This document shows, one piece after another, positions 1 to 64,000 of a stretch of 64,000 nt of DNA. The stretch comes from Selaginella moellendorffii (lineage: Eukaryota > Plantae > Lycopodiophyta): the NCBI RefSeq assembly GCF_000143415.4, contig NW_003314330.1:712089-776088 (forward strand), given 5' to 3'. The position numbers and the translations under genes are program-made. The number at the start of each line of letters is the position of its first letter. Position 1 is the stretch's first letter. The notes beneath the pieces were generated by a model, which had not been told where the DNA came from, did not search any database, and saw only the letters and a program-made list of their open reading frames with translations.

Positions 1-1922
1 TCTATGAAGCTGTGAGAACAAAATCCCTAGGCCCCAAAGTGGAGCCAGAATGGTGCCACGTGGTAGTGGCCGAAGCGAAAGCAAACAAGTGGACACATTT
101 GGACTAAAAGCTCCAACTTCAAAGGTCGAGAGCGGGAGTGGAACTCCCAACAAAGTGCTCGAGGAATGAGCACAAAGCGAGCCATAAGCGAGGCTCTAAA
201 AAGGGACCCGAAAGGACCAAACCATGACACGTGGAAGTGTCCGAGATAGAGTCCGAGGTGGACCCGAGATGGAGTCCGAGATAGACCCGAAAAGCTCTAT
301 TTCGTTAAAGTGGGATTTATTCAGTAAAATGGGACTAGGTACAAATTTTCAAGTATTTGAAAATGACGTGAAATTATATGTTTTTTGTCCAGGGGCTAGA
401 CATATCTGGGGCATGGTGACTAGCGCGGTGACTTTGTGTCCAGACTGAGTCCATCTGGTTGTATAATAAATCTCATTGTCAAGGTGAACAAGCCGAATCT
501 GAAGCTAAAGAAGAGCGATGGCATGCGCGCACACACTATTTGTTTGTTCATTGAGTGTGTGGTGAGCTTTCCAAGATGAATGTCATTCCTATTAGCCAGA
601 CATATAACTTAATGGTGAGAACATTTAGATATTATTCAATGTTATCTTTTTCTAACGAATCTAATTGTGAAGGTGTAGCAAGAGGCATTGCTAGTCTGGA
701 GAAGTCATTTAACTCATTTGACCCTTAGTATATTTTCATGAAACTAAATAACATTCATATTATTAAGGAATTTCTTTAGTACCTTTTTTTTACGACATAG
801 AGGCTTGCATTTCTTTCAAAGGTGATTTAGTAAAAGGCCTGAGGGCACATGCCATTCTATTTCTTAGACCGGTATTAAGATATACTAGTGCAAAGGGAAA
901 AAGGTATTTGGTGATCAAGTAAATAGCATGAGGGCATACACCATTATAAGCCTAAGCGCTAGTGGACACCTCCTTTTTGGTACTCTCAGCGGTACTATCA
1001 TCCTTCTCCAGGTCAGTTGTTTTGTTTTGGATTGTTGTCTCTGACGTTACTGGGGCGTTCTCGATAGTTGTTAATGTTGCCGTTTGTTCAGAAAAATGAT
1101 CACCTGGAGTATAGTATGGGGAGTTTGGAAGACTTATATATTCTACATCTTCACCTATCTCCTTCTCCATCTCTTTTTCTGCCTCACTTACAGATTTTGT
1201 GCTTGCTATGAGAACACTCTTCACCCTAAAATATGGAGTTCATTGTGTTATAAAAGGAAACCAACACACACGCTGCAAGGGAATGATGGTACATAAAGCA
1301 CGTAAGCCCACAATATGGGTTTATGTGCCATTAATATGGGCCACACGCCATATTATTAGATTTATGCACGTGTGATTGGTAAATGCATATGTCACATCAT
1401 CTTTGTTTTACCTCACACACTATATCAGGCCTAATGAACCATATCACATGTGCGCACATGCTATATATATGGAGAAGTATTATGCAAGGATAGAAAAATT
1501 CAATGCATGATTGTGGAGAGCAATGGCATGAAGCCACATGCTAAATAACATTTTAGAGAAAGAATTAAAATAGAAACATGCAAACAGTATTGAGTGGACC
1601 AAGACTTAGAAGTGCATAATTGAATGAGGTATTTCTAATAAATATTTCACTCACCTTATATAGGAATGGCTACCACTCTCAAATGGCGTATCGCCTCATG
1701 CCATCACCTCACAATTTGTTATAACAATCCGATGAATTCATATTCGGCTTGTTCACCTTGAACTTTAAGTAAGATTTGCTAGAACAACTAAGAATTTATA
1801 CTTGTTATTTGTATCATCTCACCTAGGAATGGCGTAAGGCCACATGCCATCACGCCTCCTCTGATTCAGATTCGGATTGTTCACCTTGAAATAAAATACA
1901 TTAGAAACTTAGTAAAGGAATA

Positions 1923-4648
1923 TTAATGAATCTCACCTTGAACCCGGGTTATGAATGCTCTTGTTGCATCTCTTGCATGGTCTGGCAAGGTGATGGTGGC
2001 ACTCTGCTTCCGCATCCAACCATGCACAACATTATCCATTGATATGCTCATGCTGGGATCCCTTGGATTCAGCACCCATCTCTTTTCTAGGCAATCCTTC
2101 GTATATCCGGAACTTGGCTTGAACCACTCCACAGTTACATTGAAGGAGTTAGTTTCCGCGTCCTCCTCTACATCAGTGATGCAGCGCCCCACCCATATAA
2201 TTTGTTTTTTATTACTGGGTCTGACAAGCACGACCATTCCTTTGCAGACCTGTACTGGATTGAATGCTGAATCCGGCTTCTTGTTCCTCGGCCCACAATA
2301 GTGATCCTCAACATCGTTATCTGTCACTGCATTTCCAGAGGACATTGTTCCGCTACTATCTGGTGCTCTGGGTTCTGGCCAAAAGGACTCTTCCAATTCT
2401 TCATATACAACTGCCCTATTTTGGATAGCAGATATAATCTTCTCCCAGTATTCGAGCAAAGGCTTGCACCTCTTAAAATAGGATTCTCCACCAAACACCA
2501 ACCCCCTCTTCCAGAAGGCAATATGCTGTCTAATCCCGGCCACTATACTTTCCTGGTCTTTGAGTCCATCCGGGTGCATCGGCCGTGGGGAACCCTGAGG
2601 AATCATAGGTTCCCCAGTTATGGGATCTCTCTTGAAGAGTTCAATGCCATCCACTGGCAGCCACATTGTGTCCCATTCTCTCATCTTGTACTTCATCACT
2701 GGAGCACCGTCACGCATGTTGAAATGAAACTGAAGAGGCTTGGAGTGGCCAATCAGCGTTTCGGATCCGTCCCTGATGTAGCCTCTTACAAACCCCTTAA
2801 AGTCTGGAACCTCTGTCACAAGTGCAGCTTCAACAGTGCCTTTGATGCAATTTTGGAATTCATCGTAGAGTTGTGGGAGGGTGAGGACATTGGATCGCCG
2901 GAGGGACTCTGCCAGGTGATTGAACATGGCATCGACGTCTTCATGAGTGTGCCCAACCATGAGAAAGCCAAGTGTAACCGTTTCAAATATGCCTTTGGCA
3001 ACAAGCATCGCCAAGTACGCGAAGACGTACATGTTTTTGTTCTCACTGCCAGCATTGTCTGTTTGGAGCAGAAGATGGGGTGGAAGGCCACATCGGCTGC
3101 AAGAACTTCCTTGAGATTCTGCTTCATTTGGATGAGGCTGTGCATTCACTGGGCGACCAGCCTCGTTGGAATGGCATGAGGCCTCACATGATAACCCTAC
3201 AATCTGACGGCCAACATATTCACTGGGATGGCATGGGGCCCCACGCGATACTGCAAGCCTTTGCTCCTCCTCCAACTGAACCCTGTATGGGGTTCGATCG
3301 ACAAGGGCCTTATGCAAGGGTTGGCCGTTCAGCTCAGTCTGCATACTTTGCAGAGACCTTAAGTGTTTTGCTAGGGACGCAATCATCATGTTTGCACCCC
3401 CGCCACCCCATAGAGGTACAAAGAAGTTCCCATAGTTTTGGGCACCATGCCCATGAGCGATTATGCCAAACAGAGACACAGGCAGCTACATGGATGAAGA
3501 GATTGCCTTGGGGGTAGGATTGAGTCGAGGTAAGCACGTCTTTTTCTGGTCCATTTTGTCGTGGATGATGCAGAGGTAAGAGTCAGGTCTCTCCATGGAG
3601 AGAATCCTGTTATGATAATATGCAGTCCTGCAGCTTCTCTGCTCGATGTTGTGGTCGAGCCGCCTTCTAACCAACGTCTCTCGCTCTTGAGCACTGCAAG
3701 AACTCTTCGACAAAGCCATTTTGATAGCAGTGCACTCGTCACACTTTGAAAAGCTGGAGTACTTTCCTATACTCACATCCCTGAACCTGTTGCTCCACAA
3801 TCTACTAAATCTAGATTGGCTCAGCTTCTTGTAGCCATTACTCTGGAGTTCCCGATTCACATCTTCCAATATGGCCCCCTTGGTATACATGGAAGGGAGA
3901 ACTCGTTGGGTGTCTCGAGTTCCATCTTCCAAGAGGCGGGTTTTATGTGGTTGCTGCTCGCTACATGTCTCGACAAACCTTTTGAAGATTGCCTCTCCAT
4001 ATACAACATGACCCCTGGTTTTGTGAGTACCGTCGTTCCCATGGACTGCCTATTGAACCCTTTGTTCCTCGAACTCAGTTTTGATTCTGTAGAATGTGGT
4101 TCGAGGGACTCCATAAATGATTCTCTATGCCTTCATGCAGACCAAACCCCTCTGGAAGACCATGCCCCCCACCTGATGTTCTGAAGCATCAACAGATGAC
4201 CGTAATGCCTCATACACAAAATTCGAGACCATTCGAACCTCCATCGCCATTTTCTGCCTTTTCGGTTCGTTGCTCAAATCCCTTTAGCTGCGCTTTAGGA
4301 AGGTGTACTTTCTTTTCCCATGAAGAGATGTTCTGTCATCAGTTGTAGTGGTGTTTGATTGTGAATCCTTCATATTTTCAAATACTAAGCACCTCAATTT
4401 CCACCGCACAATGCTTCCAATAGTCAGACTGTTTTCTTCTGTGTCAACAACCTCTAAAATCACAACTCCAATATCATCCCAGCCCAATTGTTGATTAGCA
4501 ACTGCATCTCTTGGATCGACAACTATGGCTAAGCCCTCAGCTACCACCTCCCCCTCGGGGTTGTTTAGAAACACCTTTGCCTGAATCCATATAGCACAGT
4601 TTTTAAGATCCACGGAGGGAACATGCGTCGCACTTGCGGAGGCCATTC
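1923..4648 (-). pseudogene. Sola-like DDD transposase, copy 1 (nonsense codons and internal deletions)
   Basis: Motifs FSKCDEC, IIHDKMDQ, LQTDNAGSENKN, FLMVGHTHEDVD; TAG stops at 3486-3488 and 4125-4127; deletions relative to copy 2 near 4224 and 4638. Confidence 0.8.
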
Positions 4649-5831
4649 TGAAAGTGCAGAAAAGAAGTTAAGACCATACAAAAAATGATTGGAGAATGGC
4701 CTAAATCATAACATACCAAACAACCTCAATAGCATGAGGCCACATGCCATTATTCAAACATGCTATTGACACCCACGTGAAATTTCGCATTCACAAAATT
4801 GGCATGAGGCCTCATGCCATCTTGATAAACACACAGCTACAGGCAGGTAAAGAAACTATTGGCAATATGCTAGTGATGAACTTGCAAGCCCCAAGATGGC
4901 ATGAGCCCTCATACCATTAGTGGTACCGTAGTGCCGCTCGCACCACCACAACTGCTTGTAGTGCCGCTCGCACAAACTGCCACTCGCATAAACTGCCGCT
5001 CACAATGGCGCTCGCAATGCCGCAACCGCTCGTAGACGCATAAACCACAGCTCACAACGCCGCTTACACAAGCAGCGCTCACTGCGCTCAGCGGAACCAA
5101 GAACATGGCGCACAAAAATGATAGACCTAGGAATGAGTTCGAGAATTCAAAAATAACACACGCTTGAACGTCACATCAAATCCTCTGACAAACCAGATCT
5201 TATGATTCCTTTGACAAATTTCAAACTGAGTAGCTTCTAGACTTTGCTGTCGGAGGTTGAACTTTGTCACATCATGTCCTTGCCTCGATCCAGCTGTGCC
5301 ATGTCAGTGATTCGAACTTTGCCATGCCATGTCAGCGATCTGCGCCAAGATTATTCGCCGTGTAAAGGAATAATTATGCTGTGTGTGTACGTCCATTTAT
5401 GGCAATATAAGGCCACATGCCATTCAAAGAATAATGCTAGTCGAGCATTTTTTGGTGCATTTTTGGGTTCAAAATTGCATGAGCCCACACGCTATAAAGT
5501 TTACCTGTACCAAAAATAGAAACAGCTTTATTTACTTGGGAATTTAAGTGGTTGAGGCATTTTTAAACTTACAAACACATGCCCTACTTACATTCCTTTG
5601 GTTGCTTAAAATTCAAAAATATTATAAACCTTTCTTTTTGCATTTTCAATGTTTTCAATTATGGTTTTTGATTTTCGCAGGACCAGCCTAGTAATCTATT
5701 TGCATCCCGTCATGTTTATAGCTAGCTTTCGTTTGTCCCCTTCGCTAGCCTAAGATACATCTGCTCGGCATCTGCCTCTTACAGCATTTGCCCAGAAAGG
5801 GCATCTTTCTTCACGCAGCATTTGCCACATG

Positions 5832-5857
5832 TTTAGGGTTTAGGGTTTAGGGTTTAG
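5832..5857 (+). repeat. Plant telomeric repeat (TTTAGGG)3.7 / telobox array
   Basis: TTTAGGG x3 plus TTTAG; same array at 20205-20230. Confidence 0.9.
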
Positions 5858-7096
5858 CAATTCAGTAGCTTGATAAATATGCAAATACAAAACTTGATGC
5901 AAAATCCTTGATATGTCATAATGCCCCTAGGACCCATAAACACATTTCATAGAGAGGGTCCTTTCATTTCATAACTCCTTACGTAGATCTTGGTGAAACC
6001 AGAGTTAGTGAAGTTAGTTTCTTGTGATCCCGCATCTAATTGTGATGTCCCTTTGCAGTGTCGATGGAAAGGTCAATGCACACAAAACTGTAAAATCTTG
6101 GAGCAAAATAACGGTTGGATCTATGGCAAATGCCCCTGAAACATTGTAAGGCTTGTGTGGTCTCATGTGGTGTCCGATCGAGATGCTTCTTTACAGGGTC
6201 ATCAAGAAAGACATTGTATACCATTCTGTAAAATCTAATTGCGATCTAACGGTTGGATCTCCAAAAAACTCAAGAAAATCTCGCGCGTGTTAGAATATTC
6301 TAGGAATATACTCCTATGTGCCCCTAAAAATGGCATGCGGCCCCACGCCATTCAAGAGATAACGCCAGATGACGCCGAGCATTTTTTGGTGCATTTTTTG
6401 GGATTTTTTGTATACCATTCTTTATTTAGCTGAACATCTGGCATTTTTGGAAATACAAGATGCTTTGGAATATCCAATCATGCATGGTATAAATATAGCG
6501 AGGGTATTAAATGATATCCCAATCATGATCTTTCTTTTGGATTTCACGTGCATGCAGTCCGAGGAATGATGACGTTGCGGATTTCTTTTGGATTTCACGT
6601 GTATGCATGCGCGCGGCGATCTAGAAATTAATGGTGGCGCCCAAGTCCGAGGAATGATGACGTTGCGGGATTACCAACTGTCGTGACATTTCGCGCGTGT
6701 GAGGTTAGGTTTTGCATTTTGCTTCATACTCGCGCCCGCACACTCGCGCTCGCATCGCGCTCCCACTCGCGATCACGCTCACATTCGCGCTCATCTACCT
6801 TCTCTACAGGTTTCTCATGTGCATTGGCGTCCACTCACGCTTGCATCACACTCGCGCTCACATCGCGCTTGTGTGCATCGGCATCCACTTCAAGACACAC
6901 CCAGTTTGTAACTTCGCCGCCAACTCCGCCGCCCACTCCACCACCCACACGCAGCCCACTTGGCGTCCCGGGAGATTTCAGCGCCACTCTCCAACTGTAA
7001 GTGGCAGAGTAGCCTTGCTGCTACTATCTGCTGCACACACAGTGCACATTCGCCAGCGAGTCCGGCCTCAATTGTCACGCCTCCATTCGGCTTCAA

Positions 7097-10000
7097 ATGG
7101 TAAGTCTTTTAGGCCAAGTAGAAAATGGCATGAGGCCACATGCCATTCAGTAGCAACATTGGTATGCACCGATTGGGCTCTCGAGTGCAGTCCGGTTACA
7201 GATGGCGTGTAGCCTCACGCCATCTTAGGATGCAGCCTCAAGACATCTGATGCAGTGGTGAATGGCATGTGGCCTCACGTTATTTCCAGCTGCTAGCTTT
7301 TCATCTGTCAGCTCTAATTGTTGTGCATTTCTGAACAGGCGAGGAATTGTGTTCTTCTTCCAGCCACTGTCAATGTGGATGCAGAGAAGGGGGAGGAGCT
7401 CACCAGTTGGACTTTCGGGATGGAAGGCGAGGATCTGAGGCTGTACAACACAGATGGTGGGAGAAAAGAATGCATGGGGATCCTCATCCAAGTGACAGAC
7501 ACTCCATGCAGTTCCATGCAAGAATATGGACTGACACTTGTGGTAGAGACAGCGTCCGCCTTCAAGATCCACCTTGCACATCCTAGCGGCTTCCCGGAGG
7601 GGGGCAGCGGCTATGAGGAATTCCTAGAGGGAGCTAGGGAGAGGTTGTCCAGGAGGCCCACAATTTCAAAGACGCTGCGGGTCTATGAAGATCACATGGA
7701 ATCCACGGACCTCACCTACGGCGATGTTCAAAAACTATATTCCAACATTGAGCCGTTGAGAGTGACTCCAGTTCGCGAAGCGAAGGGGAAGGGGGTCGAT
7801 CTAGAAACTACCCCGAAGCAGAAAAGGGTGGTCAAGCTCAAGTCGACGTCCGACTCTCCTGCTCCAAAAAAGAAGCTACTCGGTGATGCCATTGCCTCGG
7901 GTTCGAACACTACACCCACCAAAAAGAAGAGCCGCAAAGAGCAGAAAGAGCAAGAAGAGGCAGCAAAAATCGTCGCAGATAATAGTACTTGTTACTATTC
8001 CAACAAAGTATATACAATCGACGTGAGCCATATCGACATCCAAAGCAAATACAACCACAGGCTAGTATCTGATGAGTGGGTGGAGAAACTGAAGCAGAAG
8101 ATGCTGGCAAGTCCAGTAACACCCGACATCGCAGACGTGATCCCCTACTACCGAACAATGAAGGGCGAGACGAGGTTTCCAGACTTGATCAATAGGAAGG
8201 TGTTGGACGATCAGAACATCCGGTTCTATGCCGTCTCCAGGCAGCATTCTAGCTTGGCGATGCAAGAGATAGTTGTGGATATTATGGTGGGCGAGGAGGT
8301 GAAGAAAGTCTTCAAGACAAGAGTTGTCCGCCTGATAAAAGGCAACTCGCCCCTCCGATCTATCATATACATCTCCCACGCACAGAATGTCAAGCAAGAA
8401 ACGTGCTACAAATCGGGTCTGCACGAGACATTGGCACGAACACGGAAGCTCTGGGTTCAACTGAAGAATCCACAAAAACCAGGACAAGGACGTGCACTAG
8501 CAACTAGCGCCTGGCAGGTAAGCCTCGTTGCATGTGGCATAGCATGTGGCCTCACGCCATTTCCATTGCAGGAATTCTCGAGTCTTCTCTCGAAAACACT
8601 GGGGGTCAATGACACACTCAGCATCCATAACATTCTACTCGCGACAAAAATTGTTTTTGACAAATGGGTAGATGTGCTGAGGAGGTACCATGACGGGGAG
8701 TTGCTAAACTCAATGGGTGTGGAGGACGGACGGAAGCCCAATGATTTGAAGCTCGACGCCTTGCGTTTCTCGCGATCTCTAGACAACGACGACCTTCTGA
8801 CAGTGGCTAATGCTCTTCTACGTGGTGAGGTAGTCTTCAACAAGACCAAAATGACTCCCGGCCATATTGTGACATACGAGGACTTGTGCACGACTCTGAG
8901 AGCTCGTGCGCTATTGAAGGATTGGATCTTTGAGCAAGTGGCCATGGAGAGGGTGAGCATTGACACCACGCAAGAGATGATGGAAGAGCTGGAGTTGTCA
9001 AATGAAGATATCGATGAGTACGTGAAGGGGGCCCCCAAGTTCATCGATCTGCTGCGGGATGCCACGAAAAGTAAAGCTGAGAAGTTGGATCAGTATCCAA
9101 ATTTCATTAAAAGGGATGTCGACCGCCGGCTTTAGAAACAGCTCGACCCCGCAGCAGAGGCCTATCGAGAACCTTACCGGGTATACGTGAATTCGGATGA
9201 GGATCAAAGGTGGAGGAGCATCGTTTCCCGCGGAGATGAGCAGGTCAAGAACATCTTTTGTGTGATGGACTTCACAAACGAGGAGATCACTCATGCAGAC
9301 AAAGTCAGCTCCATCATTGACTTAATGGTGGGACTTGCGGAGGTGGAATCTTCAGTCCACTATATAATCTACGACTCCAAATCCTATCACAAGTTCTGGA
9401 AGGCCTTGAACGAGGTGAAGGCTCGGTTGAAAGGCAAGGAGATGCGGGAGATCCATGGGATAATGGCTAAGAAGAAGATACCGACGAATCCGCATCTTCA
9501 CACTCGCCCTTGTTATTGGTCCTGCAGCAGAGTGGGACTGGAGTGACTTCCCAGCTTCGTTCGACAAGGCCGATCGAATTGATCTGAGGGAGGTCAATTT
9601 ACCCGTGCCTGAGGAACTGAAGACGGCTATGGAGCTTTCGAATCCAGAGAAAGCTCCAGGTGCAGCATGGGAAATGCTCAGCTGGGTCTTCAACGCAATA
9701 GCGGGTGGGTCACCTGCTTCCGACTCCAAGGGCAAATGCGTTGTCGAGTACAACTGTGGTGGACTATTCTTTCAAGCCGCACTACTCAAGGGTGTCCCGT
9801 GTGTTGTGGTGACAAACTCCATTGAAGAGGTGATTTCAATGGAGCATATAATTACAGTTGCCAAAGAAAAACAGTATCTTCTTTGCGAACCTGGTGAGTA
9901 TGCACTTTAAGTTTAAATGTTATCTCACAAGCTCTGTATGCAGGAGCGTGGCCACCCCCAGATGCTGAAACGGCGTTAACAGCTACTGTTGAAGATACCC

Positions 10001-11778
10001 ATGTTGGGCCGAGGTCACAACCTGCACAAGGTAAGGTCACGTGAGGCCTCACGCCATTTTGATTATAGATCGTTGTGAATATTCAGACACGAGGACTGAA
10101 AAGCGCACTGGTGGCGCATCGAAGAAGGACAAACAGACAAGCAATAGGAAAAAAGGAGGTACAAATTATATTTGCAATGGCGTGTGGTCTCATGCCATTC
10201 CTTGCAGGAGACACTTCTTCAAAGGCAAAACAGGCAAGCACCAGCCAAGTACAACGGACGAGAGGTACCAATCATTTTTGTTATACGTGAATTCTCATGC
10301 CATTGCTTCTTGCAGCTCAAATTCCAAAGAGACTAGGGCAAGCAGCGTAGACCTCACGACAAGAACCTGAAGGTTTGATGGCGTGTGGCCCCACGCAATT
10401 AACTAATGTTCTTGCAGATCGCGTCGAGGAAATCAAACGGAACAACATGCCTCCAGTGGAGGAGGGGGAGGCCTCGGAGAGTGATAAGGAGAGTTCCGAA
10501 ACATGTACGATCATGACATATGGCCCCATGCACTTATCTAAGTTTGTATTTCAGGGGAACGAGTTGAACCAATGGAAAACTTTATGAAAGGTAACTTAAA
10601 AATATTATGGGATGTTGCATGTGTTGATGCAATAATATACAGTTCAAGTGCCAAGGAGACGTCGTGAACCTCGAATTAGGCTACTTGCAAAACAGCTTTC
10701 AGACGCTGTAGACAAAGAGATGGACAATCGACCAGGGCAGAGGAGGAAGGGTAAAAGCATTTGTGTGCATGTCCTCATGCTATTTCTGTAGAACGGGCGC
10801 ATAAGAAACGAAAGCGAAAGGGAATTGAGGAGCAGGCACCTGAAGATGCGGAAGGCACGACAGAGCCTCCAAGGACGGGAAGTAAAGCGTCATGGTTATT
10901 GCGTGGGTCCTCATGCCATTTCTTGCAGATCAAGCTCAAACTGACAGTGGTCATAAAAAGTGAAAGCACGTTGGATAGTCGTCAGGATCAGAGGCATTTG
11001 ATTCGAAAAGGAAGAAGGGCAACGAAAAGATGATAGGTAATGGCTCGCGGTTATGGCGTGTGTGCTCATGCCATTCATTGCAGATCAAGGGCTAAGTGAA
11101 AGCAGCCAGTCACCACCTCCTGACTCAGATTCCTATGGCGGACTCCCCTTCCCCAATCTCAATGGAGAGGTACAATGGATGAGGGATGCTTTTCAAGTCA
11201 GGGCCACGTTTTTCTCATCTTGTCGTCTTCGAAGAGTGCAAGAACGTGCAGAAACCATGTTAAGACAGTCGGGTGAGGATACGGTCCTAAGTCACGCACT
11301 AAAACAAGCTATGGATGTCTTGTATTTTGAGATGGAGACTCGGCCAGATGATTTTCCCAAGATGGTCCTGGAAGAACAAGCCATCCAGCCTGAGCAGCCT
11401 ATGGAAGAAATGCAGGAGGGGGATGAGGAGCCAGAGAAAGATAATGAGCAGGAAGAGCAGAAGGACGAAGAGGAGGACAAAGAAGAGGAGGACGAAGAAG
11501 AGGAGGACGAAGAGGACTTGGATGGTCCTCACAATGGTGACGATCACAATAACGACGACGACGATGATGACGACGATGGCCAACCTGAGGTGGCCAAAGA
11601 GCAGCGGAGGAAGGTCATACAAGACAAACCATCAGGTAAATAATAGTACATCCATTCCTAACCTTTTACCATTTCTAACATTGTCCATGTAGGTCGCAGA
11701 GCAAATGGTAAGTAGAGATTATTCAATTGAATTTACAAACTCTAGCCTTTAGTGTCGAGGAAGGATAGTGCCAAGTAA
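7097..11778 (+). pseudogene. Multi-exon transposon cargo gene: ParB/DGQHR-like domain, degenerate beta-class MTase-like fold, long charged low-complexity tail (copy 1)
   Basis: ATG|GTAAGT at 7097-7105; ORF 7318-9135 with IDVSHI..NHRLVSDEWVEKLKQKM..FYAVS(R/G)QHS; in-frame continuation after TAG 9133; many 41-56 nt GT-AG introns. Gene ends are approximate. Confidence 0.6.
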
Positions 11779-11790
11779 GGGTCGAAACGT

Positions 11791-13402
11791 ATGTCCAATC
11801 CTTCAGAATCAATAGTGCGCCCAAGTGATATCGGTCCTAGTTCCTCAATAGCAGTTGATGGTAAATACAATATAGTCGATTCAATGTGCTAATGAGTTTG
11901 TTTTTAGTACCACGGGAGGATACCATCTCAATCGAAGGGAGATATTTGGACATGCATATGGATCCGCCAGTGGACTCTACTTGCCTGCAAGAGTCATCAG
12001 AGCTGGTGGAGGCTACTATCCATATCAACGCCAAGCAAGCTGACCACGCTCCACTTGATGCTACCCATACCACTGAGTCAATCTTGTCCACATATCCAAC
12101 TGACGGTGACCAGGCGCCATTGGACCCGCATGAGGCCGCCCCAGCCGCCGAGCCGGTCGTATCTTCATTTCCAATGGACTCAACGTGTGCCCAATCATCT
12201 GACTACGCGCCGTTGGAACCTCCCTACACTGCCCCTGCTGCCTGTTCGGTCATGTCCACTTTGCCAACGGAGGCACCAGCTGAAATGGCGTGTGATCACA
12301 CGCCATCGGAACCACCCCATGCCACTGTTGAGCCAGTTGTACCAGAGTCTACAGCTGAAATGGCATGTGCCCACACGCCATCGGATGCGATTGACCCCAC
12401 ATTGCAAAGGAGAGTATTTCCGCCCTTCACGTTTCCTCGACCAAAACCCTCTCAACGACCATCGGGAGCACCATTCGCTAATATTGTAGATGGTAAAATT
12501 GACTTGTACCATTTTTTATGCTGACGCATTTCATTTCAGAGTCACGACGAAGGTACTGTATCGTTTTTGATCTGAACGGTGTCCTTTTCTCCCATGAGTG
12601 TGGGTCGTCCTCGAATGTCACTGCACCCTCCAAAGCCTACGGTCGCAAGTTGGTCAAAAGAGACAGATTCACATTAATCACACGGGAGAAACTGCGGGAT
12701 TTAATAATGACCATGCGACACTTAAAACAGAGGGCCAGGTTCAATTTGCAATTGGGAGTTTGGACATCCATGATGCGCCACAATGCATTAACGTTGCTAC
12801 AGATGATGCACGATCAGACACGAGTAATATTACCATTTGACTTTCTCCTAACGCAGGAGGATTGCTTGACTATGGTCCATGTGAGGGGTAGCAAGCCCAT
12901 CTTCGTCAAGCCAGAGGCTGTAGTGATGAACCAGACTGCTAGGTCAAGTGAAATCCTCATCATCGATGACTCGCCGATTAAAACCGCAGCGAACACGCAC
13001 ACATATGCAGTGCACCCCATCTCTTGCAGTATGGAAACTAGGGAGAAGAAACCGTATGTTCTGGGGGACCTTGCAAAACGGCTTGGAGCGATGGTGATAG
13101 AGAACCGGCCAATCCAGGAGGTGGCTGCAGAAATCAACCAAATGGCAGATGGAATGGTATATCAGAAGCCATTTGATCGGACAGACACCAGTCATCATTT
13201 ATGGCATGTATATTGTCTAGCCAAGCACTATCCGCATCTCCATAATCTGCTCAACCAAATGGGTTCTTCGACCACTGAACATGAGCGTGGACGTATTAGA
13301 GAAGAGATGGCATTACTATTGGGTTTAAATCCTGATAGTGTGGAGAGTGATGAAATTCCAAGATTATTGTATAGGCATTGGAGGCAAAAAATAACAGTCT
13401 GA
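11791..13402 (+). CDS. FCP1/SCP(NIF)-type HAD phosphatase with Pro/Ala-rich N-terminal extension (transposon cargo, copy 1)
   Basis: Motifs IVFDLNGVL, VWTS, TQEDC, FVKP, IIDDSP; phase-compatible introns 11861-11907 and 12493-12539 join the 11886 ORF to the HAD exon. Confidence 0.8.
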
Positions 13403-15618
13403 GATGGCATGTATTTATTTAAAAATGTAACTTATTATGGCATGGGGTTCCATGCCATTGTATTAATATTAAAAGACAATTCTTTGAGAGGATTTGCATT
13501 ATACTAGAAGTGTTACAGCATGTTATTGGAAGTCTACGAAGTTGTTTTATTAATAAGGGGAAAGTAAAGATTGAATGGGGACTTGGGCTCCACCTAGACT
13601 CGGAGCAACTGAGCCAATATTAAAAGGATGGAAAGAAATTGGACGACGATGACAAGGAGAAGAGAGAGGTGAAGCAGTGGCAGGGGGAGGAGAAGTGATT
13701 GAGTAGACATTTCCTTGTTTAAAATAAAATGGCATGTGCCTCAATGCAGTTGAATTTTGTTATATTTATATACTATATAAAGGTTTGGAAACCTTATTTT
13801 ACAAGTGGGATAATGACAATTCCCACTTTAACGAAATAGAGCTTCGAAGTGAAGTCCGATATGGAGTCCGAGATGGACCCGAAATGGAGTCTGATATGGA
13901 GTCCGAGATGGACCCGAAATGGAATCCGATATGGAGTTCGACATGGAGTCCGAAATGGAGTCCAATATGGAGTCCGAGATGGAGTCCGAGATGGAGTTTG
14001 ATATGGAGTCCGAGATGGAGTCTGATATGGAGTCCGAGATGGAGTCCGAGATGGACCCGAAATGGAGTCCGATATGGAGTCTGAGATGGACCGAGACATA
14101 TCTGGGGCATGGTGACTAGCGCGGTGACTTTGTGTCCAGACTGAGTCCATCTGGTTGTATAATAAATCTCATTGTCAAGGTGAACAAGCCGAATCTGAAG
14201 CTAAAGAAGAGCGATGGCATGCGCGCACACACTATTTGTTTGTTCATTGAGCGTGTGGTGAGCTTTCCAAGATGAACGTCATTCCTATTAGCCAGACATA
14301 TAACTTAATGGTGAGAACATTTAGATATTATTCAATGTTATCTTTTTCTAACGAATCTAATTGTGAAGGTGTAGCAAGAGGCATTGCTAGTCTGGAGAAG
14401 TCATTTAACTCATTTGACCCTTAGTGTATTTTCATGAAACTAAATAACATCCATATTATTAAGGAATTTCTCTAGTACCTTTTTTTTATGACATAGAGGC
14501 TTGCATTTCTTTCAAAGGTGATTTAGTAAAAGGTCTGAGGGCACATGCCATTCTATTTCTCAGATCGGTATTAAGATATACTAGTGCAAAGGGGAAAAGG
14601 TATTTGGTGATCAAGTAAATGGAATGAGGGCACACGCCATTATAAGCCTAAGCGCTAATGGACACCTCCTTTTCGGTACTCTCAGCGGTACTATCATCCT
14701 TCTCCGGGTCAGTTGTTTTGCTTTGGATTGTTGTCTCTGACGTTACTGGGGCGTTCTCAATAGTTGTTAATGTTGCCGTTTGTTCAGAAAAATGATCACC
14801 TGGAGTATAGTATGGGGAGTTTGGAAGACTTATATATTCTACATCTTCACCTATCTCCTTCTCCATCTCTTTTTCTGCCTCACTTACAGATTTTGTGCTT
14901 GCTATGAGAACGCTCTTCACCCTAAAATATGGAGTTCATTGTGTTATAAAAGGAAACCAACACACACACTGCAAGGGAATGATGGTACATAAAGCACGTA
15001 AGCCCACAATATGGGTTTATGTGCCATTAATATGGGCCACACGCCATATTATTAGATTTATGCACGTGTGATTGGTAAATGCATATGTCACATCATCTTT
15101 GTTTTACCTCACACACTATATCAGGCCTAATGAACCATATCACATGTGCGCACATGCTATATATATGGAGAAGTATTATGCAAAGATAGAAAAATTCAAT
15201 GCATGATTGTGGAGAGCAATGGCATGAAGCCACATGCTAAATAACATTTTAGAGAAAGAATTAAAATAGAAACATGCAAACAGTACTGAGTGGACCAAGA
15301 CTTAGAAGTGCACAATTGAATGAGGTATTTTTAATAAATATTTCACTCACCTCATATAGGAATGGCTACCACTCTCAAATGGCGTATCACCTCATGCCAT
15401 CACCTCGCAATTTGTTATAACAATCCGATGAATTCATATTCGGCTTGTTCACCTTGAACTTTAAGTAAGATTTGCTAGAACAACTAAGAATTTATACTTG
15501 TTATTTGTATCATCTCACCTAGGAATGGCGTAAGGCCACATGCCATCACGCCTCCTCTGATTCAGATTCGGATTGTTCACCTTGAAATAAAATATATTAG
15601 AAACTTAGTAAAGGAATA

Positions 15619-18600
15619 TTAATGAATCTCACCTTGAACCCGGGTTATGAATGCTCTTGCTGCATCTCTTGCATGGTCTGGCAAGGTGATGGTGGCACTC
15701 TGCTTCCGCATCTAACCATGCACAACATTATCCACCGATATGCTCATGCTGGGATCCCTTGGATTCAACACCCATCTTTTTTCTAGGCAATCCTTCGTAT
15801 ATCCGGAACATGGCTTGAACGACTCCACAGTTACATTGAAGGAGTTAGTTTCTGCGTCCTCCTCTGCAGCAGTGATGCAGCGCCCCACCCATATAATTTG
15901 TTTTTTATTACTGGGTCTGACAAGCACGACCATTCCTTTGCAGACCTGTACTGGATTGAATGCTGAATCCGGCTTCTTGTTCCTCGGCCCACAATAGTGA
16001 TCCTCAACATCGTTATTTGTCACTGCATTTCCAGAGGACATTGTTCCGCTACTATCTGGTGCTCTGGGTTCTGGCCAAAAGGACTCTTCCAATTCTTCAT
16101 ATACAACCGGCCCATTTTGGATAGCAGATATAATCTTCTCCCAGTATTCGAGCAAAGGCTTGCACCTCTTAAAATAGGATTCTCCACCAAACACCAACCC
16201 CCTCTTCCAGAAGGCAATATGTTGTCTAATCCCGGCCACTATACTTTCCTGGTCTTTGAGTCCATCCGGGTGCATCGGCCGTGGGGAACCCTGAGGAATC
16301 ATAGGTTCCCCAGTTATGGGATCTCTCTTGAAGAGTTCAATGCCGTCCACTGGCAGCCACACTGTGTCCCATTCTCTCATCTTGTACCTCATCACTGGAG
16401 CACCGTCACGCATGCTGAAATGAAACTGAAGAGGCTTGGAGTGGCCAATCAGCGTTTCGGATCCATCCCTGATGTAGCCTCTTACAAACCCCTTAAAGTC
16501 TGGAACCTCTGTCACAAGTGCAGCTTCAACAGTGCCTTTGATGCAATTTTGGAATTCATCGTAGAGTTGTGGGAGGGTGAGGACATTGGATCGCCGGAGG
16601 GACTCTGCCAGGTGACTGAACATGGCATCGACGTCTTCATGAGTGTGCCCAACCATGAGAAAGCCAAGTGTAACCGTTTCAAATATGCCTTTGGCAACAA
16701 GCATCGCCAAGTACGCGAAGACGTACATGTTTTTGTTCTCACTGCCAGCATTGTCTGTTTGGAGCAGAAGATGGGGTGGAAGGCCACATCGGCTGCAAGA
16801 ACTTCCTTGAGATTCTGCTTCGTTTGGATGAGGCTGTGCATTCACCGGGCGACCAGCCTCGTCGGAATGGCATGAGGCCTCACGTGATAACCCTACAATT
16901 TGACGGCCAACATATTCACTGGGATGGCATGGGGCCCCACGCGATACTGCAAGCCTTTGCTCCTCCTCCAGCTGAACCCTGTATGGGGTTCGATCGACAA
17001 GGGCCTTATGCAAGGGTTGGCCGTTTAGCTCAGTCTGCGCACTTTGCAGAGACCTTAAGTGTTTTGCTAGGGACGCAATCATCATGTTTGCACCCCCGCC
17101 ACCCCATAGAGGTACAAAGAAGTTCCTATAGTTCTGGGCACCATGCCCATGAGCGATTATGCCAAACAGAGACACAGGCAGCTGCATGGATGAAGAGATT
17201 GCCTTGGGGGCAGGATTGAGTCGAGGTAAGCACGTCTTTTTCTGGTCCATTTTGTCGTGGATGATGCAGAGGTAAGAGTCAGGTCTCTCCATGGAGAGAA
17301 TCCTGTTATGATAATATGCAGTCCTGCAGCTTTTCTGCTCGATGTTGTGGTCGAGCCGCCTTCTAACCAACGTCTCTCGCTCTTGAGCGCTGCAAGAACT
17401 CTTCGACAAAGCCATTTTGATAGCAGTGCACTCGTCACACTTTGAAAAGCTGGAGTACTTTCCTATACTCACATCCCTGAACTTGTTGCTCCACAATCTA
17501 CTAAATCTAGATTGGCTCAGCTTCCTGTAGCCATTACTCTGGAGTTCCCGATTCACATCTTCCAATATGGCCCCCTTGGTATACATGGAAGGGAGAACTC
17601 GTTGGGTGTCTCGTGTTCCATCTTCCAAGAGGCGGGTTTTATGTGGTTGCTGCTCGCTACATGTCTCGACAAACCTCTTGAAGATTGCCTCTCCATATAC
17701 AACATGACCCCTGGTTTTGTGCGTACCGTCGTTCCCATGGACTGCCTGTTGAACCCTTTGTTCCTCGAACTCAGTTTTGATTCTGTAGAATGTGGTTCGA
17801 GGGACTCCATAAATGATTCTCTATGCCTTCATGCAGACCAAACCCCTCTGGAAGACCATGCCCCCCACCTGATGTTCTGAAGCATCAACAGATGACCGTA
17901 ATGCCTCATACACAAAATTGCGAGCTGCCTTCCAGGACAATGTCTTGTATCTTGCTCTCTCCTCTTCAATAGCATCCCAATCAGCATGTTGACAGCACCT
18001 CCTCTTGCAACAAGCAACTGTCGAGACCATTCGAACCTCCATCGCCATTTTCTACCTTTTCGGTTCGTTGCTCAGATCCCTTTGGCTGCGCTTTAGGAAG
18101 GTGTACTTTCTTTTCCCATGAAGAGATGTTCTGTCATCAGTTGTAGTGGTGTTTGATTGTGAATCCTTCACATTCTCAAACACTAAGTGCCTCAATTTCC
18201 ACCGCACAATGCTTCCAATAGTCAGACTGTTTTCTTCTGTGTCAACAACCTCTAAAATCGCAACTCTAATATCATCCCAACCCAATTTTTGATTAGCAAC
18301 CGCATCTCTTGGATCGACAACTGTGGCTAAGCCCTCAGCTACCACCTCCCCCTCGAGGTTGTTTAGAAACACCTTTGCTTGAATCCATGTAGCACGGTTT
18401 TTAAGATCCATGGAGGGAACATACGTTGCACTTGCGCTGCCCCCAACATCTGCTTTCTTCTGAAGATTTTTCAAGGCAACAACAACATTTACCCTGACGA
18501 CCATCTCTCCTCGTTCAATAGCGACCACATTCTCATCGAAGACAGTCTCTACTGATACAGCAGCATTGCCTTCCCCAAGCCTTTGACAGTGTATAACAAA

Positions 18601-18687
18601 GTTCCGATCCATAGACACAAGGGTTCCTTTTGCAACTCTCTTCCCACCATTCAAAATGTAAACCTTTTCCCCAACCCTGAAGGCCAT
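15619..18687 (-). pseudogene. Sola-like DDD transposase, copy 2 (about 1020 codons in one frame, three TAG stops)
   Basis: ORFs 18052-18687, 17821-18048 and 15712-17628 are in the same frame, separated only by TAG at 18052, 17821 and 15712. Two N-terminal VAxG...V repeats of Tnp1/En/Spm-like type, then CMKA*RIIYGV..FY, HGN, CDEC and the DDD core. Confidence 0.82.
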
Positions 18688-21456
18688 TCTGAAAGTGCAG
18701 AAAAGAAGTTAAGACCATACAAAAAATGATTGGAGAATGGCCTAAATCATAACATACCAAACAACCTCAATAGCATGAGGCCACATGCCATTATTCAAAC
18801 ATGCTATTGATACCCACGTGAAATTTCGCATTCACAAAATTGGCATGAGCCCTCATGCCATTTTGTTATACCCACACATGTAGGCAGGTAAAAACATACA
18901 TGACAATACGCTAGCCTATAGCTAAAGAAGTTAAGCCCATACAAAAAATGTTTAGAGAATGGCCTAGATCATAACTTACAAGACAACCCCAATACCAATA
19001 GGCCACATGCCATTTGTCGAACGTGATATTGATTCTCACGATAAATTTGCCGGTCACAAAGATGGCATGAGGCCTCATGCCATCTTGATATACACACAGC
19101 TGTAGGCAAGTAAAAACATACATGACAATACGCTAGCCATGAAATTGCAAGGGCCCAAGATGGCATGTGGCCTCATGCCATTTCTAAATATGGTCCTAAG
19201 CCATTCCATAGTGAACATACCAGGAAGCACAAGTGCCGAATATCAAGAGGAAGCAGTAGCCACACCAAAGACAGTGCCGCTCGCAACACCGCAACTACTC
19301 GTAGCGCTGCTCGCAACACCGCAACTGCTCGTAGCGCCGCTCGCACAAACTGCCACTCGCATAAACTGCCGCTCGCAATGGCGCTCGCAATGCTGCAACC
19401 GCTCATAGACGCATAAACCACAGCTCACAACGCCGCTTACACAAGCAGCGCTCACTACGCTCAGCGGAACCAAGAACACGGCGCACAAAAATGATAGACC
19501 TAGGAATGAGTTCGAGAATTCAAAAATAACACATGCTTGAACGTCATATCAAATCCTCTGACAAACCAGATCTTATGATTCCTCTAACAAATTTCAAACT
19601 GAGTAGCTTCTAGACTTTGCTGTCGGAGGTTGAACTTTGTCACATCATGTCCTTGCCTCGATCCAGCTGTGCCATGTCAGTGATTCGAACTTTGCCATGC
19701 CATGTCAGCGATCTGCGCCAAGATTATTCGCCGTGTAAAGGAATAATTATGCTGTGTGTGTACGTCCATTTATGGCAATATAAGGCCACATGCCATTCAA
19801 AGAATAATGCTAGTCGAGCATTTTTTGGTGCATTTTTGGGTTCAAAATTGCATGAGCCCACACGCTATAAAGTTTACCTGTACCAAAAATAGAAACAGCT
19901 TTATTTACTTGGGAATTTAAGTGGTTGAGGCATTTTTAAACTTACAAACACATGCCCTACTTACATTCCTTTGGTTGCTTAAAATTCAAAAATATTATAA
20001 ACGTTTCTTTTTGCATTTTCAATATTTTCAATTATGGTTTTTGATTTTCGCAGGACCAGCCTAGTAATCTATTTGCATCCCGTCATGTTTATAGCTAGCT
20101 TTCGTTTGTCCCCTTCGCTAGCCTGAGATACATCTACTCGGCATCTGCCTCTTACAGCATTTGCCCAGAAAGGGCATCTTTCTTCACGCAGCATTTGCCA
20201 CATGTTTAGGGTTTAGGGTTTAGGGTTTAGCAATTCAGTAGCTTGATAAACATGCAAATATAGAACTTGATGCAAAATCCTTTGATATGTTATAATGCCC
20301 CTAGGACCATAAACACATTTCAATAGAGAGGGTCCTTTCATTTCATAACTCCTTACGTAGATCTTGGTGAAACCAGAGTTAGTGAAGTTAGTTTCTTGTG
20401 ATCCCGCATCTGATTGTGATGTCCCTTTGCAGTGTCGATGGAAAGGTCAATGCACACCAAACTGTAAAATCTTGGAGCAAAATAACAGTCGGATCTATGG
20501 CAAATGCCCCTGAAACATTGTAAGGCTCGTGTGGTCTCATGTGGTGTCCGATCGAGATGCTTCTTTACAGGGTCATCAAGAAAGACATTGTATACCATTC
20601 TGTAAAATCTAGTTGCGATCTAACGGTTGGATCTCCAGAAAACTCAAAAAACTCTCGTGCGTGTCAGAATATTCTAGGAATATACTCCTATGTGCCCCTG
20701 AAAATGGCATGCAGCCCCACGCCATTCAAGAAATAACGCCAGATGATGCCGAGCATTTTTTGGTGCATTTTTTGGGATTTTTTGTATACCATTCTTTATT
20801 TAGCTGAACATCTGGCATTTTTGGAAATACAAGATGCTTTGGAATATCCAATCATGCATGGTATAAATATAGCGAGGGTATTAAATGATATCCCAATCAT
20901 GATCTTTCTTTTGGATTTCACGTGCATGCAGTTCGAGGAATGATGACGTTGCGGATTTCTTTTGGATTTCACGTGCATGCATGCGCGCGGCGATCCAGAA
21001 ATTAATGGTGGCGCCCAAGTCCGAGGAATGATGACGTGGCGGGATTACCAACCGTCGTGACATTTCACGCGTGTGAGGTTAGGTTTTGCATTTTGCTTCG
21101 TACTCGCGCTCGCATCGCGCTCCCACTCACGATCACGCTCACATTCGCGCTCATCTACCTTCTTTACAGATTTCTCATGTGCATCGGCGTCCACTCACGC
21201 TTGCATCACACTTGCACTCGCATCGCGCTCATGTGCATCGGCGTCCACTTCAAGACACACCCAGTTTGTAACTTCGCCGCCAACTCTGCCGCCCACTCCG
21301 CCACCCACACGTAGCCCACTTGGCGTCCCGGGAGATTTCAGCGCCACTCTCCAATTGTAAGTGGCAGAGTAGCCTTGCTACCACGATCTGCTGCACACAC
21401 AGTGCACATTCGCCAGCGAGTCCAGCCTCGATTGTCACGCCTCCATTCGGCTTTAA

Positions 21457-24400
21457 ATGGTAAATCTTTTAGGCCAAGTAGAAAATGGCATGAGGCCACA
21501 TGCCATTCAGTAGCAACATTGGCATGCACCGATTGGGCTCTCGAGTGCAGTCCGGTTACAAATGGCGTGTAGCCTCACGCCATCTTAGGATGCAGCCTCA
21601 AGACATCTGATGCAGTGGTGAATGGCGTGTGGCCTCACGTTATTTCCAGCTGCTAGCTTTTCATCTGTCAGCTCTAATTGTTGTGCATTTCTGAACAGGC
21701 GAGGAATTGTGTTCTTCTTCCAGCCACTGTCAATGTGGATGCAGAGAAGGGGGAGGAGCTCACCAGTTGGACTTTCGGGATAGAAGGCGAGGATCTGAGG
21801 CTGTACAACACAGATGGTGGGAGAAAAGAATGCATGGGGATCCTCATCCAAGTGACAGACACTCCATGCAGTTCCATGCAAGAATATGGACTGGCACTTG
21901 TGGTAGAGACAACGTCCGCCTTCAAGATCCACCTTGCACATCCTAGCGGCTTCCCGGAGGGGGGCAGCGGCTATGAGGAATTCCTAGAGGGAGCTAGGGA
22001 GAGGTTGTCCAAGAGGCCCACAATTTCAAAGACGCTGCGGGTCTATGAAGATCACATGGAATCCACGGACCTCACCTACGGCGATGTTCAAAAACTATAT
22101 TCCAACATTGAGCTGTTGAGAGTGCCTTCAGTTCACGAAGCGAAGGGGAAGGGGGTCGATCTGGAAACTACCCCGAAGCAGAAAAGGGTGGTCAAGCTCA
22201 AGTCGACGTCCGACTCTCCTGCTCCAAAAAAGAAGCTACTCGGTGATGCCATTACCTCGGGTTCGAACACTACACCCACCAAAAAGAAGAGCCGCAAAGA
22301 GCAGAAAGAGCAAGAAGAGGCAGCAAAAATTGTCGCAGATAATAGTACTTGTTACTATTCCAACAAAGTATATACAATCGACGTGAGCCATATCGACATC
22401 CAAAGCAAATACAACCACAGGCTAGTATCTGATGAGTGGGTGGAGAAACTGAAGCAGAAGATGCTGGCAAGTCCAGTAACACCCGACATCGCAGACGTGA
22501 TCCCCTACTACCGAACAATGAAGGGCGAGACGAGGTTTCCAGACTTGATCAATAGGAAGGTGTTGGACGATCAGAACATCCGGTTCTATGCCGTCTTCGG
22601 GCAGCATTCTAGCTTGGCGATGCAAGAGATAGTTGTGGATATTATGGTGGGCGAGGAGGTGAAGAAAGTCTTCAAGACAAGAGTTGTCCGCCTGATAAAA
22701 GGCAACTCACCCCTCCGATCTATCATATACATCTCCCACGCACAGAATGTCAAGCAAGAAACGTGCTACAAATCGGGTCTGCACGAGACATTGGCACGAA
22801 CACGGAAGCTCTGGGTTCAACTGAAGAAGCCACAAAAACCAGGACAAGGACATGCACTAGCAACTAGCGCCTGGTAGGTAAGCCTCGTTACATGTGGCAT
22901 AGCATGTGGCCTCACGCCATTTCCATTGCAAGAATTCTCGAGTCTTCTCTCGAAAACACTGGGGGTCAATGACACACTCAGCATCCATAACATTCTACTC
23001 GCGACAAAAATTGTTTTTGACAAATGGGTAGATGTGCTGAGGAGGTACCATGACGGGGAGTTGCTAAACTCAATGGGTGTGGAGGACGGTCGGAAGCCCA
23101 ATGATTTGAAGCTCGACGCCTTGCGTTTCTCGCGGTCTCTAGACGACGACGACCTTCTGACAGTGGCTAATGCTCTTCTACGTGGTGAGGTAGTTTTCAA
23201 CAAGACCAAAATGACTCCCGGCCATATTGTGACATACGAGGACTTGTGCACGACTCTGAGAGCTCGTGCGCTATTGAAGGATTGGATTTTCGAGCAAGTG
23301 GCCATGGAGAGGGTGAGCATCGACACCACGCAAGAGATGATGGAAGCGCTGGAGTTGTCAAATGAAGACATCGACGAGTACGTGAAGGGGGCCCCCAAGT
23401 TCATCGATCTGCTGCGGGATGCCACGAAAAGTAAAGCTGAAAAGTTGGATCAGTATCCAAATTTCATTAAGAGGGATGTCGACCGCCGGCTTTAGAAACA
23501 GCTCGACCCCGCAGCAGAGGCCTATCGAGAACCTTACCGGGTATACGTGAATTCGGATGAGGATCAAAGGTGGAGGAGCATCGTTTCCCGCGGAGATGAG
23601 CAGGTCAAGAACATCTTTTGTGTGATGGACTTCACAAACGAGGAAATCACTCATGCAGACGAAGTCAGCTCCATCATTGACTTAATGGTGGGACTTGCGG
23701 AGGTGGAATCTTCAGTCCACTATCTGATCTACGACTCCGAATCCTATCACAAGTTCTGGAAGGCCTTGAACGAGGTGAAGGCTCGGTTGAAAGGCAAGGA
23801 GATGCGGGAGATCCATGGGATAATGGCTAAGAAGAAAGGAAATGCTCAGCTGGGTCTTCAACGCAATAGCGGGTGGGTCACCTGCTTCCGACTCCAAGGG
23901 CAAATGCGTTGTCGAGTACAACTGCGGCGGACTATTCTTTCGAGCCGCACTACTCAAGGGTGTCCCGTGTGTTGCGGTGACAAACTCCATTGAAGAGGTG
24001 ACTTCAATGGAGCATATAATTACAGTAGCCAAAGAAAAACAGTATCTTCTCTACGAACCTGGTGAGTACGCACTTTAAGTTTAAATGTTATCTCACAAGC
24101 TCTGTATGCAGGAGCGTGGCCACCCCCAGATGCTGAAACGGCGTTAACAGCTATTGTTGAAGATACCCATGTTGGGTCGAGCTCACAACCTGCACAAGGT
24201 AAGGTCACGTGAGGCCTCACGCCATTTTGATTATAGATCGTTGTGAATATTCAGACACGAGGACTGAAAAGCGCACTGGTGGCGCGTTGAAGAAGGACAA
24301 ACAGACAAGCAATAGGAAAAAAGGAGGTACAAATTATATTTGCAATGGCATGTGGTCTCATGCCATTCCTTGCAGGAGACACTTCTTCAAAGGCAAAACA

Positions 24401-25202
24401 GGCAAGCACCAGCCAATCTCAAACTGACAGTGGTCATAAAAAGCGAAAGCACGTTGGACAGTCGTCGGGATCAGAGGCGTTTGATTCGAAAAGGAAGAAG
24501 GGCAACGAAAAGATGATAGGTAATGCCTCGCGGTCACCACCTCCTGACTCAGATTCCTATGGCGGACTCCCCTTCCCCAATCTCAATGGAGAGGTACAAT
24601 GGATGAGGGATGCTTTTCAAGTCAGGGCCATGTTTTTCTCATCTCGTTGTCTTCGAAGGGTGCAAGAACGTGCAGAAACCATGTTAAGACAGTCGGGTGA
24701 GGATACGGTCCTAGGTCACGCACTAAAACAGGCTATGGATGTCTTGTATTTTGAGATGGAGACTCGGCCAAATGATTTTCCCAAGATGGTCTTGGAAGAA
24801 CAAGCCATCCAGCCTGAGCAGCCTATGGAAGAAATGCAGGAGGGGGATGAGGAGCCAGAGAAAGATAATGAGCAGGAAGAGCAGAAGGACGAAGAGGAGG
24901 ACAAAGAAGAGGAGGACGAAGAAGAGGAGGACGAAGAGGACTTGGATGGTCCTCACAATGGTGACGATCACAATAACGACGACGACGATGATGACGACGA
25001 TGGCCAACCTGAGGTGGCCAAAGAGCAGCGGAGGAAGGTCATACAAGACAAACCATCAGGTAAATAATAGTACATCCATTCCTAACCTTTTACCATTTCT
25101 AACATTGTCCATGTAGGTCGCAGAGCAAATGGTAAGTAGAGATTATTCAATTGAATTTACAAACTCTAGCCTTTAGTGTCGAGGAAGGATAGTGCCAAGT
25201 AA
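21457..25202 (+). pseudogene. ParB-like/MTase-like cargo gene, copy 2 (stop and three deletions)
   Basis: Homologous to 7097-11778; FGQHS motif; TAG at 22875 and 23493; deletions near 23838, 24416 and 24533 relative to copy 1. Confidence 0.6.
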
Positions 25203-25940
25203 GGGTCGAAACGTATGTCCAATCCTTCAGAATCAGCAGTGCGCCCAAGTGATATCGGTCTTAGTTCCTCAATAGCAGTTGATGGTAAATACAGTATAGT
25301 CGATTCAATGTGCTAATGAGTTTGTTTTTAGTACCACGGGAGGATACCATCTCAATCGAAGGGAGATATTTGGACATGCATATGGATCCGCCAGTGGACT
25401 CTACTTGCCTGCAAGAGTCATCAGAGCTGGTGGAGGCTACTATCCATATCAACGCCAAGCAAGCTGACCACGCTCCACTTGATGCTACCCATACCACTGA
25501 GTCAATCTTGTCCACATATCCAACTGACGGTGACCAAGCGCCATTGGACCCGCATGAGGCCGCCCCAGCCGCCGAGCCGGTCGTATCCTCATTTCCAATG
25601 AACTCAACGTGTGCCCAATCGTCTGACTACGCGCCGTTGGAACCTCCATACACTGCCCCTGCTGCCTGTTCGGTCATGTCCACTTTGCCAACGGAGGCAC
25701 CAGCTGAAATGGCGTGTGATCACACGCCATCGGAACCACCCCATGCCACTATTGAGCCAGTTGTACCAGAGTCTACAGCTGAAATGGCATGTGCCCACAC
25801 GCCATCGGATGCGATTGACCCACATTGCAAAGGAGAGTATTTCCGCCCTTCACGTTTCCTCAACCAAAACCCTCTCAACGACCATCGGGAGCACCATTCG
25901 CTAATATTGTAGATGGTAAAATTGACTTGTACCATTTTTT

Positions 25941-26825
25941 ATGCTGACGCATTTCATTTCAGAGTCACGACGAAGGTACTGTATCATTTTTGATCTGAAC
26001 GGTGTCCTTTTCTCCCATGAGCGTGGCTCGTCCTGGAATGTCACTGCACCCTCCAAAGCCTGCGGTCGCAAGTTGGTCAAAAGAGACAAATTCACATTAA
26101 TCACACGGGAGAAACTGCGGGATTTAATAATGACCATGCGACACTTAAAACAGAGGGCCGGGTTCAATTTGCAATTGGGAGTTTGGACATCCATGATGCG
26201 CCACAATGCATTAACGTTGCTACAGATGATGCACGATCAGACACGAGTAATATTACCATTTGACTTTCTCCTAACGCAGGAGGATTGCTTGACTATGGTC
26301 CATGTGAGGGGTAGCAAGCCCATCTTCGTCAAGCCAGAGGCTGTAGTGATAAACCGGACTGCTAGGTCAAGTGAAATCCTCATCATCGATGACTCGCCGA
26401 TTAAAACTGCAGCGAACACGCACACATATGCAGTGCACCCCATCTCTTGCAGTATGGAAACTAGGGAGAAGAAACCGTATGTTCTGGGGGACCTTGCAAA
26501 ACGGCTTGGAGCGATGGTGATAGAGAACCGGCCAGTCCAGGAGGTGGCTGCAGAAATCAACCAAATGGCAGATGGAACGGTATATCAGAAGCCATTTGAT
26601 CGGACAGACACCAGTCATCATTTATGGCATGTATATTGTCTAGCCAAGCACTATCCGCATCTCCATAATCTGCTCAACCAGATGGGTTCTTCGACCACTG
26701 AACATGAGCGTGGACGTATTAGAGAAGAGATGGCATTACTATTGGGTTTAAATCTTGATAGTGTGGAGAGTGATGAAATTCCAAGATTATTGTATAGGCA
26801 TTGGAGGCAAAAAATAACAGTCTGA
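25941..26825 (+). CDS. FCP1/SCP-type HAD phosphatase exon, copy 2
   Basis: Same HAD motifs, open frame; the upstream exon has a 1-bp deletion near 25820. Confidence 0.75.
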   Translation: MLTHFISESRRRYCIIFDLNGVLFSHERGSSWNVTAPSKACGRKLVKRDKFTLITREKLRDLIMTMRHLKQRAGFNLQLGVWTSMMRHNALTLLQMMHDQTRVILPFDFLLTQEDCLTMVHVRGSKPIFVKPEAVVINRTARSSEILIIDDSPIKTAANTHTYAVHPISCSMETREKKPYVLGDLAKRLGAMVIENRPVQEVAAEINQMADGTVYQKPFDRTDTSHHLWHVYCLAKHYPHLHNLLNQMGSSTTEHERGRIREEMALLLGLNLDSVESDEIPRLLYRHWRQKITV

Positions 26826-27931
26826 GATGGCATGTATTTATTTAAAAATGTAACTTATTATGGCATGGGGTTCCATGCCATTGTATTAATATTAAAAGAT
26901 AATTCTTTGAGAGGATTTGCATTATACTAGAAGTGTTACAGCATGTTATTGGAAGTCTACGAAGTTGTTTTATTAATAAGGGGAAAGTAAAGATTGAATG
27001 GGGACTTGGGCTCCACTTAGACTTGGAGCAACTGAGCCAATATTAAAAGGATGGAAAGAAATTGGACAACGATGACAAGGAGAAGAGAGAGGTGAAGCAG
27101 TGGCAGGGGGAGGAGAAGTGATTGAGTAGACATTTCCTTGTTTAAAATAAAATGGCATGTGCCTCAATGCAGTTGAATTTTGTTATATTTATATACTATA
27201 TAAAGGTTTGGAAACCTTATTTTACAAGTGGGATAATGACAATTCCCACTTTAACGAAATAGAGCTTATGGCTAGAGCACCCAAGGGCGGAAGGCAGGGA
27301 GAGTACCCAATTGGCTCGCGTAAGGCCACGGTGTTCCGAAATGTTGTCCCAAAGGCCCAGACTGTGGAAAGGAAGAGGAGCAGTCCTCTAGGGCAATGAC
27401 CAAGGACACAGTCGTGTGGTGAGGAAGTCCTAGAGGACCGTGGGACTTAGTGGTCGGGCCTGTGGGCCTCGATCCAGTGGCAGTGTTGGCAAACACGGCC
27501 AAGGGCAGAAAGGGACTTAGTGGGGACTGACAGAGGGATATTGGGGAAGGCTATTCCCCTTGTCGGTGGGCATCCTAAGGATGCTAAGGAGTTGATCTGA
27601 GATGACCACTCACGGATGGTTTGCCTAGTCTTGGAGAGCCAAGACTGTGATGCAAGTGGTATTGGACTACCAGTGTGGCAAAGGTGATTGGGCATGGCCT
27701 TAGCGTAACAAGCTGCCATGTCAGTGGGACCTTTGAGTGTCGGTCATGGGATCGGACACGTGGAGCACTTGGACCAAGTGCAAATGTTGAGTGGCATGGA
27801 TGCCATTCTCGGGGCTAGCAAGTCCCAAGTCCTGAATTGGACTTATGGAGGTTGTGAATGAGACTCCTCCAAGTGGTCGGAGGTGTGGTTAAGTGACTAA
27901 AGTAGAATGGAAAATTTAGTCGCTTACAATT

Positions 27932-27943
27932 TGGTATCGGAGC
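27932..27943 (+). promoter_or_regulatory. Primer binding site, tRNA-iMet type (TGGTATCGGAGC)
   Basis: 3 nt after the LTR end; the same variant is at 40274-40285 (+), 47890-47901 (-) and 33914-33924 (-). Confidence 0.85.
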
Positions 27944-30900
27944 TGTTCCTTAGTCCAACTTTTATTGGTGCTCAAGTATATCACCATTGATGTTGGCATC
28001 GGAAGGTCCTAGGAGTGGGCCTATCCTTGAGGAGTAGCATGTCAAGAGGACATGGCTCTCCACTCAAGTTCATGCGTGAACTTGGGCACAATGTGGTGGA
28101 TAGAAAAGAGCCAATAATGGAACGACTTTGGGATCTTGGGAAAAGTATAAGGTCTCCTCAGAGAGCTGAGGATGTGATCCAAATGAGCGTTTGACGCAGC
28201 AAACGGGCTAACGTAGTTGTGATAAACAACTATAGTTGGGATCACGGCAAAGATGTAGACTCCAAAACAATAAAGGAGTCACAAGATTATCCTCATATAG
28301 TTGAGGTTGGTGCTCATGAATGTGAGACTAGAGGTAATGACCGTAAGAGGTCAAATACGGAAGAGGACTCAAGTCCTTGAAATGGTAGCCGGAGCTACCT
28401 TTAATAAATGCTGGAACAACCCAAGGAGTTGGGGGGTGTACTTAGAGATGAGTTGGTATTCTCATCACATGGACAAGTAGTCCTAAGGGGCAAAGGTTGC
28501 CCCAAGAGAACAAAATCAAGTGTCAGAGTAACACTTGTGAAAATAGTCCTTTTGAGTAGGACAGGAATACAAGAAGTGTATTCCAGTGAGCTAGTGCCTC
28601 ACAAGTAGGACCTTACAGGTCTGTGGATTAACCAAGTCCAAAACTGCTAGATGACTCAAGTAGAGTCAAAGGATGGTCCTAAAAGGACTGATAGAAGCAT
28701 TTGGACTGAGGTGTGTTGTACCCCACGAAGGATGGGGGGGATCATAGGATCCAATAATGAGAACAAAGGGTATCTCATCGATGGCAAAATGTGCCATGCT
28801 AAAGTTGTGGGAAAATTGTTCCCAAAAAGAAAACAACTTTGACACAAAGTTGTGTGAGACCTCTATGGTGCAGTGCTAACAGATGATTGGCATGAGAAAG
28901 AACAGTATTGGTCTTGGCAAAGACTTAGACACAAAGAAGAAGTGTCATAGAGGTAGGCTCATGAAGCCGATGGTGTGGAGACACCAAATGTGCCAAGGTG
29001 TGATACCTTGAGGCTATGTTGATGGGTTCATGAGAACCCCTTGCCAAAGGAATCCTAATAGAAATGGGAATGGCATAGCTTAAGCTGCAGAGCATGCAGT
29101 TGGAGTGTGGTGACCCAGATAATGATGGAGGTGTGGAAGCACCAGCAATGAGTTATAGGACTTGACAACTACGAGGCAACTAAGCAAGAGGTGCAAAATA
29201 ATTGGTTAAACGGGTAGAAGGTAACTACCCAAGCCTTCTTAATGGCATAGGGAAGTTGGATATACCTTTACGGGGGATAAGTTGCTTATGTTGCGATATA
29301 GTAAGTCAATGTCATAAAAGGAAATACTCATTGTCAAGGAAGCCGTCATTGGGACACCCGAACACTCTGGAACACCAGGAGGTGGTGTTTGATGTCGCGA
29401 GGGCAATAGATAAGGCCCAAGGGACTAAGTCCCTAGCGAATGATGGATAGTAGATGCTATCCAAATGTCCAAGGTGGCGGAGACAGGAGAAGACTGTCTA
29501 CTCGAATTGGACAAAGCCAAAAATGGAATTTTGGCAAGGCTAGCAATGGGTATGCAAAGGCCCATAAGCAACAACGTAATCCCGGTGTGTGGGATTATAG
29601 GGTGAGCATACCTGGATTGAGGAACCACTCCCTAGGCTATCGGGTAGGTTCATCCCTAAGAATACTTGCTAAGGCATGATAGAAAGTGCAAAGCTATCTT
29701 CCTGGTCTGGAGGAGAATGACCGAAGGAAAGGTGTGAAGCCAAAAGCAAATAGTAAGGGGATAGAACCGAACCATAGGAATCGAAGGGCATAACCAAGGT
29801 TGGTTATACCAGCTGGGAGTGGAGAATCAAGTGGGGGCTCGAGGGTGTTGCCGCTAACAACCGTGATGCCATGGAGAGTCTAAAATATGGAATTGTCCAT
29901 GTTAGACTATATGGTAATTGGAAAGCTTGCAAAAAGGGAAGCCTTAACAAGCTAAGGGACAGAGTTCCTTCAAGGTTCCCAAAGAGGATTCTAGGTAGCT
30001 TAGTACCTAGAAAGGCCAAGCGTAAATGGTTCAAGAAACACGCGAAATCAAAGTGGCGCAGCAGAAGCGTGGTCTTGAAGCTTGCTATGAAGCAAGGCTA
30101 TCAAGGTTAGGGAAGTAGTTCCCGAGTGTTCAAAGAGAGGGCTTTGAACGAAAGTCGATGATCAAGGGCTTTCACACTTGTGCAGGAACCATGTTACAGT
30201 GGTCGGAAGACTTGCCAAAGCGAGAATGGCAAGTCAGAGGAACAAATACCCTAGTTGAAGGTGATAACTTCAAAAAGGGTGGGCCATGGGGCCAAGCATG
30301 GAGGAGTTCATGCATGATCATAGGCTTGTCAAGTGAGAGGACTTGGCAGTAGGGAGGAACTAGGTTCCTAAGCTGTGATTTATAGCTCGCTTTGAGTATA
30401 AGTTGGTGCACCGGCGTGGGGAGTCATGCCAGGCATCCTGGGTGATGCCATCCGTAGATGCATATACGGAGGTTGGGTTCGAGTCCCGACCCTCTAGTGC
30501 TTAGGTTCGAGTCCCAAATCACTAGGGCGTGGTGATGGTTTGGAATATGAGGACACTCATATTTCGGTGGTCATGGACTCTCAATGAGGAGATTGGCTTG
30601 GGCACACTACCAAGCGGGGGATGCCCCGGAGTCGTGATGCATGGTTAGATTGCTTAGTGTGGCTTAGCATATCTAACTTGAACACTTTGGTGCCAGTGGC
30701 ACCAAGGACGTGGTGAATATGATGGGGACACCCAGTCTCAGTTGCTATGGACCCTTGGCCGAAAGGGCTGGCTTGGGCGCACCGCCAAGTGTGGGGGATG
30801 CCCCCAGGGTCGTAGTTAACAAGTTAAAGGTCTGGAAGACCTAGTACCCATTGGCAAACCTGTTAAGGTGCCGAGGTGAGATCACTAGGTGATCTTGTGG

Positions 30901-31842
30901 CTAAATAAGGACAAGGTCCTTGTTTGGGTTAAGGAATAAGGTTCCTAGTTCAAAGTGTTGATTTGAACTATTGATGATGGTGTGGCTTGGTCAAGGTGAT
31001 CAAGTGGGAAAAACACCTTAGGGAAATGAGCTATGTCATTGCGATGGCATAGTGTGCCCAAGGAAAGTAGTCTTTAAAGAGACCTATGGGAGGGTCACAA
31101 AGTTGGGCCATGGATAGAGCCCACAGTAGAAGATGCTAAAGAGACTTACTAGGGGTGAACACCCTAGTCTTGGCAAAGCAAAGCCTTCGCTATGGAATCA
31201 AAAGAAAACCTCAAGGAGGGAGGTAGAAATTCAATGTTGCTTGGTGCAACAATCAACGGATAGGAGCAAAAGATGAGTGGCCAAGATAGGGCCGTGGAAT
31301 CCCTTGGAAGGAATCCAAGTGACAAAGTTAGGCGAGGAACACTAATGTGTTGGACGCTAACAAATTGCGGGAAAGGAAGTGCATTTCCAAGGATGGATTC
31401 CAAATTGCTCCGATTTGGCGAAAGTGGAAGCTCTAAAGGAGGGAGCGGTAAGGTAGCCAAATGATAGGGCTATGAACAGCCCTAGCACAAAGTATGATAA
31501 ATGGAACTTAGTGCCCAAGGTGGCACAAAATAGAAGAGAGGATGATGGTGCCCTCATGTAACGAACTTCCTAGGATAGGGAAGTGGAGTTGCACAATCTG
31601 TGCAATGCAAGGTGTTGGAGACACCTAGGAAATTGACTTCCAAAAGTCAAAAGAGTAAAAGTTCCAAGGTGCAAACGTTCAATAGATGGAAATTGAGACT
31701 ACTCGAGAAGGACTAGTGGGAGTGACTTAGAGAAGGGTCTCTAAGAGGTTTAGCGAGAACTAAACCAATAAAAGGAGAGAACCACTACATGTGGTCCAAT
31801 CAGTCTCTAAGTTGGAGAGACTACCCTCCTTAGAGGATGGGC

Positions 31843-31973
31843 AAGGCATGGTGAGCCTTTGGTGTCAAACCATTGAGGAATATGCAAAAGGCATGGTGAG
31901 CCTTCAATGTCAAACCATTGACGAATATGGAGAAGGCATGGTGAGCCTTCAATGTCAAACCATTGACAAATAT
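31843..31973 (+). repeat. 45-bp tandem repeat, about 3 copies
   Basis: AAGGCATGGTGAGCCTT..CAAACCATTGA starting at 31843, 31888 and 31933. Confidence 0.85.
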
Positions 31974-32060
31974 TGGTTAGGTGCCAAGGATGGAAATGGT
32001 AACACATGTGGGGTTTACCGTTCGATGAGGACATCGAACTTTGTCTATAGGTGGTGGAGT

Positions 32061-33735
32061 TGTGAGACACAAAATCCCTAGGCCCCAAAGTGGAGCTGGA
32101 AGGGTGCCACATGATAGTGGCCGAAGCGAAAGCCAAACAAGCATAACACGTTTTGACTAAAAGCTCCAACTTCAAAGGTCGAGAGCGGAAGTGGAACTCC
32201 CAACAAAGTGCTCGAGGAATGAGCACAAAGTGAGCCATAAGCGAGGCTCTAAAAAGGGACCCGAAAGGACCAAAATATGACACGTGGAAGTGTCCGAGAT
32301 GGAGTCCGAGGTGGACCCGAGATGGAGTCCGAGATAGACCCGAAGTGAAGTCCGATATGGAGTCCGAGATGGACCCGAAATGGAGTCCGATATGGAGTCT
32401 GAGATGGAGTCCGAAATGGAGTCCGATATGGAGTCCGAGATGGAGTCCGAGATGGAGTCTGATATGGAGTCCGAGATGGAGTCCGAGATGGACCCGAAAT
32501 GGAGTCCGATATGGAGTCTGAGATGGACCGAGATGGACCCGAGATGGAGTCCGAGATGGACCCGAGGTGGAGTCCGAGATGGACCCGAGGTGGAGTCCGA
32601 GATGGAGTCCGAGATGGAACCAAGACCGAGAACAAGACCAAGTCCGAGTCCGAATCCGGGACCGAGACCGAGTCCGAGTCCGAGTCCAAGTCCGAGTCCG
32701 AGTCCGAGTCTGAATACTAATACAGGCAGTTGGGTGAAACCCAAAGTGATCGTCCCCCAGGGGGGGGGGCCTGCGGGGGGTTCCAAAAGTATAGTAGGGA
32801 GAGTGTGGGGGTTGGAGCCCAGTGGAGCCAATTTGGCTAGGAAAGGCCAGTTTGGCCCAGGCAGGCCAGACCCAGTGTTGGGTGATGAGCTGACCACTGG
32901 GAAGTCCAAGACTAGAGTGAACACGGACCGACAAGCTGGGTAGCTTGGTGAAGTGTTCAAGAGCCAGCTCTAGTTCCCCCGGGAGATCGACTGGCCGATG
33001 CTCCCAGTCCAAGTGTGGGTGGCACTACCTACTTGGATACCAGGCGTGGCTCAACGGAACCTCGCTCTAAGCCCATGGCTAGAGCACCCAAGGGCGGAAG
33101 GCAGGGAGAGTACCCAATTGGCTCGCGTAAGGCCACGGTGTTCCGAAATGTTGTCCCAAAGTCCCAGACTGTGGAAAGGAAGAGGAGCAGTCCTTTGGGG
33201 CAGTGACCAAGGACACAGTCGTGTGGTGAGGAAGTCCTAGAGGACCGTGGGACTTAGTGGTCGGGCTTGTGGGCCTCGATCCAGTGGCAGTGTTGGCAAA
33301 CACGGCCAAGGGCAGAAAGGGACTTAGTGGGGACTGACAGAGGGATATTGGGGAAGGCTATTCCCCTTGTCGGTGGGTATTCTAAGGATGCTAAAGAGTT
33401 GATATGAGATGACCACTCACGGATGGTTTGCCTAGTCTTGGAGAGCCAAGACTGTGATACAAGTGGTATTGGACTACCAGTGTGGCAAAGGTGATTGGGC
33501 ATGGCCTTAGCGTAACAAGCTGCCATGTCAGTGGGACCTTTGAGTGTCGGTCATGGGATTGGACACGTGGAGCACTTGGACCAAGTGCAAATGTTGAGTG
33601 GCATGGATGCCATTCTCGAGGCTAGCAAGTCCCAAGTCCTAAATTGGACTTATGGAGGTTGTGAATGAGACTCCTCCAAGTGGTCGGAGGTGTGGTTAAG
33701 TGACTAAAGTAGAATGGAAAATTTAGTCGCTTACA
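32061..33735 (+). repeat. 3' LTR of element A (1675 bp)
   Basis: TGTGAG..TTACA; matches 11-291, 13845-14093, 52825-53369 and 27268-27928. Confidence 0.9.
32292..32712 (+). repeat. CpG-rich 12-bp/6-bp minisatellite in LTR (GGAGTCCGAGAT / CCGAGT)
   Basis: Tandem array; also at 240-290, 13853-14093, 52825-53000, and inverted in element B LTRs (about 43300-43580, 48695-48950). Confidence 0.9.
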
Positions 33736-34392
33736 GAGCCCAAGAGTAAGCTCACATCATAAGGTCCAACAAGGTAACCAAATCTATACCCAAGGAACAA
33801 TTGCAAAGTCTTTTCACCCAAATGTGTACCCACTCGGATTATCGATTTCATCTTTGCGTATACAATAAGACTAGTTGCCCAATCTCATTGTATAGTACTC
33901 GTTGAGACGTATCCTCCGATACCAAATGTAGCGCACATGGTTTTTACCCTTTATCCTATGGTGATTTACCATAGGATAACACCATGAAGCAGAACTTAAA
34001 CCCTCTTTATGCCATATGACACATGCCACATATTATATGCCACATGTCTAAAGGATAGTGATGTGGAACCTGAGGGTCAGGGCCTTGGGCCACTGAACGA
34101 AGGAACGATGCCAAACTCCCAAACATGGAGCCAAAGAGTGATGGAATCGGACCACAGAGCAACTCCCGAGCATATAGCCCAAGGAGTGAAGGCACAGGAA
34201 CCTGGAGCAACTTAGAACAGTCCTAAACCAACCAGCATCCCAATGCTAGAACCAACACGCAAAATGGAGCCAAACAAAGTCTAGTGCTATTTCGGCATAC
34301 CGGTGGCCTAACGCAAGGACATGAGTACTCCACCAGCTAGCATGGAATGGAACTTGGGCTTAGAACTAAGCCGGATGCAAAACAAGGACAAG
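33736..34392 (-). mobile_element. LTR family C fragment (LTR 33927-34392, PBS, start of internal region)
   Basis: Reverse complement of 40237-40454 and of 52430-52823 plus 53476-53533; PBS at 33914-33924. Confidence 0.8.
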
Positions 34393-37300
34393 TGTCAAGA
34401 CCCCCAACAAGATCAAGACTAGAAAATGCAGAAGACAAAGAGAAAAGCTAGTGGAAACAAAGAAGAGGCCTTAGACTGGCATTGATTCAGATTGTGGAGA
34501 AATGGAACAAGGCTAACTTATATATACTATAGGTTGATGAAGCTCCACCACTCTTGGATTGAGGGTAGCCTAAATATAGCTGAGGTCGAGGAGGCACCAC
34601 ATCATCATCAAGAATGTGGCTCGAGACTCAAAAGGAGTACAGAAAATTAGAGAGTCAAGAATAGGGAAGTGTCTCGAGAGTCAGAAATAGGGAAGTGTCT
34701 CGGAGTCAGGAATAGGGAAGTGTCTCGAGAGTCAGGAATGTGGTCTGCAAGTCAGGAATCCGGTGAAAGTCAGGAATGTGGCAAGAATTAGGGGATTCCT
34801 GACAGCACCCCCTCTTCAAGAACGAGTGGAACGAGGATGTGAATGAGAACAAAGAGGAGGATGAGATGAGCGACGAGGGATGGGAGATGGAGAAAAAGAA
34901 TGAGGACTAGGACGAGAAGGATAGCGGCGGTGGAAGTCCTGAACAAGGTCAAGAGAATGAATCAGGTTGTCCGCAGGTTCCCAAGTGCATTCCTCAGGTC
35001 CGTAACCCTTCCAATTGACCAGATAGTAGAGTTTAGACCATGGAATCTTGGAATCAAGGATGTCCTAAACCTCATACTCAGACCCATCCTCGAGCTGCAT
35101 TGGTGGAGGTGGAGGAATGACCCGATTTGGAATAGGACTGGGAATATAAGGCTCAAGGAGAGAGGAGTGAAAAATGGGGTGAATTTGATATAAGGAGGGA
35201 ATTGCAAGGTGATAAGTGACAGGATTAATGATGGCAGTGATAGGGAAAAGACCGAGGAAAAGACCGAGGGAAATCGAGTTTTGGACAAGGCCTGGTAGTG
35301 GAGATATTTCATCTGAGGAGCTAGACTTTATCCCCAATATTGTAAAGGGGATAATCTTGACGATGGACATTGGCAAATGTTTTGTGAGATTCCTGAGCAT
35401 GATGGAGGTGGAAGGAGATGGAGTTGTGGATTTCCTAGAGGTTGGAGACAAATGCCTCAGAGCAGGGATTTGAACGAGAGGATTCGGATGGAGAAGGAAG
35501 TGAGAGATTGAATTGGGGATGTCGGCCAGAGTTCACAAAGAAGGGGGAAATTCAAGGAGAGGAGTGAACAAATCTGATTCCTCACAATCTTTCTTCATCG
35601 AGGCTGACGCCTCTAACTTTGCCATCGGTGATGTGTTGTCTCAACTCGGAGTGGGTCAAGAACTTCATCCGGTCGCTTTCCATTCTCGGAAATTCCAGCC
35701 TGCAGAGATCAATTACGAAATCCACGACAAGGAACTCCTTGCCATCGTGGATTCCTTTGGAGAGTGGTGCCGTTTCTTGGAGGGGGCGGGCCATTAAACA
35801 ATAGTCTTGACAGATCACAAAAATCTCGAGTACTTTGCCACTTCCCGAGTTTTGAGCCGTCGTCAAGCAAGGTGGGCACAATTCCTGAGTCGGTTTGACT
35901 TTGTTATCAAGTACAGACCTGGAAAGCTTCAAGGCCTTTCTTATGCTCTTTCAAAGCGCTCCTATCTCAGTCTCAAGCCTGGTAATCCTGCCTTCGATCA
36001 ACAGGATCAAGTTATCCTCAGTCCTGATCGGCTTCAAGTTATGGCAATTTCCCTGGCCCCTCAGGACTCCTCCTTGATGGATGCGATCAGAAAAGATCTT
36101 CAATCCGATGATCTCACCAGCGACATTTCCCCCCATCTTTAGGTTGGACACCCAGTGACTCCCGACTGCCGGCGATTTGACGAGTTCAAGTTCTTAGATG
36201 GCTTATTGTACTGTGGGGAGCAACTTTACGTTCCTGAAGGTGATGCTCGAAGGTTGGTCTTGATGGCGTGCCACGATAGCCTGACTGCTGGTTACTTTGG
36301 CATTGCAAAAACTTATGAGCTAATTGCACGGGACTTTTGGTGGCTTCACATGGACGACTACATCAAAGATTTTGTTACCTCCTGTGACACTTGCGCTCGA
36401 AATAAGGTACCTCGCCACCTTCCTTTAGGTTTGCTTCGTTCCCTCCCGGTCCTTTCAGGTCATTGGGAATCCATCTCCATGGATTTCTTGAGTGATCTTC
36501 CGAGTTCTGTAGGCTTCAACAGCATTTTAGTTGTGGTGGGTCGTTTCATAAAGATGGTGCACTTCTTGCCGTGTATTAAGGAGTTTTCGGGCAAAGACAT
36601 GGCAAAACTGGTATTCAGGGAAATTTTCCAACTTCATGGGATTCCTACAGATTTGGTTTCGTATCAGGGACCTCAGTTCATCTTTCATTTTTGGCAACGG
36701 TTTTTGCAGTTGCTTGGAGTGAAGGCCAACCTCTCTTCAGCGTATCATCCTCAAACTAATGGACAGTCTAAGCGAACAATTCAAACGTTAGAACAATTCT
36801 TGAGGTGCTTCATCAACTATCATCAGGATAACTGGTTCGATATCCTTCCCCTTGCTGAGTTCTCATGTTGAAAATTAGACCAAGCTAAAATCGGGTATCC
36901 CTGCTTGACCCTGCATCACATGGGACAGCCAGCGCAGCTTGAATGCATGTGTAGAGGTGGTGGATTGTGTTCACGATGTCGGGTGGTGCTCTGATTGCGT
37001 GCCATCGAACGGCGTCGAACACATTTTTGAAGTCCACAAAACAGCACAACAGTCGGTCTCCTTCATCACGCTTGTGCAGATCTGAATGTCCTGCTCTTTC
37101 CAATTCCTTTAAGCATACGTGATATGTTATTGGAAGTGTCTATTCCACAGCCTGATTCATCTATTTTCAATAAGCTTTCCGTTCTGCCATAGTTTTTGGA
37201 AACTCTTACAGCATGTTAAATGTTCAACTGCAACAGTGTGTCGAAGGCCTGTTGGGCAACAACAGAACAAGATAAGGGAACATCCTTGCGAGTGAGATGC

Positions 37301-40235
37301 GTGAGAGGAAGGACAATATCAGAGTAGTGATCAATGAATTTGTGGTAGAAGTTGGTGAAGCCAAGGAAAACCTGAACGTCCGACATTGATTGTGGAGGCT
37401 CCCATTCGAGAATAGTCTTGACTTTGGCAGGATCCATCATGATACCCTCATGAGTGACAATGTACCCAAGGAACTCCATAAACTACTGATTGAAGGAACA
37501 TTTCTCAAGCTTCGCGTATAGGCCGTGTTCTCGTAGCTTCGCCAGCACCTTGCGTACATGTTTGTCGTGCTCCTCTTTAGTTTTTTAGTAGATGAGGATG
37601 TCATTGAGGTAGACGATCACCATCTGATCAAGAGACTCCCGAAAGACGTCGTTCGCCATGTGTTGGAAAACTGCTGGAGCATTTGTCAAGCCAAATGGCA
37701 TGATAGTGTACTCGAAGTGGCCATAGCGGGTTTGGAACGCAGTCTTCCATTCATCACCAAACCAAATCCGGATCAAGTTGTGTGCTCCATAGAGGACGAT
37801 CTTGGTGAAGAAGCGGGCACCACCAAGGCGTTCTAACAGGTCCAAGATCAAGGGCAGCAGATAACGGTTCCGAATAGTCATCTTGTTCAAACCTCGGTAG
37901 TTGATGACTAGCTGCAAACCCCCATCCTTCTTCTTGACAAAGAAGACAGGCGCTCCAGCCGAGGATTGCGAATGCTGAATGTACCCCGAGGCAAGGTTGT
38001 CATCCATGTACTCTTTGAGGGCCTTAAGCTCGGACAGGGATAACCCGTAGATAGCCCCCCACGGAGGTGACGCTCCTTTCTGTAAATCAATGGGATAGTC
38101 ATAAGGCTGATGAACAGGCAGTACACTAGCTTTTTTCTTGTCAAACACATCCCCAAAATCATGATATTTCTTAGGAAGATTGACAGGAGAAACATGCAAA
38201 GCAAAAAGGAAAATAGATTCTTCATGAAGAAGTTCTTTCATAGTGATTGTGGAGATAGGAGGAGGTGTACGACTAAATGGAATGATGAGACGAGGATACT
38301 GTCCAGTGTAAGATGGAAGAGAGGAAAAAAAAGAGGGTGAAAACTTCATACAGTCAGGAACAGAACCTTGATTTGAGTTTAGGGAACTTTTCCTGATTCG
38401 GACTCGATGAACAGCAAAGGAAGCCGTGGGAGATGGTGATGTGGGAGAGATGAGCTATAATTCCTTCCAACAGATTTGAGGCTGATGTAGTTGGAACCAC
38501 AGAAGACCGAGCACCACAGAGGAGATATCGGTGACGGTGGACCCGATGTGTACTCGAACGGGCAACATTTCCCTAAGTCCAGAAGATGGAGACACAAAAT
38601 GCCCGCCGATGCCTTCAACCCTCAGATCCCATATGGTAGGAGAAAGAGGAACGTGATGTCGGGCAGCAAAGTCTGTGTCCATGAAGCAGGAAGTTGCACC
38701 CGAGTCCAGTAGCGCCAGAGCCTTGAGTCCTGATTGTCCGGTGAAAGAAAGGAGACATGGGACGTGGAAATTGCGGGAATTGGTGGTGGCTTTGATGAAA
38801 GGTGGTAAGGAGCTTGATAAAGAAGAAAAGTGATTTTTATTCGGGGAGTCCAAACAGACAGCTCCTACTCTGTTTGGACAGGGTCGTTTCCCGACTGCAA
38901 CAAAAGTGGACTTTGAGGCAGAGTGAACTCGAGCAGTCGGGGAGGCTTCTTGGGACATACAGCTGCTTTGTGATTAGGATCAGCATAGTAGAGGCAAAGA
39001 TTATGAGATATTTGACATTGCTTCTCAGCAGGACTCAACTTCCCTCTAATGAGTCGGGGAGTACCAGAAATATCCATCGGGACTAGAGCAGTAGGTTCAG
39101 GAGTATGCCCCGAAGACTCAAGCTGGGATTCCTGAGTCTGGGACAGAAAAACAGTGGCACGGCGACTTTCCTGAGGACGTTCAAAAAGACGATTGTCACA
39201 TTGAACAGCTTTGTTGATGGCGTCCGACAGGTCCTTGGGATCCTCCATGGTGAGCAACAAATCCTTGACACCATTATTGAGGCCGAAACAAAATTGGTCA
39301 ATTAGGGCCCGCTCATCCCACTGAGTGTCCAAGGCAAGGAGTTGGAACTCTGCAGCGTAGATCGAGGCAGGACAAGACCCCTGAGAGAGACGTCTCATCT
39401 TTGTGGTAGCAGCCTGAACCTAATCCGTCTCGCCAAAACATGCTTCGAGCTTCTCTTTGAACAATTGAAGATCCATCAGCTCCGGAACCACGACCCCTTT
39501 CATGCTCTTCTCCAGAAGAGGAGAAAACTATGACAAAGCTGCACCTTCGAGAAACGTCCCAATCACACCGATTTGAGACTCGGGAGTGGGGTACCGCCAA
39601 TGTTGAAGTGCGAAGATCAGCTCCATCTGGTTCAGCAATCCGCGAAGCTCCGAACGCTTGCCTAAAAATTTCACCAGGAAACTCACCTTCGGTTCAGGAA
39701 CTTTGCTGGATCCTTGAGCCAAAAGTGAAGCAAGCTCCTGCTGTATGCGAAGAAGGGTCACCTTCAGCTCAGTATTCTCAGATTGGATTTTTGCAAGGAC
39801 TTCAGCAAAAAAATCAGGATGGCTTGGAGACTCCATCGGCAAGAAGAAAGAAAAAAGGCAAAGGTAGTCAAACAATCAAAATGAGCTAAAGCAAAAAATG
39901 AAAAAAACACAATCTGAATCAAACTGTTAAGACCCCCAACAAGATCAAGACTGGAAAATGCAAAATATAAAGAGAAAAACTAGTGGAAACAAAAAAGAAA
40001 CCTTAGACTGGCATTGATTCAGATTGTGGAGAAATGGAACAAGGCTAACCTATATATACTATAGGTTGATGAAGCTCCACCACGAGGATGGCCTAAATAT
40101 AGCTGAGGTCGAGGAGGCACCACATCATCATCAGGAATGTGGCTCGAGACTTAGGAATCGTACAGGAAATTAGAGAGTCAGGAATAGGGAAGTGTCTCAA
40201 GAGTCAAGAATGTGATCTACAGGTCAGGAGGATTC
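34393..40235 (-). mobile_element. Ty3/gypsy chromovirus D (Tf1/sushi- or Tcn1-like, self-priming), decayed, with internal inversion
   Basis: LTRs 34393-34804 and 39925-40235; PPT right after 34804; gag 38865-39875, protease LLDSGA, RT VYLNDIL on minus; RNase H ([15 protein letters not shown]) and integrase (SMDF, HPQTNGQ) on plus; chromodomain start EYEV near 35070 on minus. Confidence 0.88.
36885..37103 (-). pseudogene. LINE reverse transcriptase fragment
   Basis: LLCCFVDFKNVFDAV resembles the non-LTR RT motif FvDFxKAFDxV, followed by PPDIVNTIHHLY. Confidence 0.65.
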
Positions 40236-42512
40236 GCCATAGGATAAAGGGTCAAAACCATGTGTGCTACATTTGGTATCGGAGCATACGTCTTAGCGAG
40301 TAATGAGATTGGTCAACTAGTCTCATTGCATATGCAAAGATAAACGATAATCCAAGTGGGTACACGTTTGGGTGCAAAGGCTTTATAATTGTTCCTTGGG
40401 TATGGATTTGGTTATCTTGTTGTACCATATTGTGTGAGCTTGCTCTTGGGCTCATAGGATGGAATAAGTTGTTCCATTTGCACAAGTTTTCGCTTGGGCT
40501 CATAAGTGAGGCACATTAGCAACTCAAGGTTACACTTTGAGTTGGCAAGATTAATGCTAGCCTATTGATGGTTCCATGAGTTGTTCCATGTACCGTGGGT
40601 GAAAGTAAACATTCCCTAGGTTTGCTATGAGTGGCAAATATGCTGGTCCGTAGCTGTTTAGCACGGCACTGGTGGATCCTTCCTAGGCATGATTACAAAT
40701 GGATTGATCAAGACTATAGGGATTAATCTATTGGTTCAAGTAGTCATTGCCGTACTCTCTCATAAACTTTTCTTGGATTGAACTGAAGGCAATGTGAAAA
40801 CAAGCTTGAAGTTTAGTCAAAGATAAGACCGAAAAGAGAGTCATTAGGGACAAAGGATCAAACATGTAAATCATCTTCTCTTTTTGGAGAGATGATTTGC
40901 AATGAAGTATGATTCATTACTCGTGTTCACAATATGCAATCAAGAATCCCTACCTTGATGTATGTTGGAAATGATGGTCTTATAAATGGTGAGTTGTGGG
41001 ATGGATAGTGGTGAAGCACTATACCATTTTGTCTAGGCTTGCTATTGAAAAACTTGGGTTGCAATGCTCAATTCTTTTCCGGGGAACCTTGTTATTTCTC
41101 CTTGAGTAGCTTGGTGTTGGATCAGTTTTGAGTTTGGTCAGAAAGAGAGTGGCATGAGCTTGTCTGTGTTGTGAACAAAAGTTGGTGGTGTTGGGTGTTG
41201 TAAATCTCTATTGGTGGAGTGTGGCATTTATGTTGCATTTTGTCGAATTGAGTTGGCACTTGATGCTTACATAAACCTTTGTAGTAGTGACATGGGCATT
41301 GCTTGTAGTGTTGCTCAATTGATGATCAAGTCATTGTGATACTTATATCATATCCATGTGATTGTGAGTAATGTGTTTACGAAGTTGCTTGATTAAACGA
41401 TGATCAATCCCAAAGTGGTTGATGGTGAAGCTAGTCTACTTGCATGTAGTAGCATTGTAGTAGCTTTGACTGGATTCTCGATGGTGGTCCATTATGCTAA
41501 ACTTAAGTTGGCACCTTGGTTCTTGAGAGGTTTACCCATAAAGTGCTGGAAAAGGGTTGTAGCATTCATTTGCTATAACTTATTGGTTGATCTGTTAACA
41601 CTTAAAGTAGATTGTTGGATGGAGAAGGTGTGTAGTTAAGGCATTGACATCGGTAGCACTTATGTTAGTGGAAGTGGCATTGTTATTCGAGTGATGAGGA
41701 ATTTTCCTTAGAGCTTGATTTTCCATGTCATTTTTCTTATTAGTGTTTTGGCTTCACATTGGATCTTGAAAGTAGTTGAAGAAAAATGTTAATGTAATGT
41801 GGATATTCAAAAATGTGGTCTTCGTGATCAAGCCTTGGAAGTTCACTTTGCATTTTGCGGATGTCAGTGTTAAATATCAAAAATGTGGCAAAGATGTTCG
41901 ATGCTTAGCATACTATGGGTCTTGAGAATTTGTGTTGAGGTGAACCTATGTGAAGTTGTTAGTAGAAGGAAGTTGGTTGAGTCTTGAAAGTTTGCATTCC
42001 TAGACTGAGAGTTATTCTTTCTCTAGGATGGAAAATTTTCCATAAATTTTCTTAGGCTTTTCCAATAGCTAATTTGTTAATCACTTTGCTCGAAAACCAT
42101 TCTGTTTTCGTAAGCCAGTACAAATAGGTGAAAGGGTTGGAGTTGACTTTGGTTAGCCTAAACTTTAGTAGGTAGTTTGTATGATGCGACCTAAAAGGGA
42201 TGCTAACTTTTGGGGCTAAGGCAATTGAGTTGAATAGAGTCTAAAGTTGGTGTAGAAAAATGGCTATTGCACTTTTCTAAGAAGGGTGACCCTTGTGCCT
42301 TTCTTCTAAATGTTATACTTGGTAGCAGGTTGCACCTTGCATTTCTTTAGACTCTATGAGGGTAGTGAGCTCTCACTAATCTTGACTTGGTCTTGGTGGC
42401 TCTGCTTCTTGGCTGAAGATGGTGATGTCCAATTTAGTTGTTTGAGTTTGAGATGTTAGTACCCGTACTATAGCTTTGTCTATGAGGAAGTTGTGTACTA
42501 ATATGAGTTTAT

Positions 42513-45500
42513 TGTAAGCCACAAATTTTTTCCTTGCCAATTTGCCAGCTTAGCTCGTCTATCCGACCAACACTACCTTGGCTTGTGCTAAGTTCCCTTG
42601 CCAAGGTTCTCACATATTGTACCAACTCCTACTTGGTCCTACTTGGTTTCAGCTAGTCACTGCACGAGCAACGGAGTGTTAGCCATCCATCTACGGCAAA
42701 TCTCTCCCAATCCCCCTCCTTGGGTTAGACTGGATTTAAGGTTCGGCTACACTCCCTGCAGGCACAAGCAGCCAAGCACACCAAGCCTCCAGGTTCCTAA
42801 CACCCCTTGGTACAACAAGACTTGATCATGGGACCCTCTAAATCCCAAGCCTTGGGTGCAGCACTAGCTTCGGGACGTTGGGGTGAAACACCATGGCCTA
42901 ACGGCCTGGTATGGGTACCTCTACCCCCCCACTTCCATCCCGAAGGGAAGGCCCAAGCCTCTAAAAAGGGTGAGGACCAATGAGCCGCAAGGTACTCAAG
43001 TGGGGCACCACTCCACATGAGCCGGAAGCACCGCAGTCGGTTTCCCTTTTGGGAGTGGGAGCTGCTCTTGAACACTTCCCTGGGTGGCCCCTCCGGCACC
43101 ACCCAAGCCCATGCTCACTCCCACCCAAGGCCCCTCGGCCCTAGTCTCAACCTCAAGTCAGTTTGGAAGCACCATTGGAGAGTTCCTTCAAGACTGGTTC
43201 CTAGACCTCACTATCCCTACTATACTTTTGGAACCCCCTGCAGCCCCCGCCCCCCTAGGAGATGCACGCTTTGGGCTTTCACCCCTTGACCCATATTAGT
43301 ACTCGGACTTAGTCTCTGGCTCGATCTCGGACTCGATCTCGGATCTGACTTCGGATTCGGTCTCGGACTCGATCTCAGACCCGATCTCGGACCCGATCTC
43401 GGACCCGACCTCGGACTCGACCTCGGACTCGGTCTTAGACCCAATTTCGGATCTCAAACTCCGTCTCGAGCTCAATCTCGAACTCGGTCTCGAACTCGGT
43501 CTCCGAGTCGGTCTCGGACTCGATTCCGGACTCTATCTCGAACTCGGTCTCAGAGTTGGTCTTGGACTCGATCTTAGACTTGGTTTCATCCGATGAACTC
43601 TTTATCATTTTGGTCATGCTTTCGGGGCTCCTTTAGCCTACGACACCTCGGCGAGTTGGTTCTTTACAACTCCACCACCCATAGAAGAAGTTCGATGCCC
43701 ACATCGAACGTCTCTTTTTTATCCTACAACTTGTTGACCATGTCTCCGGGGGCATCCCCCCACTTAGCGGTGTGCCTAAGTTAGCCTCCCCGGCCAAGAG
43801 CCTATGACAACGAAATATAGGTGTCCCTATACTCCTCACCTCACCACACCCTAGTATGGGGTCGGGACTTGAACCCAGCCTTGCTTTACTAGGGGGTTGG
43901 GACTCAAACCCAACCTCTGTAGAATACGTCTACGGATTTGACATCCCCGCAGGGAGTCGGGTGTAGTTCCCTACGCCTGGTCGACCTAGCTAACCCATGC
44001 TAATTAGCTTACCTTCGGTGCGCCTTCGGGTCCTAACATATGCCATTGCTCAACTTCTCAAATTGATACTTTTAATTGAACTTTGCATAAGTATATAGAG
44101 TTCTATCTTGCAGAAATTCCTCCACTAAATCTCACGCGTTCGCTAAGTTCTCCTCCGGTTCCCATGTTGCTTCGTAGTGTGGAAATGCTTTCCACTTCAC
44201 ATGGAACTCTCTCACCTTGCGTCCTTGTCGCTTGCTCTTGCGCCCATTGAGGATGGCCTCGACTTCGTATTCCTCTTCCCCTTGGATAACCTCAGGTAAA
44301 GGTTTTACTTGGTCCTTGCGAAGCGGATCCTCAAAATACGGCTTGAGTAAGTTCACGTGGAACATGGGGTGCATCTTCCCCATCTCTCGAGGAAGTCAGA
44401 GACGGTAAGCCACTTTACCGATTCGAGCCTCAATCTCGTAAGGCTCTGCGAACCTACTTAAGGAACTCAAGATCAGTTCATTTATAGGAATATATGCATT
44501 TTTACCTTTGGGTCAACTTCCGGCTGATCCCACTTGGTAGCCTAAGGTTCTTGGTGTTCAGCCACACCTTCTCCCCAACTTGGAACTCTACGTCTCGAAG
44601 CTTTTGGTTCGCGTACTTAGTTTGCCTTTATTGCGCCCGTTCCAAGGAATCCCTCACTAGATTCCAAATGTTGAGTCTTTCCGCTGTGAATGCCTCCATT
44701 GCGGGTAGCTCTCCATGATACTCGGCCACGCCGAGTTCCACAGGACCTTCAATAGCTCGCCCATTGATGACTTCCCATGAACTCACCCCGATACTCGAAT
44801 GTGGTGAGTTGTTATAACACATTTCCGCAAGTCCCAAATGACTTACCCAATCGGTCTGGTCTCCCGAGACATAGCATCGCAAATAATCCTCCAGCTGCCT
44901 ATTCACCCTTTCCGTTTGTCTGTCTGTCAAGAAGTGTTAGTGCCACCAAACTTGACTTAATACCCCATACCTGTCTGTGGGTGATAGGCTGTGCTGAATT
45001 TCAACTTGGTGCGATACTGTTCCAGGAGAGTCCTCCAGAACCTACTAGTGAAGATCTTATCTCGATCTGAGATGATCTCTTCCAGCCTTCCCCGCACTCA
45101 AACCACTTGTTCGAAGAACAGTTTCGCCACACCTTCCGCATCCACTTCTGTTGTGGTGGGTATGAAATGTACCATTTTCGAAAATCGGTCCACCACCATG
45201 AATATCGCATCAAACCCCTTGCTTGGGGGGAGTCCCGTGATAAAGTCCATCGTAAGACATTTCCACGGACGCTCCCATTCCTGGATCGCTTTGACCTTTT
45301 CTGGGTCCACCTTGAGCCCGTCCTGGCCCACCACATGCCCGAGAAACTTTACCTCTTGTTGAGCAAAGTCACATTTGCTCTCTTTAGCATACAGTTTGTG
45401 TTCCCTTAGTTTCTCAAACACCTTCGCCAAGTGTTCGGCATGCTCCTCTAACGTCTCGCTATAGATCAGGATGTCGTCAATATAGACGACCACGAAGTGA

Positions 45501-48500
45501 TCCAGATAGGGTACAAAGATGTGGTTCATCAACGCCGAAAACGTTGCCGGCGCATTGCATAGCCCAAAGGGCATCACCAAAAACTCAAAGCTCCCATACC
45601 TCGTTCGACAGGTTGTCTTCTCGACATTTTCCTCGGCTACCCTAATCTGGTAGTATCCTGACCTTAGGTCAATCCTCGAGAAGTATTTTGCCTTTCCCAA
45701 CCTATCAAATAGGTCCTCAATTCTTGGCAAAGGGTACTTGTTCTTCTTTGTATACTTGTTGAGCAACCGGTAGTCTATACACATGCGCATAAAACCATCT
45801 TTCTTTTTCACAAATAACACCGGCGCCCCATACGGCAACTTGCTCAACCTAACATACCCTTTGTCTACCAACTCCTCTAGTTGGCACTTGAGCTCCTTGA
45901 GTTCTTTTTCGTTCAAACGATAGGGGGGACGAACCACTGCCTCGGCACCCTCGATCAGATCAATCTTGTGTTCTATCGGTCGTGCGAGGGGCAACCCCGC
46001 CGGTAGCTCCTCCGGCATGGTATCCTGGAATTGGTCCAACACCCACTGGATCACTAAAGGTACTTCTTCCGTTCCTGTCTTTTTGTCACTCTTCACCGAG
46101 AGTAAGCACAAAAAGGCTGCCTTAGTTCCTTTAGTGAGTTGTCCTCTCGTGGACACCAGGTTTAAGCAGGAATCTGTGGCCTTGCTTTGCCCTACCTTTA
46201 GATCCTGGGCCTCCACCCTAGATCTTCTTCCTTGGGCATTCGCCAGTACCACAAGGTTCTTACCTTGTCCATGTAGGGCTACCACGAACCGATTGAACCA
46301 ATCCATTCCGAAGATCACGTCAAATCCCGCCATGTCCAACACGGTGAAATCCATGTCTACTTTCCATGTCCCTACTTCGACTCTCGCTTGTCGAAGTACC
46401 TCATCGGTGCTTTGGCTACCTTGAACAAACTCTATAGTCCTTGGTTCGCCTAACCGTTGCACCGTTAGTCCAGCTTGCCGGACTATGTCTGCAGCCACAA
46501 AATTATCTGAAGCACCCGTGTCAATAAGGATCTTAACAAAGCTACCTCCGAGCTTCCCTCGGAGGGCTAGTAGATGTCGCGAATGACTCTCTACCAAAGT
46601 TGCTCGTGTAATGAGTAACTTTGAGTTAGGGACTGGATCACATACCTCAGTTTGGACTTCATCTAACTTGATGGCCATATTGGCTCTGGCCTTCTTTGGG
46701 TAAGGACATTCCCTTGAAAAGTGTCCCGCTTCACCGCAGTTGTAGCATATGTTGTTTCCCAAGCTGCTATACGACTTGACCTTCTTATCCGTGGGTTTGT
46801 CTCTTTTCGCTTGACTCCCCCACGTACTCGCTCGCTGGCCACCAGATTTGCCTTTCCAGAACCCCAAGGACTCATTCTTAGAGAAACTCTTCTTGAATTT
46901 CCCCCTGCTATACGTTCCCCTTGGTTTGGCCCCTTTGCTAAACGTGGATCCCGACCCTGTCGTGTTCCCCTTTCGCAGGTTATCGTTGAAATGCACCTTG
47001 ATGGCCACATCCAACGCTTCCTTGTAGTTGGTTGGGTTCCAGCGCATCACCTCACCGCGAGCTCAGGTTTGCAAACCTGATATGAAGGCATGGAACGCAT
47101 CCATATCCCCCATGTCCGTGATAAGTATCCTCTTTGCCATAAACCCATTCACATATTCCTAGATGGTTCCAGTCTGCTTCAGCCTACTCAGCTCATCTCT
47201 CAGATGTAGAGTGGCATTCAGAGGAACGTATGTTGTGCGGATCCTCGCCTTTATCATGTCCCAAATGGCCACTGTTCCTTCGTTGGCCTCCGTCGTTCTC
47301 CACCAAGACTTGGCATTATCTGCCAAGTATGGTTTTGCACATGGGACCTTCTCCGAGCTCGGTAATCACAATGCTCGGAAGTAATCCTCCATATCGTAAA
47401 ACCAATCCTCCACCACCTTATAGTCATTCACTCCCTTAAAGACCAGTGGGGGCTTTGGTTTGTACTTGGGAACTGCCTGAGGGACTAATTCTACTTCGGT
47501 CTGTTCGACCTTGTTTGGTTCTACCTCAGTCCCTGCCGAAGGGTCTGCACCTTCTGCACTGCCAACATCCGCAGTCTTTCTCTTTTTCTTCCGCTTCTCG
47601 TCACGCTTTAGCTTGTATACGAGGGTCTCCAGCAGAGCATTGGTCTATGCCAACTGTCCTTCTAGCACGTCCAATCGAGCCTTGGACGACTGAACCTCGC
47701 CACCGGACTCCTGTTTGGAAGTTTCCTCACTAGAGTCCTCCTCATGCAAGGATTCCTCATCCATAGCCTCTCGTTCAACCGGAGGCTCCAGCTCTGGAGG
47801 AGGTTCCGTCTCCACCTTGGTTCGCTTCCACCCTATCTTTGCCATCTCCCAGCAATCCGCCTCTATCCTTTGCTAGAACTGAGGAAAAGGCTCCGATACC
47901 AAATTGTAAGCCACAAATTTTTTTCTTGCCAATTTGCCAGCTTACCTCGTCTATCCGACCAACACTGCCTTGGTTTGTACTAAGTTCCCTTGCCAAGGTT
48001 CTCGCCTATTGTACCAGCTCCTACTTGGTCCTACTTGGTTTCAGCTACTCAGTGCACGAGCAACGGAGTGTTAGCCATCCATCTACGGCAAATCTTTCTC
48101 CCAATCCCCCTCCTCGAGTTAGACTAGACTTAAGGTTCGGCTACACTCCCCGCAGGCACAAGCAGCCAAGCACACCAAGCTTCCAGGTTCCTAACACCCC
48201 TTGGTACAACAAGACTTGATCATGGGACCCTCTAAATCCCAAGCCTTGGGTGCAGCACTAGCTTCGGGACGTCGGGGCGAAACACCGTGGCCTAACGGCC
48301 CAGTATGGGTACCTCTACCCCCCCCACTTCCATCCCGAAGGGAAGGCCCAAGCCCCTAGGAAGGGCGAGGACCAATGAGCCGCAAGGTACTCAAGTGGGG
48401 CACCACTCCACATGAGCCGGGAGCACCGCAGTCGGTTTCCCTTTCGGGAGTGGGAGCTGCTCTTGAACACTTCCCTAGGTGGCCCCTCCGGCACCACCCA

Positions 48501-49040
48501 AGCCCATGCTCACTCCCACCCAAGGCCCCTCGGCCCTAGTCTCAACCTCAATTCAGTTTGGAAGCACCACTAGAGAGTTCCTTCAAGACTGGTTCCTGGA
48601 CCTCACTATCCCTACTATACTTTTGGAACCCCCTGCAGCACCCCCCCCCCCTGGGAGACGCACGCTTTGGGCTTTCACCCCTTGACCCGTATTAGTACTC
48701 GGACTTAGTCTCTAGCTCGATCTTGGACTCGATCTCGGATCCGACTTCGGATTCGGTCTCAGACTCAATCTTGGACCCGATCTCGGACCCGACCTCGGAC
48801 TCGACCTCGGACTCGGTCTTGAACCCGATTTCGGATCTCGGACTCCGTCTCGAGCTCGGTCTCGAACTTGGTCTCCGAGTCGGTCTCGGACTCCATTCCG
48901 GACTCTATCTCGAACTCAGTCTTAGAGTCGGTCTTGGACTCGATCTTAGACTTGGTTCCATCCGATGAACTCTTTATCATTTTGGTCATGCTTTCGGGGC
49001 TCCTTTAGCCTACGACACCTCGGCGAGTTGGTTCTTTACA
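42513..49040 (-). mobile_element. Ty3/gypsy chromovirus B, full-length ends, internally deleted
   Basis: LTRs 47905-49040 and 42513-43668; 5-bp TSD TTTAT (42508-42512, 49041-49045); PBS 47890-47901; PPT 43669-43680. Confidence 0.95.
44132..47845 (-). pseudogene. gag-pol of element B (zinc knuckle, protease, RT, truncated integrase, chromodomain)
   Basis: [54 protein letters not shown]; several stops and frameshifts. Confidence 0.9.
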
Positions 49041-52000
49041 TTTATCTCATGGTCTTCACTTTAGTTTTGGCTAAGTGTTGATCATGCATAGCTAGCCTCT
49101 TCAGAGCTATTGGCTAAACATGTTTGTGAGCTTATCGCAGTTGAGTTGGATTCGAGTAGTCATTTAGTTCAAGCTTGTCCATGAACCTTTATTTCGTACT
49201 TGGGGTATTACGTCCATGTTAGACAAATATATGACTCGATGACATGAATTAGTGTTAGGTCTTGTGAAGGCAAGTTGAAGAACGATTATTGGTTGCTTTG
49301 CAACTAGTGATTGTTTGTAGACTTTATTGAGGACTGTTTAACACTTGCTTCACTTAATGATGATTTAGCAATGATAGAATTGCTTTACCAAATCGTGTTG
49401 CGGAGAATCATATCGTTAAACTTACATGGGTTTTCCATGTTGGCATATCGACTCTACCTCTGTCAATATCATTTGGTTGTATTTAGTTCGTAGTGTTAGA
49501 TTTCATTGAATCTTGGATGTGGTGATTCACTCCTTAAGGAAGTGTTATTTATAACTGAGTTTTGCTGAAGGATTGGTCTCGGATATTAAGTTTAGTATCT
49601 TTGACTTCAGTTAGCTTGGTTGCTAGAGAGCTTCGAGTCATGATTCACTTTTGCTTTCTTTTAGCTTTGTTCTAGTGTTCATGACAATGAAGTGATGCCT
49701 TATAATTGACATTGTTGATGTTGAGATTCAAGTGAGATGAGATGTCTATCCTTAAGATTGATATTGAGTTTCATTACTCTCAATGAAAATAGTGTTGATG
49801 ATTTGGCAATGGCTTTATATTATTGGCATTCGTGCATTTGCTAGTTAGCAACTGTATTAAAGTTCAAACGAACTGAGTTAATTGTGTTTTAGACGAAATT
49901 GTTTAGTAGGGGTTAAGCTTTGAACTTTTCCTTGAAAAGTGATTTAGTCATGGACTATGCTAACTCTACAAGCAGAAGAGTTAGTGATCAATATTGGAAT
50001 GTTTGAATCCTTGTTAGATTTGAGTTAGAATATATCAATCATTAATGATTCTTTTTGTGCTTGTTATGAAATAAGTTACGTCTTGCTATAGATTCATGGA
50101 GGATTGTTTAGTGGTCACTTGTTGAGCATAGCTTTGTTATGCTTAGCTTTTGGATTGATGCAAATATGCTCTTCATTAGCTTTGCATTATTAAGCTTGGC
50201 TTCTGGATGTGTTGAGGAGGATATTGTGAGCTATACCATGATTTCTTCTTTAGCATTAAAGTTAGTTCATGCAAAACTCGTGATCATTATTAGGCAAGAC
50301 TTAGCTTTAGTTTACTTTGAGCTTTTGGTTCCTTGAGCTTTCATGCTTGTGGTCCATTTGTTAAAAGTTGTTGGGGAAGGTATTTTTGGCTTATTAGCTT
50401 TGATGTTGAAGTTAGTATTTGCATCTGGCAATCATTGGTGATAATTGACTGTCATCTAAGATAGTTGATTATCCTTGTTAAAAATGTTTTGCTTAATTGT
50501 TATTGATATAGAATGATTTGTTGTTTTTCAAAATGGTGGATTCTTTCTTCAACGATGATTATACATTTCTTCATTGATGGGATGATTAATAATCTTCATG
50601 ATAGTTAATGGTTCTCTTTGATAGCTTATGGCTTTTCGCAATACCACATGTTGTTTGTGGTTTGCTCTAGATTAGTCTCTTGGGTTTGAGATATCAATAG
50701 AATATTGTTGACACTTGCTTAAGCAACTCTGGTTCTTTCGTATTATTGATCGGGATCTAATCAGATTGACTAGTGCAATACTTGGCTTGAATGAGTGTTT
50801 GTTGGTTTTACCACATTCATTTTGTTTTGTTGATTATTGCTCAAGTTAGTTTTGATAGATTAGAATGTTATTTCCTTCAGGTGATATATTCGCGAGCATT
50901 GTGTTTGTCCGTCAATGATACTTTGTGTTCTTTGAGTTGTATTTAGTAAGTTGTTTGGCATACTATCTGCCATCTTCAATAGTTAAGTTTTATTATTGAG
51001 TTTTCTTGATGATACTCTGGCTATTGAATTTTGTTGGATGATGAATCTTATGTTTTCCAATGATAGTGAACTTGGTGGTTCCCATACTATAATACTAGTT
51101 TATCGGATGATACCTTACTTTGAATACATTTGTGTTTTAATATAAGATTTATTCACTGATAATTAAGACTCTAAGATATCATTGTCTATGACTTTGATAT
51201 TGTCCATCTATTGCTCTTTGAGTTTGGGCTAGTATAGGTAGACTGGCTTCGGCACTTCGTGTGCATGGTGAAATCTCTAGTCATGGGTAGCTACTATCGA
51301 CTGGTCACATAACCCACCTCTCTATCAATGTTCTTTATTCCGCTAAAAGGGCATGACCATGTAAACAACTCTAACTGCTTGTTTACAATAGTCTATCTAA
51401 ACCTTACCGATAGGTTTGGTTTCTTTGCTCAGGAAGGTTGGGGCCTCTAGCTTCTCTCTCTATGTCCCTGCAGGCAGGGGCGTATCACACTTTTGTAGCT
51501 GGGTGACACCCAGAGCAGCAAGGGTGGCTAACTCTGTTAGTCATTTCCTTGTTGGTGATGGCTAGAAGGTGTCTGAGTGGGTAGTGCATCCACGTTAGAC
51601 AAAGAGGTTGCCTCTTAACTCATTTAAGTTGGTGCATTTCTCACATAGTGTGAATACTGTGAACTTTTTCTGGAGTTGTTTCCTTGGTGGTATTCTAGAC
51701 TCAAGTGTGCATCGACGAGGACGTCAATCTTCCCTAGGGGGGGAAAGTGTCCCGAATGTGACTTCGAGTATCGAAAGTTACTTGTCAGCTAGTCCTTTCA
51801 GATATTCTTTCCTTACTGCCACGATGGTAGGAGGTCAGTATTGTTGGGCCTATTATCAGTTCCCACTTGGGCTAGTTGAGAAACTGGTCAATGACCATGG
51901 ACTTAGATTGGATAAACATAAGATAGGAACCTTATATGTTTCTTGCTGAGCATACTCAGCCTGGTTTGAGAAACTTGAGTCATTGGCTTGCACTTGCTAG

Positions 52001-53369
52001 TATCAAGAACCCCCACATATTAAGACTAGTCCCTCAATATCGCTGAATGATAGCTTACCGTGTCTGCCAAACACCCTCACTATCATGCCCTTTGTGTTAG
52101 TCTCATTTCGGTCCCAAATGCTATTTATGGAAAGTGTCCAGATTTGCTCATTTGGCATATCTACGGAATGTAGAGATTGGCCTAAACACAATGGTGTTTG
52201 TCCCATGTCCAAATTCGCAATCTAGTGCCATTCAATATTTAGTAAGTTTCAAGCTTGTCCCACAGACTAACTCCTGATACTAAGGGAGGCTTGGGGTGAA
52301 AGCCCAAAGCGTGTGTTCCTTAGAGGGGGGGGGGGATATGGGGGGTTCCAAATGTATAGTAGGGATAATGGGTAAGTTGGGCATGGCCGACTAACTTGAG
52401 GTATAGTTTAGCTCCCGCTTGCGTGCCTATCCTTGTTTTGCGTCCGGCTTGGGTCTAAGCCCAAGTTTCATTCCATGCTAGCTGATGGAGTACCCATGTC
52501 CTTGTGTTAGGCCACCGATATGCCAAAATAACGCCAGACTCCATTTGGCTCTATTTTGCGTGCTAGTCTTGGCAAAGGGATGCTAAGACTATTCCAAGTC
52601 ACTCTGGGCTTCTGTCCCTTCACTCCTTGGGCTATATGCTCAGGAATTGCTCCATGGTCAGGTTCTATCACTCCTTGACTCCATGTTTGGGAGTTTGGCA
52701 CCATTCCTTCGTTCAGTGGCCCAAGGCTCTAAACCTTGGGTTCCGCACCATTGTCCTTTGGACACATGGCATATGACATGTGGCATGTGTCACGTGGCAT
52801 AAAGAGGGTTTAAGTTCCGCTTCGAGATGGACCCGAGATGGAGTCCAAGATGGACCCGAGATGGAGTCCGAGATGGACCCGAGGTGGAGTCCGAGATGGA
52901 CCCGAGGTGGAGTTCGAGATGAAGTCCGAGATGGAACCAAGACCGAGGCCAAGACCGAGTCCGAGTCTGAATCCAGGACCGAGACCGAGTCCGAGTCCGA
53001 ATACTAATACAGGCAGTTGGGTGAAAGCCCAAAGCGATCATCCCCCAGGGGGGGGGGGGGCCTGCGGGGGGTTCCAAAAGTATAGTAGGGAGAGTGTGGG
53101 GGTTGGAGCCCAGTGGAGCCAGTTTGGCTAGGAAAGGCCAGTTTGGCCCAGGCAGGCCAAACCCAGTGTTGGGTGATGAGCTGACCACTGGGAAGTCCAA
53201 GACTAGAGTGAACACGGACCGATAAGCTGGGTAGCTTGGTGAAGTGTTCAAGAGCCAGCTCTAGTTCCCCCGGGAGATCGACTGGCCGATGCTCCCAGTT
53301 CAAGTGTGGGTGGCACTACCTACTTGGATACCAGGCGTGGCTCAACGAAACCTCGCTCTAAACCCATGG

Positions 53370-53475
53370 AAGCTCTATTTCGTTAAAGTGGGATTTATTC
53401 AGTAAAATGGGACTAGGTACAAATTTTCAAGTATTTGAAAATGACGTGAAATTATATGTTTTTTGTCCAGGGGCT
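53370..53475 (+). mobile_element. Displaced left end (TIR plus 82 bp) of transposon copy 2
   Basis: Identical to 292-397; preceded by ATGG (53366-53369), matching the TSD right of copy 2; ends at the base where copy 2 begins. Confidence 0.92.
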
Positions 53476-53533
53476 TAGTGTTATCCTATGGTAAATCACC
53501 ATAGGATAAAGGGTCAAAACCACGTGTGCTATA

Positions 53534-54050
53534 AACACTATCTTCATCGAGACTAATGAAACTCAATATCAATTCTATGGAGAGACATTTGAGTTCACTT
53601 AAATCTCAACATTAACAATGTCAACAACAAGGCATCACTTCAATGCCATCAATATTAAAACAAAGCTAGAAGAAAGCAAGAGCGAATCACCACCCAAAAC
53701 TCTTTAACAACTAAACTAACCAAGGTCAAAGATACTTTAGTTAATATCCGAAACTAATCCCTCAGCAAAACTTAATTGTAAATAACATTTCCTCAAGAAG
53801 TGAATCACCACATCCAAGACTCAATGAAATCCAACACTATAAACTAAACGCAACCAACAAAAGTAGAATCGACATGCCAACATGGAAAACCCATGTAAGT
53901 CTAATAACACGATCCTCTGTAACACCATCCGGTAAAGTAAACCTCTCTCTAATACCATATGTAGCACATTTTATCTCTCTCCCCATAAGCCAATTGGAAA
54001 AGGGGCAATTGCTTAATGACAAAGCCTTTAGTAGCTATTTTATCCCTATT
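53534..54050 (-). mobile_element. Diverged inverted copy of family C internal region
   Basis: Reverse-complement similarity to about 49290-49800, e.g. AATGAAACTCAATATCAAT. Right end approximate. Confidence 0.65.
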
Positions 54051-54688
54051 TATTCTATAAGGTTTTAAGGATTCATAGTGATAGTATATCCAAATCTCAT
54101 CCCATAATCACATACGCTACATTAAATTTATGAATATGCATATTTTTATATTTAATGCCCTTACATTTTATAAAGATGTTTGAAATAAGTAGTACTACCC
54201 AAACCCAATGACATTTAACCTTAAGTATTTTAAAACCTTTAACCGATTCGAAAAAAAAAGGTGCATTTTTGTTTATGAGCCCGTTTTTAATATATTTGAA
54301 CCCCTATGGATCATCTATTGAGTCATTCTCTTTAATTGTTAACTTTTTTTTTATTATACAAATTAAAACAAAACCTTGAGTGTTAGTCTACAATTAGTTA
54401 ATAGCTCTCAATTTCCACACGTTGTTACTTAAAACAAAAGTTTTAAAAAACATAAAATCATTTAATTAATACTTATGCTTTATGATTTAGCCAATTGTTA
54501 GATTTTGAGAGAAAGAATGTTAATGGATGCATTAGCACTTAAAAACCTTAGAATTTAAATAAAGAAAGTTATATGTGTAAAGTAGTAATTTCAAGTCATA
54601 TATGTGGTGCCATCTAGACAAGTTTTGCCTCTGATGCTTTTGAAAGACATAGATTCACCAAGCTTAAATCTTAAGATTTGAGTTGTAA

Positions 54689-55585
54689 ATGTTTAAAATA
54701 ATGTTCTCTATCTTCTTGATATTATTCATAAAATTTACTATTTCAACTATAAATTTTTATCTACAAAATAGTATGACAATTGAGAGTGTTAATTTAATTA
54801 TTCTTGCTCTTGAATTAATGATTAATAACACTGAATCTGGAGAGTTACCAAAAGGTCAAAGTATGCAATATGATTATACAATACAAGATGATATATATGG
54901 TACTTTAAGCATGACAAATCAAATATGGATTTATAGTTCAAATGGAAAATCTATTGATACAACTTGTGGAGCAAATCTTGTTGAATATGAACACGATGAT
55001 GGTGATAATGTAAGACATAGATTGACTACTCTATTAAATTTATATTGTAATCATATTCTAAATTTACATGCAAGATTTGTTAGAATAGTGTTTGGTTCTT
55101 ATGCTATTGAGTTTATGGAAAAATATTCTGCACGTGGATTACCACAAATTGAAAATACTATATCCAATAATTTACATGATTGTAGAATTGATCTCACTAC
55201 TTTAATTAGTAACATGCCTTACAATTCCTTAAAAGCTACTGAATTTTTATTATCACCAAATAAGAAAGCTTATTTATATTTACATTTAAATTGCATTATT
55301 TATGTAAGAAATGTTATAAAATGGTATAAAGGATCTTCAAATTTTAAAAACTGTGAATTTAAGATAGAAATGGATGGGAATATTGTACTGTATTCTGATA
55401 ATTCAATTATGGTTTGGTCTCCTAATATATATTGTAATAAGAAGAGAAATTGTGATATAGTAAAAACATTTCTTTCTCTTCAAAGTGACTGTAATTTGGT
55501 ATTATATGAATCCCATCAAAAAACATTTTTAAAACATCCTAAATTGAAGGTATTGTGGGCTTCAAATACAAACCCATGCAATTAA
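54689..55585 (+). CDS. Secreted or membrane-anchored protein with C-terminal bulb-type (B-)lectin domain
   Basis: Intronless 298-aa ORF; hydrophobic N-terminus; EMDGNIVLY..VWS and LQSDCNLVLY..VLWASNT motifs. Confidence 0.7.
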   Translation: MFKIMFSIFLILFIKFTISTINFYLQNSMTIESVNLIILALELMINNTESGELPKGQSMQYDYTIQDDIYGTLSMTNQIWIYSSNGKSIDTTCGANLVEYEHDDGDNVRHRLTTLLNLYCNHILNLHARFVRIVFGSYAIEFMEKYSARGLPQIENTISNNLHDCRIDLTTLISNMPYNSLKATEFLLSPNKKAYLYLHLNCIIYVRNVIKWYKGSSNFKNCEFKIEMDGNIVLYSDNSIMVWSPNIYCNKKRNCDIVKTFLSLQSDCNLVLYESHQKTFLKHPKLKVLWASNTNPCN

Positions 55586-55812
55586 TTGTAATTCCTTTGC
55601 AAATTGAGAGAAAACTGTGATAATTTGTATACAATTAGTCAACAATTCTCAAAAGAAATAAAAACTCTACCTACTTCAATTGCTTCCTTAGAGAAACTCC
55701 TTAATACGGTTTCTATGTTTTTTGAGATGTAGTTTAGATTTACATGCAGTTTAAGGGTAATTTGAAGTTAAAAGTGAAGAACCCTAGAAATATTTCTCTT
55801 TCGATTCTAACG

Positions 55813-58168
55813 CTACATTCTCACGGCGATCGGGCTGCGCACAACGTGCACTCCATCTTCCCAGGTGAGATCCGAGAAGCTCCATTTCCGCGCTTGGGGA
55901 TCCGCCGCTATGGATCCCTTGGCGGAGACGGTGACGCTGTAGCTCAGCTTCTGTCCGGCGCTTGTGAAGCTCAGCTTGCTGGGAGTGACCGAGATCGAGA
56001 TTCCTTTGGCGCTTCCCACGGAAGCGGTGTAGGTCGCCCTGGGATTTCCCACATTGGTCACTGTCCTCTCCACGGTCTTGCTGGATCCATCCAAGAGGAC
56101 TGCGATGGAGGGATAGTTGAGGCTGAAAGAGGTGTCGTTCCTGGGGCATTTGCTGCTACTGTCGCCTGTGATGTTTTGGATTTGCTTGGAGGTATAGCCC
56201 GAGTTACAGAGATAGGTGATATAGTCGAGAGGATCAGTGTCGTAGACTAGTCCTGGATCGACTGCTTTCGCTGGTTGGATCTCACCGTTTCCAACGTCGA
56301 AAACAGTCGCTGCCTTGTTAGTGCTTGGATCGACGATTGTTTTGTTGGTGTTGTCTTTGGTGATGGCTGCCAAGAACACTCTTGAGTCTCCAGTTTTATT
56401 TTGTTTTCTCTCGACTTACCTGTGGTCATGACTGCTGATTTGATCGCCGCAGGACTCCATGTTGGGTGAATGGATTTCAAGTAAGCGATGGTGCCACTGA
56501 CGTGAGGGCACGCCATGGAAGTTCCAGAGAGAAAAGTGTACTCCACGAACACTTCCTTTCCATTGTCAGTGTCGGGGATATTGCTTGGCCAAGCTGCTAA
56601 GATCTCGACTCCTGGAGCGGTAACGTCCGGCTGCAACGCGAGATAAGTCACAAGCTTCATGGTATGTCTTTCGAGTACCTTGATGATATCCGGACTGATT
56701 GTGTGTGGACCTCTTGACGAAAACTCCGCTACGACAGGTGCTGGCTTGTAAGGAATCGTTGTTCCTCTGAGAATTCGTGATTTACGACTGCACAGAAACC
56801 ACGAGGCCGAGAGTAAGTTTCCATCACCTTTTGATCATCTGTTATACTTACTTGGCTGCTATTTTAGCATCCTCGTTGATATCCCTGTCGATTGTACTGG
56901 CACCGACTGTGAAGATCCAGGGAGCACCATTGGACACCGATCCAGTAAATGGTCCAGAGTTTCCACCAGCGCAAGAGACCATGATCCCTCTTTCAACGGC
57001 GTGATAGGCACCAATCGCAATGACGTCTACGCTGTAAACTGCGGGATAGCCTCCGAGTGAGATGGACAGGACATCCACGCCGTCGTTGATGGCATCGTCG
57101 AAACCCGCAGCGATGTCAACCTCCTCGCAGCTATCCGTCCAGCAGACTTTGTACATGGCGATCCGAGCATTTGGAGCTCCTCCTCGGGCCGTGCCAGGAG
57201 CGAGTCCTCTCTTACTCGCGTGTGGAACCAGGCTTCCAGCAGCTGTCGACGACGTATGAGTTCCATGTCCAACCGAGTCTCTCGAGTTCTTGTATGGACC
57301 CGTCGAGACTTTCGCTCCGTTATAGTATCTGGCTCCAACGAGCTTCCTGGTAAGGAGTTCAATCATCACTTTAGTCTAATCTTGTGGCAAACTCTAACAC
57401 GTACTTGTTGCAGTTGACAGTCTCATTGGCTTTGGTGCCTGGTGGATTGACGCAAGTTCCTTTCCAACGAGCTGGCACAGGTCCCATGTCGGTGTCCTTG
57501 AAACTCTCCGACTCCGGCCAGATTCCTACGCACAGAAGAAGTAAGCACAGCGAGCTTTTTCAAGTGAGTTTTGTGAAGTTACCTGTGTCCAGAAGCCCGA
57601 CGATCACGTCAGTGGGAGCACTTGGAGAACCAGCGTGACTGCTTTTGGCTGGCATGGCCATGCCGAGGAAATCCCACGAGTGTGTTGTCAGTGGATGGAG
57701 CGTTTTGCTGGGATAGATGTTGAGGACCTCAGGCATTCCTACACAGTGGTAACGATCAGTTTGTACTTTTCATGTGTTAAGCAATGACTAACTGGAGATT
57801 GTTTCGGCCTCTTGTTCGGTCAGGTACGCCGAGAATCCACTGAAGGCGTACTTGTAGCTGAAGATGATGGACGAGCGAGCATTCTCGATGCTGCAAAACA
57901 AATTCTCGGAAGCGTGAGCGTCGCCAAGACACAAAAGGAATCGATCAAACCTTCCAACAGCTCTGGCAAGTATGTCATGGTGGATCAAGGTGAGCTCGCT
58001 CGATTCCACTCCTTTGCTAGTTCCCAGATATGCGATATAGGCCTGGAAGTTTTTCCACTTTGAAGCTTTAAGCACGCTGGAAATCATTCTCACCTTCTTT
58101 GTAGGAGACCCGAGAATCGCTTGGCACTGGAAGAGCAAGCAAGCAAGAAGTAGAAGCTGGAAAACCAT
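55813..58168 (-). CDS. Subtilisin-like serine protease (S8 subtilase) with I9 prodomain and Fn3-like C-terminus, multi-exon
   Basis: Signal peptide, [53 protein letters not shown]; GT-AG introns. Confidence 0.93.
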
Positions 58169-58471
58169 CTTTGCTTGCTTGCTAGGCTTGAGAAGCTATG
58201 GAGGAGAAAATCTTATTTATACTTGCGATTATAATTGTCATTTAGAATGTGTTAGAATGTGGAAGATTCTTTAGCGAAGAACTATTGTGAATGATACTCA
58301 ACGTCCGAATTTTTCTGGGATTGTAAAAGACAGGACATTACTGTCACTATTTCACGTTGACTTTTTTCGTTTTTACGCGGAAGAGCTTCACAGTTTATTT
58401 ACTTATTAATTAATGGTAGAATCTTCACATTTTTACAAAGCTCCAAAGAGCTTGGAGCTGTTCTTGTCTTT

Positions 58472-59376
58472 TTACGCGGCGGTGGCTGGATCTTTGCCGC
58501 AACCCATGAGCAAATGCGTGATCATCATGTTTCCTCGTCTCACCGATTCGGCCAATCGTCCCACCAGCGGGAGCTTCACTGTGTCTCTCGATTTTAATGG
58601 CTGCTTATGCCACCTGAAAACACGAAGTAAGTCTCTAAACAAAGTAGATCATGGCTTACAAGTCTTGGTGGCTGATCACTTTCCCATTCTCGACCTGATC
58701 AAAGAAGAAAGAATCGAAAACTGTGAGAGATTCTTCTGACGAAAATGGAAGAGATTCTTCTCAAGCTTTTCTTAATACCTTGAGCTTGATGAGTGACGGC
58801 ACGTCGATTAGCCGGCCCAGAAACTTGTAGTGTTGGACGTTGTCAATGCGAATCTCTCCATTCTCTGGCTCTTCCACAACGCTGTAGTCGTCCGAGATTC
58901 GTCCCTCGCTAAACACCTTCCAATCCATCGATGCGTTAGAAGCGGAATCACTCGAATTTGTGGACATGGCTTCTCTTCTCTTACCTTGGGAATGGAGTAG
59001 AAGGCCGATTTGATCTGCGGGACACTGCGCAAGAAGAAATCACATAGAATGAATCGATCGATCGAGAGAGCGATGGCTTGATACCCTTTTGCGCGCATCA
59101 GCGGGTCCTCAAACGTGGCATTCGATGCGTAGACATCAAAATCCGCCGCGGTCGCCTTGCAATTGTATCTAAAACCATGAAATCTCGAGGGATTGGCAGC
59201 GAAAGCAATCGAAATGGCGCACTTACAGGTTGAGAATGTGAGGAAGAATGCTCCGCGCGAGCTGACTCAGGCCATCTGGCGCCAAGAACGCGTCAAAACG
59301 ATACGCCGATCGATAATTCGATGGAAATCCTACCTTGTGTCGCGTCGCCCTTGGTTGCCGCCGATGGATCCGCCAT
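58472..59376 (-). CDS. Small multi-exon gene of unknown function
   Basis: ATG at 59376, several short GT-AG introns and coding-like exons (e.g. 58780-58980); head-to-head with the synaptotagmin. Exon structure not resolved. Confidence 0.4.
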
Positions 59377-59671
59377 AGCCGACACTCCACAGCTCAAAAC
59401 CTTGCGTCTACAAAGAAGGCTACAAGACTGTAGAAACAACGCTTTGGACATTTACGTTTAAACAGTGTTATGGATAATTAGGTTTTACACGTGTCGCGTT
59501 TGCATGGCCTAGTGGATCCGTGGCAATCCTACGGCTGCCCACATGGCGAGCAAGTACCGTGACGCGATCGCGACCGTCCATCGTGGTTAATGGCAAAAAG
59601 AGAGTAAAGAGAGATTCTCATTTTCTTCGAGCTTAATCTTTTGATCGATCGATCGAATTCTTGTCGCGGCG

Positions 59672-61833
59672 ATGGAGGCGAGCTCTAATCTGGCATGGAC
59701 GCTGATCCGGGAGGAGAGGTCGCGGATCGCGATCGCCACGGTCGCGGCGCTGGCGCCGCTGGTATGGGGAGGTCTGGTTTGGGTGTCCAGGCTTTCTTTC
59801 ATCGGGCAGATCATCGCCGGGACCGTCATGGGGATGGGAACCATGGGGGCTTTCCATTACCTCGGCGTCTATCGGACGCGCAAGCGAATGCACAAGGTAA
59901 TTCTTTCTAGAGTGAGGCCAATCGTTCCAGATGGTTTTTAAATTCTTTCTTCCCGCAGGCTGTGACAATCGCGCAGCTCTCCATTGCTGATGCTCAGGTT
60001 CTAAAGAGATTTCTTCCTATCGAGGCACTGCCAAGCTGGATCCAAAACATCACAGACTTTGAAAAGGTACCGGACGATCACATTAGAACTTCTATCACTT
60101 TGTGCTTGACAAAACCAACTTACAGGTTACTTGGCTCAACAGGGAGCTCGAAGAAGTTTGGCCTTTCTTGGATCAAGCAGCCTCGGAGATGATCAGGATG
60201 CAAATCCAACCAGTGCTGGATCAATACAAGTTTGGGCCGATCCAGAAACTCAACGTAAAGTCCGTTACTCTGGGAAAGGTTGCTCCTATGATCGGAGGTA
60301 TGTGCGTTCTTTCTTTTTTTTGTTTTCTCAGCTCAATCGTTGTCCTTTCTTTCACCAGGCATTAAGTTCACTGGCGTAGGGAAGAACGAAGCAATGGTGG
60401 AAGTTGAAATCGACTGGAGGCATGGTGAAGATCAGAAGTTTACTCTTGAAGTACAGACAACTGGACCGGATTTCACTGTTCAGGTAATGGACTCGTTTTG
60501 TGACGCTTGGAAATATATGTTGTGATTCGCAGGTGAAAGACTTTGTCTTCTATGGAATTCTGAGAGCTGTTCTCAAGCCTCTCACCGACCAGTTGCCGTG
60601 CTTTGGTGCCGCTGTGGTTTCGCTGAGAGAACCTGTAAGTGTGCTCCTTTTCATCGACATCACTCATGTCTTGTTCAATGCACAGCCTACCATAGATTTC
60701 AAGACTAAGTTCCTCGGCGGTGACCTGCTCCAGCTCCCTGGTCTGGACGGAATGATCGACGTGAGCATAAGCTTTTCTTTGGTTTGAAGCTGTGTTTCAA
60801 CTTTGATTTGGTTGGCAGGAAATCATAAGGAACGCGGTGATGGATTTGCTTGTCTGGCCGAATAGGATGGTGATTCCAATACTTCCCGGCGACTACAGGT
60901 ATCCCGGAAAGATTGTGTGGATTGTTTTTCTTATCCTGGCCATCCTTGGGTTGCAGCTTTATGGAAATGCGACCTGTCGCTTATCTTGAAGTCCACATCA
61001 TAGAAGCCAAGCGTTTGCTCAACAAGGAAACGTTCGGCAAGTCTGATCCCTTCGTCTATGTGTACGTCCGACAAAAGCAAGAGCTCATGCAAAGAACGGC
61101 CACCAAAAGCAACACGAGCAATCCCACTTGGAACGAGCACTTTATCGTCGACGTAAGCAAAGTCTAGATTCTCTTCCACTGCTTAAGTTTCTGTTTCGAA
61201 GGTCGAGGATCCCCAGACCCAGAAGCTAAACCTCAGGGTGATGGACTCGGACCAGATGAACTCTGCTGATTTTCTTGGCTTTGCGGAGATCCCCATTCGA
61301 GAGGTAAAAAGACTCGTCCATTTCCTCACAGACAGAGACACCGTTTCTTTCAGCTGGAACCAAACACGCCGAAGGATATGTGGGTGAAACTTGTCAAAGA
61401 TCCTCGAAAGCCTCAAGACGAGAAAAACCGAGGGGAGATCCATCTCGTTGTCACGTTCAAGCCTCACAAGCACATCAACGAAGACGAGCAGGAGCTCTTG
61501 CCTCCCGTGCCAGAGGGCGCTGGCGTCGCTCCTCCCACCGAGAAAAGCAAAGAAGACGAAGCCAAGAAGAGCGTCTCCACACCCGAGCAACCGGAAACCA
61601 AGACCGCCACTCCAGCTCAAGAACACGATGGTGGCGGTGGTGATAGAGTAACAGCAGGTGGATTGGTGCTAAACAGGGCTGCGAGACCACCAACCAATGA
61701 GCCCATCGAAGGAACAAATCCAGAAGCTTTACCGGCAGAGAAGAAAGAATCGCTGGCACCATCGACTCCAACCAAAGAAAATGCCAAGGCTGCCGGGACT
61801 GAGACGATGAACCAAGATGGAGCTACCGAATAG
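59672..61833 (+). CDS. Plant synaptotagmin (TM-SMP-single C2, acidic tail; CLB1/SYT7-like architecture)
   Basis: N-terminal TM; DFEK|VTWLNRELEEVWPF, LKPL..PCFGA, WPNRMVIP (SMP); GKSDPFV..NPTWNE..VMDSD (C2); about 10 short introns. Confidence 0.9.
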
Positions 61834-62302
61834 AGTCTGGAGGAGAGCGGCAATAAAGGTGAGAACTTTGAAGATCACTACTGCGACGTAGTGTTTTATT
61901 CTCAAGAGTTTCGTTGTTTTTCCACGGAAAAAAAGAACTCTTCGTTCTACGTTACCAGGGGTGGTAGCACACTATGTACATGCCTCTTGAAGATAGAAAA
62001 AGAACTTTCGGAGCTCTTGGCACTCACAAATGTTACCCCCCTGAAAGAATTTTTTCTTTGTTTCCCAGAAACTTGGTCAGTTGATCCAAGCTCTATCCTG
62101 TTCTAAAAAAAAGGTTGTCATGAACCTATGAAGCACAGATTGATTGTACACACCTCACCAGGTTCTAACTTACCGGGGCTCCATGCTTTCGAAGCGACTG
62201 TACAAAGCTTTTCTTTCAGGAAACAAAAGGAAGCGAGAGGCCCTTTTCTTCTTCCAGTCGTAGCTTCACTGTCGTCCAGCAGTGTGTTCGTCGTCGTCGT
62301 CG

Positions 62303-64000
62303 TCAAGTCTCGAGAGGTCCACTCACTGCTGCCTTGATCCTGCTGAGAGCCACCCTTACGGGAACGCAAGCAGCCACAGGCCAGTTCTCTTCCTCAAACT
62401 CACGTCCGTTCCAAGCTCTTCCTCCGCCTGTGTTATTCACCCCTATCCCCGTCCCCTGTAAATGTACACCGGGCCTCTGCTCGCTCGCGATCGATGACAG
62501 CGTCCTCGTCTTCCTCGACGACGCCACCACCTTCTTCACCAGCCTCTTGGACAGGCTCTCCTTGTGTGGCGCCTTGGCCTTTCTCCGCGAAGAAGAGCTT
62601 CCAGCAATCCCTTCTTGTCTAAAACAGGTATCCTGTTCTTCGTCAGACGTACCGCCCTCGATGGCCTCCACAACCACGGGGTATCCAACTACAGCTCGCC
62701 TGGTCAGTTTGCTCGCTAGTAGAACCATTGGCACCGACGGCTTCTGGACGATGCTGTCTTTCTCCACTGGAACGTCCAGCCATTCCTCCTGGTACCATGC
62801 AGTTTCCTTCTCGGTCTTGATCTGTCCGAGCCTCGAGGGTGGTCTTTTCGCTGTAACCTGTTCCGTGTCACCCGACGCACCTTCGTCGTGCTCCTGCTTT
62901 ACAAGAATCCTTCTCGGTGCTGCCCCTGGAAAACGCAAAACTTCATTGGTTAGCAGCAGCACCACCTTTTTTCACGGCTAAAAGACAGACTAAACCTTCT
63001 TCTCGCAGCTTTCTCAAACACCGTCTCGCCCTCTGGTGATCCGTTTCGTACCCTCTTCGTGCGCTTTCAAATAGTTCCTGAAAAGGACAAGTCAGAAATC
63101 GCGGACAGCTGACAAAGAGGCGACTCACATTGCTGAAAAAAAATCTTCCTCTCAGACTTACTTCTTCAGAGGGATGAGATCCATCGCAGCAATCACCGGT
63201 GGCATGACCGGAGAAACTGCAGCAAGTCCTGTCGGCTACACCTGTCGTATTGTTAGAAAAATCCTCTCTGCAACCTTCGGCGACTGAAGAAGTAAATTCC
63301 ACACCCATCCTCTCCAGCCCCCCTACAGCCTGGTTTCCTTCTACAAGAGCATCATCCTCGTCTACTATGTGCATCAGCTCACCGTCACCCGACAGAAACT
63401 TTGCACTGCTTTCCAAAACCTGCGTAAGCGGCCTCCTGCGGTCACGCTTCCTAAGCGATCCTTCCTCCCCTGCCCCGCCAGCCACAGTTCTCTTCCTCTT
63501 TGTAGTAAACGATGGAACTTTAATGCCATTTAATGTTGAGCCCTTCCCACTCTGAGTCACGCAACTCTGGTGATTCTCTATGTTCTCATCGTAGACACTG
63601 GCAGACCTTCTCCCTCTTCCGGCTGTTCGAAGTCCAAAGTCCTGCAATCCCCGCATTCTACGAAGTCCTTCCACCTCGTCCTCGTCGGGGTTCCACTCTT
63701 GCTCTTCTTGCCCCCTACCGGAGGAGGAAAGCCCACCAGAGTTATCGTCCTCTTCTGGATAAACTCGAGAATTCCCCGAATCCGTGTCATCGTCTGATAC
63801 TATCGGTTTTACCACCCGTTTTCGTCGTGATCGTGAGCGTGAGCGTGAACGAGTGCCTTCGACAGTGCTTACTTCCCTCTCCCCGTCATACTGTTCCCTC
63901 TTTCTGTATGCCGAGGACTCCACGAACCCGGACGAGCACTCCAGCTGCTGCCTCTCCAACTCCAAAGCATGGAGAATAGCATCCTCTCGCCGTGCATACT
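62303..64000 (-). CDS. PWO: PWWP-domain interactor of Polycomb (PWO) family protein, 3' part
   Basis: YARREDAILHALELE at the window edge, VPMVLLASKL..VGYPVVVE, SSRKTRTLSSI and C-terminal ACVPVRVALSRI match the PWO1/At1g51745/At3g21295 family. Confidence 0.8.

Follow-up and report, generated by a model that had tools for sequence, protein, structure and literature searches.

A dispersed 22-bp palindrome as a candidate docking site for the predicted ParB-like passenger protein of a Sola-like transposon in Selaginella moellendorffii

The 64,000-nucleotide window of Selaginella moellendorffii DNA analyzed here holds two copies of a Sola-like transposon whose non-coding DNA is interspersed with a 22-bp palindrome (half-site ATGGCRTG, centre WGGCCW, 3' arm CTCAY), and we consider it reasonably probable that these palindromes are double-stranded DNA docking sites for the passenger protein of the element itself, predicted to be ParB-like at its N-terminus. 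A dimer of this protein would bind the two half-sites, and binding would tag the entire length of each copy of this transposon family; such tagging would most likely keep the copies active against host silencing, as in the case of VANC, or organise the long element for transposition. Because sites would be barred from conserved codons, they would collect in UTRs, element ends, flexible coding linkers and introns, and host introns of about 50-60 nt would offer room for one site. The initial annotation, which had described one palindrome per tiny intron and read the introns as parking places for binding sites, was borne out in part, both in its observation and in its interpretation; it had identified neither the transposon nor the ParB-like passenger.

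The element has terminal inverted repeats (TIRs) and, in both copies, 4-bp target duplications (CGAA and ATGG), which agrees with Sola1 transposons, for which a 4-bp target site duplication is listed (PMC12477816). AWWT, reported as the target preference of insect Sola1 elements, is found in neither of the two duplications, and it is likewise absent from the description of the Ectocarpus Sola1 (PMC12477816). The transposase and passenger genes are divergently oriented on opposite strands of the transposon (Table 1), and the copy 2 translation of the transposase matched DUF7869 (Pfam PF25273) with an E-value of 4e-43. We take the DUF7869 transposase family to be Sola-like; judged by its target duplications, its TIRs and this transposase, the element would be classed as a Sola-like DNA transposon. 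The transposase gene contains one predicted 52-nt intron near its 3' end (1885-1936), which is free of the motif, and a predicted 5'-UTR intron, whose counterpart in copy 2 (19220-18689) carries five sites after a 222-bp duplication. Copy 2 lacks the copy 1 segments 9477-9668, 10246-10930 and 11050-11108. A literature search, with most subscription papers outside its reach, found no publication on DUF7869.

Table 1. Features of the transposon copies, their genes and their palindromes (positions in the window).
Feature	Position	Strand	Remarks
Copy 1, 13.5-kb Sola-like DNA transposon	292..13844	.	sits in LTR-retrotransposon DNA; 4-bp target duplication CGAA
Left TIR, 27 nt	292..318	+	96% complementary to right end
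Right TIR	13818..13844	-	
Copy 2 of transposon	14094..27267	.	about 97-98% identical to copy 1; target duplication ATGG
Left 106 bp of copy 2, displaced	53370..53475	+	100% match to 292-397; ATGG flank equals right flank of copy 2
Seven palindromes, left subterminal/transposase 3' region	518..1850	.	518, 834, 923, 1443, 1523, 1683, 1829
Transposase gene (DUF7869, DDE-type motifs)	1850..4646	-	decayed in copy 1
Two palindromes in transposase ORF	3171..3249	-	lineage-variable insert
Predicted 5'-UTR intron remnant, transposase gene	4648..4917	-	sites 4729, 4799, 4896; GT/AG by eye
Three palindromes, divergent promoter region	5402..6351	.	5402, 5474, 6330
Passenger (accessory) gene	7097..13402	+	17 exons by prediction, ~1,776 codons; stops and one frameshift mark its decay
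Predicted intron 1, 239 nt, phase 0	7100..7338	+	palindromes 7125, 7202, 7262; replaces 7100-7150
Predicted ParB-like/DUF3723-like N-terminal domain	7981..8517	+	G-Q-H motif in copy 2 and two homologues
Predicted intron, phase 0, in frame	8518..8571	+	palindrome at 8539
Possible degenerate N4C/N6A methyltransferase-like domain	9136..9893	+	no DPPY-type motif
Predicted phase-1 intron	10031..10086	+	palindrome at 10036, 5' placed
Predicted phase-1 intron	10159..10207	+	palindrome at 10177; 3' arm at branch-point distance
Predicted phase-1 intron	10265..10315	+	degenerate palindrome at 10282, 3' arm intact
Predicted phase-1 intron	10373..10417	+	palindrome at 10378, 5' placed; separate branch-point-like word
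Predicted phase-1 intron	10505..10554	+	palindrome at 10513, 5' placed
Predicted phase-1 intron	10751..10791	+	half palindrome; full in run X2 contig
Predicted phase-1 intron	10882..10928	+	palindrome at 10898; likely duplicate of 11037-11083, flanks 27/40 identical
Predicted phase-1 intron	11037..11083	+	palindrome at 11053
Predicted phase-1 introns without palindrome	9894-9943, 10591-10642, 11636-11692, 11708-11752, 11861-11907, 12493-12539	+	
Two exonic palindromes	12285..12381	+	12285, 12360; 75-nt tandem duplication, Pro/Ala-rich exon
Last exon, NIF/HAD-like phosphatase domain	12540..13402	+	D-L-N-G motif; Pfam PF03031 E 6e-6, above cut-off
Two palindromes, right subterminal region	13437..13750	.	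13437, 13729

Palindromes were scored with a weight matrix whose training set consisted solely of 15 sites not located in the plus-strand gene, and sites of 8 bits or more were counted as strong. Copy 1 (292-13844) holds 29 strong sites, and none was found in 36 kb scanned outside the element (27.3-55 kb and 55.8-64 kb), the rate in shuffled sequence being 0.035 per kb; the latter region includes the host introns at 56-63 kb, which had been described correctly as free of the motif. The strong sites are distributed over passenger introns (10), passenger exons (2), the transposase ORF (2) and other non-coding DNA (15), which places 25 of the 29 in non-coding DNA (p = 5e-7). Their density amounts to 10.2 per kb in the passenger introns (10 in 977 nt) compared to 0.38 per kb in its exons (2 in 5,329 nt; p = 4e-7), which fits the proposed role of introns as parking places. 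The introns also exceed the other non-coding DNA of the element (3.3 sites per kb; p = 0.008), as the initial annotation had required. However, 19 of the 29 strong sites lie outside the passenger introns, and the palindrome is not intron-specific. The palindromes are excluded from constrained coding DNA, and the four coding sites fall into a variable insert of the transposase and a Pro/Ala-rich exon. Position T7 of the half-site is invariant (58 of 58) and CpG changes in the half-sites are one-sided (33 to CA, 3 to TG), as would be expected for a constrained DNA site. The two arms vary independently (228 paired positions compared to 230 by chance), and nine of the 29 sites have an A-C mismatch at their R/Y pair; this lack of covariation speaks for a double-stranded DNA site rather than an RNA hairpin. 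Sites were gained by tandem duplication, as seen for the 222-bp and 75-bp duplications and for the pair 10882/11037. Contigs of run X2 end at palindromes 7147 and 10058 by running into sequence beside other palindromes; these cases were not counted as recombination, since the shared 22-mer at the contig ends explains them.

Language-model features predict a ParB-like N-terminus for the passenger protein, the residues encoded by 7960-8517 being assigned in the ESM Atlas to a DUF3723 cluster (0.95) and a ParB_N cluster (0.92). ParB proteins have an Arg motif, which was not evident in the passenger, and the region had no match in Pfam, PHROG or NCBIfam; a single-sequence structure model reached a pLDDT of 34, too low for use. 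The possible methyltransferase-like domain is regarded as a lead: the corresponding region aligned with homologue P0008 (pairwise E = 9e-6), the C-terminal half of which scored 0.89 with the PF01555 cluster in ESM. A DPPY-, NPPY- or SPPY-type motif is absent from the translation of the window and from all six homologues scanned (by pattern for motifs starting with D or N, by eye for SPPY), and with no recognisable catalytic motif the tag may consist in binding rather than methylation. The predicted fold of a homologue (pLDDT 57, under 50 in the C-terminal half) had no significant Foldseek or VIA match; many of the Foldseek rows were methyltransferases, CcrM and M.BceJIV among them, with E > 0.1 in every row, and the best VIA score (Z = 6.7) was to unrelated folds. 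A HMMER search with the passenger yielded seven matches, two of which, P0002 and P0005, were dropped as repeat-rich chance matches. Word-index protein searches returned no passenger homologue and PDB sequence searches nothing credible, no VANC-type Pfam family was found on the passenger, no ParA-like ORF was noticed among the ORFs of the element, and a search that most subscription papers lay beyond gave no publication joining DUF3723 with ParB.

Bacterial ParB/parS systems comprise several palindromic sites over the replicon, a ParB-fold protein acting in cis and ParA, and are characterized by CTP binding with CTP-dependent loading on parS, an HTH and spreading. The present element resembles them in its several palindromic sites and in a candidate ParB-fold protein encoded in cis, and differs from them in the apparent lack of a ParA gene, in its eukaryotic chromatin context and in that ParB-likeness is here deduced from sequence features. 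In Ectocarpus, the giant Sola1 element Sola1-1_Ec32 carries, on the opposite strand, a gene for a ParB-like and N4C/N6A methyltransferase protein that was proposed to bind and modify its own element (PMC12477816). Both are long Sola-type elements with 4-bp target duplications, AA...TT termini and an accessory gene opposite the transposase, in which a ParB-like domain (predicted here) precedes a methyltransferase-like domain (a possible one here). In contrast to Sola1-1_Ec32 (21.5 kb, 282-bp TIR), the present element resides in a land plant, has 13.5 kb and 27-bp TIRs, and its passenger of about 1,776 amino acids has a micro-exon linker, a HAD-like tail and a degenerate-looking methyltransferase motif; no palindromic cis site is described for Sola1-1_Ec32 in the main text of that article (PMC12477816). 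The accessory gene PAG3 of the Bostrychia Plavaka transposon likewise has a ParB-like N-terminus and adjacent inverted-repeat arrays as proposed target (10.1101/2025.02.11.637652), but those arrays are in tandem by the gene and the partner is a 2OG oxygenase, whereas the sites here are single, dispersed and intronic. VANC21 binds motifs in introns and other non-coding DNA of VANDAL21 (PMC5735166). As in that system (PMC5735166, PMC10398659), an element-specific motif is dense in non-coding DNA, be it intronic, intergenic or terminal, and was multiplied by tandem duplication, and the accessory gene is of variable exon-intron structure. However, VANDAL21 is Mutator-like with a 9-bp non-palindromic motif in same-orientation arrays, compared to the 4-bp target duplication and DUF7869 transposase here, the VANC protein has no known ParB domain, and binding and demethylation have been shown for VANC, whereas binding by the passenger is predicted. 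Self-binding or modification has been proposed for ParB-like accessory genes of algal transposons, with no target-site test found in the literature covered; with the present element, this accessory architecture would reach a land plant, and an element-specific 22-bp sequence, present in about 30 copies, becomes available as a concrete candidate site, so that the idea is testable by one binding assay. If true, plants would have a second strategy of anti-silencing or self-tagging, one that does not depend on VANC or TnpA.

Alternatively, the palindromes might serve the transposase itself or a recruited host factor for binding or activation within the element and be unrelated to the ParB-like passenger. 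Sequence-specific activation at clustered motifs has been described for transposases and TnpA (10.64898/2026.08.24.746577), and nine sites occupy the two subterminal regions. However, TnpA motifs cluster at the termini (10.64898/2026.08.24.746577), whereas the palindrome is absent from the TIRs and reaches its highest density within the passenger gene, at 3-7 kb from the right end. Furthermore, three metagenome relatives (L001-L003) with transposases of 40-41% identity carry no repeated palindrome in the 2-4 kb available from each, these being short contigs without a passenger gene. We consider this alternative unlikely. Viral contigs contained no exact motif match and no relative of the transposase.

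The passenger gene was modelled with 16 introns, that is 7100-7338 and 15 tiny ones, and this model accommodates nine of the ten introns listed initially. All ten of the latter segments begin with GT, end with AG and measure 41-56 nt, and the 54-nt intron at 8518 is indeed in frame and free of stops. Intron 7100-7150, however, had to be abandoned, because TAG follows it directly in both copies and ATG would be joined to a stop; 7100-7338 restores the frame. Internal exons are multiples of three in 13 of 13 cases, their boundaries having been chosen by eye, so that the nominal p of 6e-7 is overstated, and over 940 codons the spliced frame contains four internal stops compared to 35 and 67 in the other frames. 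At 8518, a Selaginella homologue in RefSeq reads across with an 18-residue gap, and the ORF of another homologue stops there. From this frame model and the homologue gaps, we infer that the passenger introns are spliced. None of the 16 predicted junctions was seen in reads or contigs of seven runs labelled RNA or 'RNA?': the few reads and contigs at predicted introns 1, 8518 and 11636 were unspliced, of low depth and possibly derived from DNA or other copies, runs X8-X10, of which about 12% each was read, yielded virtually nothing but rRNA-like reads at 6994-7033 and no joints, and runs X1, X11, X12 and X20 gave a few unspliced contigs and no joints. The analysis covered eight of the 23 runs listed. 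Junction-free runs of this kind are no evidence against splicing. Contigs of run X2 show an insertion of 2 bases close to the frameshift, an indel of 4 bases within an intron and a common 685-nt deletion, which removes 399 exon bases and preserves the frame only on condition that the introns are spliced. The commonest X2 variant (depth 79 compared to 5) lacks six introns, four or five of them site-bearing, and the sites in these would thus be dispensable, at least for non-autonomous copies.

One palindrome per tiny intron, as initially described, was found in nine of the 15, and not in the six that had been omitted from the earlier list (9894, 10591, 11636, 11708, 11861 and 12493; best scores -3.9 to -20.1). 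From 8518 on, seven of the nine scored 17.8-32.5 bits, and the degenerate palindromes of introns 10265 and 10751 reached 5.7 and 1.9 bits (shuffle p < 0.001 and 0.006); nine extra bases at 10768, found in a run X2 contig, complete the latter. In intron 1, the palindrome at 7125 scored 35.4 bits. A new observation is that in six of the nine introns the palindrome's 3' arm lies at branch-point distance, its invariant A being 15-19 nt from the 3' splice site (placement p = 0.007), similar to the branch-point-like words at 15-17 nt in five of the six motif-free introns. The T needed for yUnAy is present in all six of these introns compared to 17 of 44 other half-sites (p = 0.006), and within introns the 3' arm is better preserved than the 5' arm. 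The site would fit into these six introns since CTCAY, its 3' arm, would at the same time provide the branch point, and the element thus would show the packing of such sites into minimal introns via letters common to the branch point. Most subscription papers and Repbase being outside its scope, the literature search showed, among the titles listed, none on palindromes at branch points or on this element. We tentatively propose, as a still doubtful extension, a parS/ParB-like self-recognition in a land-plant transposon, in which the passenger would load on palindromes along the whole element and the sites would be merged with the branch points of the ~50-nt introns in the passenger gene, one sequence serving as DNA docking site and splicing signal and possibly coupling binding to the expression of the passenger protein itself.

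The branch-point distance, the T in all six introns and the better-kept 3' arm would also fit a hairpin, or a protein bound to the palindrome on the pre-mRNA, that hides the branch point and throttles or autoregulates passenger splicing. However, the arms do not covary, folding z-scores of the tiny introns range from -2.5 to +1.3 and are below -1.7 in only three of nine, and packing two signals into 50 nt explains the branch-point overlap equally well; in addition, the 19 sites outside these introns lie in many cases in probably untranscribed DNA. Inspection by eye for strand-specific G-U wobble revealed no pattern. An action on pre-mRNA therefore seems quite improbable to us; from the earlier suggestion that an RNA hairpin affects splicing, the hairpin emerges weakened, whereas the link to splicing remains via the branch-point distance. 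Three sub-threshold Rfam matches were discarded as chance.

A neutral origin, in which one motif-bearing ancestral intron-plus-exon unit was duplicated repeatedly in a low-complexity linker, would explain that the 14 introns from 9894 to 12539 are all in phase 1 with symmetric exons, and that the flanks of 10882 and 11037, exon sequence included, are identical at 27 of 40 bases. However, other intron pairs are without flank similarity (mean 11.5 of 40 compared to a background of 10.6), only two of 78 exon pairs are similar (p < 0.03), and the old phase-0 intron at 8518 also carries a site; the 22-mer was kept while intron flanks diverged, for which selection on the motif would be needed. We give this origin little credence.

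An introner whose insertion created the introns and whose core is the palindrome, as also suggested initially, appears largely refuted and is very improbable: as with introners (PMC9860276), many short introns, here nine, have a sequence in common, and the 3' arm with a short pyrimidine tract would supply most of a 3' splice region, but likeness is confined to the internal 22-mer of one element and stops short of the intron ends, and similarity reaching these ends is the defining introner test (PMC9860276). Flank identities were 0.27 compared to 0.26 and 0.39 compared to 0.34 in shuffles (p = 0.37 and 0.09), TIRs were absent from 15 of 15 introns, duplications at the edges did not exceed 2 nt in 14 of the 15 and measured 4 nt in one, the palindrome lies at varying distances of 5-21 nt from the donor, and host introns hold no copy. 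The introner survey found none in land plants (PMC9860276). The intron position at 8518 is demonstrably old, being common to homologues of about 26-30% identity.

The initial annotation of tiny introns in the plus-strand passenger gene of the Sola-like transposon, which assigned one 22-bp palindrome to each of ten predicted introns between 7100 and 11083, holds for the most part but was overstated and selective. All ten segments have GT-AG borders, but splicing of 7100-7150 would join an ATG to a TAG in both copies of the element, and it is the longer intron 7100-7338 that brings the frame back. After addition of six motif-free introns that had been omitted, the passenger model (7097-13402; about 1,776 codons) comprises 16 introns, and nine of the 15 tiny introns other than 7100-7338 contain the motif, seven in a strong and two in a degenerate form. 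Between 9944 and 12492, 13 of 13 internal exons are multiples of three and every flanking intron is in phase 1; the nominal p of 6e-7 for this result is overstated, as boundaries were picked by eye. Over 940 codons, four internal stops occur in the spliced frame, where the other frames contain 35 and 67, and these four (two TAG, one TGA, one TAA) are of the type that C-to-T decay gives. Comparison of intron positions with protein homologues showed that the RefSeq protein P0008 spans the 8518 intron (W-Q, then E-F) with an 18-residue gap and that the alignment of P0004 runs to the same point, where P0004 ends; the two alignments provide independent support for this intron. Further support comes from contigs of sequencing run X2, probably DNA, which displayed a 2-base insertion near the frameshift of copy 1, nine bases making the 10751 palindrome complete and a 4-base indel within an intron. 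A 685-nt deletion (10246-10930), which is the majority form in X2 (depth 79 vs 5) and is also present in copy 2, takes out six introns and 399 exon bases while the spliced frame is kept. In seven RNA-labelled runs no splice junction of the passenger gene was found; coverage was minimal, with the element apparently silent in X8-X10, and the few reads or contigs over introns 1, 8518 and 11636 were unspliced. We infer that the passenger introns are spliced, and this is well supported.

The consensus palindrome is ATGGCRTG-WGGCCW-CAYGCCAT. For the scan, a weight matrix was trained on 15 sites that lie outside the plus-strand gene. At a threshold of 8 bits it detected 29 sites in copy 1, compared to 0.035 per kb in shuffles, and none in 27.3-55 kb or in 55.8-64 kb; the latter range includes the subtilase gene, which served as host control, and bears out the claim that host introns lack the motif. 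The 29 sites are distributed over introns (10) and exons (2) of the passenger gene, the transposase ORF (2) and other non-coding DNA (15, three of them within an intron predicted for the 5'-UTR of the transposase). Both passenger exonic sites belong to a 75-nt duplication within an exon rich in Pro/Ala, and those in the transposase ORF sit in a lineage-variable insert. Site density amounts to 10.2 per kb in introns versus 0.38 per kb in exons (p=4e-7) and 3.3 per kb in other non-coding DNA (p=0.008; p=0.027 for tiny introns alone), so that the motif is commoner in introns than in the remaining non-coding DNA. Also, one palindrome directly follows the predicted transposase stop codon (1829-1852), and a half-site directly follows that of the passenger (13400-13411).

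We favour, with moderate confidence, the reading that these are self-recognition sites: the ParB-like passenger would recognise the palindromes of its own element, which would be parked in non-coding DNA and, by overlapping the branch point, could be fitted into minimal introns. The residues encoded by 7960-8517 group with the DUF3723 (0.95) and ParB_N (0.92) clusters of the ESM Atlas, and a G-Q-H motif is found in copy 2 and two homologues. A helical region, a possibly methyltransferase-like part, a low-complexity micro-exon linker and a NIF/HAD-like domain (E 6e-6) follow in this order. A Selaginella homologue of the part after the helical region, linked pairwise to the passenger, scores 0.89 to the PF01555 methyltransferase cluster; for this part, fold searches gave no significant match and no DPPY-type motif was found, and HMM libraries confirmed neither the ParB-like nor the methyltransferase-like domain. 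Named close homologues come only from Selaginella moellendorffii and a liverwort. The annotated S. moellendorffii genes LOC9650508 and LOC9646204 (proteins P0001 and P0008-P0010) are homologous to the helical and methyltransferase-like parts, begin just past the ParB-like domain and are possibly a domesticated derivative of the passenger.

The element is built like algal transposons with ParB-like accessory genes. According to the accessible text, Sola1-1_Ec32 of Ectocarpus (21.5 kb, 4-bp TSD) carries on the opposite strand a gene for a ParB-like and N4C/N6A methyltransferase protein, whose proposed role is binding and modification of the element that encodes it (PMC12477816), and the ParB-like PAG3 of Bostrychia is adjoined by inverted-repeat arrays (10.1101/2025.02.11.637652). 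Though no VANC member, the element would work like VANC-type cis-tag systems, in which, as the accessible text has it, VANC21 binds a motif that accumulates via tandem duplication in introns and other non-coding DNA of VANDAL21 (PMC5735166). It names a testable target site for a self-recognition idea of a known but so far untested kind. That the sites instead belong to the transposase or to a host factor is unlikely.

The palindrome pattern matches the behaviour of a dimer-binding DNA site. Variation in one arm is independent of that in the other (positions that pair number 228, against 230 after shuffling), A faces C at the R/Y pair in 9 of 29 sites, T7 is unchanged in 58 of 58 half-sites, CpG changes are one-sided (CA 33 vs TG 3), and folding z-scores of the introns range from -2.5 to +1.3. 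Control of splicing by the palindromes we consider distinctly improbable. One link to splicing did turn up: in six of nine motif introns, the A that never varies in the 3' arm (CTCAY) is located 15-19 nt away from the acceptor (placement p=0.007). Branch-point-like words occur at 15-17 nt in five of the six introns that lack the motif and at 12-16 nt in two of the three whose site is 5'-placed, and the T of yUnAy is present in 6/6 overlapping sites compared to 17/44 other half-sites (p=0.006); the placement and yUnAy tests were post hoc, made once the pattern had been seen. The simplest reading is that some letters serve both site and branch point, which would let the two fit into 50 nt.

Neutral duplication as the source of the pattern is a shade less probable still. 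Sites were indeed gained by tandem duplication, namely in a 222-bp unit of copy 2, in the 75-nt exon repeat and in the 10882/11037 intron pair, where 27 of 40 flanking bases are identical. In the remaining intron pairs, flank similarity has dropped to background level (11.5 vs 10.6 of 40) while the motif was kept; this argues for selection on the motif. The suggestion that the palindrome unit created the introns is very improbable, since intron flanks resemble one another no more than shuffles do, failing the defining test of similarity out to both intron ends (given in the accessible text of PMC9860276), no TIRs or TSDs were found at passenger introns, and the 8518 position is old.

Copies of the Sola-like element in the window
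Feature	Coordinates	Length	Remarks
Element copy 1	292-13844	13.5 kb	27-bp TIRs and 4-bp target duplication
Element copy 2	14094-27267		about 97-98% identical to copy 1

The minus strand of the element codes for a DUF7869 transposase (E 4e-43) with DDE-type motifs, relatives of which (40-41% identical) occur in three metagenome contigs. The 4-bp TSD, TIRs and motifs fit Sola1, the clade to which we presume that the element belongs. The last small transposase exon plus palindrome is apparently duplicated (479-540 vs 1828-1889 and 1737-1761): one duplicate is in tandem, the other is inverted and close to the left end. Each copy of the element has a short telomere-type plant repeat, about 4 x TTTAGGG, in its divergent promoter region (5831-5857 and 20204-20230). 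In the passenger 5' region, 40 nt at 6994-7033 (copy 2: about 21354-21393) match abundant reads that are closer to copy 2 than to copy 1 and whose flanks, we believe, resemble the 3' part of large-subunit rRNA; this is possibly a captured rRNA fragment.

The left 106 bp of copy 2 are displaced from 14093/14094 to 53370-53475, 39 kb away, with a matching target duplication, which points to rearrangement among the LTR copies or to an assembly join there. An AT-rich (GC about 0.27-0.33) stop-to-stop ORF of 298 codons at 54689-55585, unlike neighbouring host DNA, gave a weak B-lectin match (E 4e-4, below cut-off). In the host subtilase gene (55813-58165), introns are very short, about 48-64 nt. 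The stretch 27268-55000 is taken up by Gypsy-type LTR retrotransposons, nested and decayed, whose LTRs contain 12/35-nt repeat arrays; both Sola-like copies are inserted in Gypsy-type LTRs.
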